This document shows positions 1-64,000 of a stretch of DNA of 64,000 bases, piece by piece. The stretch is from an uncultured Planctomycetales bacterium. GTDB lineage: Bacteria > Omnitrophota > Gorgyraeia > Zapsychrales > JAHFFX01. The position numbers and the translations under genes were made by a program. Under the pieces are notes generated by a model that had not been told where the DNA came from, ran no database searches, and worked only from the letters and a program-made list of their open reading frames with translations. The first letter of the stretch is position 1. The number at the start of each line of letters is the position of its first letter. The stretch spans positions 100,305 through 164,304 of the forward strand of contig CAYJRN010000001.1 in NCBI GenBank assembly GCA_964372915.1, read 5' to 3'.

Positions 1-2
1 TT

Positions 3-407
3 CTGACGATTATTTTGACGAGCCTCATCGGCATTGAGCGGGAAATTCGGCAAAAAGACGCGGGGCTGCGCACGCATGTCCTTGTGGGAGTGGGGTCCTG
101 CCTCATCGTATTGACTTCATTTTACATTTCTGATATATATACAGCCAGTCTCACAGATCCAACCCGCATTATCTCCAACATCGTGACCGGTATCGGTTTT
201 TTGTGCGCCGGCGCCATCATCCGCGGTGGCAGGCAAGTTGTGGGATTGACAACGGCTGCCACCCTTTGGATCGTTTCGGGGATCGGGATGTCGGTGGGAG
301 CGGGAGATTACAACGCGGCGATCGTCGTCACTATCTCGGTCATGCTTGTCCTCATTGGTTTACGCGCGGCCGAACGAATATTGGCTAAAAAATTTCATAA
401 CCAATAA
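3..407 (+). CDS. mgtC: MgtC/SapB family membrane protein, 5'-partial (frame open to window edge; first in-window start-like codon is TTG at 15)
   Basis: The reading frame has no stop back to position 3. The motif SLIGIEREIRQKDAGLRTHVLVGVGSCL matches the MgtC N-terminal membrane domain (ExERE...AGLRT). Hydrophobic segments follow. Confidence 0.72.
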   Translation: MTIILTSLIGIEREIRQKDAGLRTHVLVGVGSCLIVLTSFYISDIYTASLTDPTRIISNIVTGIGFLCAGAIIRGGRQVVGLTTAATLWIVSGIGMSVGAGDYNAAIVVTISVMLVLIGLRAAERILAKKFHNQ

Positions 408-528
408 GTCCCACGCTGCTTCCCACAGGGGACGGCTTCGCGCGCCTACTCGTCGCAGCTTTGGGATAAATTCGCACTTACACCCACTCGTTCAACGACG
501 GGGTGTGTGCTCATTTAGGGAGGTGCTT

Positions 529-1044
529 ATGGCGCTCAGAGACCGCAGAGATGCAAAAGAAAAAGATCTCAAAAGCATCGAGATCAGTGCCCAGATGCAG
601 GGAACGCTTTCCTTCAAAGACCCGGTGAATCTCAAAATCAACGGCAACTTTACCGGAACCCTTGACACCAAGGGCACGCTCACCATCGGCCATTCCGCCA
701 ATGTCGAGGCTCACATCACCGGCGAAAATATCATCATCGAAGGAAAAGTGAAAGGAGACATCGTTGCTAAAAGAATGCTGGTTCTTCTGCCTACCGCCGT
801 TTTGACCGGGAACATTTCTACCCCGAAACTCAATATCGTCGAAGGCGCCACTTTTCAGGGCCGATGCCAGATGATGGAAGATTTTCTTGATCTCGATGAA
901 TTAAGCAAATACCTCGAGATCGACCAGCCAACCATCGTGGAGCTCGTGAATTCCGGTAAAATTCCAGCCACTAAAAACGGTGACAGCTGGGTTTTTGAAC
1001 GTAATCGGATCGACAACTGGGCCGCCGCGGGGAGAATCAAATGA
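529..1044 (+). CDS. Bactofilin-domain protein fused to a C-terminal HTH_17 (excisionase/MerR-like) DNA-binding domain
   Basis: ATG at 529 sits behind GGGAGG, so the ORF-track 346 start is probably an N-extension overlapping mgtC. Repetitive beta-rich segments (NGNFTGTL, TKGTLTIG, ITGENIIIEGKVKGDIV) are typical of the bactofilin DUF583 fold. The C-terminus LSKYLEIDQPTIVELVNSGKIPATKNGDSWVFERNRIDNW matches the excisionase-family HTH pattern. Confidence 0.55.
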   Translation: MALRDRRDAKEKDLKSIEISAQMQGTLSFKDPVNLKINGNFTGTLDTKGTLTIGHSANVEAHITGENIIIEGKVKGDIVAKRMLVLLPTAVLTGNISTPKLNIVEGATFQGRCQMMEDFLDLDELSKYLEIDQPTIVELVNSGKIPATKNGDSWVFERNRIDNWAAAGRIK

Positions 1045-1346
1045 CCTCCGACCAATTCATCAGCGTCCGCGAAACCGCTCAACTCTTGAGGATTTCGGAA
1101 AAAAAAGTCATGGACATGGTCACGGAAGGAAAGCTCAGGGCCTACCGTATCGCGGACCAATTCTTACGCCTTAAAAAAACCGAAGTCATCAGCATGCACA
1201 AAGCCGGAGAGGTTAAGGCCGAAAACTTTCAATTCTCCTATTCCGCCGGTGAAAAAATCAAAGATTTTTTCTATTTCAACGATTTTTACCTATTCTCGAT
1301 CCTCATCATCGCGGGACTTTTGTATCTTATTCTTCATCTCAGTTGA
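1041..1346 (+). CDS. HTH_17 (excisionase-family) DNA-binding protein with C-terminal transmembrane helix
   Basis: The N-terminus SVRETAQLLRISEKKVMDMVTEGKLRAYRIADQFLRLKKTEV is an HTH_17-like motif. The C-terminal FYLFSILIIAGLLYLIL is a predicted TM segment. Its ATG overlaps the upstream stop (ATGA). Confidence 0.5.
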   Translation: MTSDQFISVRETAQLLRISEKKVMDMVTEGKLRAYRIADQFLRLKKTEVISMHKAGEVKAENFQFSYSAGEKIKDFFYFNDFYLFSILIIAGLLYLILHLS

Positions 1347-1705
1347 TTTTTATGAAGACATTCCATTGTATCCTCATTATATTTTTTCTGACCCTAGGCT
1401 TGAGTCTGGGGGGTTGCGCCAGCGACACGAAGGCGCGGAAAGCGGTCGATGTCATCAAAGAGAAACAAAAGAATTACGATGAGCTCATCAAGGCTTTAGC
1501 TGAGGGGGCCCTCCGTAAAGGGACTCCCGCCGTCACCATTAAGACACTCTACGGGAATCCTGATGACACTTTTGCTTCCGGCTCAATGACCGGCAGTACC
1601 GATATCTGGACTTACCATAAAATCCCTGATCCCAAAACCTCTGAGGAAGCGAAAGCCGTTCGACTTTATTTCAGCAACTCCAAATTAATCGATTGGACAT
1701 ATTGA
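1343..1705 (+). CDS. Putative lipoprotein (signal peptide with LGGC lipobox), function unknown
   Basis: The N-terminal hydrophobic leader ends in LSLGGCAS, a lipobox-like L-x-G-C. There is no recognisable catalytic motif. Confidence 0.45.
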   Translation: MIFMKTFHCILIIFFLTLGLSLGGCASDTKARKAVDVIKEKQKNYDELIKALAEGALRKGTPAVTIKTLYGNPDDTFASGSMTGSTDIWTYHKIPDPKTSEEAKAVRLYFSNSKLIDWTY

Positions 1706-1846
1706 TCCCATACAATAGAACGATGATGGCGGCGTCCCAGACTGCTCAAACAAGTGGGACGAGCCCATACAATAGAACGATGATGGCGGCGCCCCGCTAG
1801 TGAACGAAAGGGGGGCGAGCCCAATAGTAGAACGATAACGGCGGCG
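1706..1846 (+). repeat. About 56-bp tandem direct repeat (about 2.6 units), each unit ending in the first 7 nt of tRNA-Met; the last unit runs into the tRNA
   Basis: The units are (ga)gcccatacaatagaacgatgatggcggcg at 1706-1734 and 1761-1791, and gagcccaatagtagaacgataacggcggcg at 1817-1846. GGCGGCG is the 5' acceptor strand of the tRNA that starts at 1840. Confidence 0.8.
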
Positions 1847-1912
1847 TAGCTCAGCTGATAGAGCATTCGGTTCATACCCGACAGGTCAGTGGTTTAAATC
1901 CACTCGCCGCCA
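1840..1912 (+). tRNA. tRNA-Met (anticodon CAT), elongator-type (1:72 G-C pair)
   Basis: Cloverleaf: acceptor GGCGGCG/CGCCGCC, D-arm GCTC..GAGC, anticodon loop TTCATAC, T-arm AGTGG TTTAAAT CCACT. CCA is not encoded. I cannot distinguish Met from lysidine-Ile. Confidence 0.78.
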
Positions 1913-2021
1913 CTCTACTTCCTTAAATTTTTTTTTAGAAAAGTAAGTGGCATGTACTTGTTACCTTAATTTTATACAGAAAAACACGTACGCCACTTTA
2001 AGATCGTGTTTAGAGAAATTT

Positions 2022-2075
2022 GGCGGCGTACCTTCTACCACAATGTAAATGCATAAGAATAGAAGGTACGCCGCC
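2022..2075. repeat. 16-bp perfect inverted repeat (GGCGGCGTACCTTCTA ... TAGAAGGTACGCCGCC) with a 22-nt loop, upstream of the DoxX gene
   Basis: Read directly from the sequence. The left arm starts with GGCGGCGTA, the same 9-mer as the tRNA-Met 5' end. Confidence 0.75.
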
Positions 2076-2115
2076 CCCCGTTACAATATTTCAAAAATCA
2101 GAGGAGGGGAGACTT

Positions 2116-2532
2116 ATGAACTTAAGCAAACATAGAGATCTCGGATTGCTCATACTTCGCGTAGGGATTGGGATCATGTTTGTTCTTCATGGTTATCCTA
2201 AAATCAGCGGTGGTCCGGCGATGTGGGAAAAAATCGGGATGGCCACAGGGGCTATTGGAATCCACTTTGCCCCTGTCTTTTTTGGTTTGCTGGCAGCCCT
2301 TTCGGAATTTGGGGGAGGCATTTGCCTTATCCTGGGATTTCTTTTCCGCCCGGCCTGTTTCTTTTTAACGATCACCATGGCCATGGCTGCTACCATGCAT
2401 ATTCTAAAAGGTGATGGCGTCTTAGTCGCATCTCATGCCATTGAATTAGGGATTGTCTTTTTAAGTCTTATCTTTATTGGTCCCGGATATTACAGTTTTG
2501 ATGAAAAAGTGAACATCTCGATAAAAAAATAA
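2116..2532 (+). CDS. DoxX family membrane protein
   Basis: ATG at 2116 sits behind GGAGGGG. The protein has four hydrophobic helices and the LLILRVGIGIMFVLHGYPK start typical of DoxX. The ORF-track start at 2020 would run through the inverted repeat. Confidence 0.7.
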   Translation: MNLSKHRDLGLLILRVGIGIMFVLHGYPKISGGPAMWEKIGMATGAIGIHFAPVFFGLLAALSEFGGGICLILGFLFRPACFFLTITMAMAATMHILKGDGVLVASHAIELGIVFLSLIFIGPGYYSFDEKVNISIKK

Positions 2533-2540
2533 AGGATGTC

Positions 2541-3083
2541 GTGCAACAGAAAATTTTATCGGCTGTGATCGGCTTGTCTCTGGGCATATTCACAACAAAC
2601 CTTACGATGAGAGAATCGGCAGCAGAATCTCTCTTCGGCCCCTCGGAGACTTATAACAAAGTCCCGGTGGCCCGGGTCCTTACGGTCGATACGTTTCTTT
2701 TGGAAAACGGAGAGAAGATCAAAATGATTGGGCTTAGCGCCCCGGCGAAACCGCGTAAAAAAGAAGTCAAAAAAGATAAATACGGATTTGTGATTGAAGA
2801 ATTCAATCCGGAAACACCCCTGGAGGAGAAGGCTTTTGATTTCGCAAAACAATTGCTGGAAGGCAAGGAGGTCCGGCTGGAATTCGACAACGAGAAAAAA
2901 TCGCCGGATTTCGAAACTTGGGCCTATGTCTTTCTTACCGATAAAACTTTTGTCAACGCCGAAATCCTGCGCCAGGGGTTCGCCAATTTGAATCTTACCC
3001 CTGCCAATCAAAAATACGACAAAGAATTAAGAGGAGCCTACCAGGAAGCCCATCGGGAAAAACGCGGGTTGCAGGGGCAATGA
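2541..3083 (+). CDS. Secreted SNase-like (thermonuclease fold) domain protein, active-site motif apparently degenerate
   Basis: An N-terminal signal-like segment is present. The VLTVDTFLLENGEKIKMIGLSAPA region aligns to the SNase VIDGDT...RLIGIDTPE core. The DTPE positions read SAPA here, so nuclease activity is doubtful. Confidence 0.55.
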   Translation: MQQKILSAVIGLSLGIFTTNLTMRESAAESLFGPSETYNKVPVARVLTVDTFLLENGEKIKMIGLSAPAKPRKKEVKKDKYGFVIEEFNPETPLEEKAFDFAKQLLEGKEVRLEFDNEKKSPDFETWAYVFLTDKTFVNAEILRQGFANLNLTPANQKYDKELRGAYQEAHREKRGLQGQ

Positions 3084-3090
3084 ACTTCGC

Positions 3091-4077
3091 ATGGATCTCT
3101 TTAAAAAAGTTCAACAAGCGATCGTTGACAACCATTTACTGAAAGCCGGAGACCATGTCCTTATCGGTGTCTCTGGCGGACCGGATTCCATGGCCCTTAT
3201 GCATATCCTCAAGGGTCTTCGCTACGAACTGGGAATCCAGATTTCCGTGGCCCATCTCAATCATAATTTGCGCAAAAATTCGGCGCGCGATGAAAATTTC
3301 GTCCGAACTCGCGCCTCAAGACTGAATCTTAAGTTCAGTTCTGGCTCTATCCGCATCAAAAAATCTCCAGGAAGATCTTCTTTAGAGGAAGCTGCCCGAC
3401 AGGCACGCTTCGATTTTCTCATCCACACCGCAAAAAAGCTCAAGGCGAACACGGTGGCCCTGGCGCACACGCGAGATGAGCTTGCCGAAACAGTTCTCAT
3501 GCGAATTCTGCGAGGCAGCGGCCTTGAGGGACTGCGGAGCATCTTGCCGAAGCGAGAGATTAGAGGGATGACATTTATCCGTCCATTCCTCTCGATTGAA
3601 AAAAAAGAACTCCTGGCCTTTCTTAAAAAAAATAGGATTCCGTTCCTCCTCGATTCCACCAACAAGAACACCGATTTTTTTCGCAACAAAATTCGACTCA
3701 AGCTTTTACCGCTTTTAGAGAAAGACTATCAGCCCAATATTAGAGAAGTCCTGTCGAATCTCGCGGATGTCAGTGCGCTCGATTATGATTTCATTGCTGA
3801 AACTGGGAAGGGGCTCTTGAAAAAAACCTTAAAGGCGTCCTCAAATCCTAAAATCACCTACCTCAATACGGAAATTCTGAAACGACAGCATCCGGCACTC
3901 GAGCGGTTTTTGATTCGAGAAACCCTCGCCATTCTTAAAAAAAGTCCATACAACTTCTCTCTTCATCATACCCAACAGGTGCAGAACCTTAGCAATAAAA
4001 AGGCAGGAAGTCAGCTGCTTTTGCCCAATGGCATCCTCCTCACCAAAAAAACCGGCTGTCTTAAATTTGTCGCTTAA
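3091..4077 (+). CDS. tilS: tRNA(Ile)-lysidine synthetase
   Basis: The PP-loop motif SGGPDS is at the N-terminus. The ~330-aa length and position immediately upstream of ftsH match the conserved tilS-ftsH neighbourhood. Confidence 0.85.
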   Translation: MDLFKKVQQAIVDNHLLKAGDHVLIGVSGGPDSMALMHILKGLRYELGIQISVAHLNHNLRKNSARDENFVRTRASRLNLKFSSGSIRIKKSPGRSSLEEAARQARFDFLIHTAKKLKANTVALAHTRDELAETVLMRILRGSGLEGLRSILPKREIRGMTFIRPFLSIEKKELLAFLKKNRIPFLLDSTNKNTDFFRNKIRLKLLPLLEKDYQPNIREVLSNLADVSALDYDFIAETGKGLLKKTLKASSNPKITYLNTEILKRQHPALERFLIRETLAILKKSPYNFSLHHTQQVQNLSNKKAGSQLLLPNGILLTKKTGCLKFVA

Positions 4078-4186
4078 GACCATCGGCTTCACCCGGAGGC
4101 GGACAGGCAGGCGAGCGGGCCGTCAATAGACGGGCCGTGAATAAAAGCTTGAATAAACCGTCTGATACGCTATAATCTTTTAACTT

Positions 4187-4375
4187 ATTGACGATTGTTC
4201 CTCTAAAGAGGGTTCTTCCAAGAGAACAATCGTCGAGATACTGACCTTCCTTAATGTTATTGGAAAGAAAAAGGTCAGTATACGGTAATTTTTATTTGCA
4301 GGAAAAACTACAGGCCTCCGCATAATGTACTGTAATATTTTTCGATTATTCTCGATGAACGGAGGCCAGTACCGT
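4187..4375. repeat. Dispersed intergenic repeat, family R1, copy 1 (hairpin modules)
   Basis: ttgacgattgttcctctaaagagggttcttccaagagaacaatcgtcg plus gagatactgacc...ggtcagta are shared with 24296-24475. The aGGCCTCCGcataa...CGGAGGCCagtac hairpin is shared with 39225-39292. Confidence 0.65.
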
Positions 4376-4386
4376 TCGCTATTGCT

Positions 4387-6306
4387 TTGAAGGATGTCTG
4401 TATGAACATGAACAAAAGTCAAAAACTCAAAATAAAAAGACCACACGGGCGAATCCCTCCTCAAGGCGAGACTCCCCCCAACAACAATTGGTTCTTGTGG
4501 GCGGGAATGGTTTTATTGGCACTGCTTTTTTTAAGCCAGCCGAATTTGAACTCGATGACGCCCAGGCAGGAAATGAAATACAGTGAATTTTACGCGCGCC
4601 TTGAGAAAAACAAAGAGACCAGCGACATTCAAAAGCTCTCCTTGACGGACAATATCATTACCGGAAGCCTCAAAAACGGAAACACCTTCACCGTCCATAT
4701 CCCCACCGACGACAAGGCTATTATGGATCTCATCCGAGAAAACGTGAACGACTTCGAGGTCGTACCAGCCAAGACATTTTGGGCGAACCTTTTCTTTACC
4801 TTTATGCCGGTCCTTGTCTTTGTCGCTTTGCTCTGGTTCGTCTCTTATCGCGGAGCGCAGGTGGGAAACAAGATTTGGTCGTTCGGCAAATCGCGGGCCA
4901 AGATGAACAACAAGAACATGACAATCACCTTCAACGACGTCGCCGGGGTCGATGAGGCCAAGGAAGAGCTGCAGGAAATCATTGAATTCTTAAAAGAGCC
5001 TAAGAGGTTTCAACGGCTCGGAGGAAAGATTCCCAAAGGCGTTCTCTTGATTGGCCCGCCGGGAACCGGCAAGACACTTTTGGCCAAGGCTGTCTCGGGC
5101 GAAGCCGATGTTCCATTTTTCTCTTTGAGCGGCTCAGATTTCGTTGAGATGTTCGTAGGGGTAGGCGCTTCGCGCGTACGCGACCTCTTTGAACAGGGCC
5201 GTAAGGCGTCAAAGACCTCCGGCAAAGGCTGCATTATTTTCATCGATGAGATTGATGCCGTAGGACGTTTACGCTTCTCAGGAATCGGCGGAGGACATGA
5301 TGAGCGGGAACAGACATTAAACGCACTTCTGGTCGAAATGGACGGATTCGACACGCAGCATGGTCTCATCATCGTTGCCGCGACCAACCGGCCCGATACC
5401 CTCGATCCGGCGCTTTTGCGCCCCGGGCGTTTCGATCGACAGATTGTCGTCAGCCTTCCGGACCTTGTAGGACGCGAAGCTATTTTGAAGGTCCACACCA
5501 AAAATATCAAACTGGCCGGGAATGTCGATCTTAAAAAAGTGGCTCGGCAGACGGTTTATTTCTCCGGTGCGGATCTGGCCAATGTTTGTAACGAGGGAGC
5601 TCTCCTCGCGGCCCGTCGCAATAAAGACGCCGTGGGACAGGAAGAAATGGAAGCCGCGATTGAACGCGTCATCATGGGGCCGGAAAAAAAGAGCCATGTC
5701 ATTTCAAAGAAAGAACGGGAGATTACCGCTTATCATGAAGCCGGACACGCGCTCTTATCTTTGCTACTGGAGGAAGTCGATACCTTCACGAAAGTCTCTA
5801 TCATTCCCCGAGGCATGGCCGGCGGCTATACTTTGACTCCTCCCATGGAAGACCGGCATTATTCCAGCAAAAAAGAATTGTTGGGGGCACTGTGTGTGAT
5901 CTTAGGCGGAAGGGCCGCGGAAGAAATTTGCTTACACGACGTCACAACGGGCGCCCAAAGTGATTTTCAAAACGCCACCCACACCGCCCGCAAAATGATC
6001 TGCGTCTACGGAATGAGCGAAAAACTCGGACCCATGACCTTGGGGCACCATCACCATCAGGTGTTCTTAGGCAGAGACATGATGGAGCAAAAAGATTACA
6101 GCGAAGAGACCGCCCGTCTCATTGATGAAGAAATCAAAGCCGTCATCGACTCGGCTTATGCCCGGGCCAAGAAACTATTATCCGACAACCGGGATAAGCT
6201 TGAGATTCTCACAAGGAAACTCATGGAAAAAGAGACGCTGGACATTGAAGAGGTCCGGGTGCTTTTGGGGATTGCAGACACCCAAAAGCAAACCGCCGAT
6301 ACCTAA
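4387..6306 (+). CDS. ftsH: ATP-dependent zinc metalloprotease FtsH
   Basis: N-terminal TM helices, Walker A GPPGTGKT, the AAA second region of homology, and the zinc motif HEAGHA. Confidence 0.95.
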
Positions 6307-6350
6307 TTTTATCTTTCCCGTCTTCCTAAAAACAATTAACCGCTAAAACC

Positions 6351-7277
6351 GTGCCCACCTTTACCCCTTTCAAAAGAAAGTCTTTTCTTTTAAAGGCCGG
6401 AGCTCACCGTATTGCCTTAGGTGAAAAAACCCGAATCATGGGAATCCTCAACCTGACGCCGGATTCTTTTAGTTTAGATGGTTGCCTCGCCCGCGGGAAA
6501 AATGACCCGGCGCGAAACGCTCAGCGGGCCCTTACAATGATTCTTGAGGGAGCCGACATCGTTGATATCGGAGGAGAGTCCACCCGTCCCGGAGCCAAAC
6601 CAATTTCGGCGAATGAAGAAATCCAACGCACGATTCCCACCATCAAACGCTTGAAGAAATTAACAAAGACCCCCATCTCCGTCGATACCTACAAACCGCA
6701 AGTGGCTCAAGCCGCCCTCGAAGCGGGAGCGAGTATCGTCAATGACATCCGGGGCACACAACCTGATCGCAAACTTCTGCGGTTAGTCGAAGGATACAAA
6801 GCGGCCGTCGTCCTCATGCACATCCAAGGGAACTCCAGAACCATGCAGAAAAATATTTCCTACCGGAATCTCATGGAAGAAATCATTTCCGCTTTAGAGA
6901 AATCTATCGAAATTTGCTTGGAAATCGGTATCAAATCGGATAGAATTATTATCGATCCAGGGATCGGATTTGGGAAAACCGTCGAACACAACCTCGAGAT
7001 CATCCGTCGTTTAAGGGAACTGTCCCGTTTGAATTTCCCGGTTCTCTTAGGACCATCACGCAAATCCTTCATCGGAGAAATCCTTAAGAAAGACGTGGGA
7101 GAAAGACTTGAGGGTACCGTTGCCGCGGTTTGTGCCGGGGTGATGAACACCGCGCATATCGTCAGGATCCATGACGTTGCTCAAATCCGGGATGCCGTCA
7201 CAATGATGGATGCCATCTTGAATGACCGGCCTGCCTACCGCAGGCCGGCCTTCGAGTGGGACAAAACCTTAACCTGA
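6351..7277 (+). CDS. folP: Dihydropteroate synthase
   Basis: MGILNLTPDSFS and DIVDIGGESTRPGA are pterin-binding DHPS motifs. It follows ftsH as in many bacteria. Confidence 0.9.
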   Translation: MPTFTPFKRKSFLLKAGAHRIALGEKTRIMGILNLTPDSFSLDGCLARGKNDPARNAQRALTMILEGADIVDIGGESTRPGAKPISANEEIQRTIPTIKRLKKLTKTPISVDTYKPQVAQAALEAGASIVNDIRGTQPDRKLLRLVEGYKAAVVLMHIQGNSRTMQKNISYRNLMEEIISALEKSIEICLEIGIKSDRIIIDPGIGFGKTVEHNLEIIRRLRELSRLNFPVLLGPSRKSFIGEILKKDVGERLEGTVAAVCAGVMNTAHIVRIHDVAQIRDAVTMMDAILNDRPAYRRPAFEWDKTLT

Positions 7278-7292
7278 AAACATTACTATAAA

Positions 7293-8063
7293 ATGCCCGT
7301 TGCCCTTTGGTTCACGATCATCAAACCCGTCATCGAGATTTTTGTTCTGTGGGTGGTTTTTTATCAAATCCTGATTTTCTTTGAAGGCACCCGCGCGTTC
7401 CAGGTCTTGAAAGGAATCACATATGTTTTGATTGCCTTTCTTGTATCTCAGATCCTGGGGTTCGACATCTTAAACTGGCTGTTGACCAAATTCTTCGGCA
7501 TTTCGATCATCGCCGTTCTCATCATCTTCCAGCAGGAATTGCGCCATGGGCTGGCAAGGCTGGGGCAACAACATCTTTTTAACATTACCTTGGAAGAGGC
7601 CGAGATTGTTGCCATCATCGAAGAAATTACCGAAGCGGCGTATCGTCTCTCCAAACGGAAAAATGGATGCATCATCGCGATCGAGCGTGATACCAAACTT
7701 AAGACCTACATCGAGAGCGGTGTCATGATCGATGGCAAGGTGAGCACTGAACTTTTAACAAGTATTTTTAATCCGTTGTCGCCGTTGCACGATGGGGGGG
7801 TTATTACCCGCGGCGAAAGGATTGTCGCGGCCGCGTGTCTTTTCCCGCTTTCGGAGAACCCGAATTTCAACAAGATCATCGGGACAAGGCACCGGGCCGC
7901 CATCGGCTTGACAGAGCAGACAGACGCGGTCGTCGTCTTGGTGTCGGAAGAGACTGGAGAAATTTCGGTTGCCACCGACGGCCGATTCATCCCCATCGTC
8001 AACAAAGAACGCCTCATCAACATTTTGAAGAATCTTTTGGTCGCGCCAAAGAAAAAGAAATGA
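7293..8063 (+). CDS. cdaA: Diadenylate cyclase CdaA (DAC domain, 3 N-terminal TM helices)
   Basis: The DAC core reads IIAIERDTKL...LHDGGVITRGERIVAAACLFPLSE...GTRHRAAIGLTEQTDAVVVLVSEETGEIS. Confidence 0.9.
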   Translation: MPVALWFTIIKPVIEIFVLWVVFYQILIFFEGTRAFQVLKGITYVLIAFLVSQILGFDILNWLLTKFFGISIIAVLIIFQQELRHGLARLGQQHLFNITLEEAEIVAIIEEITEAAYRLSKRKNGCIIAIERDTKLKTYIESGVMIDGKVSTELLTSIFNPLSPLHDGGVITRGERIVAAACLFPLSENPNFNKIIGTRHRAAIGLTEQTDAVVVLVSEETGEISVATDGRFIPIVNKERLINILKNLLVAPKKKK

Positions 8064-8170
8064 TCAAAAAGTGGGTCACGCATAATATTATCCTAAAGCT
8101 CATCGCCCTGGGACTTGCCGTCATCACCTGGATTTATGTCAATGATGAACTGGGCAGGCATATCCGATAG
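8060..8170 (+). pseudogene. cdaR: 36-codon stub resembling the N-terminal TM helix of CdaR (YbbR); CdaR appears truncated
   Basis: MIKKWVTHNIILKLIALGLAVITWIYVN resembles the YbbR/CdaR N-terminus. Its ATG overlaps the cdaA stop (ATGA), as in cdaA-cdaR operons. A stop follows after 36 codons, and no YbbR repeats follow in any frame. Confidence 0.5.
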
Positions 8171-8420
8171 CCGGACCTTCCTGAAAATGGAGCCCCACGG
8201 GCAAGCCCGTGGTACCAAAATATTCTGCTTCGCAGGAATTATCCGCCCGATTCTTTTGAGCTTGGCCGGGGGGGGAAATCTCGCCGAAGCAAGGCTCGCA
8301 TTTCCGCCAAAAATCTTCGATTTTTGGCGAGATCTCACCCCGCTTTGCGGGGCGGACATCCACCCCGCAGTACTTTTGCGGGGTGGTCTTTCGCGAAGGC
8401 GGATAAATTCCAATTCTTCC
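8171..8420. other. GC-rich non-coding segment packed with hairpins
   Basis: CCACGGGCaagGCCCGTGG; ATCTCGCCGAAG...TTTGGCGAGAT; CCCCGCtttgCGGGG; CCACCCCGCagtacttttGCGGGGTGG. No ORF here has recognisable similarity. Confidence 0.45.
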
Positions 8421-8421
8421 T

Positions 8422-9141
8422 ATGCCTAAATTAGGAGTCAATATCGATCACGTTGCCACCTTGCGTCAAGCCAGAAAAGGCTGGGAGCCCGACCCACTGC
8501 AAGCGGCCCGGATCTGTGAACAATCCGGGGCGCACGCTATCGTCGCGCATTTGCGCGAAGACCGTCGACACATCAATGACAGCGACATAACGCGTCTGCG
8601 CAAAACCGTCCGCACAAAATTTAATCTTGAGATGTCGCTCAATCCCAAGATTGTCAAAATCGCCGGCCGCCTTAAGCCGGACCAGGCCACCATCGTGCCC
8701 GAACGGCGCCAAGAAATCACCACCGAAGGCGGCCTCGATACCATCGCGAATTCCGAAAAAATTGAGAAAGTCCTCGGAGCCCTTCGAACAAAAAATATCG
8801 TTGTGAGTCTTTTTGTCGCGCCCGATAAAAAACACATCAAACGCTGTCGAGATTTAGGCATTGAGATGATCGAACTTCACACCGGATGTTACGCGCTGGC
8901 GAAAACGTCCTCCGCTCGTCGACGCGAGCTGAATCAACTCAAAGCCATGACTGAACTCGCCAGCCGATGGGGCATCACGGTGAACGCCGGCCACGGGCTC
9001 AATTATGAAAATACCCCGGCGGTTGCGAGAATTCCCGGAATCAAAGAACTCAATATCGGACACTCGATCATTGCCAGAGCCGTCTTTGTAGGTCTTAAAA
9101 AAGCGGTCCAAGACATGGTCAAACTTTGCGAGGGCAAATGA
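8422..9141 (+). CDS. pdxJ: Pyridoxine 5'-phosphate synthase
   Basis: LGVNIDHVATLRQAR...AHLREDRRHI are PdxJ TIM-barrel signatures; length is ~240 aa. Confidence 0.9.
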   Translation: MPKLGVNIDHVATLRQARKGWEPDPLQAARICEQSGAHAIVAHLREDRRHINDSDITRLRKTVRTKFNLEMSLNPKIVKIAGRLKPDQATIVPERRQEITTEGGLDTIANSEKIEKVLGALRTKNIVVSLFVAPDKKHIKRCRDLGIEMIELHTGCYALAKTSSARRRELNQLKAMTELASRWGITVNAGHGLNYENTPAVARIPGIKELNIGHSIIARAVFVGLKKAVQDMVKLCEGK

Positions 9142-9551
9142 GCAAGATCTTCGGCACCGGTATCGACATCATCGAAATTTCCCGTATCAAAGAGGCCATT
9201 GATCGCTGGGGTGATACTTTCTTAAGCCACGTTTTCACCAAAGAAGAAATTGTCTACGCCAAGAAACACCGCTTTCCTAATCAACATTTCGCCGCCCGCT
9301 TCGCCGCCAAAGAGGCGGTCTTGAAGGCCTTTGGCAATAATGCCCACATCAACTGGAAAGACATTCAGATCACCAACGATAAGCACGGCAAACCCGTCTG
9401 CATTTACCTGCCTTGCCGGCAGGCAGGCCCGCTTCGTCCGCGAAGCGAGGCGAGCCGGCAAAGTAAAGACAAGGAATTCAAAAAACAGATTCTGGTTTCC
9501 ATATCCCACACCAAGAATTATGCGGTTGCCAGCGCCATTATTACGTCGTAA
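9138..9551 (+). CDS. acpS: Holo-[acyl-carrier-protein] synthase
   Basis: GTGIDIIEISRI...FAAKEAVLKAFG are AcpS motifs. The ATG overlaps the pdxJ stop, matching the conserved pdxJ-acpS pair. An internal ~35-aa insertion (PCRQAGPLRPRSEASRQSKDKE...) is present. Confidence 0.8.
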   Translation: MSKIFGTGIDIIEISRIKEAIDRWGDTFLSHVFTKEEIVYAKKHRFPNQHFAARFAAKEAVLKAFGNNAHINWKDIQITNDKHGKPVCIYLPCRQAGPLRPRSEASRQSKDKEFKKQILVSISHTKNYAVASAIITS

Positions 9552-10386
9552 TCCCAATGTCCACAAGAATGACTTCGGCCACGTTTTTGTCCTGGCTGGA
9601 TCGCGCCACATGTTGGGGGCCGCGGCCTTGACTTCGCTCTCGGCCATGCGCTCCGGGGCCGGGCTCGTCACGCTTGGTACACCCCAAAGCTTAAACACAA
9701 CAGCGCAAAAAAAAATTTCTTCCGTCATCATGACCTTATCGTTGCCACAGACACGAGAACAATCGATTTCTTCAAAGGCTTTCAAAACCATTGAAAAAAT
9801 CTTATACCGTTTCGACAGCCTGGCCATCGGCACCGGCCTATCGATCAATAAAGACACGCAAAAATTTATCTTAAAAATGGTAAAAGAATGCGACAAACCG
9901 ATGGTCATTGATGCCGACGCATTGAATGCGTTGGAGGGACACGCGGCCGTCCTCCTTAAGAACCCAACAGAAAAAATCTTGACGCCCCATGTCGGAGAAA
10001 TGGCTCGCTTGACCGGACTCAAGAAAGAATTCATCGAAAAAAATCGCCTTAAAGTTGCCAAAGAGTTCGCGCAAAAAAATCGTTGTGTCATTGTTCTCAA
10101 AGGACACCGAACACTCGTCGCTTCACCGGAAGGAAAAACCTACATCAATACAACGGGAAACGCCGGGATGGCGACCGCCGGCAGCGGCGACGTGCTCACC
10201 GGAATGATTGCGGCGTTGCTAGCTCAAGGCATTGAGGCGTTTGAATCCGCCCGGTTTGGGGTTTATCTCCATGGCTTGGCGGGAGATTGGGCAGCTAAAG
10301 TACGATCAAAAGCAGCTCTTATTGCCACCGACATCATCGAGCAGATTGGTCCAACGATCTTGCGCTTAAGTAAGGAGCATAAGTAA
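9520..10386 (+). CDS. nnrD: ADP-dependent NAD(P)H-hydrate dehydratase (YjeF C-terminal domain)
   Basis: HKNDFGHVFVLAGSRHMLGAAALTSLSAMRSGAGLV and GNAGMATAGSGDVLTG match the YjeF_C carbohydrate-kinase-like fold. The likely start (ATG 9520) overlaps the acpS 3' end by 32 nt. The ORF-track start at 9331 is an out-of-frame overlap of acpS. Confidence 0.78.
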   Translation: MRLPAPLLRRNPNVHKNDFGHVFVLAGSRHMLGAAALTSLSAMRSGAGLVTLGTPQSLNTTAQKKISSVIMTLSLPQTREQSISSKAFKTIEKILYRFDSLAIGTGLSINKDTQKFILKMVKECDKPMVIDADALNALEGHAAVLLKNPTEKILTPHVGEMARLTGLKKEFIEKNRLKVAKEFAQKNRCVIVLKGHRTLVASPEGKTYINTTGNAGMATAGSGDVLTGMIAALLAQGIEAFESARFGVYLHGLAGDWAAKVRSKAALIATDIIEQIGPTILRLSKEHK

Positions 10387-10396
10387 GGAGCAATTT

Positions 10397-10425
10397 TCTT
10401 GACAGTCTATGGGAGACTTATTATA
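10397..10425 (+). promoter_or_regulatory. Near-consensus sigma70-type promoter (TTGACA-17-TATAGT)
   Basis: ttgacagtctatgggagacttattatagt lies 30 nt upstream of the 10457 gene. Confidence 0.45.
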
Positions 10426-10456
10426 GTAGTACCACACTTTAAATGCGGAGAATGAT

Positions 10457-10969
10457 ATGCTAGTATTTTTGTTATTGATCTTCGGAATGTTCTCACGTTT
10501 CATCGTTCATGTTCCCAACTTTACACCGGTCATTTCCATCGCCCTTTTAAGCGGCGCCTACCTTAATAAAAGATACGCCATAGTCGTTCCCGTGGCGTTG
10601 ATGATTTTGTCGGATTTGGTCATTGGACTGCATGAAACAATTCTTTTTACCTGGGGAAGTATGGCGCTCATCGCATTCATGGGCTTCTGCTTAAGAGGCA
10701 AAAAGAATTTTGTGAACATCGCGGGAATCAACCTCTGGTCAGCTATTCTTTTCTTTCTGGCAACGAATTTCGGGACGTGGTTGATGAGCGACTTGTACCC
10801 CAAAAACACTCAAGGCCTTATCGATTGCTTTATTCTGGCTGTCCCATTCTTTAGAACGACCCTTTGGAGTACTTTGATGTACAGCGCGCTTTTCTTTGGC
10901 GCTTATGAAATAATCGCCGCGCGGGTAAAATCATCCCGTTGGGCGACCGTTCTTTTAACCGCTTACTAA
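10457..10969 (+). CDS. Polytopic membrane protein, possibly ECF-transporter S-component-like; function unknown
   Basis: Five or six hydrophobic helices. The NFTPVISIALLSGAYL motif resembles substrate-capture S components. No strong family call. Confidence 0.35.
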   Translation: MLVFLLLIFGMFSRFIVHVPNFTPVISIALLSGAYLNKRYAIVVPVALMILSDLVIGLHETILFTWGSMALIAFMGFCLRGKKNFVNIAGINLWSAILFFLATNFGTWLMSDLYPKNTQGLIDCFILAVPFFRTTLWSTLMYSALFFGAYEIIAARVKSSRWATVLLTAY

Positions 10970-11011
10970 CTTTTTTCTTTCCAATGCGATTGGAAAGGCT
11001 AGTAAAATAAC

Positions 11012-11250
11012 CTATTCGGTGTCCCCCCGCCGTTTGCTTGTTTGCACTTTTTGAACAAATAGGGACAAGCAAACAAGCGGCGGGGGGATCAAAAGGGAAT
11101 CCTGTCCGCCCCAAAATTGGGGCGGGTTCAATCAGGAACGGTCCCGCCGCTGTAACTGAATTCTTTTCCTGTTTAAAGCCATTACTCTTTTAAGAGTGAG
11201 AAGGCAAGGGAAGAGAGTTTCATTCAGAAGTCAGAAGACCTGCCGAGTAG
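11012..11250 (+). ncRNA. Cobalamin (AdoCbl) riboswitch upstream of metE
   Basis: AAAAGGGAATCCTG..., CGGTCCCGCCGCTGTAACTG (B12-box-like GCCGCTG), GAGAAGGCAAGGGAAG and the 3' AGTCAGAAGACCTGCC motif match the Cbl riboswitch consensus from memory. An intrinsic terminator follows. Confidence 0.7.
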
Positions 11251-11313
11251 CTAGAGCGCATTCCTACTGCGAAGACAGTATCAATCGTGCGTATATTCTG
11301 GGATTTAAACGGG

Positions 11314-11350
11314 CCCAGTCCGCCATAATTTTGGCGGACTGGGTTTTTTT
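11314..11350 (+). terminator. Rho-independent terminator / riboswitch expression platform (CCCAGTCCGCC-loop-GGCGGACTGGG + T7)
   Basis: A perfect 11-bp stem followed by TTTTTTT, 23 nt before the metE ATG. Confidence 0.8.
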
Positions 11351-11372
11351 GTTAAAAAAGGATATTGAAATT

Positions 11373-13535
11373 ATGCAAACCTACGCTTACGGATTTCCTC
11401 GGTTAGGAGAAAACCGCGAATACAAAAAGGCTATTGAAAATTTCTGGAACGCTAAAGCTACCGAAACACAAACCAAAAATGAACTCGATCGCTTACAGGA
11501 GGAATTACTGAAGATTTATTCCCGGAGCGTGGACCAATTTCCGGTAGGGGAAATGACGGCTTATGATCCTATGCTGGATACGGCCATTATGCTGGGAATT
11601 CACCGGCCCAAGAACCTCAACGATTATTACAGTCTGTGTCGTGAGGAAAAGGCGCTGGAGATGACCAAATGGTTTAATACCAATTACCATTATTTGGTAA
11701 CTGACTTTGGGAGCATCAAGAAACCCAAATTGCGCTTAAATTGGAACAAATCGATGGAATATCAAAAACGGTTTCAAAAAGGGATTCCCTATCTTATCGG
11801 GCCGTTCACGTTTTTTAAACTCAGTAAAGGGCTTAGCCGAAACCGTTTTTTTGACTTGCTGGATACCGCTGCGGATATTTATGCCAAAATCATCGAGGAT
11901 TTGCCGGAAGTTCACGTCGACGAACCCGCTTTTGTCTTAGACCTCAACCAAGAAGAGATCAAGGCCATCCGCAAGGCTTACAAGAAAATGGACCCCACCA
12001 GCCGTAAAATCAATCTATTCACTTATTACGAGAGCGTTGACTGGATTAAAGACCTGCTTTCCTTACCGGTAAAATCCCTCGGACTTGATTTTATTCATGG
12101 CGCCGAACAATTATCAATGATCAAGAAGTACGGCTTCCCTAATGATAAAACGCTCATCGCCGGAATCGTGGACGGCCGCAGCATCTGGAAAACGAATTTA
12201 ACAAAAGTCATTACATTATTGCATGAACTTTCCCGACACACCTCATCCTTGATGATCAGCAACGCCGCCCCGCTTTACCATCTTCCCATCACACTTAAAG
12301 GTGAAAAGCTACCGACGGAACTTTTACAACGATTGAGTTTTGCGCGGGAACGCCTTGGAGAATTACAAACCATCGCCGAACTTTGGAAAAACGGCAAAAC
12401 ACCCGAAGCCTCTGTGTCTCTATCGCTGGGGGTCAACATGACCGTCCGCAAGAAAGTCGAATCACTTCAAACAAAAGACTTCATAAAAAAAGTTCCTTAT
12501 TCTAAACGGACCTCTTTACAAAATGGGTTACTGCGGCTTCCGCCGTTTCCGACGACCACCATCGGAAGTTTTCCGCAAACTTTCGAAATCCGCAAACTGC
12601 GCAGCGATTACCGCGGTGGTCAAATCAGCAAAGAGGTTTATGACGCGCACATCAAATCCAAGATCGCCGAACTCATCCGATTTCAGGAAGAATTGGGTCT
12701 CGATGTCCTGGTACACGGAGAATTCGAACGTACCGACATGGTGGAGTTCTTCGCCGAAAAACTGGAGGGGATTGCGACGACGCAGAAAGGGTGGATCATT
12801 TCCTATGGAACAAGGGCCTATCGACCGCCTATCATCTTTGGTGATGTTTCGCGTCCCCAGCCAATGACCATTGATGAGATTACTTATGCTCAGAGCCTGA
12901 CCAGTAAACCGGTGAAAGGCATGTTGACCGGCCCCGTGACCATCATTGCCTGGAGCTTTGTACGCGAAGACATTCCCGTCTCGCAAGTCGCCTATCAGAT
13001 TGGTCTGGCCCTCAAGGAAGAAATCCTGGACTATGAGAAAAAGGGGATTAAGATTGTCCAGATCGATGAGCCCGCTCTGAGAGAAAAAACTCCGATCAAA
13101 AGAAAAAAATGGAAAGAATATTTTGATTGGGCCATCAAGGCTTTCCGTTTGACGACCAACACGGACCCGACGACTCAAATCCACGCACACATGTGCTATT
13201 CGGAATTCGGCGATATCATCCGGGAAATTCGTCAGATGGATTTCGACGTTATTTCTATCGAAACTTCTCGTAGCCACGGCGATATCATCAAAGGGTTCGA
13301 AAAAATGAAATTTGACCGTCAGATCGGACTCGGGGTCTGGGATATCCACTCACCGGTTGTACCCAAAAAAAAGGAGATGGTCTCGATCGTGAGACGTGCT
13401 CTCAAAGTCATTCCCAAAGAGAATTTCTGGATCAATCCTGACTGTGGTCTTAAAACACGTAATTGGGAAGAAACCACAGCCTCGCTTAAAAACCTCGTGG
13501 CCTTAAGCCAAACCTTAAGAAAAAGGAGAAAGTAA
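11373..13535 (+). CDS. metE: Cobalamin-independent methionine synthase (5-methyltetrahydropteroyltriglutamate--homocysteine methyltransferase)
   Basis: ~720 aa with two MetE (beta/alpha)8 halves. The C-terminal IQIDEPAL...HMCYSEF zinc-site motifs are present. The ORF-track start at 11196 would run through the riboswitch and terminator. Confidence 0.9.
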   Translation: MQTYAYGFPRLGENREYKKAIENFWNAKATETQTKNELDRLQEELLKIYSRSVDQFPVGEMTAYDPMLDTAIMLGIHRPKNLNDYYSLCREEKALEMTKWFNTNYHYLVTDFGSIKKPKLRLNWNKSMEYQKRFQKGIPYLIGPFTFFKLSKGLSRNRFFDLLDTAADIYAKIIEDLPEVHVDEPAFVLDLNQEEIKAIRKAYKKMDPTSRKINLFTYYESVDWIKDLLSLPVKSLGLDFIHGAEQLSMIKKYGFPNDKTLIAGIVDGRSIWKTNLTKVITLLHELSRHTSSLMISNAAPLYHLPITLKGEKLPTELLQRLSFARERLGELQTIAELWKNGKTPEASVSLSLGVNMTVRKKVESLQTKDFIKKVPYSKRTSLQNGLLRLPPFPTTTIGSFPQTFEIRKLRSDYRGGQISKEVYDAHIKSKIAELIRFQEELGLDVLVHGEFERTDMVEFFAEKLEGIATTQKGWIISYGTRAYRPPIIFGDVSRPQPMTIDEITYAQSLTSKPVKGMLTGPVTIIAWSFVREDIPVSQVAYQIGLALKEEILDYEKKGIKIVQIDEPALREKTPIKRKKWKEYFDWAIKAFRLTTNTDPTTQIHAHMCYSEFGDIIREIRQMDFDVISIETSRSHGDIIKGFEKMKFDRQIGLGVWDIHSPVVPKKKEMVSIVRRALKVIPKENFWINPDCGLKTRNWEETTASLKNLVALSQTLRKRRK

Positions 13536-15532
13536 TGAAAAAAACATCTTGGCGTATAACACTTCTCGTTTTATTAATAATGCCTAAAATGGCATTCGCT
13601 CAAGAGGAACCGTTGACACCCATCGAATTGGAAAAAATTATTGTGACCGCCAGCCGCATGGCGCAGCATGATTATAAAGTCAGCGGCAACGTCAGCGTCA
13701 TTGATCGTTCTCAAATCGAATCCTCCACAGCCCAGAATATTCCCGACATCCTTAAAGACGCTCTGGGCGTTCACGTCGTCAACAACAGCAGCATAAAAAC
13801 GTCGGTCGTGGATATCCGCGGCTTCGGTGACACAGCCTCACGCAATGTGCTGGTCCTGGTCAATGACCGAATCCTTAATACCGTTGACATTTCCGGCCCG
13901 GATCTGCTGCAAATTCCTTTAAGTGCCGTGGAACGCATTGAAATTATCCGCGGGGCCGGCTCCGTTCTGTACGGGGACCGAGCGGTGGGAGGGGTCGTCA
14001 ACATCATCACCAAAAAAGGAAAGGGCAAATTGTCCGGCCGCCTGGGAACTCATATCGGCAGTTATGATGCCCGCGGAACCGACTTGGAAGTCTCCGGATC
14101 TCAAAAAGAATTCTCCTACTTTTTTTACTCCAAATACGACGATGCAAAGGGGTATCGGCAAAACAGCGACGTTTTAAGCAAAGACTTCAACACCCGCCTC
14201 GGATATGATTTGTCTGACAAGCTGTCTGCGGATATTGAATATTCCACCCACCGGGACGATTATGGACTCCCCGGCGGCTTAAGCGGGGCGAACCTCTCGG
14301 CGCTGGGGCCTAGGGCGTCCACGAATCTCAATGATTTTGCCAACAGCCGTGACCAGAACTTAAGATTGGGCTTCAATGTCACGCCTTGGCCGGCGGATCT
14401 TTATCTGGGACAACTGGCTTTGGATTTTTATGTTCGCGACCGCGATGTCTTTGATAGCTTCTCGGGGTTTGACACGACCCGTACCATCGATACCACCGGC
14501 ATTTCGGCGAAATACATTTTTGACCACACGGTTTTTAACAAAGAGGTGAACTTCGTTACGGGAATCGATTTTTACGATACCGAAAACCCGATCAAGGGAA
14601 GCGGCAGCAACACGGATGATTTGACCATTTCCAAAAAAGACATCGGCCTTTACGGTTTGGCCGAGGTTGAAACCCTGGAAAATCTTTTTGTCAACGCAGG
14701 AGGGAGATACTACAAGGCGGATTATGCCTTCAGCCAGCGCAACGGTGTCAACGTCGATGAGAAACAGCATCCGGATGTTTTTGTTTATACCGGAGGGTTA
14801 AAATACGAATATGCCCAGGGCTCCAACGCCCATATCAGCGTGCAGCGGACATTCCGGTTTCTGGCCACCGATGAGTGGTACAGTTCCTTTAGCGGGACGC
14901 TGGATACGAACCTCGATCAGCAAAAAGGGATTCAGTATGAGGCGGGAATTAAACACAATTTTAAAGACGCCATCTCTTTGAGCGTGACTCCCTACCTTAT
15001 TAACACCCATGACGAGATTTTCTTTGACCCGACGACTTTCACCAACAGCAATTACGATAAGACCCGGCGGGCGGGAGTGGAACTTGGGCAAGAGACGAAC
15101 TTGCTGAAATTCATCAACATTCCTCACCTTAACGAGCTGAAGCTTACGACCAACTACACTTATCAAAAACCGTATTTTAACGGCGGGCGTAGTAATAGAA
15201 AGTTGATTCCGCTGGTTCCCCGGCAACAAGTGAGCGGAGGGATCAGAACACAGTTCTTTAAAAATTATCACTTCGCCCTTACGGGCAATTACATCGGCTC
15301 TCAGTTTGCCATCAACGACGTCAACAACATCACCCCTAAGGTCGAGCCATACTTTACGCTGGATACCAAGCTCTCTTACAGAAAGGCAAATTATGAAATT
15401 TACGTAGGGATCAATAATATTAGTAATCAGAGGTATTCAACGACTGTCACCAAATCGGCCTCTTCCAATGCCAAAAGTTTTCTGCCGGCACCGGGAAGGA
15501 ATTTTGATGTGGGCGTCAATTGTAAATTCTAA
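13535..15532 (+). CDS. TonB-dependent outer-membrane receptor (candidate corrinoid transporter, BtuB-like by context)
   Basis: Signal peptide, TonB box IIVTASRM, plug then beta-barrel, C-terminal F. The start overlaps the metE stop (TAATG), so the gene lies under the Cbl riboswitch. Confidence 0.8.
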   Translation: MKKTSWRITLLVLLIMPKMAFAQEEPLTPIELEKIIVTASRMAQHDYKVSGNVSVIDRSQIESSTAQNIPDILKDALGVHVVNNSSIKTSVVDIRGFGDTASRNVLVLVNDRILNTVDISGPDLLQIPLSAVERIEIIRGAGSVLYGDRAVGGVVNIITKKGKGKLSGRLGTHIGSYDARGTDLEVSGSQKEFSYFFYSKYDDAKGYRQNSDVLSKDFNTRLGYDLSDKLSADIEYSTHRDDYGLPGGLSGANLSALGPRASTNLNDFANSRDQNLRLGFNVTPWPADLYLGQLALDFYVRDRDVFDSFSGFDTTRTIDTTGISAKYIFDHTVFNKEVNFVTGIDFYDTENPIKGSGSNTDDLTISKKDIGLYGLAEVETLENLFVNAGGRYYKADYAFSQRNGVNVDEKQHPDVFVYTGGLKYEYAQGSNAHISVQRTFRFLATDEWYSSFSGTLDTNLDQQKGIQYEAGIKHNFKDAISLSVTPYLINTHDEIFFDPTTFTNSNYDKTRRAGVELGQETNLLKFINIPHLNELKLTTNYTYQKPYFNGGRSNRKLIPLVPRQQVSGGIRTQFFKNYHFALTGNYIGSQFAINDVNNITPKVEPYFTLDTKLSYRKANYEIYVGINNISNQRYSTTVTKSASSNAKSFLPAPGRNFDVGVNCKF

Positions 15533-15546
15533 AAGTAAAGAGCAGA

Positions 15547-15587
15547 AAGGGCCGATTCCCCCGCCGACGGCGGGGGAATCGGCCCTT
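15547..15587. terminator. Bidirectional hairpin terminator between the convergent TonB-receptor and pfp genes
   Basis: AAGGGCCGATTCCCCCGCCG|ACGGCGGGGGAATCGGCCCTT, a 20-bp perfect palindrome. Confidence 0.75.
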
Positions 15588-15607
15588 TGAGGATATTTGA
15601 AAAAAAG

Positions 15608-16813
15608 CTATAAATGCCGCTCGACGGGCCCGTTGATCTTCTCAAAATGGAAGGACGTCTTGACCGGCGGGCGTCCGAAGCAAACGCCCAAAGTTTCGTA
15701 GAGTGACACGAGGTTCAAATCGACATAGCGTTGTTTGATGGCATCGGCCGTATTCATATAACGGATGGTATTACCGTTGACACCGGCGACGGTCACCCCG
15801 GTGATATTTTGAAGCAGCAATTGAACGGCCGCCGCGCCCGCTTCCTTGCCGAAGTTGACGTCGTAAGGGGAAGAGCGGCCGCAACGCACCAGATGCCCGG
15901 GCATGACCGCGCGAATCTCGGGAATCTCATTCATGCCCTTGACAAACATCATCGATCTCTTCATCATCTCGGCCGTAGAGGGGTCAGTTTTAAAACGTTT
16001 TGTTAATTCCTGGACCACATATTTCGCAGCGCCGGCGAGACGTTTATGTCCGAAAGAATCAACTCCAGCCGATTCATCCACGATCTCGCGCCCCGAGGCG
16101 TCTTTAAACCCTTCCGCCACGACAATCATGTAGGTGGCCCCGCGGATGTCGCTATTCATAATCTTTTCCCAATATCTGGCCTTGGCGTGGGCGTACAAAG
16201 CGTCAAAGTCGACCGGGACCTCCGGAATGAGCACGGCGTCGGCATCCGCCGCAATGCCTCCCCGAAAAGCGGTGTGCCCGGCATAACGACCGAACACCTC
16301 CATCGCAACGATCCGGCGATGCGTCACAGCGGTTGTTTTTAAATCTTCGATGAAATTTGCGATCCGCGCGATCGCGGAGTCGCCCCCGACCGAATACGTT
16401 TGCAGGTCCAAGTCCATGGTTTTGGGGGCATGAACGCACTTAAACCCTTGTTGACTCAAATCCACCATGACACTTGCGGAATCATCGCCACCGCTAATGA
16501 CTAACCCGTCAATCTTAAATTTTTCTATACCCTTTTTGATCCGTTGATATTTTTTTTCATCTTCGATTTTCTTGACCTTAACCCGGGAATGACCCGCCTC
16601 AGAGCCAGCCAGATTGGCATCAATTTGGTCGATCCTGTGGGCTGTCAACTCGACCAGTTGATCCATATCCACAAGATTGTAAAGCCCGGCATAGCCATGC
16701 GGAATCATAAAACAGGAAAGACCCTGCGAACGCGCCATGAGGGCGGCACCCTTGATGACACCGTTTAAGCCTCCACAATCTCCGCCGCTGGTAAGGATTC
16801 CGATACGCTTCAT
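15608..16813 (-). CDS. pfp: Pyrophosphate-dependent 6-phosphofructokinase
   Basis: PFK fold, GILTSGGDCGGLN. GGDDS (Asp replacing the ATP-PFK Gly) and PKTMD (Lys) are the residues that distinguish PPi- from ATP-dependent enzymes. Confidence 0.8.
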   Translation of the reverse strand: MKRIGILTSGGDCGGLNGVIKGAALMARSQGLSCFMIPHGYAGLYNLVDMDQLVELTAHRIDQIDANLAGSEAGHSRVKVKKIEDEKKYQRIKKGIEKFKIDGLVISGGDDSASVMVDLSQQGFKCVHAPKTMDLDLQTYSVGGDSAIARIANFIEDLKTTAVTHRRIVAMEVFGRYAGHTAFRGGIAADADAVLIPEVPVDFDALYAHAKARYWEKIMNSDIRGATYMIVVAEGFKDASGREIVDESAGVDSFGHKRLAGAAKYVVQELTKRFKTDPSTAEMMKRSMMFVKGMNEIPEIRAVMPGHLVRCGRSSPYDVNFGKEAGAAAVQLLLQNITGVTVAGVNGNTIRYMNTADAIKQRYVDLNLVSLYETLGVCFGRPPVKTSFHFEKINGPVERHL

Positions 16814-16825
16814 GGCAATACTCCT

Positions 16826-16960
16826 TTGATATATTAAATTATTAACCTTTTCTTCCTTAAAGCCGTAAATTTTTTTCCAGTCTCAAGGAGAGAAAAGGTA
16901 ATATTGACTTCCATATACGGCGCTAATAGCGGAAAGGTCAATAGTGAGAATATCGTATCA
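16826..16960. repeat. Dispersed leader repeat, family R2, copy A (immediately 5' of the pfp RBS)
   Basis: ttattaaccttttcttccttaaa...gagagaaaaggtaatattgacttccatatacggcgctaatagcggaaaggtcaata. Near-identical copies lie at 43528-43650, 50095-50170 (partial) and 52328-52510. Confidence 0.7.
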
Positions 16961-17009
16961 AACAATTACCATTTTGTGAAGAAATTAGTGATTTTCATTA
17001 AAATCTTCC

Positions 17010-17038
17010 TATGCAACTTTTGGGAATTCTGGTATAAT
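17010..17038 (+). promoter_or_regulatory. Candidate tRNA-operon promoter with extended -10 (TGgTATAAT)
   Basis: ctggtataat at 17029-17038 lies about 55 nt upstream of tRNA-Thr. The -35 region is weak. Confidence 0.4.
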
Positions 17039-17092
17039 TTTACAGTTTTTCAAACAATGATCGAAAAATTTTCCGGTCATTATTATTTTATT

Positions 17093-17165
17093 GCTGGCGT
17101 AGCTCAGTTGGTAGAGCAGCTGACTTGTAATCAGCAGGTCGGGGGTTCGAAGCCTCTCGCCAGCT
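17093..17165 (+). tRNA. tRNA-Thr (anticodon TGT)
   Basis: GCTGGCGTAGCTCAGTTGGTAGAGCAGCTGACTTGTAATCAGC...GGTTCGAAGCC...CGCCAGCT forms a standard cloverleaf. Confidence 0.9.
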
Positions 17166-17265
17166 TAAATTGAAATTACATAAGGGCAGTCCCCAGATAA
17201 TTTTACGAGTGGGGACAGCCCCTGACTTTTCTTGAGATAAAATTTTTTAATTTCTTGTAGTCAGG

Positions 17266-17348
17266 GGGCAGATACTCAAGTGGTCAACGAGAACAGACTG
17301 TAAATCTGTTGCGCTTGCGCTTCGGAGGTTCGAATCCTTCTCTGCCCA
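17266..17348 (+). tRNA. tRNA-Tyr (anticodon GTA), long variable arm
   Basis: GGGCAGATACTCAAGTGGTCAACGAGAACAGACTGTAAATCTGT + variable arm + GGTTCGAATCC + TCTGCCCA. Confidence 0.88.
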
Positions 17349-17358
17349 TTTTTTGTTT

Positions 17359-17392
17359 GCGGGCGTAGTTCAATGGCAGAACTCCAGCCTTC
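17359..17392 (+). pseudogene. 5' fragment (34 nt) of tRNA-Gly(TCC), identical to the complete copy downstream; not foldable as a tRNA
   Basis: GCGGGCGTAGTTCAATGGCAGAACTCCAGCCTTC equals the first 34 nt of the tRNA at 17473. The sequence then diverges with no anticodon or T-arm pairing. Confidence 0.6.
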
Positions 17393-17419
17393 TCCCGTGA
17401 GCACGAAGTGCGAACGGTA

Positions 17420-17456
17420 TCCCGCTTACCATAAAAGATTTTATGAAAAAGCGGGA
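17420..17456. repeat. Nested palindrome TCCCGCTT acc CATAAAAgatTTTTATG aaa AAGCGGGA
   Basis: An 8-bp outer inverted repeat encloses a 7-bp inner inverted repeat, between the tRNA-Gly fragment and the complete tRNA-Gly. Confidence 0.7.
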
Positions 17457-17472
17457 CAAGCTGGTTTTTATT

Positions 17473-17546
17473 GCGGGCGTAGTTCAATGGCAGAACTCCA
17501 GCCTTCCAAGCTGGTAACGTGAGTTCGATTCTCATCGCCCGCTCCA
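17473..17546 (+). tRNA. tRNA-Gly (anticodon TCC), CCA encoded
   Basis: GCGGGCGTAGTTCAATGGCAGAACTCCAGCCTTCCAAGCTGG...GAGTTCGATTCTCATCGCCCGCTCCA. Confidence 0.9.
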
Positions 17547-17570
17547 AAATATTTTACGAGGGCCACACAC

Positions 17571-18275
17571 ATGAAAGTCACTTTACTTATACCTACCTTA
17601 AATGAAATTGTGGGAATGAAGACCATTATGCCTCTGGTCAAAAAGGAATGGTACGACCAACTCTTGATCGTTGACGGACAATCGACCGACGGCACCATCG
17701 AGTATTGCAAACAGATGAAATATCCACTCGTCATCCAACAAAAGAAGGGAATGCGTAACGCTTATATGGAGGCCCTGCCGCACATCACCGGAGACGTGAT
17801 TCTCACCTTCAGCCCCGATGGAAACTCCATTCCTGAGCTCATCCCCAAATGCATTGAAAAAATGAGAGAAGGTTATGACATGGTGATCGTCTCCCGTTAC
17901 GCCGAAGGCGCCAAGAGTTACGATGATGACGCCGTCACCGCTTTCGGGAACAAACTCTTCACGACCTTAATCAACGTCTGTCACGGCGGGCGTTACACCG
18001 ATGCTATGGTCATTTATCGCGCCTATAAAAAACAACTGATCTACAAGCTTGACCTGCATAAGGATTCCAGCTACGAAATCGAGGAGAAGCTGTTCGGCAC
18101 CAACATCAGTTGGGAACCGCTGTTGTCCATCCGCGCCGCCAAGCGCAGATTGCAATCTGCCGACATTCCCGGAGATGAACCGGCCAGAAGCGGAGGGGAG
18201 AGAAAACTCCAGGTTTTGCGTTGGGGGGCGGCCTACATGTGGGAGGTCTTACGAGAAATCTTTGTCTGGAAGTGA
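17571..18275 (+). CDS. Family 2 glycosyltransferase (dolichyl-phosphate mannosyltransferase-like)
   Basis: LLIPTLNE...LIVDGQSTDGT...VIVSRY follows the GT-A fold DxD-type pattern. Confidence 0.75.
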   Translation: MKVTLLIPTLNEIVGMKTIMPLVKKEWYDQLLIVDGQSTDGTIEYCKQMKYPLVIQQKKGMRNAYMEALPHITGDVILTFSPDGNSIPELIPKCIEKMREGYDMVIVSRYAEGAKSYDDDAVTAFGNKLFTTLINVCHGGRYTDAMVIYRAYKKQLIYKLDLHKDSSYEIEEKLFGTNISWEPLLSIRAAKRRLQSADIPGDEPARSGGERKLQVLRWGAAYMWEVLREIFVWK

Positions 18276-18527
18276 TCTCACTAAAACGGTTCTTCCGGGC
18301 CTCGCTCATCTTTAAAATCGCCCCCAACGTGCTGTTTATCATTAGTTGCTCCCCGTTTCCAGTGGTACCCAGCCCCGTTCAATTAAAAACAAAATGCGCC
18401 TGAGTCGCCCCGAATTTTCCCTTGAATCCAAAGGCTTATCGTATATAATATTACTATTATTTATCTGAAAAATTCGTCGGTAGAACAGGTTTCAATAAAT
18501 TTCAGATTATAAAAAACGGAATATTGT

Positions 18528-19529
18528 GTGCGAGAAAGGTTTAAACATATAGCGATTCTTGGCGATGGTGGATGGGGTACCACTTTGGCTGTCCATCTGG
18601 CCCAAAAACACTTTCGCGTAAAACTTTGGGGGGCCTTCCCCGAATATATCCGCAAGGTTAGAAAAACGCGTCACAACTCTAAATTCCTGCCGGGGATCAG
18701 AATCCCTGCTTCCGTTAAACTCATGGAAGATTTGTCCAAGACGATTGAGGGGGCTGAGCTCATCGTACTGGCGGTGCCCTCTCAATATTTGATAGGGGTC
18801 TTGAAAAAGATTAAAACGCTCGGCCTTTCAAAAAAAGTTTTTTTAAGCGTCATTAAAGGCATCGATCGGGTCTCGCTCTTGCGCATGTCCCAGATCATTG
18901 AAAAGGAATTAGGCAAAGTTCCGATCGCCGTTCTTTCGGGGCCGACGATCGCGATGGAAGTCGCCCATGGAATTCCCACAACCGCCGTCATCGCGGCCAA
19001 AGATCGGCACCTGGCCCGAGAACTGCAGGCGGTGTTTCATTCTAAAAATTTTCGCATTTATACCAATGATGATACCGTGGGTGTAGAATTGGGGGGGAGC
19101 ATCAAGAATGTTATTGCCCTGGCCTGCGGGATCTGCGATGGACTTGGGTTCGGGACAAACGCCAAGGCCGCGGTTTTAACCAGGGGCCTGAATGAAATGG
19201 CGGCCTTAGGCGTCGCGTTAGGCGCTAAAAAACACACATTTTACGGATTGACCGGTCTGGGGGATCTGGTCACAACCTGCGTCAACCCCAGAAGCCGCAA
19301 CCGATCCGTGGGAGAGGCCTTAGGTCAAGGCAAAACCATCAAACAAATTCTGGCTTCGATGGAAATGGTGGCCGAAGGTATTGAGACCGTCAAAGGCGTG
19401 TATGACTTAAGCCGCCGACATAAAGTCCCAATGCCGATCACCGAAGAAATTTTTAAAATCATCTATCAAAATAAAAAACCACGAGCGGCTGTGATGGACT
19501 TGATGAACCGACAGAGGAGGGCGGAGTAA
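18528..19529 (+). CDS. gpsA: NAD(P)H-dependent glycerol-3-phosphate dehydrogenase
   Basis: GTG start. IAILGDGGWGTTLA Rossmann motif and GpsA-like length (~333 aa); the SGPTIAMEVA region is conserved. Confidence 0.88.
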   Translation: MRERFKHIAILGDGGWGTTLAVHLAQKHFRVKLWGAFPEYIRKVRKTRHNSKFLPGIRIPASVKLMEDLSKTIEGAELIVLAVPSQYLIGVLKKIKTLGLSKKVFLSVIKGIDRVSLLRMSQIIEKELGKVPIAVLSGPTIAMEVAHGIPTTAVIAAKDRHLARELQAVFHSKNFRIYTNDDTVGVELGGSIKNVIALACGICDGLGFGTNAKAAVLTRGLNEMAALGVALGAKKHTFYGLTGLGDLVTTCVNPRSRNRSVGEALGQGKTIKQILASMEMVAEGIETVKGVYDLSRRHKVPMPITEEIFKIIYQNKKPRAAVMDLMNRQRRAE

Positions 19530-19536
19530 AAGAATC

Positions 19537-19613
19537 CGGAGCGTAGCGCAGGTGGCTAGCGCACTTGAATGGGGTTCAAGAGGTCGACGGTTCAAATCCG
19601 TCCGCTCCGACCA
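19537..19613 (+). tRNA. tRNA-Pro (anticodon GGG)
   Basis: CGGAGCG TA GCGC..GCGC A CTTGA aTGGGGt TCAAG AGGTC GACGG TTCAAAT CCGTC CGCTCCG A CCA. Confidence 0.82.
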
Positions 19614-19725
19614 TGAACCACTCACTTCGTTCGGGTTCATGGTAAACCATTCTATTATGTTGAGTGGTTCATGAGTCCTATATCCGAGCGAAGCGAGTGG
19701 TATAGGACCATTTTCCCAACTTTAA
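19614..19725. repeat. Cluster of inverted repeats downstream of tRNA-Pro (ATGAACCACTCA...TGAGTGGTTCAT; GTCCTATA...TATAGGAC)
   Basis: A 12-bp and an 8-bp perfect inverted repeat, read directly from the sequence. Confidence 0.55.
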
Positions 19726-19742
19726 CTTAAAAAGAGGATCCT

Positions 19743-20105
19743 ATGAATACACGAGCTCAAGGACCAGAACGAAGACAGCACATCCGTATCAAAAAACATT
19801 TCATCCTAACCTATTACGACAAAGCAAACCCCCAAAAAAAGCGCGACGCGACCCAGATTAAGAACATCAGTGTTGGGGGAATGTGCATCCTGACTGCAGA
19901 GCAATTTCAATCTGGGGCAATCATCGGCATTGAGATGAAAACGCCGTATCTCTCGGGCACCGTCTCCCTGGAGGGGAAAGTCCTTCAATCGCACGAACGC
20001 TTGGCAGGTATTGTGTATGAAACACGCCTTACTTTTCAAAATTTGAACGCGCAGGCAGAATTTGTTCTTAAAAAAATCGTGGAATACTATAAAGAAAAAG
20101 GTTAA
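19743..20105 (+). CDS. PilZ-domain protein (putative c-di-GMP receptor)
   Basis: The RxxxR motif (RRQHIRI) and the D/NxSxxG motif (NISVGGM) are at PilZ-typical spacing; 120 aa. Confidence 0.65.
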   Translation: MNTRAQGPERRQHIRIKKHFILTYYDKANPQKKRDATQIKNISVGGMCILTAEQFQSGAIIGIEMKTPYLSGTVSLEGKVLQSHERLAGIVYETRLTFQNLNAQAEFVLKKIVEYYKEKG

Positions 20106-20107
20106 AT

Positions 20108-21403
20108 ATGAATCGACTCAACGTCGGGCTGATCGGTTATGGTGTTGTGGGCCAAGGGGTCACCAAACTCTTGAGGGTCCGGGAGAATTTCTTCTCTAAT
20201 AAATTCAACAGCGAATTTAACTTGAAGATCATCTGCGACCGGAGTATCCATAAAAAGAATACCCGGGGCCTGGGCAAGACCATCTTGACCACAAAATACG
20301 AAAATGTCTTGAAACAGAAAGACCTGGATGTGGTCATCGAACTCATCGGCGGCATCCATCCGGCCAAAGAAATAGTCCTCAGGGCCCTTAATGCCGGCAG
20401 ACACGTCATCACGGCCAACAAGGCGCTTCTAGCACAGCATGGGGAAGAACTCTTTCGCGTGGCCAAATCCAAAAACCGGAACATTTATTTTGAATCTTCC
20501 GTTGGGGCGGGAACGCCCATCATCAAGCTCATCACCGAGGGTATCGCCGGAAACAAATTCAATGGCTTCTACGGCATCATCAACGGCACATGCAATTTTA
20601 TCCTGACGGAGATGACGCGCACTCATTGCACGTTTTCCCAGGCTTTGCGCGAGGCGCAAAAACGCGGCTATGCCGAAAGAAATCCTTCGCTGGATGTCAA
20701 CGGCATGGATTCGGCTTATAAACTGGCAATCCTTGTCTTCTTGGCTCTGGGGAAATCCATTAAGATTTCCGATATGCACATTGAAGGGATCACGCACATT
20801 TCCCACGTCGACATTGACTACGCAGAAAGCCTGGATCTTTCCATTAAGTTGCTGGCGATCGCTAAACGGGTCAAGAACGAGATTGAGGTTCGTGTGCAAC
20901 CCACCCTCATTCCCAAAGAACATCCTTTGGCGTCGGTGAACGGCATCTTTAACGCCATTTTTCTCGATACGGATCCCTTGGGGGATATCCTCCTTTATGG
21001 ACAGGGAGCCGGACAAATGACGGCGGCCTCGGGTGTTATTAGCGATTTGATCAACTTGGCCGCGCGGCACGACGACCTTTTTGCCATGACGGTCGGAAAT
21101 TTGTTCCAGGACATCGCCACTTTTAAATTAAGAAAAATCGAAAAGGTTTACACAAAATACTATCTAAGATTTATGGCGGTGGATAAGCCCGGGGTCTTGG
21201 CCACGATCTCCGGAATCTTAGGCAAACACGGGATCAGCATTGAATCCGTCACGCAGAAAATCCAGGAGCGATCCTCGGTCGTTCCGGTTATCATTTTAAC
21301 AGATTGGGCACAAGAAAAAATGCTCCGGCTGGCTCTTGAGAAAATCTACAATCTCTCGGTCGTCAAAAGCAAACCCGTCGCCATTCGTATGGAGAAACTC
21401 TAA
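20108..21403 (+). CDS. hom: Homoserine dehydrogenase (with C-terminal ACT domain)
   Basis: VGLIGYGVVGQGV Rossmann motif, central catalytic domain, ACT-like C-terminus; 431 aa. Confidence 0.9.
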   Translation: MNRLNVGLIGYGVVGQGVTKLLRVRENFFSNKFNSEFNLKIICDRSIHKKNTRGLGKTILTTKYENVLKQKDLDVVIELIGGIHPAKEIVLRALNAGRHVITANKALLAQHGEELFRVAKSKNRNIYFESSVGAGTPIIKLITEGIAGNKFNGFYGIINGTCNFILTEMTRTHCTFSQALREAQKRGYAERNPSLDVNGMDSAYKLAILVFLALGKSIKISDMHIEGITHISHVDIDYAESLDLSIKLLAIAKRVKNEIEVRVQPTLIPKEHPLASVNGIFNAIFLDTDPLGDILLYGQGAGQMTAASGVISDLINLAARHDDLFAMTVGNLFQDIATFKLRKIEKVYTKYYLRFMAVDKPGVLATISGILGKHGISIESVTQKIQERSSVVPVIILTDWAQEKMLRLALEKIYNLSVVKSKPVAIRMEKL

Positions 21404-22453
21404 ATGGCTTGGGCCGGACTCATCCATCGGTATCGGGAATATCTCTGTGTCTCGGATAAAACTCCCATCGTGACCTTGAACGAAGGCAACACGCCTTTGA
21501 TTCATTCCACTGTGCTTTCTAAAAAATTGGGACTGGAGGTTTATCTCAAGTGCGAAGGCCTCAATCCCACGGGATCGTTTAAAGACCGTGGAATGACGAT
21601 GGCCATTTCCAAAGCAAAAGAGGCAAGGACCGAAACCGTCATGTGCGCCTCGACGGGCAATACCTCCGCCTCCGCAGCCGCCTACGCGGCCCGTTGTGGG
21701 ATGAAATGTATTGTTCTTATTCCCGAGGGTAATATTGCCCTCGGCAAATTGGCGCAGGCGATGATTCACAGCGCCCAAGTCATTGCCATCAAGGGAAATT
21801 TCGATGAAGCGCTCAACCTTGTGAAAGAGATCACTTCGAAATATCCTGTGGCGCTGGTCAATTCCCTCAATCCGCACCGCATTGAGGGCCAGAAGACCGC
21901 CGCGTTTGAAATTTGCGACGCGCTGGGGGACGCGCCGGAGTTCCATGCGATCCCCGTCGGCAATGCCGGCAACATCACGGCCTATTGGAAAGGATATAAA
22001 GAATATAAGGCTGCCGGTAAAGCCAAACAACTTCCCAGAATGCTTGGTTTCCAAGCCGCGAAAGCGGCGCCGATTGTTAAGGGCAAGATTGTGCAACATC
22101 CTGAAACGATCGCCACCGCCATCAAGATCGGAAATCCGGCCAGTTGGAAACACGCCGAGGCCGCCCGCGACGAATCCAAGGGACTGATTGAGGCCGTTAC
22201 CGATAAAGAAATCATCGCGGCCTATAAAATTTTAGCGGCGGAAGGGGTTTTCGTTGAACCAGCCTCGGCGGCCTCCGTTGCCGGAATTTTAAAGCTGTAT
22301 AAAAGCGGTTATTTCAAAGAAAAGCGGGGGAGCATCGTTTGCACATTGACCGGGCACGGGCTCAAAGACCCTGACATCGCCATCAAAAACATCCGAAAAC
22401 CCACGCTCATAAAAGCAGAACTCAGGGCGATCCTGAAACACATTGGCTATTAA
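21404..22453 (+). CDS. thrC: Threonine synthase
   Basis: PLP-enzyme motif GSFKDRG, ~350 aa, adjacent to hom. Confidence 0.9.
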
Positions 22454-23090
22454 ACATTCATTGAAAAATAAAAAGATCATGGTGACCTGCGGACCCACCT
22501 GGGTACCCATTGATCCGGTGCGCGTCATTAGTAACCGCTCGAGTGGGGAACTGGGACACCGTATTGCCAAGGAACTGAAAAGAGCCGGGGCGAAGGTGAC
22601 CCTCATCGAAGGACCAGTTACCGATGCATTAAAAGCGAAGAGCATTAAAATCATTAAATTCAACTTCTTTGCTGATTTGAAGAAAGTGCTTCGCAAGGCC
22701 TTGCAGCGGCCCTGGGACTGCATCATTCACGCCGCGGCGGTTTCGGATTATCAGCTTTCGAGAGTGTTCTTAGGCAAGTTAAACTCTCAAACGCCGGAAC
22801 TTACTCTCAGGCTCATCCCAACGGAGAAGCTCATCCAGCTTATCAAACGCATTGATCCCAAGGTCTTTCTTGTAGGCTTCAAGCTGGAGGGAGGAAATAA
22901 ACAATCTTTACGTCGCGAAGCTCGTAAACTTTTTGAAGAAGCGGATTGTGATTTGGTCGTCGCTAACACAAGCCGTAATGCGAAATATTCGGGTTTTATT
23001 TTTGATAAAAATACGAAGCTCGTAAAGAAAGCTCAATCCAGAACTCAGATGGCAAAAACATTGGTAAAAGTACTCAAAAAAAATCTATGA
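22443..23090 (+). CDS. coaB: Phosphopantothenate--cysteine ligase (stand-alone CoaB domain)
   Basis: [25 protein letters not shown] and the C-terminal DLVVANT match the DFP/CoaB C-terminal domain. There is no CoaC flavoprotein domain. The start may be the internal ATG near 22479. Confidence 0.65.
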
Positions 23091-24289
23091 AATACGTCGT
23101 GATCGTCCCTGACGGGATGGCGGATGAACCCGTGAAAATCCTAAAAAATAAAACTCCTCTGGAAGAGGCGGATACGCCGAACATGGATTATTTGGCCCAA
23201 AATGGATTGACGGGACTCGTTAAAACCATTCCCGATGGCATGGACCCTGGTTCGGAGATCGGGAATTTGGCGCTGTTAGGCTATAACCCTCAACAATGTT
23301 TCTTTGGCCGTGCTCCGCTGGAGGCGGCCAGCCAAGACATCATGCTGGCCGAAGATGAAGTCGCGTTTCGCTGTAATCTTGTGACCGTTCAGGATGACAT
23401 TATGATGGATTACAGCGCCGGTCACATCACCACCAAGGAGGCCGCGGTTTTTATCGATGAACTTAATAAAAAACTGACGCTTCCCAACATTAAATTTTAC
23501 CTTGGGAAAAGTTATAGGCATCTCCTGATCCTTAAGACAAAATTTGCCAAGGACTTTTTTGAGATCCACTCCACGCCTCCGCACAATATCCAGGGACAAA
23601 ATATCAAGAAATATGTGCCGCGCGGTAACCGGTCGGAACTCTTGGGTGATCTTATGGAAAAATCCCGATCGATTTTTGCAGGACATCCCATTAATCAGGT
23701 CAGGATTGACCTTAAAGAAAATCCGGCCACCATGATTTGGCTCTGGGGGCAGGGGATTAAACCTAAGCTTCCTCAATTCACTGAGAAGTTCGGCGTTAAA
23801 GGCGGGATCATTTCCGCCGTTGACCTGGTGACGGGTATAGGGAAACTCACCGGACTGAAAGTCATTAACGTCCCCGGCATCACCGGATATTATGACACCA
23901 ATTATTTGGGCAAGGCAGAATATGCGCTTAAGTTTTTACAAAAAAATGATTTCGTTTACATCCATATCGAAGCGCCGGACGAGGCAGGGCACAATGGGGA
24001 TGTGCGCATGAAAATCGCTTCCATCGAACATATTGACAAAGACATCGTAGGCACTATACTAAAATATTTCAAAGACAAAGAGAATGTCCGGATCCTCGTT
24101 GCCTCGGATCATCCCACTCCGGTGGAAAAACGCGCGCATACCCGTGAACCCGTCGGGTTTGTGATGTTCGGCAAAGGCATTACGCCCGATGGCGCGGCCA
24201 AGTTCAGCGAGTCCCTCGCAAAAGAAAAGGGACTCAAATTCCAAAGCGGCGAAGAACTGATGCGGCATTTTATGCGTAAGCCCTATTGA
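23087..24289 (+). CDS. Cofactor-independent phosphoglycerate-mutase-like protein (ApgM family; member of the clade proposed to act as homoserine kinase in thr operons)
   Basis: [15 protein letters not shown] metalloenzyme N-terminus, 400 aa, ApgM-type. It sits between thrC and lysC, and no thrB is seen in the operon. Confidence 0.7.
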   Translation: MKYVVIVPDGMADEPVKILKNKTPLEEADTPNMDYLAQNGLTGLVKTIPDGMDPGSEIGNLALLGYNPQQCFFGRAPLEAASQDIMLAEDEVAFRCNLVTVQDDIMMDYSAGHITTKEAAVFIDELNKKLTLPNIKFYLGKSYRHLLILKTKFAKDFFEIHSTPPHNIQGQNIKKYVPRGNRSELLGDLMEKSRSIFAGHPINQVRIDLKENPATMIWLWGQGIKPKLPQFTEKFGVKGGIISAVDLVTGIGKLTGLKVINVPGITGYYDTNYLGKAEYALKFLQKNDFVYIHIEAPDEAGHNGDVRMKIASIEHIDKDIVGTILKYFKDKENVRILVASDHPTPVEKRAHTREPVGFVMFGKGITPDGAAKFSESLAKEKGLKFQSGEELMRHFMRKPY

Positions 24290-24295
24290 CGATTG

Positions 24296-24475
24296 TTCCT
24301 CTAAACAGGGTTTTCTTAAGAGAACAATCGTCGCCCCTGTTTTCCTTAAAATATATTCAGAGGAAACTGGGGCAGTCCTCGCTTCTTCTAAAAAATTTTC
24401 AAAGGAAAGCGAGGGCGAGATACTGACTACCACAAATGCTATTGGTAAAGAAAAGGTCAGTAAACACTATTTTCA
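24296..24475. repeat. Dispersed intergenic repeat, family R1, copy 2 (5' leader of lysC)
   Basis: ttgacgattgttcctctaaacagggttttcttaagagaacaatcgtcg ... gagatactgac...ggtcagta, with an ~80-bp insertion relative to copy 1. Confidence 0.65.
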
Positions 24476-24497
24476 AAAAGGAATTATAGAAACACTG

Positions 24498-25721
24498 ATG
24501 GAAAAGCAAATCATCGTCATGAAGTTCGGCGGGTCTTCGGTGGCCAACCCCGAAAGAATCAAGGTCGTGGCCGAACGCGTCATCAGTTATAAAAAACCCC
24601 AGTATGATTTGGTTGTCGTGGTATCGGCTCTAGGCGACACAACCGATGAGTTGATCGATCTGGCCGCACAAGTCACTTCCGATCCCCCAAAAAGGGAAAT
24701 GGATATGCTGATGGCAACCGGCGAACAGATTGCTTCCGCGCTCTTGGCCATGGCCATTAAAGATCAAGGACATGATGCCGTGTCCTTGACCGGTGGACAA
24801 GTGGGAATCAAAACGGACAAAGCCCATACGCGCGCGCGCATTCAAAGGATTGAAACCAAACGCATCAAAAAAGCGATCAGCAAAAATCAAATTGTCATTG
24901 TTGCGGGATTTCAAGGGGTCACTCGCGACGATGAAATCACGACCTTAGGACGAGGCGGTTCGGACTTAACCGCGGTCGCATTGGCTAAAACCTTGAGCGC
25001 TAAGGTCTGCGAAATCTACACGGACGTTGAGGGCATTTATACTACCGATCCGCGCATCGAAAAGTCAGCCCGAAAGATCAAAGCCATCACCTTCGATGAA
25101 ATGCTTGAAATGTCGGCTCTGGGCGCGCAAGTGATGCAATCCAGATCCATTGAAGTCGCCAGAAAATATAACATTCCGCTGCATGTCAGATCCAGTTTTT
25201 CCAAGGAGGAAGGAACCATGATCGTCAAAGAAACCGATAAGATGGAAGAGGTCGTTGTTCGCGGCATTACCTGCAATAAAAACGAGGCCAAGCTCACGAT
25301 TTGCAGCGTTCCCGATAAACCCGGGGTCGCGGCAAAAATCTTTACAGAAATCTCCAAGGCCGGCATCAACGTCGACACGATTGTTCAAAACGTCAGCCAC
25401 ACGCGCCTCACGGATATCTCCTTCACCGTCCCCAAGGGATCGTTACATAACGCCATCGCCAGCACCCAGGCGATTGCCAAAAAAATTGGGGCGGGGGAAG
25501 TTCTGCACGACAAGAACATCGCGCGCGTTTCGATCGTTGGCGCCGGGATGCGTTCGCATCATGGGATCGCCGCCAAGATGTTCCGGACACTGGCTGAAAA
25601 TAAAATCAACATTGAAATGATCACGACGTCGGAAATCAGTATTTCGTGCCTCATTAATCAAGCCTTGGCCGACCAAGCGGTCAAGACCTTACACAAGACG
25701 TTTAATCTGGATCAATACTAA
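24498..25721 (+). CDS. lysC: Aspartate kinase (two C-terminal ACT domains)
   Basis: KFGGSSVAN amino-acid-kinase N-terminus, 407 aa, ACT repeats at the C-terminus. Confidence 0.9.
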   Translation: MEKQIIVMKFGGSSVANPERIKVVAERVISYKKPQYDLVVVVSALGDTTDELIDLAAQVTSDPPKREMDMLMATGEQIASALLAMAIKDQGHDAVSLTGGQVGIKTDKAHTRARIQRIETKRIKKAISKNQIVIVAGFQGVTRDDEITTLGRGGSDLTAVALAKTLSAKVCEIYTDVEGIYTTDPRIEKSARKIKAITFDEMLEMSALGAQVMQSRSIEVARKYNIPLHVRSSFSKEEGTMIVKETDKMEEVVVRGITCNKNEAKLTICSVPDKPGVAAKIFTEISKAGINVDTIVQNVSHTRLTDISFTVPKGSLHNAIASTQAIAKKIGAGEVLHDKNIARVSIVGAGMRSHHGIAAKMFRTLAENKINIEMITTSEISISCLINQALADQAVKTLHKTFNLDQY

Positions 25722-25788
25722 CTTTTTCCTTTAAGGAAAAAGTAGTACTGCCTTCCTCTAAAAAACGGTTAAGGAAAAGGCTAGTAAA

Positions 25789-27447
25789 ATGTCAAAAATC
25801 ACCATCTACGACACGACCCTCAGAGACGGTTCCCAAACCGAAGGTGTGTCGTACAGTGTCAATGATAAAATGAAGATCGCCCAGAAACTCGACGATCTGG
25901 GTGTGCATTATATCGAAGGAGGATGGCCCGGATCGAACCCTAAAGATCAAGAGTTCTTTCGTCGGATGCAATCGGTCAAACTTAAAAATTCGATACTGGC
26001 CGCCTTTGGTTCCACTCGCCGGGCCCATATCCAGGCGAGCGAAGATCAGAACCTGAACGAGCTTATCGCCTCCCAAGCTCGGACGATCACCATCTTTGGA
26101 AAATCCTGGGACTTGCATGTCACGGACATTTTAAAGGCAACGCTCGAGGAAAATCTTCAGATGATTCACGACTCCGTCAACTTTTTGAAAACTAAAAAAC
26201 GCGAGGTTTTTTATGACGCGGAACATTTCTTTGACGGATACAAGAGAAACCCTCAATACGCGCTCAAGACCATCGAGGCCGCGCACCAAGGGGGAGCGGA
26301 GTGCATCATTTTATGCGACACGAACGGCGGTTCGCTGCCGGAAGAGGTGCGTCGCATCGTGACGCAGGTCCAAGAAAAAATCCCTACGCCTTTGGGAATC
26401 CATACCCATAACGATATGGGACTCGCCGTTGCCAATAGCCTTGCGGCCGTCGAGGCGGGCTGCGTTCAGGTTCAGGGAACTTTGAACGGTTTTGGCGAAC
26501 GCTGCGGCAATGCCGATATCGGCATTATCGTGGCGGTTCTCGCTACAAAAATGAAACAAAAAACCATTCCCGATGCGAATCTCAAAAAATTAACGGAAAC
26601 CTGTTATTACTTAAGCGAGGTGAGCAATATCAAACTCGCGGACAATCATCCATTCGTCGGACATTCGGCGTTCGCGCACAAAGGTGGGGTGCACATTGAT
26701 GCGATGCTCAAGAACCCTCTGGCGTACGAACACCTCGAACCCGATGCCATCGGGAATCATCGCCGGTTTGTGACCTCCGAGCTCGCCGGCAAGATGCCGA
26801 TCGTCCTTAAGGCAAAGGCGTTTGGGTTTGAATTGGACAAAAAATCCGCGCAGACAGCGGACTTGTTGAAAGCCCTTCAGCTTAAAGAACACGAAGGTTA
26901 TCAATTTGAAGCGGCGGACGCGTCGTTCGAACTTTTTCTTAAACGAAAATTAAAACGCTATGTCGAGTTCTTCAAACTCGAAGGCTTTAAAGTTCATACG
27001 GAAAAACGTTACGACGGTAAAGTCTTTGCCGAAGCGACCGTGCGCATCAATGTCCGCGGCAAGGAAGAGTTCCGCGCTTCCGAAGGCCAAGGGCCCGTCG
27101 ACGCGCTGGATAAGGCCCTTAGAAAAGCCCTCACCAAATTTTATCCGACCCTGGCGAAGATGTATTTGACGGACTACAAGGTCCGGGTCCTTGATACAAA
27201 ATCCGGGACCGCCGCTAAAGTCCGCGTTCTTATCGAATCCCAGGATGAAACCGACGCCTGGACGACCGTCGGCGTGCATGAGAACGTCATCGAAGCCAGC
27301 TGGGAGGCTCTAATCGACTCTATCGAATACAAGCTCCTTAAGGACGGAAAATCCCCTCCTAAGCCCAATCCTTCGACTCCGCTTAAGGTAGGCCTGAGCA
27401 AGCAAAGCGCGTCGAAGGCCAAAGCACTTTCCAAGAATAAAAAATAG
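25789..27447 (+). CDS. cimA: Citramalate synthase / LeuA-family HMGL-like enzyme with LeuA-type C-terminal dimerisation domain
   Basis: IYDTTLRDGSQ and HTHNDMGLAVAN are pyruvate carboxyltransferase motifs. The 552-aa length with a C-terminal regulatory domain fits CimA. Discriminating it from LeuA would need alignment. Confidence 0.7.
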   Translation: MSKITIYDTTLRDGSQTEGVSYSVNDKMKIAQKLDDLGVHYIEGGWPGSNPKDQEFFRRMQSVKLKNSILAAFGSTRRAHIQASEDQNLNELIASQARTITIFGKSWDLHVTDILKATLEENLQMIHDSVNFLKTKKREVFYDAEHFFDGYKRNPQYALKTIEAAHQGGAECIILCDTNGGSLPEEVRRIVTQVQEKIPTPLGIHTHNDMGLAVANSLAAVEAGCVQVQGTLNGFGERCGNADIGIIVAVLATKMKQKTIPDANLKKLTETCYYLSEVSNIKLADNHPFVGHSAFAHKGGVHIDAMLKNPLAYEHLEPDAIGNHRRFVTSELAGKMPIVLKAKAFGFELDKKSAQTADLLKALQLKEHEGYQFEAADASFELFLKRKLKRYVEFFKLEGFKVHTEKRYDGKVFAEATVRINVRGKEEFRASEGQGPVDALDKALRKALTKFYPTLAKMYLTDYKVRVLDTKSGTAAKVRVLIESQDETDAWTTVGVHENVIEASWEALIDSIEYKLLKDGKSPPKPNPSTPLKVGLSKQSASKAKALSKNKK

Positions 27448-27457
27448 AAATAAAGCA

Positions 27458-30106
27458 ATGACCGAATTATCCACGCGTTACAATCCGCAGGAAGTCGAAG
27501 ACAAATGGCGTCATTACTGGGAAGAGCATAATCTCTTTCAGGCTGTTCCAAATTCTCAGAAGAAACCTTTTACGATTGTCATTCCTCCTCCTAATGTGAC
27601 CGGCATCCTGCACATGGGACACGCCCTCAACAATACGCTGCAGGATATCCTCGTACGCTATAAACGCATGAAAGGGTTTGTTACCCTCTGGATGCCGGGC
27701 ACCGACCACGCCGGTATCGCCACGCAGAATGTCGTTGAGAAGCAACTGGCGAAAGAGGGGAAGCAACGCCAAGACTTGGGCCGCGAAGAATTCTTGAAAA
27801 AACTTTGGGAATGGAAACGCCAATACGGCGACACGATCATTCATCAGTTAAAAAAACTCGGCGCTTCCTGCGATTGGTCCCGCGCGCGCTTTACCATGGA
27901 CGATCCCTATAGCCAAGCTGTTACTCATGCTTTTGTCGAACTTTACAAGCAGGGCCTTATCTATCGCGGGCGGTACATCATCAACTGGTGCCCGCGCTGC
28001 CAAACGGCGCTTTCCGATGAAGAAGCCGAACACAAAGAGATTAAGGGGCACCTTTATCATTTGCGTTATCCTTTTAAAGATGATCCAAAAAAATTTGTGA
28101 CGGTGGCCACAACCCGTCCGGAAACCATGCTGGGCGACACGGCGGTTGCGGTTAATCCCAAAGATAAACGCTACAAAGGCCTTATTGGCAAAACGCTGAT
28201 TCTTCCCTTCTTGAAGCGGGAAATCCAAATCATTACTGATAGTTTTGTCGATCCCAAATTCGCAAGCGGAGCGGTTAAAGTCACGCCGGCCCACGATCCC
28301 AACGACTTTGCGATGGGCATCCGACACAAATTACCATTCATCAATATCCTGCATCCCGACGCGCGTCTGAACGAAAACGCCGGGGCGTTCGCGGGCAAGG
28401 ACCGTTTCGAAGGCCGTACGGCCGTCATCGAAGCCCTCAAGGAAAAAGGATTGCTGGAAAAAATCGAACCGCACACGCACGCCGTCGGACACTGTTACCG
28501 CTGCCATACGATCATCGAACCTTACCTGTCCAAACAATGGTTCGTCAAAATGAAACCTCTGGCCAAGCCGGCAATCGAAGTGGTCAAAAAAGGGAGGATC
28601 AAGTTCCATTCCAGCCGTTGGACTAAAGTCTACTTGAACTGGATGGAAAATATCCGCGACTGGTGTATTTCCCGCCAGATTTGGTGGGGCCATAGAATTC
28701 CGGTGTGGTATTGCGTGGGGGATTCGGCATGCAAATTGGAATGCCATCAGCCAATCGTTACTGAAACCAAACCCGAACGATGTCCTCATTGCGGATCTAA
28801 AAATCTCCAACAGGACGAGGATGTTTTAGACACGTGGTTCTCATCGTGGCTCTGGCCTTTCACGACACTCTATTGGCCGCAAAAAAGCAAAGACCTTGAG
28901 TATTTTTATCCGACCTCAGCGCTTTTCACGGCGCCGGAAATCATTTTCTTCTGGGTCGCGCGCATGATCATGGCAGGAATAAGATTCATGGGCGATATCC
29001 CATTCTCCGATGTCTATATCCACGGAACGGTGCGCGACAAAGAAGGCCGCAAGATGTCGAAGTCTTTGGGCAACGCCATCGATCCATTGGAAGTTATCAA
29101 AGAATTTGGGGCGGACGCGCTGCGCTTTAGCCTTATCGTCAACTCCGGCCAAGATATTTTTATCTCGAAAGAAAAATTTGAGATCGGTCGGAATTTCGCC
29201 AATAAAATCTGGAACGCCTCGCGGCTTGTTTTGATGAACGCCTCCCCCAAAGCACTTCAAAAAGACGCCTTCGAAAAACTCGACATCCAGAAGCTCGATA
29301 TCTACTCGCGCTGGATCATTTCGCAACTCCACTCGACGATTGAGAAGGTGAGTAAGTCCATTGAAAAATACCGTTTCTCCGAAGCGGAGACACTGCTTTA
29401 CGATTTCTTCTGGAAAAATTTCTGTGACTGGTATCTCGAAATGGTCAAGGATCGATTCGCAGAGATACAAACCCAAGCGGTGGCGGTGTACATTCTCAAA
29501 TCCTCGCTCAAACTCATGCACCCCTTTACGCCCTTTGTCACGGAAGAAATTTTCAACAAATTTTCATCTCAAAAAGGTTCGCTCGTTAAAGAAGAATGGC
29601 CGGCCGTTCAGAAAGAATTGATTAATAAAAAAATCAACGCGCAAATCAACCGGTTGATTGAAATCATCACCGTCATTCGAAATTTACGCTCCCAGTGGAA
29701 TATCGCCCCGCAGGAAAACATCGATGTGACGCTGGCTTGTTCGACAAAATCCGAAATCGCGTTCTTGAAAGAAATCTCCTCCAGTATTCAAAAACTCGGA
29801 AAAGTCAGGAACCTGTCGCTGACGAAAGAAATCCCGGCTCCCCCAGAAAGCGCTACCGGCCTCGTGGGAAAATTTAAAATCTTCATCCCCTTAAGCGGCA
29901 TTATTGATCTGGCCCAAGAAAAAGAAAAAATCTTGGGACAGCTCCAGGAGCAAAGGCAGGCGAGTAAAAACCTCTCTAACCGTCTCAAAAATAAAGAGTT
30001 CCTTAAAAAAGCCCCCCCGGAGGTGGTAAAAAAAGAGAGGGACCGCCTTACCACTCTCCAAACCAGAATCAAAGAACTCGAAAAAATCATCCTGGGCCTA
30101 AACTAG
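27458..30106 (+). CDS. valS: Valine--tRNA ligase
   Basis: HMGH (HIGH) and KMSKS motifs, ~880 aa, C-terminal coiled coil. Confidence 0.95.
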   Translation: MTELSTRYNPQEVEDKWRHYWEEHNLFQAVPNSQKKPFTIVIPPPNVTGILHMGHALNNTLQDILVRYKRMKGFVTLWMPGTDHAGIATQNVVEKQLAKEGKQRQDLGREEFLKKLWEWKRQYGDTIIHQLKKLGASCDWSRARFTMDDPYSQAVTHAFVELYKQGLIYRGRYIINWCPRCQTALSDEEAEHKEIKGHLYHLRYPFKDDPKKFVTVATTRPETMLGDTAVAVNPKDKRYKGLIGKTLILPFLKREIQIITDSFVDPKFASGAVKVTPAHDPNDFAMGIRHKLPFINILHPDARLNENAGAFAGKDRFEGRTAVIEALKEKGLLEKIEPHTHAVGHCYRCHTIIEPYLSKQWFVKMKPLAKPAIEVVKKGRIKFHSSRWTKVYLNWMENIRDWCISRQIWWGHRIPVWYCVGDSACKLECHQPIVTETKPERCPHCGSKNLQQDEDVLDTWFSSWLWPFTTLYWPQKSKDLEYFYPTSALFTAPEIIFFWVARMIMAGIRFMGDIPFSDVYIHGTVRDKEGRKMSKSLGNAIDPLEVIKEFGADALRFSLIVNSGQDIFISKEKFEIGRNFANKIWNASRLVLMNASPKALQKDAFEKLDIQKLDIYSRWIISQLHSTIEKVSKSIEKYRFSEAETLLYDFFWKNFCDWYLEMVKDRFAEIQTQAVAVYILKSSLKLMHPFTPFVTEEIFNKFSSQKGSLVKEEWPAVQKELINKKINAQINRLIEIITVIRNLRSQWNIAPQENIDVTLACSTKSEIAFLKEISSSIQKLGKVRNLSLTKEIPAPPESATGLVGKFKIFIPLSGIIDLAQEKEKILGQLQEQRQASKNLSNRLKNKEFLKKAPPEVVKKERDRLTTLQTRIKELEKIILGLN

Positions 30107-30211
30107 CCTTTCACTAAAATACTTCAAAATACTTCTAGCTTTTCAAATCCGCAGATGTTTTTATTTATTTCTATATGCTATACTTACAGCAGATAATAAA
30201 AGGCAAACTGC

Positions 30212-30239
30212 TTGAAAGAGCAGGACATCCCGCTATAAT
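30212..30239 (+). promoter_or_regulatory. Strong sigma70-type promoter (TTGAAA-16-TATAAT) with an AT-rich UP-like tract upstream
   Basis: cttgaaagagcaggacatcccgctataata. No protein-coding gene follows before the terminator at 30397. Confidence 0.5.
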
Positions 30240-30245
30240 AAAAAT

Positions 30246-30434
30246 GTTAGGTGGGATCGCTCCGATAGAAAAATGGAGTGGCAAAGCCACAGGTCTTCAA
30301 ACAGGATTGTGAATTAAGACAGCTGGGTTGCATTATTGAATAAGGTCTTCCATTCAACAGATTTCTACTGAATGGAAACGGAGTCTTGATAAACACAATC
30401 CTGTCCGGCAATAAAAAATGGACAGGATTTTTTT
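30246..30434 (+). ncRNA. Candidate small RNA (~190 nt) bounded by the promoter at 30212 and the terminator at 30397-30434
   Basis: Inference from a consensus-like promoter plus an intrinsic terminator with no ORF between them. Internal hairpins include ACAGGATTGTG...CACAATCCTGT. There are several GGA-containing motifs (CAGGATTG, ACGGAG). Confidence 0.35.
30397..30434 (+). terminator. Rho-independent terminator (AATCCTGTCC-loop-GGACAGGATT + T7)
   Basis: A 10-bp stem followed by TTTTTTT. Confidence 0.72.
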
Positions 30435-30526
30435 ATGAGCACTTAAGTTACGGAGCCTATGGCGACGGGACTTAATCGTGCGAATAACCCTCGAAGAGGG
30501 TTACACCATGGGAGAAAACGAGTTTA

Positions 30527-30913
30527 ATGTTTCGCGTAAAAAGAAAAATAGGATTCAGCCTCGCGGAATTGCTCATGGCAGTATTCATTCTATCGATTGG
30601 GATTGTGAGCTCGCTTTTTTTCTTTACGAGCGCGCTGATATCATCGGAATTCGCGCGGGACATGACGGAGGCCACAACCCATACGGAACATGTTCTGGAA
30701 GAAATGAAGACGCGCAGCTCTTTGTCGAACATCACGGGCACCAATTGGAGCAGTTGGGCATCGGGACAAAACGTGTTCACTCTGCCTAGTGAAACTTTAA
30801 CGGTGGCTTACGTGAACTCATCTGCCGATCCTTTAGACGTCCAGGCAACAACCTCCTGGACCAAGAAAAACAGGACGAACAACGTCTCTTTGAGAACACA
30901 GGTTCACAAATAA
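30527..30913 (+). CDS. Prepilin-type N-terminal cleavage/methylation domain protein (type IV pilin / pseudopilin-like)
   Basis: KIGFSLAELLMAVFIL is the class III signal peptide motif (G|FxLxE) followed by a hydrophobic helix. Confidence 0.7.
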   Translation: MFRVKRKIGFSLAELLMAVFILSIGIVSSLFFFTSALISSEFARDMTEATTHTEHVLEEMKTRSSLSNITGTNWSSWASGQNVFTLPSETLTVAYVNSSADPLDVQATTSWTKKNRTNNVSLRTQVHK

Positions 30914-30917
30914 GGTT

Positions 30918-31394
30918 ATGAACATCAAAAACGAAAAAGCCGTAACGCTCATTGAATTGATGGTCGCCACCTTGATTTTCAGCTTCCTGGTGGCCGGCAT
31001 CTACGCCGCGTTTCTAGCCGGGAACAGATCCTGGTCAACGCATGAGAACAACGTGGCTTTACAGCGAGATGCGCGGGGAGCCCTTTGGGTCATGGTGCCT
31101 GACTTAAGAGAGGCCAAGAGTGTTGTCATCACCCAAAGCTCAGGAAACACGGCGATCAGTTTTACAACTTTAACTTTGGGAAGCGTGTCGTACGCATGGA
31201 GCAACACGGGCGCCAGCGCCAACCAGATTATCCGAACCGTTGGTTCGAACACAAGAATCCTGGCAAGAAACATTAGCGCCATGGCCTTTACCGATCTGTC
31301 CAGCGCTATTCTCGTTGATATTACCTCCACGCGATCTGATTCGCTGGGAAAATCGGCAAACTTTAACTTAAAGGAAAAAATAGCGTATCGATAG
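30918..31394 (+). CDS. Pseudopilin-like protein with variant prepilin motif (Ala at -1)
   Basis: KAVTLIELMVATLIFSFL resembles the prepilin N-terminus, but the -1 position is Ala rather than Gly. Confidence 0.5.
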   Translation: MNIKNEKAVTLIELMVATLIFSFLVAGIYAAFLAGNRSWSTHENNVALQRDARGALWVMVPDLREAKSVVITQSSGNTAISFTTLTLGSVSYAWSNTGASANQIIRTVGSNTRILARNISAMAFTDLSSAILVDITSTRSDSLGKSANFNLKEKIAYR

Positions 31395-31416
31395 AACATA
31401 TTGAAGAAAGGAAGGA

Positions 31417-32553
31417 TTGTTGAATATGAAAAAAATTAATGATAAAGGTGTCGCGCTCATCTTTGGTTACTTTGTCATCTCGGCGCTTCTGACGCTCTCG
31501 GCTGGGTTTGCCTTATCGACAGTCAATGAATTGAACAACGCCCGCCGGTACAAGGATTCCGCAACCGCCTTTTGGACCGCCGAAGCGGGCCTCAACAAAT
31601 TCCTTGCCGATACGAATTTACTCAATACCACCAACCCGCAATCTTTTAGCGTTGGAAATTATTCGGTGACCCTGACTAAAACCGATGCCTCGAACAAACG
31701 CACGCTTGTGGCCACCAGCACCGCGGCGGGAAGCACGCGAGATTTGCAGATGGAATTTCCCGCCAACCCGCCTCCTATTTTTGATAACACTATGTCTTCC
31801 GGAGGAAATATCACCTTGAGTGGACTTCTGGGACAAATCAGCGTTTATGACAAAACCCGCCTGACCGGAAGTTTCTCAAAATCTGGCGCGGGAACATCGG
31901 CTTATTTCGAAGATAAAGTGGAAGGGGTCGCCAGCAGTTCGACGACCTTGACCTATCCAGATTCCGACAACAACGGGACCGCCGATCAATTCAACGATTT
32001 TGTTACGTTTAACCGGAATCTCCTTTCCACCTATAGTCCCAGCGAAGTCCTGTATATCCAAACAAACTCCACAACGACGATTACGCCCAGTCCCGCGCTG
32101 GCCGGAAAAAAAATCATTTATGTGGAAGGGACCTCCGCGGGAGCTGCGGACGTCAACCTCATTTTCGGCGCCACCTGGGCCGACAATCAAAATCTAACGG
32201 TTATTACAACGGGAACCCTTAATTACATTCAGCCCCTAACGGTTGCCACCAATTCGAAACTCAACACGATCGGATGGGAACGATATTATGAACCGTCCAT
32301 TCTTTTGAGCACTCACAAAGGTGTCACATACTCGCACGGTTCCGCCGATTATAAGGAACTTTTTGCTATCTCCACAACCATAGGAAGCGTTATCGGCAAG
32401 ACTGGTATAACCGCCAACGAAACAATCGCTCATAAAAAATTCTATTATGACCCGGCCCTCCAAGGCTCAGTTGTCCCTCCCGGCTTTGAAGGGCTGGTCA
32501 CCACCAGTAGCTCTGGCTATCAATCAACGCCGAGCACATGGAAGGAAATTTAA
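31417..32553 (+). CDS. PilX-N-like minor pilin / pseudopilin, Thr/Ser-rich, 378 aa
   Basis: KGVALIFGYFVISALLTLSAGFALS resembles the PilX N-terminal domain; the remainder is low complexity. Confidence 0.45.
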   Translation: MLNMKKINDKGVALIFGYFVISALLTLSAGFALSTVNELNNARRYKDSATAFWTAEAGLNKFLADTNLLNTTNPQSFSVGNYSVTLTKTDASNKRTLVATSTAAGSTRDLQMEFPANPPPIFDNTMSSGGNITLSGLLGQISVYDKTRLTGSFSKSGAGTSAYFEDKVEGVASSSTTLTYPDSDNNGTADQFNDFVTFNRNLLSTYSPSEVLYIQTNSTTTITPSPALAGKKIIYVEGTSAGAADVNLIFGATWADNQNLTVITTGTLNYIQPLTVATNSKLNTIGWERYYEPSILLSTHKGVTYSHGSADYKELFAISTTIGSVIGKTGITANETIAHKKFYYDPALQGSVVPPGFEGLVTTSSSGYQSTPSTWKEI

Positions 32554-32581
32554 ATTAAAAAAGTAACGCTGCCCCCAGAAT

Positions 32582-33124
32582 ATGTTTAAAAAAAACCCGA
32601 TTGCTTTATTATGCCTCGTCACCGTTGTGATCCTTTTTGCCACGCTTATTATCAATTCTTTGATCGAAAAGAATATGGCGCCCACTGCCGTGTCCCAATC
32701 CGCCATTCCTGTCTTGAAGGAAAAAGAACCTAAGGCCACCGGAGCCCAACAACCGGTTACGCATGAACTCATAGCTGAAAAAGATCCAGCCAAATACGGA
32801 ATCATTATCCAAGACGCGGCGGAGGTTCCCCGGACTCCAGCTCAATGGGACCGGTTTATGACGGAAGCCATCATCAAAAATAAGGTCCTGGAGCAACCCG
32901 GGGCTCAGCCGGCCGTTGAAGTGATGAAAAAGTCTCCGGAAGATTTCGAGGCTAGACAAAAAGAAATTGATGATCGGATCGCTCTATTTGAGAAAAAAAC
33001 ACAGGAAAATCCCAGCGATGCGGATGCCGAACATCATTTACAAACTCTTTACATGTTAAAAGCCTTAGGTAAAGTTCTCAAAAATAAGGTCACCGAGCCG
33101 CCTCTCAACTTACCCTCGCCTTAA
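32582..33124 (+). CDS. Membrane-anchored hypothetical protein (N-terminal TM, acidic coiled C-terminal region)
   Basis: ORF with an N-terminal hydrophobic anchor, co-directional with and close to the pilin-like genes. Confidence 0.35.
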   Translation: MFKKNPIALLCLVTVVILFATLIINSLIEKNMAPTAVSQSAIPVLKEKEPKATGAQQPVTHELIAEKDPAKYGIIIQDAAEVPRTPAQWDRFMTEAIIKNKVLEQPGAQPAVEVMKKSPEDFEARQKEIDDRIALFEKKTQENPSDADAEHHLQTLYMLKALGKVLKNKVTEPPLNLPSP

Positions 33125-33167
33125 CCCGCCATCACGGTATTGACTTCTCTCTCCATGGAGAATTATC

Positions 33168-34094
33168 TTGAAAGAACCATTCCCCGATACTATAATCCCT
33201 CTAAACCAAAAATTTCTTTCCATGAATAAACTCAACATCGATGAAATCATTACGCGGGCGCTCAAAGAAGACATTGGGGCCCGTGATATTACAACTGAGC
33301 TTTTAATCCCGCCTCAAAAAATTTCACGGGGTTTTATTATCTGCAAAGAAGAGGCGGTGATCTGCGGGCTTGAGATCGCCCGTTTGGTCTTTCAAAAGCT
33401 TGATCCTCGAGTAAAATTCCACTCTCGCTTTCGGGACAGCGACAAGGTTCCGGCATGGACAAAGGTTGCGGATCTGGAAGGAAAAACCCGGGGTCTCTTG
33501 ACGGCAGAAAGAGTCGCCTTAAATTTCTTGAGCTACCTTTCCGGCATCGCCACCAAGACCAGAAAATTTGTTGAACGGACTCGTCTTTATAAAACAAAAA
33601 TTTTGGATACAAGAAAAACCACGCCCACGCTGCGGGCCCTAGAGAAGTTCGCCGTAAAAAAGGGGGGAGGCACCAACCACCGTTTTGATTTAAGTGAGCA
33701 AGTCTTCCTGAAGGATAACCATTGGACAGCGTTAAAAGGGGCCGCCTCCCTTGCAGGGCTCGTTCAGAAAATCAAGAATTCCTCCTCAAAATCCATTTGC
33801 ATTGAGACCGCCAATCTCAAAGAATTCAACAAAGCTTTAAACGTAAAACCGGAAATTATCCTTCTGGATAATATGGATTTAAAATCAATGAAAGCAGCCG
33901 TGAAGATAGTAAGATCCATCAAAGGAAAAAAACCGGCGCTCGAGGCCTCAGGCGGGGTTACGCTTTCGAATGTCCGTTCAATCGCCCAAACCGGAGTAAA
34001 CCGTATTTCCGTTGGTGGACTGACGCATAGCCGAGAGGCCGTCGACTTTTCTCTGGAACTTGACCCATTCGACGTTGCTCAGGGTCAATCCTGA
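33168..34094 (+). CDS. nadC: Nicotinate-nucleotide pyrophosphorylase (quinolinate phosphoribosyltransferase)
   Basis: ALKEDIGARDITT N-terminus and QAPRTase fold length. The true start may be ATG 33222 (MNKLNIDEI...). Confidence 0.85.
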   Translation: MKEPFPDTIIPLNQKFLSMNKLNIDEIITRALKEDIGARDITTELLIPPQKISRGFIICKEEAVICGLEIARLVFQKLDPRVKFHSRFRDSDKVPAWTKVADLEGKTRGLLTAERVALNFLSYLSGIATKTRKFVERTRLYKTKILDTRKTTPTLRALEKFAVKKGGGTNHRFDLSEQVFLKDNHWTALKGAASLAGLVQKIKNSSSKSICIETANLKEFNKALNVKPEIILLDNMDLKSMKAAVKIVRSIKGKKPALEASGGVTLSNVRSIAQTGVNRISVGGLTHSREAVDFSLELDPFDVAQGQS

Positions 34095-34139
34095 GCGGTA
34101 CAAGTGTTTACGACAAGAGTCGAAGGATTGACTCATAAA

Positions 34140-34829
34140 ATGAATAATATCAAATACATATTTTTTTCCTTAATCTTCTTGGCAATGAGCATCGTCCCGC
34201 TGGGGGCCGAGAAAGCGGACCCGGCGGAAGGCGCCGGAACTGCTTCGAACACCGTGTTCGACGACAAACAGCTCCTGGATGGATACGCTCAAAGGTTTGA
34301 AAATGAACCTAAGGAAATCATCCTCGCGATGATCAAGGATGACACGCTGGCCTCGTACAAAACAGCCGCGGCCGTGAGGGTATTCAGACAAAAATACAGC
34401 GGCGAAGTTTTCCGTCGAGAAAAAAACTTGATCGAAAAATATTTACTGCGCCGGCTCAACATTACGGATTCCAGTTTTGTCCAAGTCGAAATCATGAATA
34501 CCCTTTGCGTTATGGATCGTTATAAGTACTTCAGTTCGATGGTCCCGGCCTTGCTGCAAAAGCTGGATCACTACAACAGCACGGTCAACGAGCTGGCTTA
34601 CAACGGCTTGACGGATATTTTTGAGAAAGGCAACAACCGGGCCGCGGAAGCGAAGCTTGTTTTTAATACTCTGCGAAAAGTTCTTTTCTTATCGCGCAAG
34701 CGACTCGCCAACATCAAGGAACCCACCCCCAGACTAAAACAGAAACTGGAGCTCCTGCGCTGGTCAATCAAAATTTTAGGCACTGAAGAACTTCAGCGTC
34801 TCCCTCCAGAGGTCATTAATCTCCTATAA
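34140..34829 (+). CDS. Secreted hypothetical protein (helical, function unknown)
   Basis: The signal peptide MNNIKYIFFSLIFLAMSIVPLGA begins at an internal ATG of the 34104 ORF. Confidence 0.35.
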   Translation: MNNIKYIFFSLIFLAMSIVPLGAEKADPAEGAGTASNTVFDDKQLLDGYAQRFENEPKEIILAMIKDDTLASYKTAAAVRVFRQKYSGEVFRREKNLIEKYLLRRLNITDSSFVQVEIMNTLCVMDRYKYFSSMVPALLQKLDHYNSTVNELAYNGLTDIFEKGNNRAAEAKLVFNTLRKVLFLSRKRLANIKEPTPRLKQKLELLRWSIKILGTEELQRLPPEVINLL

Positions 34830-34928
34830 AAATCTCAAAGATATAGTAAAATTTTACTACTTTTTCCTTGCAAAAACCGTTAATTCTGTTATATTTAGTT
34901 CAATATTTAGAAGATTCTTATCATCAAA

Positions 34929-35783
34929 ATGCTACTGAACCCCTTAACATTTTATGCCCCGCGGACGCTGCCTGAAGCCACCCAGCTCTATTCGAGCTTA
35001 GGGGAGGTCCGCCTACTGGCAGGCGGAACATTTTTACTCAACAGCCTCAAGCTGCTTAAAAAAAGGGGCATCAAAACACCTAAAAATATCATCAGTTTAA
35101 GGAAGCTTGAAGAACTCAAAGGCGTTTCGAGCGATGGCAATACGCTCTTAATCGGCTCCATGACGGTCATTAACGACCTTTTTAGTTCGCCTTGTCTTAA
35201 GGATAATCTCGCTGTCCTTAAGATCGTCTGCAGGAATATTTCGACGAACCCTATAAGAAATATGGCCACCGTGGGAGGGAACTTGACCAGCCGCTACACT
35301 TGGACCGAGCTTGGGAGCCCTTTAATCGCCTTGGAGGCCATGATGCATTTTGTCGGTCCCAATAACGAAAAAGAGGAATTGAGCGTCGAACAATTCTTCA
35401 AGAATGCGGCCAAAACCAACAAGATCTTGACGCATTTGACCATTGAGCGCGATGAGACAGCGACAGTGCGTTATCAACGCGTAAAAAAGTTGTCCGATGT
35501 TGATGTTCCGCTTTTAGGGGTGTGCCTAAGAACCCATTTTGACAAGAACCGTTTTACGAACACCCGGGTTTCTATTAACAGTGGCGTCATTTTCGCTAAA
35601 AGAGATTTGATTTTGGAAGAGTTCTTGAATGGTAAAACAGCCGATCCCAAGATTGCCCTTGAAGCCCTTGACCATCTCGACGTTTCGATTTATGATAACC
35701 GTAGCGACGATTACAAAAAAGCCATGTTTCGCGTAGCCATCAAAAATGTCATTTTGGATACGGTAAAGGGGAGGACATCATGA
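34929..35783 (+). CDS. Molybdenum hydroxylase FAD-binding (medium, CoxM/XdhB-like) subunit
   Basis: RLLAGGTFLL...ATVGGNL are FAD_binding_5 motifs; ~285 aa. Confidence 0.8.
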   Translation: MLLNPLTFYAPRTLPEATQLYSSLGEVRLLAGGTFLLNSLKLLKKRGIKTPKNIISLRKLEELKGVSSDGNTLLIGSMTVINDLFSSPCLKDNLAVLKIVCRNISTNPIRNMATVGGNLTSRYTWTELGSPLIALEAMMHFVGPNNEKEELSVEQFFKNAAKTNKILTHLTIERDETATVRYQRVKKLSDVDVPLLGVCLRTHFDKNRFTNTRVSINSGVIFAKRDLILEEFLNGKTADPKIALEALDHLDVSIYDNRSDDYKKAMFRVAIKNVILDTVKGRTS

Positions 35784-36280
35784 TTCTAAATATCAATAAA
35801 AAACAATTTACCGTGGACATCTGTGGCCACGAGACACTCCTTGAGGTCTTGCGCGACAAACTGGGAATGACCGGAACAAAAACCAGCTGCATGGAATCCG
35901 AATGCGGAGCCTGCACCGTCATCATCAATGAAAAGGCGGTCCTTTCCTGTATCACACTCGCGGCCAATGTCGCTGGGGAGGAGATCACCACCATCGAAGG
36001 CCTCGCTGAGGGAGAGAATCTTCATCCGGTCCAGCAAGCCTTTTTAGACAAAGGGGCTGCCCAATGCGGATTCTGCATTCCCGGGATGATCATGTCATGC
36101 ACAGCTTTGTTAGACCGAAATTCTCGGCCAACCCAGGAAGAGATTGAATACGCATTGGATGGAAACATTTGCCGCTGCACCGGCTATTTGAAGGTCTTCG
36201 AAGCCATCCGGGACGCCGGCGGGAAGATGCAGCACATTGAAGAGCCCAGAGAAGCCACACTTTATCAATATACTCCTTAA
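35780..36280 (+). CDS. Molybdenum hydroxylase [2Fe-2S] (small, CoxS-like) subunit
   Basis: CxxGxCGAC (CMESECGACT) plus the second cluster motif CGFCxPG...CRCTGY. Confidence 0.85.
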   Translation: MILNINKKQFTVDICGHETLLEVLRDKLGMTGTKTSCMESECGACTVIINEKAVLSCITLAANVAGEEITTIEGLAEGENLHPVQQAFLDKGAAQCGFCIPGMIMSCTALLDRNSRPTQEEIEYALDGNICRCTGYLKVFEAIRDAGGKMQHIEEPREATLYQYTP

Positions 36281-36318
36281 AATCTCTTCCTCTCGATAAT
36301 CAAAATAAGGACCAGCTC

Positions 36319-38643
36319 ATGATCCAAGCCATTAATAAAGATTTTGTCAACCCCGTCGGCAAAAGCGTCCCCAAAATCGATGGCAAGGCGATTGTCACGG
36401 GACAGGCAAAATACGTTTTTGATCTCAGCCTCCCCAATATGCTCGTTGGCAAAATGCTGCGTAGCCCTCATCCGCACGCCCGTATCCTCACTATCGATAC
36501 TTCCAAAGCCCAAAAACTGCCCGGTGTCAAGGCCATCATCACCTCCAAAGACACGCATCTTATCAAATACGGATCCAATGAATATTTTTTCCCCCACACG
36601 GTCGATCAAATGCCGCTCGAAGACGAGAAAGTTCGCTATATCGGCGATGAGATCGGCGCTGTGGCCGCTGTTGATGAAGAGACGGCCGAAGAAGCATTGA
36701 AACTTATTGACGTCAAATATGAAATTTTGCCGGCCGTTTTTGATATGGTGGAGGCGATGAAGCCGAACGCCCCTCAGATCCACGAGGCGATGAACAATAT
36801 TGCCGTCATTTTGCCGGTGAATTTCGGCAACGTGGATCGCGCGCTTAAGGAATCGGATTACGTACGGGAAGACACTTTCTATTCCCAGGCGGCCTCCCAT
36901 TGTTCGATGGAGCCGCATGTTTGTGTCGGACAGTTTGAAATGTTTTCCAATAAAGTGACCCTTTGGTCCTCCAGCCAGGCGCCGTTCAAATGCCGTGAGG
37001 CCTTGGCCAAATGTTTAAAGATGGATTTAAACGACGTGCGCGTCATCAAGCTGGCGGTGGGAGGAGGGTTTGGAAGTAAATTAGAAATGCTTCCCATGGA
37101 TTTTGCTTCCGTGTTGCTGTCGAAAAAATGCGACGGACAACCGGTCAAAATTACCTATACCCGCGAAGAGGAATTTTCTTTCTCACGCCGCAAACACCCG
37201 ATGATCTACAAAGTCAAATCCGGCGTCAAAAAAGACGGCACCCTCATGGCCATCTCCGGAGAAGTCATTGCCGATGGGGGCGCCTATTGCAGCTACGGAC
37301 CGACGGTGATCGCCGCGGCCATCATGCGCATCTTCATGGTTTATAAGATCAAAAATTTTCGCGTTAACGGTTATCGCGTTTATACCAATAACCCCATTAG
37401 CGGAGCGATTCGGGGATTCGGCGGTGTTCAGTCCGGATTTTCCATCGAATCGCACATGGATTTACTGGCGCAGGGCATCGGAATGGATCCGGTGGAATTC
37501 CGTCTTAAGAACATCACGGAACCCAACATGATCACCATCAACAAAATGGTCCTGACCTCCAATGGCCTTAAGGAATGCATCGAGAAGGGCATTGAGGCGG
37601 CGGACTGGAAGAATAAGCGGGGAAAAATGAAACATCTTTGCCGCGGGATCGGGATTGGCATCGCCGCGGACGTCATGGGTTCTAAAATGTACAAGTCCCA
37701 CGAGTCCGCCGGGGCCATTGTCAAAGTGGAAGAGGACGGGTCCGTCTACCTTTTTACCGGCGCGGCCGACACCGGGCAGGGTTCCAATACTGCCTTGGCC
37801 CAAATCGCCGCGCACGAGCTGGGAGTCAGCTACAGCCGCATCCGTATCAAATCCGGGGACACAGAGATCACTCCTTTTGATACCGGAAGCTTTGCCAGCC
37901 GCGTCACCTTCATCTCCGGGAATGCCGCCAAAAAAGGCGCGGCGGACGCCAAGAAACAAATCTTAAGCGTGGTCGCTGAAGAACATAAACTCTCGCCAGA
38001 TGATTTGGACATTATTGCCGAGCAAGTGGTGAACAAAAAAGACGATTCAGTCCTTATGAATTTCGACAAAGCATTGGAGCTGTGCTACTCCTTCAATTAC
38101 GGACGGCAGATCATCGGCCGGGGAAGTTACAACCCCAAGACGACTCCCGTGGATTTCCGTACCGCCGAAGGAAACGTTTCAGGAAGTTACGGCTTCGAAG
38201 CGCAAATCGCCGAGGTGGAAGTCAACAAGGAAACCGGCCATGTCAAAATTCTTAAAGTCTGGGATGCCCATGATATCGGCAAAGCCATCAATCCTCAAGG
38301 GGTCGAGGGGCAAATTGAGGGCTCCATAGCCATGGGGATCGGTTACACTCTCTACGAAGACCTCAAGTTCAAAAACGGCCGGGTGGTCAATCCCAATTTT
38401 GCCAATTACCGACTACCCAAATCCATCGGCACGGTACCGGTCGAAACAATTCTGATTGAGACCAACGACCCCGAAGGCCCTTTCGGGGCCAAAGGAATGG
38501 GGGAGGCCTCGCTCTTGCCTACCGCCGCAGCCATCGCGAACGCCATTGAAGATGCGGTGGGTGTACGGATGAAGGAATTGCCGATCACTCCCGACAAAAT
38601 CCTCAAAGCCCTCCGCGAGAAGGAAAAACGTGATTTTTCTTAA
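36319..38643 (+). CDS. Molybdopterin-binding large subunit of a xanthine dehydrogenase / aldehyde oxidoreductase family enzyme (substrate unknown)
   Basis: 774 aa with the Ald_Xan_dh_C / C2 architecture. The active-site loop reads GAIRGFGG rather than the CO-dehydrogenase VAYRCSFR motif. Confidence 0.8.
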   Translation: MIQAINKDFVNPVGKSVPKIDGKAIVTGQAKYVFDLSLPNMLVGKMLRSPHPHARILTIDTSKAQKLPGVKAIITSKDTHLIKYGSNEYFFPHTVDQMPLEDEKVRYIGDEIGAVAAVDEETAEEALKLIDVKYEILPAVFDMVEAMKPNAPQIHEAMNNIAVILPVNFGNVDRALKESDYVREDTFYSQAASHCSMEPHVCVGQFEMFSNKVTLWSSSQAPFKCREALAKCLKMDLNDVRVIKLAVGGGFGSKLEMLPMDFASVLLSKKCDGQPVKITYTREEEFSFSRRKHPMIYKVKSGVKKDGTLMAISGEVIADGGAYCSYGPTVIAAAIMRIFMVYKIKNFRVNGYRVYTNNPISGAIRGFGGVQSGFSIESHMDLLAQGIGMDPVEFRLKNITEPNMITINKMVLTSNGLKECIEKGIEAADWKNKRGKMKHLCRGIGIGIAADVMGSKMYKSHESAGAIVKVEEDGSVYLFTGAADTGQGSNTALAQIAAHELGVSYSRIRIKSGDTEITPFDTGSFASRVTFISGNAAKKGAADAKKQILSVVAEEHKLSPDDLDIIAEQVVNKKDDSVLMNFDKALELCYSFNYGRQIIGRGSYNPKTTPVDFRTAEGNVSGSYGFEAQIAEVEVNKETGHVKILKVWDAHDIGKAINPQGVEGQIEGSIAMGIGYTLYEDLKFKNGRVVNPNFANYRLPKSIGTVPVETILIETNDPEGPFGAKGMGEASLLPTAAAIANAIEDAVGVRMKELPITPDKILKALREKEKRDFS

Positions 38644-39213
38644 GTGCTTCAAATTCTTCCTCTGTGCTGAAGGTCTCCAAAATCCCACGGTCATCCACCG
38701 GAAATAAAACAATCTCCGATTCAAACTTATGCTCAATGGCGTTGACGCCTGTGTCCACATCCATTTCATTGAAGACTTTTCTCATACCCGCATCAAAAAT
38801 AGGCGGATGGCCTTTCTTACGTTCATACGTCGGGATAAGAATACGAGGCGAAGTCGAAAGAGAACAATCAACGAGGGCATCGATGGTAGCGCCTGCAATG
38901 AAGGGAAAATCGATCGGCAGAAGCATGATACCCAGAGCATGACTGGAAACGGCTGCCACACCGGTCTTAAAAGACGAAGTTTGTCCAAGATTGTAATCTT
39001 TGTTATAGACAGAAGTTACCTTCTTGTGGTTTAATATATGCGGCTTGATTTCCTCGACGTGAGCGCCTAGAACCACAATGATTTCAGCAAGTTGTGTGGG
39101 GACCAATCGAAAAATCAACTGTTCTATGAGGATTTGTCCATTAACAGGGGCAAGTGCCTTGGGGCTCCCAAAGCGCGAACTGAAACCGGCAGCCAGAAGA
39201 ATGCAGGAAATCA
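38603..39213 (-). CDS. mocA: MobA-like NTP transferase (molybdenum cofactor cytidylyltransferase MocA-like)
   Basis: ILLAAGFSSRFGSPKAL is a nucleotidyltransferase motif. I place the start at the internal ATG at 39213; the ORF-track N-extension covers the repeat hairpin. Confidence 0.65.
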
Positions 39214-39224
39214 TATTCCCATTA

Positions 39225-39292
39225 TACAGGCCTCCGCATAAGTAACGCCAATATTTTCCTGTATTATTATCAAAGAGCGGAGGCCAGTACTG
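39225..39292. repeat. Family R1 hairpin module (aGGCCTCCGcataa...CGGAGGCCagtac), third copy
   Basis: The same arms and flanks as 4307-4372, in the same + orientation, although the neighbouring gene here is on the - strand. Confidence 0.55.
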
Positions 39293-39371
39293 GCTACCAC
39301 TACTTTTTTTAGGAAAGTCAGTAAATATCTTCAAAAAAAAGTCAACCCTTCGACAAGTTCAATAGGACCCT

Positions 39372-40304
39372 ATGGATAATTTTTATTTATATGCATCAGT
39401 CATCGGCATTGGAGTTGGTATCGTGCTTGTCCTTATGGTCATTGAGCTAACTAAGGAAAAGAAAACAAGCCTTTCCAAACCTGCTTCAAAACCTACTCAA
39501 AATAAGGGGCGTTCTCCTTTAGATATTTTAACCAAACTGGGATTGCACCATAAACAATCACCCCAATTACCTTCCCAGTTGCGTAAAGACATGGAACCTC
39601 AAAACACCCTGAACACCATAGCGACACCGGAAGAGATCTCCCGCCCCGCATCTTCTACAAAGATGGAACCGGTCATTATCACCCAACCTGCCACAGAATC
39701 TGAGGAATATTTGGATCTCAAAAACAAATATGAGAAGCTGGAAAGTCTCTTTCAAGAAAAAAGCAACGAGCTGGAAAAAAAAGAGATAGCGTTTGTCAAT
39801 GAATCCAAAATTCGAAAAGACTTTAATAAAGTTAAGGATATCCTAGAAAAGGAGCTCAAGGACACAAAGGACAAGTGCCACAAGATCACCTTGGAGCTGG
39901 CGGCCGCTAAACCAGAGATCGAAAATCAGAAAAACCGCATCGATCAGCTCCAAGAGATGATCAACAGGAAGAATAAAGATATTGTGGAAAAAGAACACAG
40001 CATATCTGAATTGACCAAGCAACTGGCAAATATTACGGCTAAGGCTGCGGAGCCCACGGTACCACCATCAGCTCAACCTGAGCCTCCGGCGCCTTCTGAA
40101 ATGCCGCCGGCCGATCTTGCACCAGTTCAAGAATCATCGCCGCCGCTGGAACCTCAGGCTCAACCTCAAATTCAAGAACCAAAAGTCATTGCTAAACCTG
40201 CGGAGGAATCTGTGCCTGCTACGCCTGTACCGGAAACCCCAGCGGAACCAAACAAACCACAAGCTGAACAGCCACCGCCTACTGCAGATGAGAAACCAGC
40301 TTAA
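39372..40304 (+). CDS. Membrane-anchored coiled-coil protein with Pro/Ala/Glu-rich C-terminal tail
   Basis: N-terminal TM helix, heptad-rich middle (KNKYEKLESLFQEKSNELEKKE...), PEPPAPSEMPPADLAP... tail. Confidence 0.4.
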   Translation: MDNFYLYASVIGIGVGIVLVLMVIELTKEKKTSLSKPASKPTQNKGRSPLDILTKLGLHHKQSPQLPSQLRKDMEPQNTLNTIATPEEISRPASSTKMEPVIITQPATESEEYLDLKNKYEKLESLFQEKSNELEKKEIAFVNESKIRKDFNKVKDILEKELKDTKDKCHKITLELAAAKPEIENQKNRIDQLQEMINRKNKDIVEKEHSISELTKQLANITAKAAEPTVPPSAQPEPPAPSEMPPADLAPVQESSPPLEPQAQPQIQEPKVIAKPAEESVPATPVPETPAEPNKPQAEQPPPTADEKPA

Positions 40305-40330
40305 AATCCTAACATCCTAACAATTGAACA

Positions 40331-41131
40331 ATGGAAGACCTTTTTCTAAAAGCCTATCAAGCCGCCCTTAAAGGCCAGAGTTACGCCTTTGCGACCATCA
40401 TAGACTCCACCATCAAAGGTACCCCCCGTAAAACAGGTGCAAAAATGGTGGTCTTGGAAGATGGCTCCATTTGGGGATCGATAGGAGGGGGGCGTAATGA
40501 GAAAAACGCCCAGCTTGAGTGCTTCAAGGCCATCAAGAGTCGAAAACCCTCCGTTGTGACCTATAAATTCGATGAAAAACCGGGGAACTCCATCTGCGGA
40601 GGGGAAATCAAAGTCTTTATCGAACCTTTTGCCGGCAAAAAACACCTCATCATCTGCGGGGCCGGTCATATTGCTTTGCCGCTTTCTGCCATCGGCAAAA
40701 TGCTCAATTTCAAGGTTTCCATCTTAGATAACCGGCCGGAGCTGGCCAACATCAAGAGATTTCCGCATGTGGATGACATTCACCTGGGAGAACATGCCCA
40801 AGAGCTCAAAAAACTCAAGGTCACGCAGGACACGTTCGTTGTCATTGTCACGCAGGGTTATGAACATGATTTAAACGCCCTTTTGGTGGCCCTCAAAACC
40901 AAGGCGTCTTATATTGGATTCATTTCGAGCAAGGTCAAGAAGGTCAAATTCTTTCGTCGCTTACGCGAACAAGGCATCTCTGAAAAAAACATCAGCCGGA
41001 TCCATGCGCCTATGGGGATTGATATCGGGGCCCAGACACCGGAAGAAATTGCGGTGTCTATCGCCGGTGAATTGATTGCGGTCAACAACAACGATTTTAC
41101 GGGATCAAGCAAGTATAAGGTCAATTATTGA
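40331..41131 (+). CDS. xdhC: XdhC/CoxI-family molybdenum-hydroxylase maturation factor
   Basis: N-terminal XdhC_CoxI domain (ATIIDSTIKGTPRKTGAKMVV...GSIGGG) plus a C-terminal Rossmann domain (LIICGAGHIA). Confidence 0.78.
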   Translation: MEDLFLKAYQAALKGQSYAFATIIDSTIKGTPRKTGAKMVVLEDGSIWGSIGGGRNEKNAQLECFKAIKSRKPSVVTYKFDEKPGNSICGGEIKVFIEPFAGKKHLIICGAGHIALPLSAIGKMLNFKVSILDNRPELANIKRFPHVDDIHLGEHAQELKKLKVTQDTFVVIVTQGYEHDLNALLVALKTKASYIGFISSKVKKVKFFRRLREQGISEKNISRIHAPMGIDIGAQTPEEIAVSIAGELIAVNNNDFTGSSKYKVNY

Positions 41132-41167
41132 TAAAAATACAACGCTTCGATTCGATAGGGAGGTTTT

Positions 41168-41608
41168 ATGGACAACAAGGATGTTTTGAAAAGAAATTGG
41201 ATTATCGACCTCATTAAAGATGCCGGGTTTGGATGCATGGCAACCTCGGAAGGGAATCAGCCACGCGTGCGTCCCATGATGCCACATTTAGCGGATGATG
41301 GAACGCTTCTTTTGGCGGTTTTAGGGCAGGCTCGAACCATCAAACAGATCAAAGAAAACCCCCGGGTTGAAATCTGCTATATTGACCGCAAAATGTGCTA
41401 CTGCCGGGTCACCGGAACTGCCAAAGTCAGCGAAGATCCGAGTAAAAAAGAAACCGTCTGGAATAATATCCCAATGTTGAGGCAATACTTCGGCAGCCCG
41501 AGTGACCAAAATTTCATCCTTTTGGAAATCGATTCCAACTCCATCGAATCCATGACACCCGCCCAAAAAGCCCCCGATATCGTCAACTTTAAACTGGTAT
41601 CCGAGTAG
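41168..41608 (+). CDS. Pyridoxamine 5'-phosphate oxidase-like FMN-binding split-barrel protein
   Basis: 146 aa; GFGCMATSEGNQPRVRPM...LLLAV follows the PNPOx-like fold pattern. Confidence 0.6.
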   Translation: MDNKDVLKRNWIIDLIKDAGFGCMATSEGNQPRVRPMMPHLADDGTLLLAVLGQARTIKQIKENPRVEICYIDRKMCYCRVTGTAKVSEDPSKKETVWNNIPMLRQYFGSPSDQNFILLEIDSNSIESMTPAQKAPDIVNFKLVSE

Positions 41609-41634
41609 CTTTAGACCTATAAAATACTGCAAAA

Positions 41635-41673
41635 AAACACCATTTCTAAGAGTTAGAAAGGGTGTTTTCGTTT
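41635..41673 (+). terminator. Rho-independent terminator (AAACACC-loop-GGTGTTT + T-rich)
   Basis: A hairpin then TTTCGTTT, 27 nt after the stop at 41608. Confidence 0.6.
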
Positions 41674-42035
41674 ATTCGACTTTTCTTCTTTTCTTCATCA
41701 AAATCCGCAAGACATCTCAATAAAAGGCCAATTCTAGCAAGAAGAAAGCATAATGCAGTACTTTTCTAGAAAGGACAAGAATTTCTGCCAGAAACCTGTT
41801 TAAGGCAGGAAATGGACTATATTCTAAGTAAGTTTAAAAGCACTTTTCCACAGGAAAATCCCTAACTAACCTAAAATAAGCGAATCTAGCCCCTTACAAG
41901 AGTATTCTCTAATTCATATAGTTGACATAACATATATTATAGGAAGTTATAATAATAGTTAAAATAGAACAAAAATCGCACATACGAGCTCCCGTTAAGG
42001 AACTCTTTGAAGCAAAGCTTTCAATTGATCTCTTT

Positions 42036-42341
42036 CTATTTTTTCGACTGCACATTTCCACCGGCAATGCGGATGATTTTCCCATTAACAACAGCATCAG
42101 CGATACGCCTTCTGGCCTCTCTCAAAATCCTCCCCAAAGTGGCTCTTGAAACACCCATTTGCTGGGATGCCTGAGCCTGATCGAGCCCCTGATAGTCAGC
42201 CAATTTTAAAGCCTCCCAATGGTCAAGTCTAAGCTCAAGTTCATCAGGCCTGCCTGGCTTACCTCTGGGGCTAAATTGCACAATCTTCGGCTCATCAGAC
42301 ACATACCTAACCTTTTGCGGCCTCCCGAAGCTTGCCATCAC
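42036..42341 (-). CDS. DUF134 / UPF0251 family putative DNA-binding protein
   Basis: 101 aa; RPQKVRYVSDEPKIVQFSPRG...LELRLDHWEALKLADYQGLDQAQASQQMGVSRATLGRILREARRRIADAVVNGKIIRI matches the DUF134 pattern from memory. RBS AAGGAGAGG. Confidence 0.7.
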   Translation of the reverse strand: MMASFGRPQKVRYVSDEPKIVQFSPRGKPGRPDELELRLDHWEALKLADYQGLDQAQASQQMGVSRATLGRILREARRRIADAVVNGKIIRIAGGNVQSKK

Positions 42342-42359
42342 ACCTCTCCTTAAAGACTA

Positions 42360-42413
42360 AAACAACCCCTATGTTATTATGAACATATGCTCATAATAAC
42401 ATAGGGGTTGTTT
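42360..42413. repeat. 23-bp perfect inverted repeat with 8-nt loop (AAACAACCCCTATGTTATTATGA acatatgc TCATAATAACATAGGGGTTGTTT)
   Basis: Read directly from the sequence. It lies between the GAF-gene stop (42436) and the DUF134 RBS. Confidence 0.85.
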
Positions 42414-42435
42414 AAATCAAATCAATTTTATCAAA

Positions 42436-43512
42436 TTAAGTGGTGGTGGAAGTTTTTTGCTGCAAATTGAGCATAGCGACTGCGGTCAATTTGGAAAGAT
42501 GCGAAAGAATTTCGAGGCTTTCCTGATCCGATATGATATCTTCCGTTTTTTTGGTGTGAAGATTCATGATGCCGAAAACATTGTTTTGGGAAAAAAGCGG
42601 CATCACAAGAGCCCTTTTAATATCCGGGCGTTTTAGAAGATGCTTGATCTTATCATCCCCGTCTGTCCCGCTAATGACAAAAAGTTTTTTCTGCTTAAAG
42701 GCAACCCCCGCCACCCCCTCCCCGAATTTCAACCTGGTGTTTCGAGCCCGCGACTTATCAATGCCCCTGGAAACCTTAATGACGAGGTCTCCTTTCTCAT
42801 TGTCTAACACCATAATCGATCCGCATTCGGCCTTGGTCATACTCAGGGCCACATCCAAAAGGGTCACCAAAAGTTCATCAAAATAAATAGAAGAATAAAT
42901 GTCCTGAGCTGTCTCATTAGCCTCCTGAGACAAGACCTCCTTATTAAGGCACATTTTTTCCAACCCCTGCCTTTGCAGGTTAAGTTCAATGCCATATTTC
43001 ACTATCTCTGATAAAAGATCCAAGATCGACTTCAAGGTAATGCTGGATAAGGCTCTCACCTCATTGAGGGTGTCTAATATTTCGGTAACCGGCAGATTCA
43101 GAGTTTTAGCTATTTTTTGATATTCTTGCTGATCCAAACGTTCATTCAGGATGATGGGGCCTAGAATGAAATAAGCAAAGACACTTTCCTCCGTGTCTTT
43201 GGCTGTGATAGGAATGGCAAAGCTATGCAGATTAAAAGTGAACTGATGCTCAAGGTAAGACCCGTATTTTCGAAACTTAGAAATGAGAATTTCCGGTTCA
43301 TTGAATAGATTAGCGGTCACGGCCGGCTTATTGAAAAATTCGCTGCCATAGCGTCCCTTAACCGGAGGCAGAAGGATACGGCCCTCAAAGTCGACAATAA
43401 AAATGTTGATTTTGAGAACCTCAATGAAATGGGTCAAAATTCCAGACCATTTTTCGCGGTTCCCCATGTTCAAAATGTTCAAAACCAACTTTTTAAGTTC
43501 TTCTGGCTTCAT
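42436..43512 (-). CDS. Sensor protein with C-terminal GAF domain and N-terminal PocR-like region; no output domain
   Basis: The C-terminal ~150 aa (LLDVALSMTKAECGSIMVLDNEKGDLVIKVSRG...GEGVAGVAFKQKKLFVISG) looks like a GAF domain. The N-terminus is uncharacterised, and a PocR-like assignment is tentative. Confidence 0.55.
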   Translation of the reverse strand: MKPEELKKLVLNILNMGNREKWSGILTHFIEVLKINIFIVDFEGRILLPPVKGRYGSEFFNKPAVTANLFNEPEILISKFRKYGSYLEHQFTFNLHSFAIPITAKDTEESVFAYFILGPIILNERLDQQEYQKIAKTLNLPVTEILDTLNEVRALSSITLKSILDLLSEIVKYGIELNLQRQGLEKMCLNKEVLSQEANETAQDIYSSIYFDELLVTLLDVALSMTKAECGSIMVLDNEKGDLVIKVSRGIDKSRARNTRLKFGEGVAGVAFKQKKLFVISGTDGDDKIKHLLKRPDIKRALVMPLFSQNNVFGIMNLHTKKTEDIISDQESLEILSHLSKLTAVAMLNLQQKTSTTT

Positions 43513-43527
43513 TATGAATAAATAATA

Positions 43528-43650
43528 AATGAACTATTAACCTTTTCTTCCTTAAAACCATAAGCTTTTCTCCAACTTTGAGGTTTGAGGAGAGAAAAAG
43601 TAATATTGACTTCCATATACGGCGTTAATAGTAGAAAGGTCAATAATATC
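43528..43650. repeat. Family R2 leader repeat, copy B (5' of the GAF gene)
   Basis: ctattaaccttttcttccttaaaaccataagcttttctcc...gagagaaaaagtaatattgacttccatatacggcgttaatagtagaaaggtcaata. Confidence 0.7.
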
Positions 43651-44590
43651 TATTTTTAAAATATTCAACCGTCTTTTTAAGACCATTTGTGAAACTCACG
43701 AGCGTCTTATACTTCAAGATCCGGCTGATCTTAAAAATATCCGCATGGGTCCTAAAAACGTCGCCGGCTCGCACAGGCAAAAACTTAGGTGCAATTGTTT
43801 TGCCGATAATGCGGTTTAAATCCGCGACCAATTCCAAAACGGTGCTGTCCTTACCGTTGGCCACATTAAACACTTCATGTTTGATGCCGGGCGTGGTCGC
43901 GGCCAAAATATTCGCGCTGATGACATTGTCAATAAAGGTGAAATCCCGCGATTGCTGACCCGTACCGAAAATGGGCGGCGGCTCATCATGCAAGACGCAA
44001 TGAATGAATTTTGGGATGACGACCGCATATTCATCGTCCAGCGCTTGTTTGGGACCGAAGACATTGAAGTAACGCAAAGCTACGGTTTCTACAGCAAAGA
44101 ATTCAGAAAAAATCCGGCAGTAATATTCGCCGGTCAACTTGCTTAAAGCATAAGGAGAAATCAAAAGCGGCAGATGTTCCTCTTTTTGCGGAAATTTGTC
44201 GGTGTCCCCGTAAATGGAGCTCGAGGAAGCAAAAACAAAACGCTTCACCTTCTGTTTGGAAGCCGCCTGTAGCATGAACAAAATCCCGTTAATGTTGACG
44301 TTGTTGTAGCTCTCTGGATCGTTCATGGATTTAGGAACCGACCGAAGCGCGGCTTGGTGAAGAACATAATCCATGCCCCGAGCGGCCTTCTGGCAATCTT
44401 CTTTGTGACGAATGTCACCCCTCATAAGCTCGAACTTATCCTTGCCAAGCCCTTGGGCAAATTCGAGGTTGGACTCTTTTCCTGAATAAAAATTATCCAA
44501 CACTCGGACGAAATGGCCTTGCTTTATCAACTGTTCTGCGATGTTAGAACCGATGAATCCGGCTCCGCCCGTAATCAAAAATTTGGACAT
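43640..44590 (-). CDS. NAD-dependent sugar-nucleotide epimerase/dehydratase (GalE/WbpP-like SDR)
   Basis: ITGGAGFIGSN Rossmann motif and a YxxxK-type SDR; 316 aa. Confidence 0.8.
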   Translation of the reverse strand: MSKFLITGGAGFIGSNIAEQLIKQGHFVRVLDNFYSGKESNLEFAQGLGKDKFELMRGDIRHKEDCQKAARGMDYVLHQAALRSVPKSMNDPESYNNVNINGILFMLQAASKQKVKRFVFASSSSIYGDTDKFPQKEEHLPLLISPYALSKLTGEYYCRIFSEFFAVETVALRYFNVFGPKQALDDEYAVVIPKFIHCVLHDEPPPIFGTGQQSRDFTFIDNVISANILAATTPGIKHEVFNVANGKDSTVLELVADLNRIIGKTIAPKFLPVRAGDVFRTHADIFKISRILKYKTLVSFTNGLKKTVEYFKNRYY

Positions 44591-44611
44591 TTCTCTTCTC
44601 TCCTGCTTCTG

Positions 44612-44968
44612 TTACTTTCGCTCGTAATCATCCTGTAGACGCACAATATCATCTTCCGCCAGGTAGCTGCCGGTCGCGACCTCTATAAAAATGAGAAGGT
44701 CCTGGCCCTCATTGCCCATGCGATGAACCGCGCCCAAAGGAACATCCACAACGCTCCCGCGCTTGACCGTCATTTCCTCACCGCCTACCACCGCCAATCC
44801 GTGACCTTGAATAATGATCCACTTCTCGGATCGTTGATTGTGTTTTTGTAAACTCAAGCGGCATCCGGGATTGACCTCGACTCTTTTCACCCACACGCCG
44901 GGCTCTTGAAAAAGCTTCCTGTAGTTTCCCCAGGGACGGACAACGCAATGAGATTCGGGATTGCTCAT
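44612..44968 (-). CDS. Cupin-domain protein (mannose-6-phosphate isomerase type II C-terminal-like)
   Basis: 118 aa with cupin_2 motifs (QKHNQRSEKWIIIQGHG...GAVHRMGNEG). Confidence 0.55.
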   Translation of the reverse strand: MSNPESHCVVRPWGNYRKLFQEPGVWVKRVEVNPGCRLSLQKHNQRSEKWIIIQGHGLAVVGGEEMTVKRGSVVDVPLGAVHRMGNEGQDLLIFIEVATGSYLAEDDIVRLQDDYERK

Positions 44969-46263
44969 AAGATCCTCACGGAGTTCATACGAAAAAATCT
45001 TTTCAAGGCCTGCGACAAATAAACGAGATCCTGGTCGCCATGCGCTCCCGAAATAAAAAATGCTTCCAAATCCGCGGGTGGCCAGTAAATCCCTTGCTTC
45101 AAAAGCCGCCAGAACAAATCACTGTACATTCGCGGGGACGAAGCGGCCTGCGCTTGGCCATAATCCGTCACGGGCCCGGCTTTAAACCGGATACTCATCA
45201 TGGATTTGTAGGCCGATAGATAGGCTGGAACTTTTTGGAAAACGAAATATTGATTGAGCTCTTGAGCAAATTTCTCGCCTTTACGATTCAATTGCCGGTA
45301 AAAAGAAGTATTGAGGTTTTTCAATGTAACCAACCCTGCATTTAAAACAACCGGATTGCCGGAGAACGTCCCAGCCTGATAAACGCCGCCTAAAGGTGCC
45401 AGGCATTCCATAATATCCTTTCTTCCTCCATAAGCCCCGACCGGAAAGCCGCCGCCGATAATTTTTCCCAGACACGTCATGTCCGGAACGATGTTCAGTT
45501 CGGACTGAACACAACCTAAACTCGTTCGAAAACCCGTCATGATTTCATCAAAGATTAAAACGATATCATGCTTCTTGGTAAGATACCGGAGGACCTTGAG
45601 AAAATCTTTGCTCGCCGGAACCACCCCCATATTGCCCGCCACCGGCTCAATGATAACACAGGCGATTCTCTTATGAAAACGCTTCAGCGTGTCTGTCAAA
45701 ACAGCCGTATTATTATAAGGAAGGCTGATGGTATTTTGAATATGATTCTTGGGTATCCCCTGACTTGAGGATTCCCGCAGTTTGGCGACCCCCGATCCCG
45801 CTTTGATTAAAAGATCATCAAAATGTCCGTGGTAGCAGCCATCGAATTTAACGATCCTGCTCTTTTGAGTAAACCCGCGGGCCACCCGGATAGCGCTCAT
45901 CGTCGCTTCGGTACCGGAATTGACAAAGCGAACCAGATCGATCGAAGGAACGTGTTTGACAATGAATTGTGCGATTTCTATCTCAAGGCGAGTGGTCGTC
46001 CCAAAACTGGAACCGCCTGCCATCGCGGCGTTGACTGCCTTGACCACATCTTTGTGCGCATGTCCTAAGATCAACGCGCCCCAGGACAGACAATAATCCG
46101 TATAGGCGTTGCCATCCACATCAAAAAATCGCGCCCCCTCCCCTCTCTCCGCCACAAAGGGATTACCGCCCACGGAAACAAAGGAACGCGCCGGACTGTT
46201 AACGCCGCCAACCATCACTTCTTTGGCTTGTTGAAAAAGTTTTACGGACCTTCGGTAAGCCAC
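44965..46263 (-). CDS. hemL: Glutamate-1-semialdehyde 2,1-aminomutase
   Basis: Class III aminotransferase; the N-terminus GGVNSPARSF and 432-aa length are typical of HemL. Confidence 0.9.
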   Translation of the reverse strand: MAYRRSVKLFQQAKEVMVGGVNSPARSFVSVGGNPFVAERGEGARFFDVDGNAYTDYCLSWGALILGHAHKDVVKAVNAAMAGGSSFGTTTRLEIEIAQFIVKHVPSIDLVRFVNSGTEATMSAIRVARGFTQKSRIVKFDGCYHGHFDDLLIKAGSGVAKLRESSSQGIPKNHIQNTISLPYNNTAVLTDTLKRFHKRIACVIIEPVAGNMGVVPASKDFLKVLRYLTKKHDIVLIFDEIMTGFRTSLGCVQSELNIVPDMTCLGKIIGGGFPVGAYGGRKDIMECLAPLGGVYQAGTFSGNPVVLNAGLVTLKNLNTSFYRQLNRKGEKFAQELNQYFVFQKVPAYLSAYKSMMSIRFKAGPVTDYGQAQAASSPRMYSDLFWRLLKQGIYWPPADLEAFFISGAHGDQDLVYLSQALKRFFRMNSVRIL

Positions 46264-47210
46264 CGCATCGCCTCCTGGGCGTAATAGGTAATGATGATGT
46301 CGGCCCCGGCGCGTTTCATCGCCGTCAGGGATTCCAGAACCGCGTCTTTCTCATTCAACCACCCGGCCATCGCGGCGGCCTTGATCATGGAGTATTCGCC
46401 GCTGACGCTAAAAGCGGCTATCGGAAGAGTGGTGTGATATTTGATCAGGGAAATGACATCGAGGTAAGCCAAGGCGGGTTTGATCATCAAGATATCCGCC
46501 TCTTCGCAGACATCCTGCCAGGCTTCTTTGAGAGCCTCTCTTGTGTTGGCATAATCCATCTGATAGGATTTGCGGTCCCCGAATTGCGGAGTGGAATCAA
46601 CAGCCGCGCGAAACGGCCCATAAAACGCCGAGGCATATTTTACCGCGTACGAGAGAATCGGAATGTGAATAAAATTATTTTTATCCAGACCTTGACGAAT
46701 CTCTTTCACCCTCAAATCCATCATGTCCGATGGCGCGACAATGTCGGCGCCGGCTTCGGCATGAGAAAGGGCGATCTTGGCTAAAACCGGTAAGGTTCTG
46801 TCGTTGTCCACTTGGCCGCCAACCACAATCCCGCAGTGACCATGGGTGGTATAGGCGCATAAACAAACATCGGTGATGACGAGGAGTTTCGGAAAAGTTT
46901 TTTTGATGGCTTTGAGGGCTTTTTGTACGATGCCGCCGGCAGAATAGGCCTGGCTTCCTTTAAAATCTTTCTTACTGGGAATGCCAAAAAGGATAACGGC
47001 TCGCCCGCCGACGGATTGATAGTGTTCAACGGCCCTAAGCAATCGATCGACCGAATAACGGTTAATGCCCGGCATGGAGTCGATCGCCTGTTTTTTTTGT
47101 TTTCCTTCCATAACAAAAAATGGCTGGATAAGCTCTGCGGTCGAGAGCCTCGTTTCCCGTACTAATGCGCGCAATGTTTCGGTTCTTCTTAATCTTCTAA
47201 ATCGTGACAT
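46242..47210 (-). CDS. hemB: Porphobilinogen synthase (delta-aminolevulinic acid dehydratase)
   Basis: RRLRRTETLRALVRET N-terminus, active-site lysine region, ~320 aa. Confidence 0.9.
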   Translation of the reverse strand: MSRFRRLRRTETLRALVRETRLSTAELIQPFFVMEGKQKKQAIDSMPGINRYSVDRLLRAVEHYQSVGGRAVILFGIPSKKDFKGSQAYSAGGIVQKALKAIKKTFPKLLVITDVCLCAYTTHGHCGIVVGGQVDNDRTLPVLAKIALSHAEAGADIVAPSDMMDLRVKEIRQGLDKNNFIHIPILSYAVKYASAFYGPFRAAVDSTPQFGDRKSYQMDYANTREALKEAWQDVCEEADILMIKPALAYLDVISLIKYHTTLPIAAFSVSGEYSMIKAAAMAGWLNEKDAVLESLTAMKRAGADIIITYYAQEAMRWLTEGP

Positions 47211-47257
47211 AAATTCTTACCCTTCATTGGGCTACCCAGTTAAATTCTCCTTTAAAA

Positions 47258-49375
47258 TCATCCGTAAACAACGGCAGAATTTTTATAGCCGGCTTGCCTT
47301 AAGGCTTTGCTTGTGGTCGGCCCTTTACTTAAAATCCGCCAGCCTGGGGGGATGGATCCATAATCCGCCAAAAAATTTTTAACCGTCGAAGGACTGGTAA
47401 AAAATATGGCATCGATTTCTTTAAGCGGCAAATCTTTTTTCCCGGGCTTAGTATTCTTGTAAATAGTCAGCTCCGTCACGTCCGCTCCGCGTTTAGTCAA
47501 TTCATTTTTAAGAAATGGATTGGGAAGCGAAGACCTTGGGAAAAGGATTTTCTTATCCTTAAGATTATACTTTTTAATCAGCTCTTCCAACAACCCTGCG
47601 CTCGTTTGAACGGCCGCAACAACCTTAGGCGTGACGCTGTGTTTTTTTAAAGCTGCGGCCGTCCCCTCGCCGATGACCGCAAAGTCAAACCTTAGAAGAT
47701 TGGCCAAATCCCCAGCGCTTCTTTTCAAAAATTCAAAAAAATGTTGGACAGCGTAAGGGCTGGTCAAAAGGATCAGGTCATACTTCTGTAACCTGTTGAC
47801 GATTCTTTGCGAGGTCCTGCGATCAACTTTCACGCTGGAAATCTTGATCAGCGGAAAATGAACGATGTGTCCCAGGGAACGGTACCTCTTAGGATGTGTT
47901 CCCAAATAAAGGATGTGATGATTGGGGAAAAGATTTCTCTCGCGCCCTTCGCGACCTCTCATTTCTACAACCGGCGGAACAATCGGGCGGCGCGAGAACT
48001 TAACCGTTTCTCCCACAATAATAAGAGCCGGCGGTTCAAGCTTATGTTCCAAAACAATCTTTTCAATATCAGCAATGCAGCCGGAAACGATTTTTTCTTG
48101 AAGAGTTGTGCCTTTGGAAACCACCATAACCGAAGCTTGAGAGCTCCAGCCGTTGCTCAAAAGTGACTTCACAATGATATTGAGTTTCGTGAGTCCCATT
48201 AAGAATACAATCGTATCGGCCGACGGGATCTTGACCTGTTTGGGATTCGCGCGGTCTTCGGCCTCTTCATGACCGCTGACAAACGCCACGGAGGAAGCCA
48301 CGCCCCGGGCGGTCAAAGGAATCCCTAACCCCGACGGAATTCCGGTCGCTGAACTGACTCCCGGAACGACTTCCACCTCAATGAAAAAAGAGCGCAGGTA
48401 ACCGAGCTCCTCCGCCCCGCGGCCAAAGATCAAAGGATCGCCGCCTTTTAGGCGCACCACATTCTTCCCGGCCATGGCCTTTTCTTTGAGCATCCGGGAA
48501 AGCTCCTCTTGCGGCAAGGCATGCTCTCCCTTTCTTTTACCGACGTAAATTTTTTGAGCTTTCTTGGCGTACCGCAAAAGCCTTTGATCAATCAGATAAT
48601 CATAAAAAACACAATCGGCGTGTTTCAAGGCGTTGATACCCTTGAGGGTGATGAGATCCGGGTCTCCGGGGCCGGCGCCGACAAGGGAAACCTTTCCATA
48701 GGTTTTACAAACATCAATAGCGGAGACTTTCGCCATCAAAATCCTATCGGCCGTACGGCCCACCACTGCCAACTGCCCTTGCAAAGGACTTGCCTCCCAC
48801 GGCATAATTTCGGTAATCAAATGCTCTAAGCCCAAACGTTTTAAAGCACAGGCGGCCACAATAAGCCCCTCAACAACACCGTGATCTAAAAGCGCCAGCC
48901 GTTCTTCAATCGTCCCGCGTACATCCACAAGTTGAACACCCGGATTCACGGCTTTCACGGCCCGCTGCCTTAAAAGACTGCTCGCCCCTACTTTCGCCCC
49001 GGCGGCCAATTGTGACAATTTCTTTTTTCCCACAAAGGCATCGGTCTTATCCAGCGCGGCAGTTAAAGCGAAAAGGCTCAAATCCGCTCTTAAGACCTCC
49101 GGCAAATCCTTGGCACTGTGAACCGCCAAGTCAATTTCGCCTTTTAAAAGCGCCTCATCCAAAGTATCGGTAAAGAAATCATCCGCCGGGCTCAAAGAAA
49201 GTGGCGTTGTTTTATCCCTATCCCCTTTCGTTTGATAAACCACGTGTTCGAAAATGAGTTTGACGCCCTTAGCCTTCAAAAAAGACAAAACTTCCTTGAC
49301 CTGCAGACAAGCCAGATGGCTGTCGCGCGATCCGATTTTGACAATCTTGGAGAGATTGATAAGGCCAGGACGCAT
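47258..49375 (-). CDS. Fusion protein: HemC-like N-terminal domain + uroporphyrinogen-III C-methyltransferase (CobA/SUMT) + uroporphyrinogen-III synthase (HemD)
   Basis: HemC-like part: KIGSRDSHLACLQ...GASSLLRQRAV...PLQGQLAVVG. SUMT part: GKVSLVGAGPGDPDLITLKG...VVRLKGGDPLIFGRG...VPGVSSA. C-terminal HemD part: ~245 aa. I place the start at the internal ATG 49375, because the 49504 start would overlap the upstream gene. Confidence 0.7.
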   Translation of the reverse strand: MRPGLINLSKIVKIGSRDSHLACLQVKEVLSFLKAKGVKLIFEHVVYQTKGDRDKTTPLSLSPADDFFTDTLDEALLKGEIDLAVHSAKDLPEVLRADLSLFALTAALDKTDAFVGKKKLSQLAAGAKVGASSLLRQRAVKAVNPGVQLVDVRGTIEERLALLDHGVVEGLIVAACALKRLGLEHLITEIMPWEASPLQGQLAVVGRTADRILMAKVSAIDVCKTYGKVSLVGAGPGDPDLITLKGINALKHADCVFYDYLIDQRLLRYAKKAQKIYVGKRKGEHALPQEELSRMLKEKAMAGKNVVRLKGGDPLIFGRGAEELGYLRSFFIEVEVVPGVSSATGIPSGLGIPLTARGVASSVAFVSGHEEAEDRANPKQVKIPSADTIVFLMGLTKLNIIVKSLLSNGWSSQASVMVVSKGTTLQEKIVSGCIADIEKIVLEHKLEPPALIIVGETVKFSRRPIVPPVVEMRGREGRERNLFPNHHILYLGTHPKRYRSLGHIVHFPLIKISSVKVDRRTSQRIVNRLQKYDLILLTSPYAVQHFFEFLKRSAGDLANLLRFDFAVIGEGTAAALKKHSVTPKVVAAVQTSAGLLEELIKKYNLKDKKILFPRSSLPNPFLKNELTKRGADVTELTIYKNTKPGKKDLPLKEIDAIFFTSPSTVKNFLADYGSIPPGWRILSKGPTTSKALRQAGYKNSAVVYG

Positions 49376-49397
49376 TGGGAAGGCTTTAAAATAGATT

Positions 49398-50081
49398 TTA
49401 CGCCTGCTCTGCTTTAGCAGGGATGGGTTCATGTGTACAACCGCGATGAGCGCAAAAAAGAGGAAAGGCGATGCCGCTGGCACAGCAAGGGACCATGACG
49501 GCAAAAACTACAATGATAAGAACTATTCCTAGGGAATGGATCCAATCCTGGACCCCAAAGGCCGTGAGATAAAGAATCGCCGAGAGACTGCTAAAAAGCA
49601 CATGGCCTGAATGCGAATACTCCGTGGATTTTTCAATGGCGCCCGGAATAAGAAAGCCCGTAATGACGCCCATCATCGCGAAAGGAACAACGATCCCGGG
49701 ATGTTCAATAAGGCAGATATGAACGGCCATATCCCCGTGGAGCAAAAAACGTCCGCCCAGATAAGGGAAGACGGCATCGCTCAAACCGCACACCACCAAC
49801 GACCCGCAGAATCCGACGAAAACGGCCTTTAAGAACCTCTTCTCATGTTTCCAGAACATGGCGGTCGTTGTCACCGCACTCAATAAAATATGACTCGCGT
49901 GAGAGACATGAAAGAATTCGCGAGCGGCATCTGCCAGAGAATCTTCCGCCCGCATCAGTATAGCGAAAAAGGTAAAAATCCCCATGAGCATGAGTCCCAT
50001 GGTAACCCCAAAGATGGTATAGGGAAGATGATGCCCCAGTTCCAGCAGAATATAGTTGAGTTTACTGTCCTTGCTGTTCAT
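49398..50081 (-). CDS. His-rich polytopic membrane protein, first gene of the heme-branch operon; function unknown
   Basis: Six hydrophobic helices with conserved-looking His/Cys (GHHLPYT, HVSHASH, HGDMAVHICLIEHPG). No confident family call. Confidence 0.35.
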   Translation of the reverse strand: MNSKDSKLNYILLELGHHLPYTIFGVTMGLMLMGIFTFFAILMRAEDSLADAAREFFHVSHASHILLSAVTTTAMFWKHEKRFLKAVFVGFCGSLVVCGLSDAVFPYLGGRFLLHGDMAVHICLIEHPGIVVPFAMMGVITGFLIPGAIEKSTEYSHSGHVLFSSLSAILYLTAFGVQDWIHSLGIVLIIVVFAVMVPCCASGIAFPLFCAHRGCTHEPIPAKAEQA

Positions 50082-50094
50082 TGACGCTCTTTTT

Positions 50095-50170
50095 GATTAT
50101 TAACCTTTTCTTCCTTAAAACCGTAAGCTCTTCTCCAGCTTTAGAGAGAGAAATTGAAATAATGGTGTCT
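50095..50170. repeat. Family R2 leader repeat, copy C (partial; 5' of the His-rich membrane protein gene)
   Basis: attattaaccttttcttccttaaaaccgtaagctcttctccag, then divergent. Confidence 0.6.
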
Positions 50171-50241
50171 ATTCTATTAAAAATCCCTTCCTCTTGCAAT
50201 GGAAACCTTGAGACGCCCATTGCCGCAAATTCGTGCAAAAT

Positions 50242-52326
50242 TTATTCCGCGATGAGTTTTTTAATTTCCGGCAGGGCTTTATAAGCGGCTTCTTCTCCGG
50301 CTCTTAAGAGCTTGTTGACTTGATAAAGCTCAAACCAATTAATGCCGGAAAGATCGGGATGGATGATGATGTCGGCCTGAAGGGCGCTTTGCTGGGCGAT
50401 GACATATTCAGTAGCCTGGAGCGTACGCACGATAATATCAGGGATGTTCGGCCAGAACACCCTGTAAAAAAATCTATTGATCCGAAAGCTCAGGTATTGT
50501 CGCGGCGATTTCAAAAATGGGATTTTCTCTTCTTCCTGGGCTTTTGCCCTGGCGAGCTCGTAGCCCTTCGCCACATCCACGGGCGACTGCAAGACATTGA
50601 CGGCAATGATCTTCTTGATGCCTAAAGCGGTCAGGACATTGGTCGGCAAAGGATTTAAAACGCCCCCATCGATGATGAGCCGATTTTTCTGCAAGACCGG
50701 TTTAATAACGCCCGGAATGGAAACACTTTTACGAACGGCATCAACCAGCTGTCCCTCTGAAATCACCAGCTCCTCCCGGTGCAAAAGGTCATAGGCTATG
50801 ACTTTTAAAGGAAAACGCGTGGAATGGAAGGTTTTATTCCCTAAATGTTTCTTAAGCCAACGCTCAATGCCCCGGCCTGACACAAAACCGGCTTTTGAAA
50901 TGACCAGATCAACGATCTTCCCCATTGCCTTTTTGCTTTCGAATTCTCGGGCTATTGTTTCCAGCTCATCGGCATTATTGCCAACGGCCCAAAGACTGGC
51001 GAGCAGAGCGCCCATACTGCTGCCAACGACGACATCGATAGGAATTTTTTCCTTTTCAAGAACGCGAATGACCCCAATATGGGCCACCCCCAAAGCCGCG
51101 CCGCCGCCTAAAACCAATCCCACGAGGACCCCTCCCACCCGACGGGCCAGTTGGGTCAGGGTCTTTGCGTATTCGCTCTGGGGGCTCGGCGTCAAAACCG
51201 TCATCAGATTTGAAACAACCGGTTGATTCAATTCGCCCGGGCTGATAAAAGGCAGCACGGCTGTGACTTGATAGTCGAGGACTTTGTTGACTTCTTCAAA
51301 GGAAAGATAACACTGGAGCTTAAGGCCACTGGTCAGCACCTGCACTTTTTCTTTATCGAAGTTTCCCTTTAGGACTCCTTTAAGCCTTTTGATGACATGC
51401 CCCGCCAGAAGTAAATCCTCTTTCTGATCGATGGTAATCAAATAAACATAGTCCGACTGCGTCAAGGTCTCCAGAACGACATCGTCCATATCATTGGGAA
51501 GGTCCACGACGACATAATGGTACTCATTGGCGAGGCTGCTGATAAATGTGCTGATCTGCCGAACTATTCTTTCATTTTGCGGGTTGATGAAGACGTTCAA
51601 GAGATCGACTTCGATATCGGCCTTGGTAATAGCCTGAGCGATTTTTTGATAATCCCCCACGATATCTTCGAGGTTAACGGCCGCCTTTTTCCATCGAGGA
51701 GTCGCGTCCGTCTTTTGAGAATTTTCTGTAGAAAACACATGCGGGCCGTTAGAGATGCTGACAAAAATAATTTTCCGAGTGGTTTCTTTCGCCAAAGCCA
51801 GAGCCAGGTTGACGGCGAACGTGGAGCTCCCCGAGCCTTTCACCGGACTGTACACGGAAATGACGGTGCTTTCGAAAATGGATTTGGAACGAACCACCTG
51901 ACTGCGGACCCGGCGGGAAAGACTACGGCTGAATTCAATGCCAAGATGGGGAATACTTTTGAGGATATTGAGAAAATCATCCTTGTTGATTTTAAGGATC
52001 ACGGAATCGTTGAGGGCCTCAAAGGTCAAAGAATGCTCTTCCCCGGTCAAAAGCGAGATGATCCCGAAATGCATTCCGCGCAAGAGAAGCTCAACGTTTT
52101 CTTTGCTACCGTTGGGGCGGGTCTTGTAAGCCTGCAGACGTCCCGAGACCAGGCAATACAGAGCATCCGGGGGCGCCCCCTCCCGGGAGATGATCTCGCC
52201 TTTTTTATATTCCGCAAAACTGCATTTGGCGGCAACCGCGTGCAACTCAAACCAATTCAATTTGCTGAAAATGGGTATTTGCTTGACGACGGAATATTTA
52301 TGAGTGATTTGTAAAAAAGAGGACAT
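50242..52326 (-). CDS. Three-domain protein: cyclic-nucleotide-binding domain + degenerate ParA/CpaE-like domain + patatin-like phospholipase
   Basis: N-terminal cNMP motifs (FAEYKKGEIISREGAPPDALYCLVSGRL). Middle domain: VISVYSPVKGSGSSTFAVNLALAL with a non-canonical P-loop, plus YVVVDLPND. C-terminal patatin motifs: GLVLGGGAALG...GSSMGAL (GxSxG), with the catalytic Asp further on. Confidence 0.72.
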   Translation of the reverse strand: MSSFLQITHKYSVVKQIPIFSKLNWFELHAVAAKCSFAEYKKGEIISREGAPPDALYCLVSGRLQAYKTRPNGSKENVELLLRGMHFGIISLLTGEEHSLTFEALNDSVILKINKDDFLNILKSIPHLGIEFSRSLSRRVRSQVVRSKSIFESTVISVYSPVKGSGSSTFAVNLALALAKETTRKIIFVSISNGPHVFSTENSQKTDATPRWKKAAVNLEDIVGDYQKIAQAITKADIEVDLLNVFINPQNERIVRQISTFISSLANEYHYVVVDLPNDMDDVVLETLTQSDYVYLITIDQKEDLLLAGHVIKRLKGVLKGNFDKEKVQVLTSGLKLQCYLSFEEVNKVLDYQVTAVLPFISPGELNQPVVSNLMTVLTPSPQSEYAKTLTQLARRVGGVLVGLVLGGGAALGVAHIGVIRVLEKEKIPIDVVVGSSMGALLASLWAVGNNADELETIAREFESKKAMGKIVDLVISKAGFVSGRGIERWLKKHLGNKTFHSTRFPLKVIAYDLLHREELVISEGQLVDAVRKSVSIPGVIKPVLQKNRLIIDGGVLNPLPTNVLTALGIKKIIAVNVLQSPVDVAKGYELARAKAQEEEKIPFLKSPRQYLSFRINRFFYRVFWPNIPDIIVRTLQATEYVIAQQSALQADIIIHPDLSGINWFELYQVNKLLRAGEEAAYKALPEIKKLIAE

Positions 52327-52327
52327 G

Positions 52328-52510
52328 ATTTATTAACCTTTTCTTCCTTAAAACCGTAAGCTTTTCTCCAGCCGCCAGAAGAGAAAAGGTAATACATGGC
52401 TTCCCTAGAAACATATTGTGGAAGCCAGTACTGCCTTCCATAAATTCCTTTTTTGAGAGAAGGCATGTATTGACTTCCACATACGGCGCTAATAGTGGAG
52501 AGATCAATAA
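52328..52510. repeat. Family R2 leader repeat, copy D, with a nested R1-type hairpin insertion (GGCTTCC...GGAAGCCagtac)
   Basis: atttattaaccttttcttccttaaaaccgtaagcttttctccag ... (insertion) ... gtattgacttccacatacggcgctaatagtggagagatcaata. Confidence 0.65.
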
Positions 52511-52513
52511 AGG

Positions 52514-54358
52514 CTATTTGATGATATCGTTCTCAAGCCAGATGAACTCATCGAGCAGGACTTTTTTAGCGACCTGTAAATTGTCTTTTTCAGTCGAATT
52601 GCCTTCATATTTGAAATGCTCTTCGATGCGTTGACGCGCTTGTTGACAAAAAAGATCGGCAAGCTCCAAAGCATTCGCCTGCCCTTTTTTTATCAAATGG
52701 TCGGCGTAGGTACAAACCGAAGAGATGGCAAAAAGCTCGCACCCTATATCGACAACGCGGTTGAGAACGCTTTGCCGGCTTTCCAATTTTTTCTGATAAC
52801 GCAGCATCTGATGAAAGATATTCCTGGCCAAATGTCGAGAGGCAGAAGCGGCATAAGTCATGTGACGAGCCAAGGGTTGAGGCAGATCGTAATGAGGAAA
52901 GGATGGCAGCCATAGTTTTGGATACCAGGTCGCGTAATAAACGGCCGCCGCCCAAAAGGCTTTCAATTTCTCGCCGCCGGAAGTCCTTGAGCTTAAAAAA
53001 ACCTTGCCGCGCGAAAGATGCGGGTCCAGCGCTTCGCGGGCAATGAAAAGATGCATAATCTCCGAAGTTCCTTCAATGATAAGATTGATGCGAACATCGC
53101 GCATCACCCTCTCCACGGGCCAATAATCCGCGCCGCGGCCCTTCAGCGATGAAGACTGTTCATATCCCGAGCCGCCGCGGATCTGCAAAGTCTCGTCGAC
53201 AATCTTCCAACTGTGCAGCGTGCAGAAATATTTGGCGATCGCCGCCTCAAGACGAATATCTTTTTTCTTATCATCGGCCATGGCGGAGGTAAGCCAGTTC
53301 ATGGCATCCATCGCGAAGGTGTGGCTGGCGATAGTACCGATCTTGAGCGCAATACTTTCGTGTTCGCCGATCGCGGCTCCCCATTGTTTGCGTTTCTTGG
53401 ACCACTGACGGGCGACGTACAGACACCATTTCGAAATTCCCGTTGAGGCAGCCGGAAGCGTGAGTCTGCCCGTATTGAGCGTCATCAAGGCAAGCCTTAA
53501 CCCTTCTCCTTCGCCGAGGATAATATTCTCCCTGGGGACTTTCACGTTTTTAAAACGGATGAGCCCATTTTGGATGCCGTGCAAACCCATGAACTGGCAA
53601 CGGTGCACAATTTCAAAGCCCGGAGAATTGGTTTCGACAATAAAAGCCGTGATTTGTTTTTGTTCTTTGCCGTGAATGATTTTGGGAGGGGTCACGGCCA
53701 TGACGACAATAACGCCCGCCACCGGGCCGTTGGTACACCAGAGTTTTTCTCCGTTAATGAGGAAAGATTTGCCGTCTTCGGTTGGGATGGCGGTGGTTGT
53801 CATCTGACGAGGGTCTGACCCCGCCTCTAACTCAGTCAAGGCAAAGGCGGAAATCACCCCATCGCCGAACATCGGTAGATATTTATGTTTTTGCTGGGGG
53901 GAACCAAAAAGTTTCAAAGGCTGCGGGACGCCAATACTTTGATGAGCGGATAACAGAACGGCCGTGGAGCCGCAGTAGCTCGCCACTAGATGAATGGCGC
54001 GGTTGTAATTGATTTGACTAAAGCCCAGGCCTCCGTATTCTTTGGGGATCTTGATGGCAAAGGCCTTAAGACTCCCTAGACCCTTATAAACTTTTTCCGG
54101 GATAAGACCGGTGCGATCCACTTCATCGGGGTCAAGGTTTTCTCTTAAAAAAGCTTCAAGTTTTTTAAGATACACATCACCGGCCCGGCGATCGTCGGCG
54201 GGTTGTTCGGGGAACGGGTGAATGAGCGGCCAATCGATAATGCCGTGAAAAAGTTTTAAGGCAAAACTGGGATACTTCCATTCGGTTTCCCTGGATGCCT
54301 CGGCGAATTCCAAGGATTCTCTTTTCTCGGCGCTGATATTCTTGTCGAACATGCTCAT
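52514..54358 (-). CDS. Long-form acyl-CoA dehydrogenase (FadE/AidB-like, 614 aa)
   Basis: ACAD N, middle and C domains, plus an extended C-terminal region. Confidence 0.78.
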   Translation of the reverse strand: MSMFDKNISAEKRESLEFAEASRETEWKYPSFALKLFHGIIDWPLIHPFPEQPADDRRAGDVYLKKLEAFLRENLDPDEVDRTGLIPEKVYKGLGSLKAFAIKIPKEYGGLGFSQINYNRAIHLVASYCGSTAVLLSAHQSIGVPQPLKLFGSPQQKHKYLPMFGDGVISAFALTELEAGSDPRQMTTTAIPTEDGKSFLINGEKLWCTNGPVAGVIVVMAVTPPKIIHGKEQKQITAFIVETNSPGFEIVHRCQFMGLHGIQNGLIRFKNVKVPRENIILGEGEGLRLALMTLNTGRLTLPAASTGISKWCLYVARQWSKKRKQWGAAIGEHESIALKIGTIASHTFAMDAMNWLTSAMADDKKKDIRLEAAIAKYFCTLHSWKIVDETLQIRGGSGYEQSSSLKGRGADYWPVERVMRDVRINLIIEGTSEIMHLFIAREALDPHLSRGKVFLSSRTSGGEKLKAFWAAAVYYATWYPKLWLPSFPHYDLPQPLARHMTYAASASRHLARNIFHQMLRYQKKLESRQSVLNRVVDIGCELFAISSVCTYADHLIKKGQANALELADLFCQQARQRIEEHFKYEGNSTEKDNLQVAKKVLLDEFIWLENDIIK

Positions 54359-54414
54359 GCGGGGGACCCTTTTATGTTCAGTATAGAAGCTTTGAGGATA
54401 AAATCAACGCTGGC

Positions 54415-54705
54415 CTACTCTTTCTTTAAATACTGTTGGGCGAGCTGCGGCACATCTTCTATTCTCACGCCGCTGTGCCAAACGTCATCAGGATAACTCA
54501 TGATGTTGACGCCTAGGCTGCATTGGCCTAAACATTTGGCTTGGGCCACACGCACTTTGGGGTGAAGCCCTCGTTCTTTGGCAATCCGACGGAACTCTTT
54601 AAAGACGGCCTCGGCTTGATGATCGCCACAGCTGGGGCTTTCTCCTTTGCGGTCATTGGTGCAGACGAAGATCTGTTTTTGGAAAGGAACCTTGTCGGTT
54701 TTCAT
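54415..54705 (-). CDS. Thioredoxin-like [2Fe-2S] ferredoxin
   Basis: 96 aa; CTNDRKGESPSCGDH...CLGQCSLGVNIM fits the thioredoxin-like Fdx cysteine pattern (C..C...C..C). Confidence 0.55.
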   Translation of the reverse strand: MKTDKVPFQKQIFVCTNDRKGESPSCGDHQAEAVFKEFRRIAKERGLHPKVRVAQAKCLGQCSLGVNIMSYPDDVWHSGVRIEDVPQLAQQYLKKE

Positions 54706-54720
54706 TCGTTCACCTCGATT

Positions 54721-55785
54721 TTAGCGGTTAGCCTGCCGGACGGGCAGGCTAACCGCTTTTTGTTTCAGCCATACTAGCGTCTCGATATGCTTCGTCTTCG
54801 GAAAAAAATCAAACGGCATAACCTGCACAATCTTCCAGTTACCATTCATGAGAACTTTAAGATCTCGCAGGAGGGTTTGAGGATGACAGGAAAGATACAG
54901 GATATTGTTTAAGGCCGCCGACTCATTGAGAGTCTTCAGGACCTCCGGCGATAAACCAGCCCGAGGCGGATCGATCATCACAGCCTTGGAATTTCCGGCC
55001 TCATGCGCAAGAACAGACGGCAATTCGTCTTCAACTCGACCGGCCTTCATCGAAACATTTTTAAAATCCTGATACTGAAGATTATGCTGTGCCAGCTTGA
55101 AAGAAGCCTTCGATTCCTCAATCATAACAACCTTTCTTACTTTGTCCGCCAGCATCAAGCCAAAGAACCCGACCCCTGAGTACAAATCAAAAAAAACTGT
55201 TTCCGAAGACCAGATGTTGAGGGCTCGAATCCTTTCAATCAGCAGCGGTAAAATCGACAAATTCGCCTGAAAAAAAGTGTCCAGAGAATAGAAAATCCGC
55301 CGGCCGTTCACTTGGGTCCAAAGATAATCCTGCGGATCAAGTCTTAACGAGTGCCGTCCAACCCCGCCCCAGAACACACGATTGTCATCGCCGGTTCGCA
55401 CAACCAGATTGGCCACATGGTAACGGCTGGGCAGTTTTTCCGTAATCTCTTGCTTAAGCGCCGGGATAAACCCTGAGATCGATTTTTTGGCGATAGAACA
55501 AGCGCTAATGGGAACCATCCGATTGCGGCCTGGGGGTGAAAACCCGACGAAGATCTGATTTTCTTTGGTCTTCAAGAGCTTGAGATCCAGACGATTGCGG
55601 TAATGATACGCTTGAGGAGACGGCAAGATCGGTTCGAGAAAATGGGCTTCTAACCCAATTTCTTCTTTAAAAAGCGATTCCAGCTGGATTTGTTTGATGT
55701 TAAGCTCATCCTCATAAGCAATATCCTGATACTGGCATCCACCGCATTCACCAAAAACCGGACAAAGAGGTTGAGTATTCGTCAT
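54721..55785 (-). CDS. rlmD: 23S rRNA (uracil-C5)-methyltransferase RlmD/RumA family (TRAM + Fe-S + MTase)
   Basis: N-terminal CPVFGECGGCQYQ cysteine cluster; SAM-MTase motifs LYSGVGFFGL; C-terminal nucleophile region. Confidence 0.78.
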   Translation of the reverse strand: MTNTQPLCPVFGECGGCQYQDIAYEDELNIKQIQLESLFKEEIGLEAHFLEPILPSPQAYHYRNRLDLKLLKTKENQIFVGFSPPGRNRMVPISACSIAKKSISGFIPALKQEITEKLPSRYHVANLVVRTGDDNRVFWGGVGRHSLRLDPQDYLWTQVNGRRIFYSLDTFFQANLSILPLLIERIRALNIWSSETVFFDLYSGVGFFGLMLADKVRKVVMIEESKASFKLAQHNLQYQDFKNVSMKAGRVEDELPSVLAHEAGNSKAVMIDPPRAGLSPEVLKTLNESAALNNILYLSCHPQTLLRDLKVLMNGNWKIVQVMPFDFFPKTKHIETLVWLKQKAVSLPVRQANR

Positions 55786-55799
55786 AGAAACCGCGGGGC

Positions 55800-56363
55800 C
55801 TATTTTGTTAACCGGAAAGAATTGACCATCCCCATCACCGCCAAGAGATTGTCATCGAATTGTTGGGATTGAGCGGTGAAAAATATGGAATAAAAGGAGT
55901 TCTCCCCCGCCATGATAACCACCGTCATTATCTTAAGCGGACTATTTTCCTTGGCCGCGTAGATGATCCTGTAGGCCGAAAGACCGTTAACATTAACAGG
56001 AATGTTTTCGATGATATTCATGTCCTGGAAGGTGGCGCTCAGCTGACTCACCGCTCGATCCGCAAACTGCTTTAAGGTCAACGGATCCGCCGACATATCC
56101 TGATAGACAATGTTCACGTTCTCCAGGAATTGATCCATTTCCGTTTCCTTAGGAGAAACAAAAGCCACAATGGTGCCCCCTTCCCCTTCTACAATTGAAT
56201 AACCGCTAGGATATTTCATGCTGAAACCATAATCCTTATTTTCATAAATGGCATAGCCGCCCAAGAACTTCGAATACAAATATATCCCCACAATGAAGAA
56301 TAAAATTATGAGCGGAACAATGATATAAATGTTCGTTATGGGACTCTTGTTTTTCTCAACCAT
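55800..56363 (-). CDS. Membrane-anchored hypothetical protein (DcrB/PsbP-like fold suspected)
   Basis: N-terminal TM helix then a ~150-aa beta-rich domain; no motif I recognise. Confidence 0.3.
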   Translation of the reverse strand: MVEKNKSPITNIYIIVPLIILFFIVGIYLYSKFLGGYAIYENKDYGFSMKYPSGYSIVEGEGGTIVAFVSPKETEMDQFLENVNIVYQDMSADPLTLKQFADRAVSQLSATFQDMNIIENIPVNVNGLSAYRIIYAAKENSPLKIMTVVIMAGENSFYSIFFTAQSQQFDDNLLAVMGMVNSFRLTK

Positions 56364-56374
56364 AAGACGAACCC

Positions 56375-58519
56375 TCAGCTCTTAAAAAACTTCTCGTTTT
56401 TCTCATTTAAGATTAAAAGATAGCGGCAGGGCTTAAATCGCTCGGCCTGCAGCTCAAGGGCCAAGCGTTCCAAATCCTCAACGACGTTCTTAATACCAAC
56501 ACGATCCGCGTAACGCAGAAGCCCGCCGCGAAACGGCGGAAAACCCGTACCCATTATCATCCCGATATCCACCGCGCCCGGATCATCGACGATTTCTTCC
56601 TCCAGACATCGTGCCGCTTCGTTGATCATCACGTACATCATTCGCTTAAGACTCTCCTGGGAATCGAATCGGCGCCGGTTTTTGACAGCTACCAAAGGAC
56701 CAATCATCGGATTGACGGAACGATTCCGGCCGTAAAGATAAAAACCTTTGCCTGATTTTTTGCCCAAAAGCTTTGCCTCAAAAACGCGCTCAAACGTTTC
56801 AACGGCCTTGAATCGGACTCCCAGGCCATGTTCAAGAATATGCAAGACCTTGAGCCCTACGTCTAAGCCCACCTCATCACTTAACGCCAAAGGCCCCATC
56901 GGCATCCCGAAAGCCGTCACTACTTGATCAATGGTTTGAATGGCGGCTCCCTCCTCCAGCAGATGTCCCGCCTCGTTCATATAGGCAAGAAGAATTCTGT
57001 TGACCAAAAACCCACAGGAATCTTTGACGAGAATCGGTGTTTTTCCTAAAAGCTTGACGAGAAACAGCGTCAAAGCAATCGTTTCTTTAGAAGTTACCTC
57101 GGTCTTGATGACTTCAATCAAAGGCATCCGGTGGACGGGATTGAAAAAATGCAGACCGATGACCTGGGAGGGATCGCGCGTCTCTCGGGCCATCTCGGTG
57201 ACGGAGAGTGCCGAGGTGTTTGTGCACAGAATGGTATCCGCGCTGACAACACCGCTTAGTTCGTGAAAAATTTTTTTCTTAACCTCCCTATTCTCAACAA
57301 CCGCCTCGATCACAACGTCCGCATTCTTGAATCCGCTGTAGTCAAGAGTCGCGGTGATCGCGGACATCCTCACATTGGCCTGCGCCTGGGTCAAACGTTT
57401 TTTCTGCACGGCTTGGCTGGTGATTTTACTCGCCGCCTTCAAGCCTTGCGCGATCGCCTCATAATGAACATCCTTCAAGCGAACACGAATACCGTTGTCA
57501 CTCAACAACTGTGCGATGCCCCCTCCCATGACCCCCGCTCCCAATACGGCAGCCTTGCGAATTTTCTTCAAGGGAAGATTCTCGGTGCCGGGGAAGGTCA
57601 GTTTCTTATATTTCTCCGAGAGATAAAACACTTTGACCAAATTTTTTGAAACCTCCGTGATGACCATTTCACTAAAACCTTTGGCTTCCAGATCCAGAGC
57701 TTGCTGACGGGGACGGCCGTAAGCCTTTTGCATGACCTCAAGCGCTTTTAAAGGCGCCGGATAAAACCCTTGAGCGGCCTGCAGAATCGACTTGCGGGAT
57801 TCGCTAAAAAGAAGCCTGCGGCCGATGGAAAAATCCTCAAGAAGCTTTTGCCGAAGATTCTCTTTGGGCTTTTGAGGAAGTCTGTTTTCCTTAATATCTT
57901 TCAAAAATTGGCGCAACTGACTCTCGATCCCTTTTTGCGGCACCAAACGGTCAACGAGCCCCATCTTCAGAGCTTCCTGGCTCGAAACAACTTTGCAGGT
58001 GACGATCATCCGGATGCCCCGTTCCAGCCCCACAACTTTCGGCAGGCGGTATGTGCCGCCGAACCCGGGAATGATGCCTAGGTTCACTTCCGGCAGTCCG
58101 ATTCTTACCTTTTCACTGAAGGTCGCGACGCGGTAACGGCAGGCGAGCGCCAATTCGCAGCCTCCTCCCAACGCCGCGCCGTCAATCACGGCCACCGTCG
58201 GGATGGAAAGATCCTCGAGTTTATTGAAAATCCTTTGTCCGGCCCTGGATTTACCTTCGCCATCCTCACGGGTCACGATCCCATCGATCTCTTTGATGTC
58301 CGCTCCGGCAATGAAGATGTCTTTTTTCTTGCTGACAAAAAAAACGGCTTTTAGAGACGCGTTGTTTTTCACTTGATCGAGAGTTTCCTCCAATCGCTTT
58401 AAAACCTCCGAGGTCAGGATATTGACCTTGGCCTCAGGGTGATCGAACTCGATGGTGCCGATGTTATCGTCTTTGTAAAAATTAACGGACATTGTTATTT
58501 CGCTTACACCTATTGTCAT
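56375..58519 (-). CDS. fadB: Fatty-acid oxidation complex alpha subunit (enoyl-CoA hydratase / 3-hydroxyacyl-CoA dehydrogenase)
   Basis: Crotonase N-domain and 3HCDH Rossmann (AAVLGAGVMGGGIA). I place the start at the ATG (58519) overlapping the fadA stop (ATGA). Confidence 0.85.
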   Translation of the reverse strand: MTIGVSEITMSVNFYKDDNIGTIEFDHPEAKVNILTSEVLKRLEETLDQVKNNASLKAVFFVSKKKDIFIAGADIKEIDGIVTREDGEGKSRAGQRIFNKLEDLSIPTVAVIDGAALGGGCELALACRYRVATFSEKVRIGLPEVNLGIIPGFGGTYRLPKVVGLERGIRMIVTCKVVSSQEALKMGLVDRLVPQKGIESQLRQFLKDIKENRLPQKPKENLRQKLLEDFSIGRRLLFSESRKSILQAAQGFYPAPLKALEVMQKAYGRPRQQALDLEAKGFSEMVITEVSKNLVKVFYLSEKYKKLTFPGTENLPLKKIRKAAVLGAGVMGGGIAQLLSDNGIRVRLKDVHYEAIAQGLKAASKITSQAVQKKRLTQAQANVRMSAITATLDYSGFKNADVVIEAVVENREVKKKIFHELSGVVSADTILCTNTSALSVTEMARETRDPSQVIGLHFFNPVHRMPLIEVIKTEVTSKETIALTLFLVKLLGKTPILVKDSCGFLVNRILLAYMNEAGHLLEEGAAIQTIDQVVTAFGMPMGPLALSDEVGLDVGLKVLHILEHGLGVRFKAVETFERVFEAKLLGKKSGKGFYLYGRNRSVNPMIGPLVAVKNRRRFDSQESLKRMMYVMINEAARCLEEEIVDDPGAVDIGMIMGTGFPPFRGGLLRYADRVGIKNVVEDLERLALELQAERFKPCRYLLILNEKNEKFFKS

Positions 58520-59790
58520 CTCTCCACGATCGCCGCCGCCCCTTGCCCGCCGCCGACGCACAAGGAAATGAGACCCACGTTGAGATTTTTTCTTTTGAGA
58601 TGTTTGAGCATCGTCAAGATAAGGCGCGAGCCGCTCGCCCCTACGGGATGACCCAGCGCAATCGCTCCTCCGTTCACGTTCAAAATGCCGCGGTCAATGG
58701 GGCCTGCGTATCCTTCGTAACCAAACTCGCGGGCGAATTCATTGGAATCCAGAGACCGCAGGACGGCGAGCACCTGCGCGGCAAACGCTTCATTGATCTC
58801 GATGGCCTGCATCTGTCTTAAACTCATTCCCGATTTTTTAAGGACTTTGGGAATCGCGTGCGCCGGGCCGATTCCCATCCGCGCGGGCTCCACCCCGGCA
58901 AACGCGAAGGCTTTTAAATATCCCAAGGGTTCCAATCCCAATTCGCGAGCGCGCCCCTCCGAGGTGACCAAAAGCGCCGCCGCTCCATCGGTCACCTGAC
59001 TGGAATTGCCGGCCGTTACCGTACCACTGTATTTGTCAAAAATGGGCTTAAGTTTAGCCAAAGCCTCCAGCGTTTGATTCTCGCGCGGGCCGTTGTCGAA
59101 CTCGACGACTTGTTTGAATTTGGGGGAGGGAATAACCGGAACAATTTCTTCTTGAAGTACCGCTCGTCCCCTCATGGCCCGTTGATGGCTCATCAAAGCA
59201 AATTCATCCTGTTCTTCTCTGCTGATTCCGAACTCCTTGGCCAAAACTTCCGCGGTCTGGCCCATATTCAATCCGCAGACGGGATCGGTGAGTCCCAAGT
59301 TGAGCCCAATCCGAGGAGAAAAATGTTTCGGCCGCAATCGGATGATGGCTTGAAATTTTTCCAGCACCGATTTGGCGCGGTTGACTTTGGTCAAAATTTC
59401 CTGCAAGTCTTTGCTTAAAAAAAATGGAATGTTGCTCATCGATTCCGTCCCGCCGGCCAAGAGGCATTGCGCTTCGCCGGCCTGAATCCGCAGAGCCGCC
59501 GTGACCAGGGATTCAAGGCCCGAGGCGCAATTACGGTTCACCGTAAAGGCCGGCGTTGTTTTGGGAATTCCGCTCAACAAGGCAATGACTCTGGAAATAT
59601 TAGCCGCGTCCGGCGGCTGCGCGACGTTCCCGAAGATGACCTCATCGATATTTTGAGGCTCAAGGCCGGTGCGCTCCAAAAGTTCACGGGTGGCCGCGAC
59701 CGCCAGTTCCTGCGCGCTCATATCGTTAAAAAGCGTCCCCATTTTGCAGAAGGGAGTTCGTATGCCGTCGACAATCACGATGCGTTCCAT
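58516..59790 (-). CDS. fadA: Acetyl-CoA C-acyltransferase (3-ketoacyl-CoA thiolase)
   Basis: Thiolase N- and C-domains with the active-site Cys region (NRNCASGLE) and C-terminal GLISLCVGGGQGAA. Confidence 0.9.
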   Translation of the reverse strand: MERIVIVDGIRTPFCKMGTLFNDMSAQELAVAATRELLERTGLEPQNIDEVIFGNVAQPPDAANISRVIALLSGIPKTTPAFTVNRNCASGLESLVTAALRIQAGEAQCLLAGGTESMSNIPFFLSKDLQEILTKVNRAKSVLEKFQAIIRLRPKHFSPRIGLNLGLTDPVCGLNMGQTAEVLAKEFGISREEQDEFALMSHQRAMRGRAVLQEEIVPVIPSPKFKQVVEFDNGPRENQTLEALAKLKPIFDKYSGTVTAGNSSQVTDGAAALLVTSEGRARELGLEPLGYLKAFAFAGVEPARMGIGPAHAIPKVLKKSGMSLRQMQAIEINEAFAAQVLAVLRSLDSNEFAREFGYEGYAGPIDRGILNVNGGAIALGHPVGASGSRLILTMLKHLKRKNLNVGLISLCVGGGQGAAAIVER

Positions 59791-59800
59791 AGTCGTATCT

Positions 59801-59870
59801 CCTCAGCGGTAAGCGTATAGCGGTTAGCGGATAGTACAACAAAAAGAATTAATTCACTGACCGCTATTCG
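59801..59870. promoter_or_regulatory. Imperfect 19-bp inverted repeat (AGCGGTAAGCGTATAGCGG ... CCGCTATTCGCTGTCCGCT) upstream of fadA
   Basis: 16 of 19 positions complementary with a 32-nt spacer, in the fadA promoter region. Confidence 0.35.
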
Positions 59871-59884
59871 CTGTCCGCTGTACG

Positions 59885-61369
59885 CTATTTCGGCCTCGTG
59901 TCCAAAATCCTTTTCTCTTTATTCGCCGTCTCCAAATCAAGGCGTTTGACAAGTTCATCCAGAGGCAAGAAGACGATGCCGTTGGGCGCGACTTCTGTCC
60001 CTATCTTGATTTTATTGCGGACATCCGACTCCAGCTTCAGGCGATCCGCGTCCGGTTTGGAAGCAATATAAACAACCAGCTCATCAACCTCATGGGGATC
60101 ATTGTTTTTCTTCCGGATTTCGATCTGCCATTCCACAATCGAACCAAAATCATTCAAGATGGCGGCAAAGTCATTAAGATTGACCAGAGACCCTTTGATC
60201 TTGGAAAGTTGCAGGCCTTGAATATCGGAAATGCGCGTGATGTCACTCGAGAGTCTCGCGACGGTACGCCCACAGTAGGAACAAGGCGCGTAAGAGACCC
60301 CGCCTTTCAGGTAATCCCCCGTGCGGTAACGGACGACCACAGAACAGCGGGAATTCAAAGCTGTGTAAACGATCTCGCCGTCCTGGCCTTCGCCTTTCAC
60401 CTCGCCGGTCTTAGGATCGATGATCTCAATGATCTCTTGATCCGGATAAAGATGATAGCCGCTGGAGATTCCGGGCTTCGTGGGGCATTCGGCCCACGCG
60501 GCGCGCGCTTCGGTAAAACCATAGGTTCCAAACACTGAAACGCCGGTGGCTCCCATAGATTTTAGAAGCTCGATGATCTTTTCCTTAAATCCTTCCGTGA
60601 CCCGGGCCGCCCCCAGAACGATTTTCTTCACGTACTCCATTCGGCAGCCTTTTTCCTGCGCGAGTCTCAAGACGTGATAGACGTAACTGGGAACACCCAA
60701 AATCACCGACGGTCTCATCCGCACAATAGCCGAAATGTTCCCTTCCGTTCCCATCACCTTCCCGCCGCCGGAGCTAAAGATCATGACACAGGAGGAAAGT
60801 CCGCCAAAAACCACTTGCCAGAAAGCCAGGTGCGGGGCGTACGGGAAGATGTTCATCACGCGCTCATCGTTCTTGATTTCAAAAAGGCTGAGCATTCTGG
60901 AACCAGAGAGATGAAGGTTCTGCATGTCATGGTGGCTGTAAAGAAAGGACACCGGCTTATTGGTGGTGCCGGTGGTGAAGGTGATGAAACATGGCCGATA
61001 CTGTCGGGACAATTTCTCCTGAGCTTCGGCTCTTCCCAAGATAACGGAATCAGTCAACAAACCCAGTTTCTTCTCAATGGGCCAGAACCGCGTGATCTTT
61101 TCCTGATCCGGCTGCAGGACAAATTCCTTGAATTTTTCGGGATGTGCGGGGGTGGCGATAAAATCGTTTTTGCTGGTGAAAGGAATGTGTTTCAGATCTT
61201 CGACGGTACGAATGTCGCGAGGATGAATCTTGTGATCATCGAAAAGCTTGCGGTAATAAGGACTGAAGGGATAAACTTCTTCATTGATAAACTCACGGAG
61301 CTTTCTATTTTGTAAAGCACGAATCTCTTCTTTGTTAAGACCTGCCAGTGTTCCCCATGGATCCAGCAT
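59885..61369 (-). CDS. Adenylate-forming enzyme of the phenylacetate-CoA ligase (PaaK) / coenzyme F390 synthetase family
   Basis: 494 aa; N-terminal LQNRKLREFI, AMP-binding core TSGTTNKP-like (TTGTTNKP) and the family hinge region. Confidence 0.65.
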   Translation of the reverse strand: MLDPWGTLAGLNKEEIRALQNRKLREFINEEVYPFSPYYRKLFDDHKIHPRDIRTVEDLKHIPFTSKNDFIATPAHPEKFKEFVLQPDQEKITRFWPIEKKLGLLTDSVILGRAEAQEKLSRQYRPCFITFTTGTTNKPVSFLYSHHDMQNLHLSGSRMLSLFEIKNDERVMNIFPYAPHLAFWQVVFGGLSSCVMIFSSGGGKVMGTEGNISAIVRMRPSVILGVPSYVYHVLRLAQEKGCRMEYVKKIVLGAARVTEGFKEKIIELLKSMGATGVSVFGTYGFTEARAAWAECPTKPGISSGYHLYPDQEIIEIIDPKTGEVKGEGQDGEIVYTALNSRCSVVVRYRTGDYLKGGVSYAPCSYCGRTVARLSSDITRISDIQGLQLSKIKGSLVNLNDFAAILNDFGSIVEWQIEIRKKNNDPHEVDELVVYIASKPDADRLKLESDVRNKIKIGTEVAPNGIVFLPLDELVKRLDLETANKEKRILDTRPK

Positions 61370-61468
61370 TTTGTTCTGATCTCTCTCGTTTTATTGATTA
61401 ACGGCTACTGCCGGTGTTTGAAAGTGGTTTTATTATAACAATATCCGAAGAGAGTCACAAACAAATCA

Positions 61469-61894
61469 TTAAGATTCTACGCCAATTCCGTATTCATAGA
61501 CCAGGCGCCCGCCGTTGTAGGCGGCCAGGGAAACCGAGGCAACGATCATGGCCAGCAAAATCAAAAACACAACTCTAAAGTATGGGGTGATTTTCTTTTT
61601 AAAGAGCCACAAAATCGGCAAGGAAAGAAGAGAGGTCCACATCGTCAGGTAGGCGAATCTCTGATGGGTATCCAGAACCGGATGGTGGATTTTATGTTCT
61701 TGCGCCTCTTGTAAACCGGTCCAGACCACCAGAGGAGTAACGATGACCGCGAGAATATAAAGGCAAAATGCAGTCTGATGAAGAACTTCCCTTCGAGTGA
61801 TCCAACACATCAACTCGAACAACAGCGCGCTGATAAAAAGGGCTATCGGGAAATGCACCACCGCCGGGTGCAGGTGAATGTCAATGCCGAACAT
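61469..61894 (-). CDS. DUF2231-like membrane protein
   Basis: HPAVVHFPIALFISALL motif. The start is the ATG at 61894, behind AAGGAGGGG; the ORF-track start at 61921 abuts the terminator hairpin with no RBS. Confidence 0.5.
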   Translation of the reverse strand: MFGIDIHLHPAVVHFPIALFISALLFELMCWITRREVLHQTAFCLYILAVIVTPLVVWTGLQEAQEHKIHHPVLDTHQRFAYLTMWTSLLSLPILWLFKKKITPYFRVVFLILLAMIVASVSLAAYNGGRLVYEYGIGVES

Positions 61895-61920
61895 CGTGTC
61901 CCCTCCTTTAAATAAGCACA

Positions 61921-61960
61921 TAAGTTACGTCGTCCGCCTTTGGCGGACGACGTAACTTAT
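61921..61960. terminator. 18-bp perfect inverted repeat hairpin (TAAGTTACGTCGTCCGCC tttg GGCGGACGACGTAACTTA)
   Basis: It lies between the stop of the 62009-62353 gene and the start of the 61469 gene, both on the - strand. Confidence 0.7.
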
Positions 61961-62008
61961 AAGTACGAATTTACCCCAAAGCTGCGACGAGTAGGAGCAG
62001 CGTGGGGT

Positions 62009-62353
62009 CTAATACTTCCCATGATCGTGATCATGGGCGTCCGCTGCCGGGGCTTCTTTGCTCAGTTCCTCCAATTTCTTAATGGCGGCTTCGGGATCCT
62101 TTTTAAAATCCTTCTCGCACATCTGGCAGCAAAGGTTGTAGATTTTGCCGTTGTGTTCCATCTTGCCGGCCTTGGCAAGATCCTTGATCTTCTCGCCGGT
62201 GATCGGACAGATTGCGTTGCCGACCTCAACGGGTACAGCCGTTTCCACAGCCGGGGCCATGGTCGTGGCATCGCCAGCCTTTTCCTCCGCGTACAAAAAA
62301 CCAGCGGAAGCACATAATAGAATTGCTGCTAGAACCAATGAACCATACTTCAT
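62009..62353 (-). CDS. Small secreted Cys/His-rich putative metal-binding protein (YHS/TRASH-like)
   Basis: Signal peptide; CPITGEKI...KIYNLCCQMCEKDF; C-terminal HDHDHGKY. It is downstream of an RND pump gene. Confidence 0.4.
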   Translation of the reverse strand: MKYGSLVLAAILLCASAGFLYAEEKAGDATTMAPAVETAVPVEVGNAICPITGEKIKDLAKAGKMEHNGKIYNLCCQMCEKDFKKDPEAAIKKLEELSKEAPAADAHDHDHGKY

Positions 62354-62406
62354 GTCGCTACTCCTTCCATTAACTTCTGCCTCCTCTTGTTTTCTAAAAC
62401 AAGATA

Positions 62407-64000
62407 TTAAGAAGCAGTTTTCTTCATTTCAAAGTTCCATTTCCAAATAGCGTAGATGACCGGATACACTAACAATTCAAGGATGAATGACGTGAAAAGC
62501 CCGCCGACCATCGGAGCCGCGATCCTTTTCATTAAGTCCGCCCCCGCTCCCACCGACCACATAATAGGCAGAAGCCCGATGAACGCCGCCATCACCGTCA
62601 TCATTTTGGGGCGCACGCGCTTGACCGCGCCATAGACGATGGCCTCTTCCAAATCCTTTTCCGTCTTCATCTTTCCGGCTCTTTTAGCTTCTTCATAAGC
62701 CAGGTCCAAAAACAGCAACATAAAAACACCCGTTTCGGCATCCAGTCCCATTAAGGCGATCATCCCCACCCAAACGGCAATGGAGACATTATACCCCAAT
62801 ATCCACAAAAGCCAAACAGCGCCGATCAAAGAAAAAGGAACCGCCAGAAGAACAATCAAGGTCTTGACCATCGACCGTGTATTGAAATATAACAGCATAC
62901 AAATGATAAAAAGAGTCAGAGGAAGAACAATTTTTAAGCGTTCTTTGACACGGAGCATATTTTCGTATTGGCCGCTCCAGATCAACCCATAACCTTGGGG
63001 AAGTTTGAGTTCTTTGGTGACCTTGGCCTTGGCTTCCTCGACATAACTGCCGATATCACGACCCGTCATGTCCACAAAAACATAGCCGGCCAGGAGTCCG
63101 TTTTCGTTACGGATCATCGACGGCCCCGAACGCACCACAATGTCGGCAATCTGGGCAAGAGGAATCTGCTGGCCTGAAGGTGTTGGAACCAAAACTCTTT
63201 TCAAATGTTCAACGTCGTCACGCAAATCGCGCGGATAGCGAACATTGATGGGGTACCGTTCCCTCCCTTCGATCGTTGTGGAAATATTCTCTCCGCCGAT
63301 TGCCGATAGTATGACCATCTGCGCGTCCTCAACTGAAAGGCCATAACGCGCGAGCTCTTCGCGTTTAAGGTCAAAGTCTAAGAAATATCCTCCCACCGCG
63401 CGCTCGGCAAAAACACTTCTAGTTCCCGGAATATCCTTGATGATCATTTCGACGCGAGCGCCAATCTCTTCGATCTTTTTGAGATCATCTCCAAGGATCT
63501 TAATGCCAACGGGAGTGCGTACGCCCGTTGATAACATATCGATCCGGTTCTTGATGGGCATGGTCCAGGCATTGGTGGTCCCTGGAATCTTGAGCGCCTT
63601 GTCCATCTCATCAATCAATTCTTCATGCGAGATATTGTCCGGCCAAAACCGACGGAACAACCCCTGTGCCCCATTCGGCAGTCCAGAGTAAAAGCGTTTT
63701 ACCTTGCGCCACTCTTCTTTGGGTTTGAGCATCACCACTGTTTCCATCATGGAAAATGGGGCCGGGTCCGTAGAACTTTCAATCCGGCCGGCCTTACCAA
63801 AAACTTTTTCAACTTCCGGAAAACTTTTGAGGATTTGGTCCTGTGTTTGTAAAAGCTTTTGAGCCTCGGTCACGGAAATGCCCGGCAAGGTGATCGGCAT
63901 GTAAAGAATATCCCCTTCCCATAACGGCGGCATGAATTCCGATCCTAATTTCAGATAAACGGGAATCGTCGTGAGAACCAGAATCAACGCCGTAATGATG
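62407..64000 (-). CDS. RND efflux permease (AcrB/CusA/CzcA superfamily), C-terminal ~530 aa; N-terminus beyond window
   Basis: The ORF is open to the window end. Periplasmic subdomains and TM7-12 are typical of RND permeases. Confidence 0.8.
   Translation of the reverse strand, partial: IITALILVLTTIPVYLKLGSEFMPPLWEGDILYMPITLPGISVTEAQKLLQTQDQILKSFPEVEKVFGKAGRIESSTDPAPFSMMETVVMLKPKEEWRKVKRFYSGLPNGAQGLFRRFWPDNISHEELIDEMDKALKIPGTTNAWTMPIKNRIDMLSTGVRTPVGIKILGDDLKKIEEIGARVEMIIKDIPGTRSVFAERAVGGYFLDFDLKREELARYGLSVEDAQMVILSAIGGENISTTIEGRERYPINVRYPRDLRDDVEHLKRVLVPTPSGQQIPLAQIADIVVRSGPSMIRNENGLLAGYVFVDMTGRDIGSYVEEAKAKVTKELKLPQGYGLIWSGQYENMLRVKERLKIVLPLTLFIICMLLYFNTRSMVKTLIVLLAVPFSLIGAVWLLWILGYNVSIAVWVGMIALMGLDAETGVFMLLFLDLAYEEAKRAGKMKTEKDLEEAIVYGAVKRVRPKMMTVMAAFIGLLPIMWSVGAGADLMKRIAAPMVGGLFTSFILELLVYPVIYAIWKWNFEMKKTAS

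What the first reader, a model, noticed from the sequence alone, without database searches (positions are those of the whole stretch)
50242..52326. Unusual cNMP-binding / pseudo-ParA / patatin three-domain protein with an R2 leader
The N-terminal cyclic-nucleotide-binding domain and C-terminal patatin phospholipase domain (GxGxxG ... GSSMG) are clear. Between them is a ~250-aa MinD/ParA/CpaE-like domain whose P-loop reads KGSGSST rather than KGGxGKT, suggesting a non-catalytic nucleotide-binding or scaffold role. Nucleotide-gated patatin phospholipases are known as effectors in cyclic-oligonucleotide immune signalling and in NTE-type lipid homeostasis. This architecture adds a third domain and sits behind the shared R2 leader.
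Basis: partly seen in the sequence, partly recalled or inferred. Interest (0 to 1): 0.6.

Follow-up and report, generated by a model that had tools for sequence, protein, structure and literature searches.

The report
NTE-type regulated phospholipase of Omnitrophota
This gene encodes a bacterial relative of neuropathy target esterase: a lipid-cleaving enzyme with two built-in regulatory domains. It is conserved across the uncultured phylum Omnitrophota, sits beside fatty-acid-burning genes, and suggests that the poorly understood middle domain of this enzyme family derives from a cell-division-type ATPase.

Summary
Window 50242-52326 (minus strand) encodes a 694-aa protein with three domains: a cyclic-nucleotide-binding (CNB) fold, a ~250-aa MinD/ParA/CpaE-type fold whose P-loop reads VKGSGSST, and a patatin domain with an intact Ser437/Asp553 dyad. 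The "R2" repeat upstream is also real.

The architecture is less unusual than proposed. Pfam already defines PF24179, "NTE family P-loop like domain", between the CNB and patatin domains of ordinary bacterial NTE-family proteins. Profile-profile comparisons link that domain, CpaE-like ATPases and this middle domain.

The window's protein belongs to a large family (at least 290 species genomes, essentially all Omnitrophota, plus Lindowbacteria and Hydrogenedentota). This family keeps a full-size, sequence-recognisable ParA-like domain. Distant members often retain GK[ST]. This clade has lost the Walker lysine and the Switch-I aspartate. It has also replaced the cNMP-contacting Glu and Arg of the CNB cassette with Ile and His.

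Neighbours are β-oxidation and glycerol/glycerophosphodiester genes, in different gene orders in different lineages. No cyclase or CD-NTase is nearby.

Most likely function: a cytoplasmic, allosterically controlled (lyso)phospholipase that feeds fatty acids into β-oxidation, not an immune effector. R2 is a lineage-specific intergenic insertion. Novelty: new variant of a known kind; moderate interest.

The parts
50242..52326 (-). Complete ORF of 694 aa: CNB / ParA-like pseudo-ATPase / patatin protein.
   Evidence: ORF listing. Pfam domains. 120 full-length homologs at 53-70% identity. AlphaFold model with pLDDT 85.4 and pTM 0.79.
51889..52293 (-). CNB-fold sensor domain, residues ~12-146 including the C-terminal helix 126-145.
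   Evidence: Pfam cNMP_binding E 4e-21. PDB profile and Foldseek hits to PKA-R, PKG and CRP-family CNB domains.
52024..52077 (-). Non-canonical phosphate-binding cassette, residues 84-101 (GMHFGIISLLTGEEHSLT). Ile89 replaces the canonical Glu and His98 replaces the canonical Arg.
   Evidence: Column counts: I/V at 89; His at 98 in 119 of 120 homologs. Explicit alignment to the cassettes of Plasmodium PKA-R/PKG chains and a Toxoplasma protein (FGE...RAAT / R[ST]AT). Ordinary NTE_Ploop-type proteins mostly keep GE...PR[ST]A.
51127..51873 (-). MinD/ParA/CpaE-type (SIMIBI) domain, residues ~152-400, predicted to be catalytically dead.
   Evidence: Pfam AAA_31 31.1 bits. 3ea0 at E 1e-9. All 50 best Foldseek hits are MinD/ParA/NifH-type and related SIMIBI NTPases. 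hhalign against a CpaE-like profile gives E 2e-37.
51817..51852 (-). Degenerate P-loop, residues 159-170 (YSPVKGSGSSTF). Ser167 occupies the Walker-A Lys position and Val162 the signature-Lys position.
   Evidence: Alignment to the 3ea0 P-loop KGGDGGS. Family column counts. Comparison with canonical CpaE-like KGGxGK[ST] and with distant three-domain members that keep GK[ST] or GR[ST].
50251..51123 (-). Patatin-like phospholipase domain (RssA/PlpD-like), residues ~402-692. Oxyanion loop GGGAALG (407-413). Nucleophile Ser437 (51016-51018). Asp553 (50668-50670).
   Evidence: Pfam Patatin E 1e-31. NCBIfam RssA model covered 5-297 of 301, below its cutoff. PlpD alignment of GxSxG and DGG. Foldseek 5fya E 5e-18, TM 0.84. 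Invariant columns.
52330..52394 (-). R2 repeat copy: a hairpin-forming ~65-nt element ending 4 nt before the ATG.
   Evidence: Pattern search: 4 copies against 0 expected. Repeat family D1. Alignment. RNA fold -20.3 kcal/mol, z -2.2.
52452..52509 (-). Promoter-like repeat D2 (TATTGAyC...TATrTG...GTCAATA). It lies upstream of R2, directly after the ACAD stop codon.
   Evidence: Repeat family D2 with 3 copies. Alignment A1. It was not called by the strict sigma-70 scan, so promoter function is an inference.
50097..50161 (-). Second R2 copy, a degenerate hairpin, upstream of the 227-aa membrane-protein gene that follows the target.
   Evidence: Fold -14.6 kcal/mol, z -0.6.
52514..54358 (-). Acyl-CoA dehydrogenase (ACAD9/VLCAD-like, 614 aa), immediately upstream. 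This is the conserved operon partner.
   Evidence: Pfam. Found immediately upstream on the same strand in 53 of 79 related loci. The gap is about 6-10 bp in the nearest relatives.
56375..61369 (-). β-oxidation genes further upstream on the same strand: FadB-like ECH+3HCDH (56375-58561), thiolase (58516-59790) and an AMP-binding acyl-CoA-synthetase-like gene (59885-61369).
   Evidence: Pfam. The same functions lie next to distant family members in other gene orders.

Best explanation
The gene encodes a cytoplasmic, allosterically controlled patatin-type (lyso)phospholipase or phospholipase B with the NTE-family layout: sensor, P-loop-like domain, patatin.

**Shown**
- The patatin domain has a complete catalytic apparatus: a Gly-rich oxyanion loop, Ser437 and Asp553.
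- The middle domain has a MinD/ParA/CpaE fold. It lacks the Walker-A lysine, the signature lysine and the Switch-I aspartate.
- The CNB fold lacks the canonical Glu/Arg cNMP contacts.
- The gene is vertically conserved across Omnitrophota. It is repeatedly linked, in different gene orders, to acyl-CoA synthetase, thiolase, enoyl-CoA hydratase/3-hydroxyacyl-CoA dehydrogenase, acyl-CoA dehydrogenase, ETF, glycerol kinase and glycerophosphodiesterase genes.

**Inferred**
- The enzyme deacylates glycerophospholipids or lysophospholipids.
- The fatty acids it releases are activated and β-oxidised. The glycerophosphodiester or glycerol backbone is handled by GDPD and glycerol kinase where those genes are present.
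- The ParA-derived domain no longer hydrolyses ATP. It serves as a dimerisation or scaffold module that transmits the state of the N-terminal sensor, through the long helix 126-145, to the lipase. This keeps a potentially self-destructive cytoplasmic lipase off until a ligand is bound.
- That ligand may not be cAMP or cGMP.
For: - **Domains and motifs:**
- **Fold:**
- **Family size and taxonomy:** 711 homologs, with the top 120 all full length. At least 290 confirmed genomic loci; the best 79 are labelled Omnitrophota or given placeholder labels ('uncultured Planctomycetales', 'bacterium'), apart from one Lysobacterales-labelled short contig. Members also occur in Lindowbacteria and Hydrogenedentota.
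- **Context in close relatives:** ACAD lies immediately upstream in 53 of 79 loci and FadB-like genes occur in 24. 56 of 86 loci have at least one lipid-catabolic gene within about 6-8 kb.
- **Context in distant members, with different gene orders:**
  - PLP-FadD-thiolase-FadB-ACAD (Lindowbacteria)
  - FGGY-GDPD-PLP-3HCDH-ECH-ETFβα-FadD-α/β-hydrolase
  - FGGY-PLP-thiolase-3HCDH-ECH-FadD-α/β-hydrolase
  - PLP-FadD
- **Cytoplasmic location:** no transmembrane segment was found. No signal peptide is evident by inspection; no predictor was run.
- **NTE layout:** PF24179 NTE_Ploop sits between CNB and patatin in the next-nearest relatives. hhalign links it to CpaE-like domains (E 2.4e-7) and to this middle domain (E 9e-5 to 3e-6), while reversed controls give E >= 0.07.
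- **NTE/PNPLA6 biochemistry:** PC or LPC is hydrolysed to glycerophosphocholine plus fatty acid (PMC9025805).
Against: - No biochemical data exist for any member. Substrate and ligand are inferred only.
- About 30 of 86 loci show no lipid-catabolic gene within the flanks. Some of these are short contigs, but about 18 have full flanks.
- Within the main Omnitrophota clade, adjacency to ACAD could partly be inherited gene order. The same block also carries a tRNA/rRNA methyltransferase and haem-biosynthesis genes.
- The strongly conserved G-[ST]-G-S-S-T loop (G166 in 120 of 120, S168 in 119 of 120) argues that the loop still binds something. "Pure scaffold" may therefore be too simple.
- The hhalign link between the middle domain and NTE_Ploop is only moderate (probability 52-75%).
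- Dimerisation could not be modelled.
Confidence: 0.6

Rival explanations
1. Housekeeping membrane-lipid homeostasis enzyme, as in NTE/PNPLA6. It would deacylate the cell's own phosphatidylcholine-like or other phospholipids, or lysolipids, for turnover and remodelling. The link to β-oxidation genes would be conserved gene order rather than a dedicated catabolic pathway.
For: - The NTE-type layout.
- Phylum-wide, apparently vertical conservation at 53-70% identity.
- In the main clade the same syntenic block also holds unrelated housekeeping genes: a TrmA/RlmD-like methyltransferase and hemC/D, hemB and hemL.
- About a third of loci lack lipid-catabolic neighbours.
Against: Independent, differently ordered operons with FadD, thiolase, FadB, ACAD, ETF, GDPD and glycerol kinase occur in distant members and other phyla. 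These are hard to explain by inherited order alone. The two roles are not mutually exclusive.
Confidence: 0.25
2. The middle domain is still a working nucleotide-dependent switch. It would bind ATP or another phosphorylated ligand through the conserved Gly/Ser/Thr loop. Nucleotide-dependent dimerisation, or MinD-like membrane or pole targeting, would then turn the lipase on.
For: - The G-x-G-S-S-T loop, the Walker-B Asp275 and Asp292 are strongly conserved.
- Distant members keep GK[ST] or GR[ST] and one Switch-I Asp.
- The closest solved relative, 3ea0, also lacks the Walker Lys: its loop is KGGDGGS.
Against: - The Walker-A Lys, the signature Lys and the Switch-I Asp are all missing in this clade.
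- In several distant members the loop has decayed completely, for example FSEDALDQGQLY and VQLSSETNNIRF. The family as a whole therefore does not need it.
- The highest amphipathic-moment helices found include no obvious C-terminal membrane-targeting helix of the MinD type.
Confidence: 0.12
3. Anti-phage abortive-infection effector, Pycsar- or CBASS-like. A cyclic nucleotide made by a dedicated cyclase on infection would bind the CNB domain and unleash the phospholipase on the cell membrane.
For: - CNB-effector fusions are the logic of Pycsar, and patatin lipases (CapV, CapE) are CBASS effectors.
- There are weak PADLOC hits to models of TIR-type effectors (residues 30-143, E 8e-7 to 9e-5) and to CBASS phospholipases (E 1e-4).
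- Foldseek hits to CapV and CapE at E about 1e-11.
Against: - The 43 window ORFs put through Pfam, which include every gene within about 10 kb on the surveyed side, contain no cyclase or CD-NTase. Six ORFs returned no Pfam family and three further listed ORFs were not scanned. The only nucleotide cyclase found is a housekeeping CdaA 42 kb away.
- None was found in six other neighbourhoods.
- The gene sits in a conserved core synteny block across at least 79 genomes, not in a variable defence island.
- The canonical cNMP contacts are absent.
- NCBIfam CBASS_lipase scores 14 bits against a cutoff of 200.
Confidence: 0.03

Closest known systems
NTE family: eukaryotic PNPLA6/NTE and PNPLA7, and bacterial 'NTE family' proteins with the Pfam architecture cNMP_binding + NTE_Ploop (PF24179) + Patatin
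   Same: - Same domain order: CNB sensor, then a P-loop-like domain, then a patatin esterase with a Ser-Asp dyad.
- The P-loop-like domain is related by profile comparison.
- The expected chemistry of NTE, deacylation of (lyso)phospholipid to glycerophosphodiester plus fatty acid, fits the GDPD, glycerol-kinase, FadD and β-oxidation neighbours.
   Different: - The middle domain here is full size (~250 aa against ~150-185 aa). It scores as AAA_31/ParA and not as PF24179.
- There is a single CNB domain whose cassette has His/Ile instead of Arg/Glu. Most bacterial NTE_Ploop proteins keep Arg/Glu.
- There is no transmembrane anchor.
- Distribution is almost confined to Omnitrophota.
CpaE/TadZ-type and other MinD/ParA (SIMIBI) ATPases; closest solved structure is PDB 3ea0 (Chlorobium tepidum 'ParA family ATPase')
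   Same: - Same fold: all 50 best Foldseek hits belong to this class.
- hhalign against a CpaE-like profile gives E 2e-37.
- The Walker-B strand hhhhD-L-P and the following 'QSD' strand are conserved.
- 3ea0 likewise lacks the Walker Lys: its loop is KGGDGGS.
   Different: - There is no KGGxGK[ST] motif. Ser occupies the Walker-Lys position, the signature Lys is missing or displaced, and the Switch-I Asp is replaced by Ser or Asn.
- The domain is embedded between a CNB and a lipase domain instead of following a receiver-like domain.
- It shows no association with pilus, flagellar, division or partition genes.
RssA/YchK and PlpD patatin-like phospholipases
   Same: The C-terminal 290 aa align end to end with the RssA model (5-297 of 301). 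They also align with the PlpD structure (TM 0.84, 26% identity).
   Different: - The score of 115 bits is far below the RssA equivalog cutoff of 272.
- RssA is a stand-alone domain, and PlpD is a secreted type-Vd passenger.
- The oxyanion-loop Arg (GGAARG) is Leu here (GGAALG).
CBASS CapV/CapE phospholipases and Pycsar CNB-effector fusions
   Same: A patatin fold activated by a nucleotide signal (CapV/CapE), and a CNB domain fused to a membrane-damaging effector (Pycsar).
   Different: No partner cyclase, core-genome synteny, degenerate cNMP contacts and only weak partial HMM hits.

Membership tests
NTE family (CNB + P-loop-like + patatin) | Patatin domain with a GxSxG serine and a DG[GA] aspartate dyad. 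| tested here: met
   G435-S-S437-M-G and D553-G-G align to PlpD GTSMG and DGG. They are invariant in 53 homologs.
NTE family (CNB + P-loop-like + patatin) | One or more CNB-fold domains N-terminal to the esterase. | tested here: met
   Pfam cNMP_binding E 4e-21, residues 39-123. Structural hits to CRP, PKA-R and PKG CNB domains.
NTE family (CNB + P-loop-like + patatin) | An NTE_Ploop (PF24179) domain between CNB and patatin. | tested here: inconclusive
   There is no PF24179 hit at E <= 1. A domain of the same position and fold class is present. hhalign of the middle domain against NTE_Ploop segments gives E 9e-5 to 3e-6 (probability 52-75%). CpaE-like against NTE_Ploop gives E 2.4e-7 (probability 93%). 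Reversed controls give E >= 0.07.
NTE family (CNB + P-loop-like + patatin) | Lysophospholipase / phospholipase B activity. | not testable with these tools
   Only genomic context supports it.
MinD/ParA/CpaE deviant-Walker-A ATPases | Deviant Walker A motif KGGxGK[ST], with both the signature Lys and the catalytic Lys. | tested here: not met
   The motif reads V162-K-G-S-G-S167-S-T. Position 167 is Ser in 106 of 120 homologs. This rests on an ungapped alignment to canonical relatives.
MinD/ParA/CpaE deviant-Walker-A ATPases | Switch-I aspartate(s) after strand β2. | tested here: not met
   The segment reads IIFVSIS (family consensus VIFVNI.S). Distant members have VILLDMS or VVVVDLS.
MinD/ParA/CpaE deviant-Walker-A ATPases | SIMIBI fold with a Walker-B hhhhD strand. 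| tested here: met
   Foldseek. VVVD275LP is conserved in 117 of 120 homologs.
Canonical cAMP/cGMP-binding CNB domains | Phosphate-binding cassette FGE...R[ST]A, with Glu contacting the ribose 2'-OH and Arg contacting the phosphate. | tested here: not met
   F87-G-I89 ... H98-S-L. His98 is present in 119 of 120 homologs. Shown by alignment to the cassettes of Plasmodium PKA-R/PKG chains.
CBASS / Pycsar defence effectors | Genetic linkage to a CD-NTase or a pyrimidine cyclase. | tested here: not met
   None among the 43 window ORFs scanned with Pfam; six of these returned no family and three further listed ORFs were not scanned. None in six other neighbourhoods. Immediate neighbours in 79 loci are ACAD, a methyltransferase and hem genes.
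CBASS / Pycsar defence effectors | A match to curated effector models. | tested here: not met
   NCBIfam CBASS_lipase scores 14.2 bits against a cutoff of 200. PADLOC hits are partial, E 1e-4 to 8e-7.
RssA/YchK (NCBIfam PRK10279 equivalog) | A score above the curated equivalog cutoff. | tested here: not met
   114.9 bits against a cutoff of 272, although model coverage is full.

The most novel reading that the evidence does not exclude
This Omnitrophota, Lindowbacteria and Hydrogenedentota family may be a surviving evolutionary intermediate. It would show that the unexplained "P-loop-like" region of NTE-family esterases began as a CpaE/ParA-type dimerising ATPase fused to a CNB sensor. By Pfam's naming, which was not tested here, that includes human PNPLA6/NTE. 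Two-domain CNB+ParA proteins with canonical motifs still exist, for example P0218.

Members that retain GK[ST] would then be ATP- and ligand-gated phospholipases. Dimerisation through the ParA-derived domain would be the general, still unknown, regulatory mechanism of NTE-type lipases. In Omnitrophota the His-containing cassette would sense a non-cNMP metabolite that couples lipid mobilisation to β-oxidation. These bacteria are ultra-small and predicted to be host-dependent, so the lipid may be host-derived.
Probability: 0.3. Interest if true: 0.6.

Novelty: new variant of a known kind. Interest (0 to 1): 0.4.

Why it matters
**For NTE biology.** NTE/PNPLA6 is a human disease gene. Its regulation by its non-catalytic domains is poorly understood, and reviews leave the region between the CNB domains and the esterase unannotated (PMC9025805). 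A bacterial family in which that region is still a recognisable MinD/ParA-type domain gives a concrete, testable hypothesis. Members run from near-canonical to fully degenerate P-loops. The hypothesis is that the domain is a dimerisation or nucleotide-switch module, and a soluble bacterial model is available for testing it.

**For Omnitrophota biology.** A phylum-wide, tightly regulated cytoplasmic phospholipase embedded in β-oxidation operons points to lipid mobilisation as a core trait of these uncultured, ultra-small bacteria. The main genomic surveys do not mention it.

**For annotation.** "cNMP-binding" should not be read as "cAMP-regulated" here.

Tried and rejected
- **Defence-effector reading.** Rejected after PADLOC and NCBIfam scans, Pfam annotation of 43 window ORFs including all immediate neighbours and six further neighbourhoods showed no cyclase or CD-NTase.
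- **"R2 is a family-specific leader or riboswitch".** Rejected for four reasons.
  - Rfam gathering-threshold scans found only a cobalamin riboswitch and tRNAs in the window.
  - R2 is absent from 0.9 Mb of related loci, allowing up to 5 mismatches.
  - It has no exact match in JGI metagenome contigs.
  - The closest relatives have a spacer of only about 6-10 bp where the window has 187 bp.
- **First hhalign run.** With a shallow 20-sequence profile it gave only a 51-column match (E 0.02). It was superseded by a 72-sequence profile with controls.
- **Literature.** Searches for Omnitrophota + patatin, patatin + CNB + ParA, and NTE + P-loop found no description of this architecture.
- **Source record.** The lookup for the window's own protein returned only a 2.3-kb Logan contig, so the source genome was not identified beyond Omnitrophota-like relatives.
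- **Model coordinates.** No multimer prediction was possible.
Full report
**1. Observation**

The ORF at 50242-52326 on the minus strand is real and complete: ATG start, 694 aa.

Pfam finds three domains:
- cNMP_binding at residues 39-123 (E 4e-21).
- AAA_31 at residues 154-309 (31.1 bits, cutoff 27), with a weak ParA hit.
- Patatin at residues 404-565 (E 1e-31).

NCBIfam aligns residues 401-692 with the whole RssA model (5-297 of 301). The score of 115 bits is far below the equivalog cutoff of 272.

An AlphaFold model built with 53 homologs is confident (pLDDT 85.4, pTM 0.79). Its Foldseek hits fall into three groups:
- PlpD, CapV, CapE and patatin for the C-terminal domain.
- CRP, PKA-R and PKG CNB domains for the N-terminal domain.
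- The ParA-family structure 3ea0 for the middle domain.

A separate model of residues 146-402 has pLDDT 85.7 and pTM 0.87. Its 50 best PDB hits are all MinD, ParA, Soj, FlhG, FleN, NifH and related SIMIBI-class P-loop NTPases.

**2. State of the three domains**

*Patatin.* Ser437 (in G-S-S-M-G) and Asp553 (in D-G-G) align with GTSMG and DGG of the solved PlpD. They are invariant in 53 homologs. The enzyme is predicted to be active. The Arg of the oxyanion loop (GGAARG in PlpD) is Leu here.

*Middle domain.* In an ungapped alignment with 3ea0 and with canonical CpaE-like relatives (KGGxGK[ST]):
- Val162 falls on the signature lysine.
- Ser167 falls on the Walker-A lysine.

Across 120 close homologs the loop is Y-S-P-V-(K)-G-[TS]-G-S-S-T. 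Gly166 is present in 120 of 120, Ser167 in 106 of 120 and Ser168 in 119 of 120. The Switch-I aspartate is also gone: IIFVSIS here, against VILLDMS in distant members. The Walker-B Asp275 and Asp292 are retained.

This is therefore a pseudo-ATPase by sequence. Its Gly/Ser/Thr loop is nevertheless under strong constraint.

*CNB domain.* Alignment with Plasmodium PKA-R and PKG cassettes places Ile89 on the conserved Glu and His98 on the conserved Arg. His98 is present in 119 of 120 homologs. These are the two canonical contacts to the cyclic nucleotide (established knowledge of CNB domains). Binding of cAMP or cGMP in the usual way is therefore doubtful.

**3. The family and its distribution**

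The full-length protein has 711 homologs at E <= 1e-5. The 120 best are all 671-716 aa and 53-70% identical, and where named they are Omnitrophota.

Of the best 79, all are labelled Omnitrophota or given placeholder labels ('uncultured Planctomycetales', 'bacterium') except one 4.4-kb contig labelled Lysobacterales.

A search of 1.8 billion cluster representatives with the middle domain alone found about 50 further clusters with the same three-domain layout, down to about 21% identity. After these come CpaE/TadZ-like proteins of ~380-430 aa with canonical P-loops. Distant members occur in Lindowbacteria and Hydrogenedentota.

In these distant members the P-loop takes one of two forms:
- It often still reads x-K-G-x-G-K/R-[ST].
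- It has decayed completely.

The G-S-S-T state of this window is thus a fixed, clade-specific derivative.

**4. The third domain is not an addition: it is the NTE layout**

The next-nearest relatives of the family are ~600-750-aa proteins from Planctomycetota, Alphaproteobacteria, Anaerolineae and others. Their precomputed architecture is PF00027 + PF24179 + PF01734. PF24179 is [quoted passage not shown], and it lies between CNB and patatin.

The window's protein does not hit PF24179. Profile-profile comparison gives the following:

| Comparison | E-value | Probability |
|---|---|---|
| Middle-domain profile (72 sequences) vs 58 NTE_Ploop segments, global, collinear end to end | 3e-6 | 75% |
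| Same comparison, local | 1.5e-4 | 52% |
| Same comparison, local, after trimming the linker shared with the patatin domain | 9e-5 | 60% |
| CpaE-like profile vs NTE_Ploop | 2.4e-7 | 93% |
| CpaE-like profile vs the middle domain | 2e-37 | 99.9% |
| Reversed-profile controls | 0.07-0.6 | below 1% |

I conclude, as an inference with moderate support, that NTE_Ploop is a shortened, fully degenerate ParA/CpaE-type domain. The Omnitrophota family carries the least degenerate version.

Most NTE_Ploop-type proteins keep the canonical GE...PR[ST]A cassette. The His/Ile cassette is therefore a further peculiarity of this clade. Two-domain CNB+ParA proteins with canonical motifs and no lipase also exist (P0218), as does a REC+CNB+AAA_31 protein (P0210).

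**5. Genomic context**

On the minus strand, in transcription order, the window reads:
1. AcrB-like
2. DUF2231
3. AMP-binding (FadD-like)
4. Thiolase
5. FadB-like (ECH+3HCDH)
6. PsbP-like
7. TrmA/RlmD-like methyltransferase
8. A 96-aa Cys-rich protein
9. Acyl-CoA dehydrogenase (ACAD)
10. The target
11. A 227-aa membrane protein
12. HemC-CobA-HemD fusion
13. HemB
14. HemL

In 53 of 79 related loci the ACAD gene lies immediately upstream on the same strand. In the two closest relatives the gap is about 6-10 bp.

More tellingly, distant members sit in differently ordered operons of the same pathway:
- PLP-FadD-thiolase-FadB-ACAD in Lindowbacteria.
- Glycerol kinase-GDPD-PLP-3HCDH-ECH-ETFβ-ETFα-FadD-α/β-hydrolase.
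- Glycerol kinase-PLP-thiolase-3HCDH-ECH-FadD-α/β-hydrolase.
- PLP-FadD.

Overall, 56 of 86 loci carry at least one such gene within the flanks. The 43 window ORFs put through Pfam include no class III cyclase, CD-NTase or pyrimidine cyclase. Six of them returned no Pfam family, and three further listed ORFs were not scanned. The only nucleotide cyclase found is a CdaA-type diadenylate cyclase at 7293-8063, 42 kb away on the other strand.

**6. Mechanism proposed**

NTE/PNPLA6 deacylates PC or LPC to glycerophosphocholine and fatty acid (PMC9025805). The operon partners found here are exactly those needed to consume such products:
- GDPD and glycerol kinase for the backbone.
- FadD, ACAD, ECH/3HCDH, thiolase and ETF for the acyl chains.

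I therefore propose a cytoplasmic NTE-type (lyso)phospholipase that feeds β-oxidation. No transmembrane segment was found, and no signal peptide is evident by inspection, though no predictor was run. A cytoplasmic lipase must be kept silent. The two N-terminal domains would do this in three steps:
- The CNB fold binds a ligand, possibly not a cyclic nucleotide.
- Its C-terminal helix (126-145) couples to the ParA-derived domain.
- The ParA-derived domain, by analogy with ParA/MinD dimers, sets the oligomeric state or the orientation of the lipase domains.

These steps are inferred, not shown.

Three rivals are scored in the report:
- Pure membrane homeostasis.
- A still-functional nucleotide switch in the middle domain.
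- A defence effector, which is essentially excluded.

**7. The R2 leader**

The 33-nt core occurs four times, all on the minus strand, against 0 expected. The copies end 26, 22, 16 and 4 nt before the start codons of four genes:
- A phosphofructokinase gene (16813).
- A PocR/GAF regulator gene (43512).
- The 227-aa membrane-protein gene (50081).
- The target (52326).

Three copies are preceded by a second repeat with a promoter-like TTGACC...TATATG. R2 is the loop and 3' arm of a long imperfect hairpin (-20 to -24 kcal/mol, z -2.2 to -3.2 in three copies). Its 3' arm is the purine-rich AAGGAAGAAAAGG.

Several results show it is not part of the family:
- It is not in Rfam at gathering thresholds.
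- It is absent from all 79 related loci.
- It is absent from JGI metagenome contigs.
- It occupies a spacer that does not exist in the closest relatives.

It is a lineage-specific intergenic insertion. It may supply a promoter and a structured 5' leader in this genome, which would uncouple the lipase gene from the ACAD gene. It says nothing about the protein family.

**8. Verdict**

The protein is a new variant of a known kind. It is an NTE-family-type CNB / P-loop-like / patatin lipase, and four features set it apart:
- Phylum-wide conservation in Omnitrophota.
- A full-size ParA-like pseudo-ATPase domain.
- A non-canonical CNB cassette.
- A conserved link to β-oxidation.

No paper in the searchable library describes it. 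Interest is moderate at 0.4. Its main value is as a window on the origin and possible mechanism of the NTE P-loop-like domain, and as a marker of lipid catabolism in Omnitrophota.

Noticed in passing
window 16839-16943, 43534-43645, 50097-50161, 52330-52509 (all minus strand): A composite, lineage-specific intergenic repeat. It consists of a promoter-like module (TATTGACC-N18-TATATG...GTCAATA, family D2) followed by a hairpin module (R2, family D1). It sits directly upstream of four unrelated genes: PFK, a PocR/GAF regulator, a 227-aa membrane protein and the patatin gene. The ends resemble an 8-bp inverted repeat (TATTGACC / GGTTAATA). It could be a MITE-like element or a portable promoter and leader cassette.
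   Followed up: partly
window 4186-4291 and 24284-24473 (+ strand): A second pair of repeated intergenic elements (families D7/D8, 76-90% identical). These also begin with TATTGAC. They lie upstream of the FtsH gene (4387) and the aspartate kinase gene (24498). This suggests that TATTGAC marks a shared -35-type promoter element in this genome. Nearby repeats D10/D14 (4309-4372 and 39225-39290) were not examined.
   Followed up: no
window 47258-49504 (-): A triple-fusion tetrapyrrole enzyme: porphobilinogen deaminase (HemC) + uroporphyrinogen-III C-methyltransferase (TP_methylase/CobA) + uroporphyrinogen-III synthase (HemD) in one 748-aa ORF. It is conserved downstream of the patatin gene in 49 of 79 related loci. 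The listed TTG start overlaps the preceding gene, so the true start is probably about 40 codons downstream.
   Followed up: no
window 54415-54705 (-): A 96-aa Cys-rich protein with no Pfam hit. It is conserved between the methyltransferase and ACAD genes in 36 related loci. It may be a small redox or ferredoxin-like partner of the acyl-CoA dehydrogenase.
   Followed up: no
window 49398-50081 (-): A 227-aa multi-pass membrane protein with no Pfam family, located directly downstream of the patatin gene. It is found in only 12 of 79 related loci and carries its own R2 copy.
   Followed up: no
window 7293-8063 (+): A CdaA-type diadenylate cyclase (DAC domain plus the CdaA N-terminal transmembrane domain). 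It is the only nucleotide cyclase found among the window ORFs scanned with Pfam, and c-di-AMP signalling is therefore present in this organism.
   Followed up: no
window 11061-11261 (+): A cobalamin riboswitch (Rfam RF00174, 74.6 bits) upstream of a cobalamin-independent methionine synthase (MetE, listed as 11196-13535). The listed GTG start overlaps the riboswitch, so the true start is likely downstream. A TonB-dependent receptor gene follows (13535-15532).
   Followed up: no
window 1704-1850 (+): Three 35-nt direct repeats spaced 55-57 nt apart, immediately upstream of and overlapping the start of a tRNA gene (1840-1912).
   Followed up: no
L045 and L052 (same MAG, CAYNSM01 contigs 13 and 79): Two full-length copies of the three-domain gene (51% and 50% identity to the query) in one metagenome-assembled genome. 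This could be paralogy or mixed binning.
   Followed up: no
Proteins P0218 (425 aa) and P0210 (524 aa): CNB + ParA-like proteins without a lipase domain. P0218 has a canonical KGGAGKST P-loop and a canonical PR-S-A cassette. P0210 adds an N-terminal receiver domain. They are possible representatives of the ancestral regulatory module that was fused to a patatin domain.
   Followed up: partly
window residues ~604-624 of the target (approx. 50455-50517, minus strand): A conserved aromatic/basic helix (F604, P608, [FLW]609, [YF]611, F614, R615, R618, K622, F624) in the C-terminal extension of the patatin domain. It is a candidate interfacial membrane- or lipid-binding element.
   Followed up: partly
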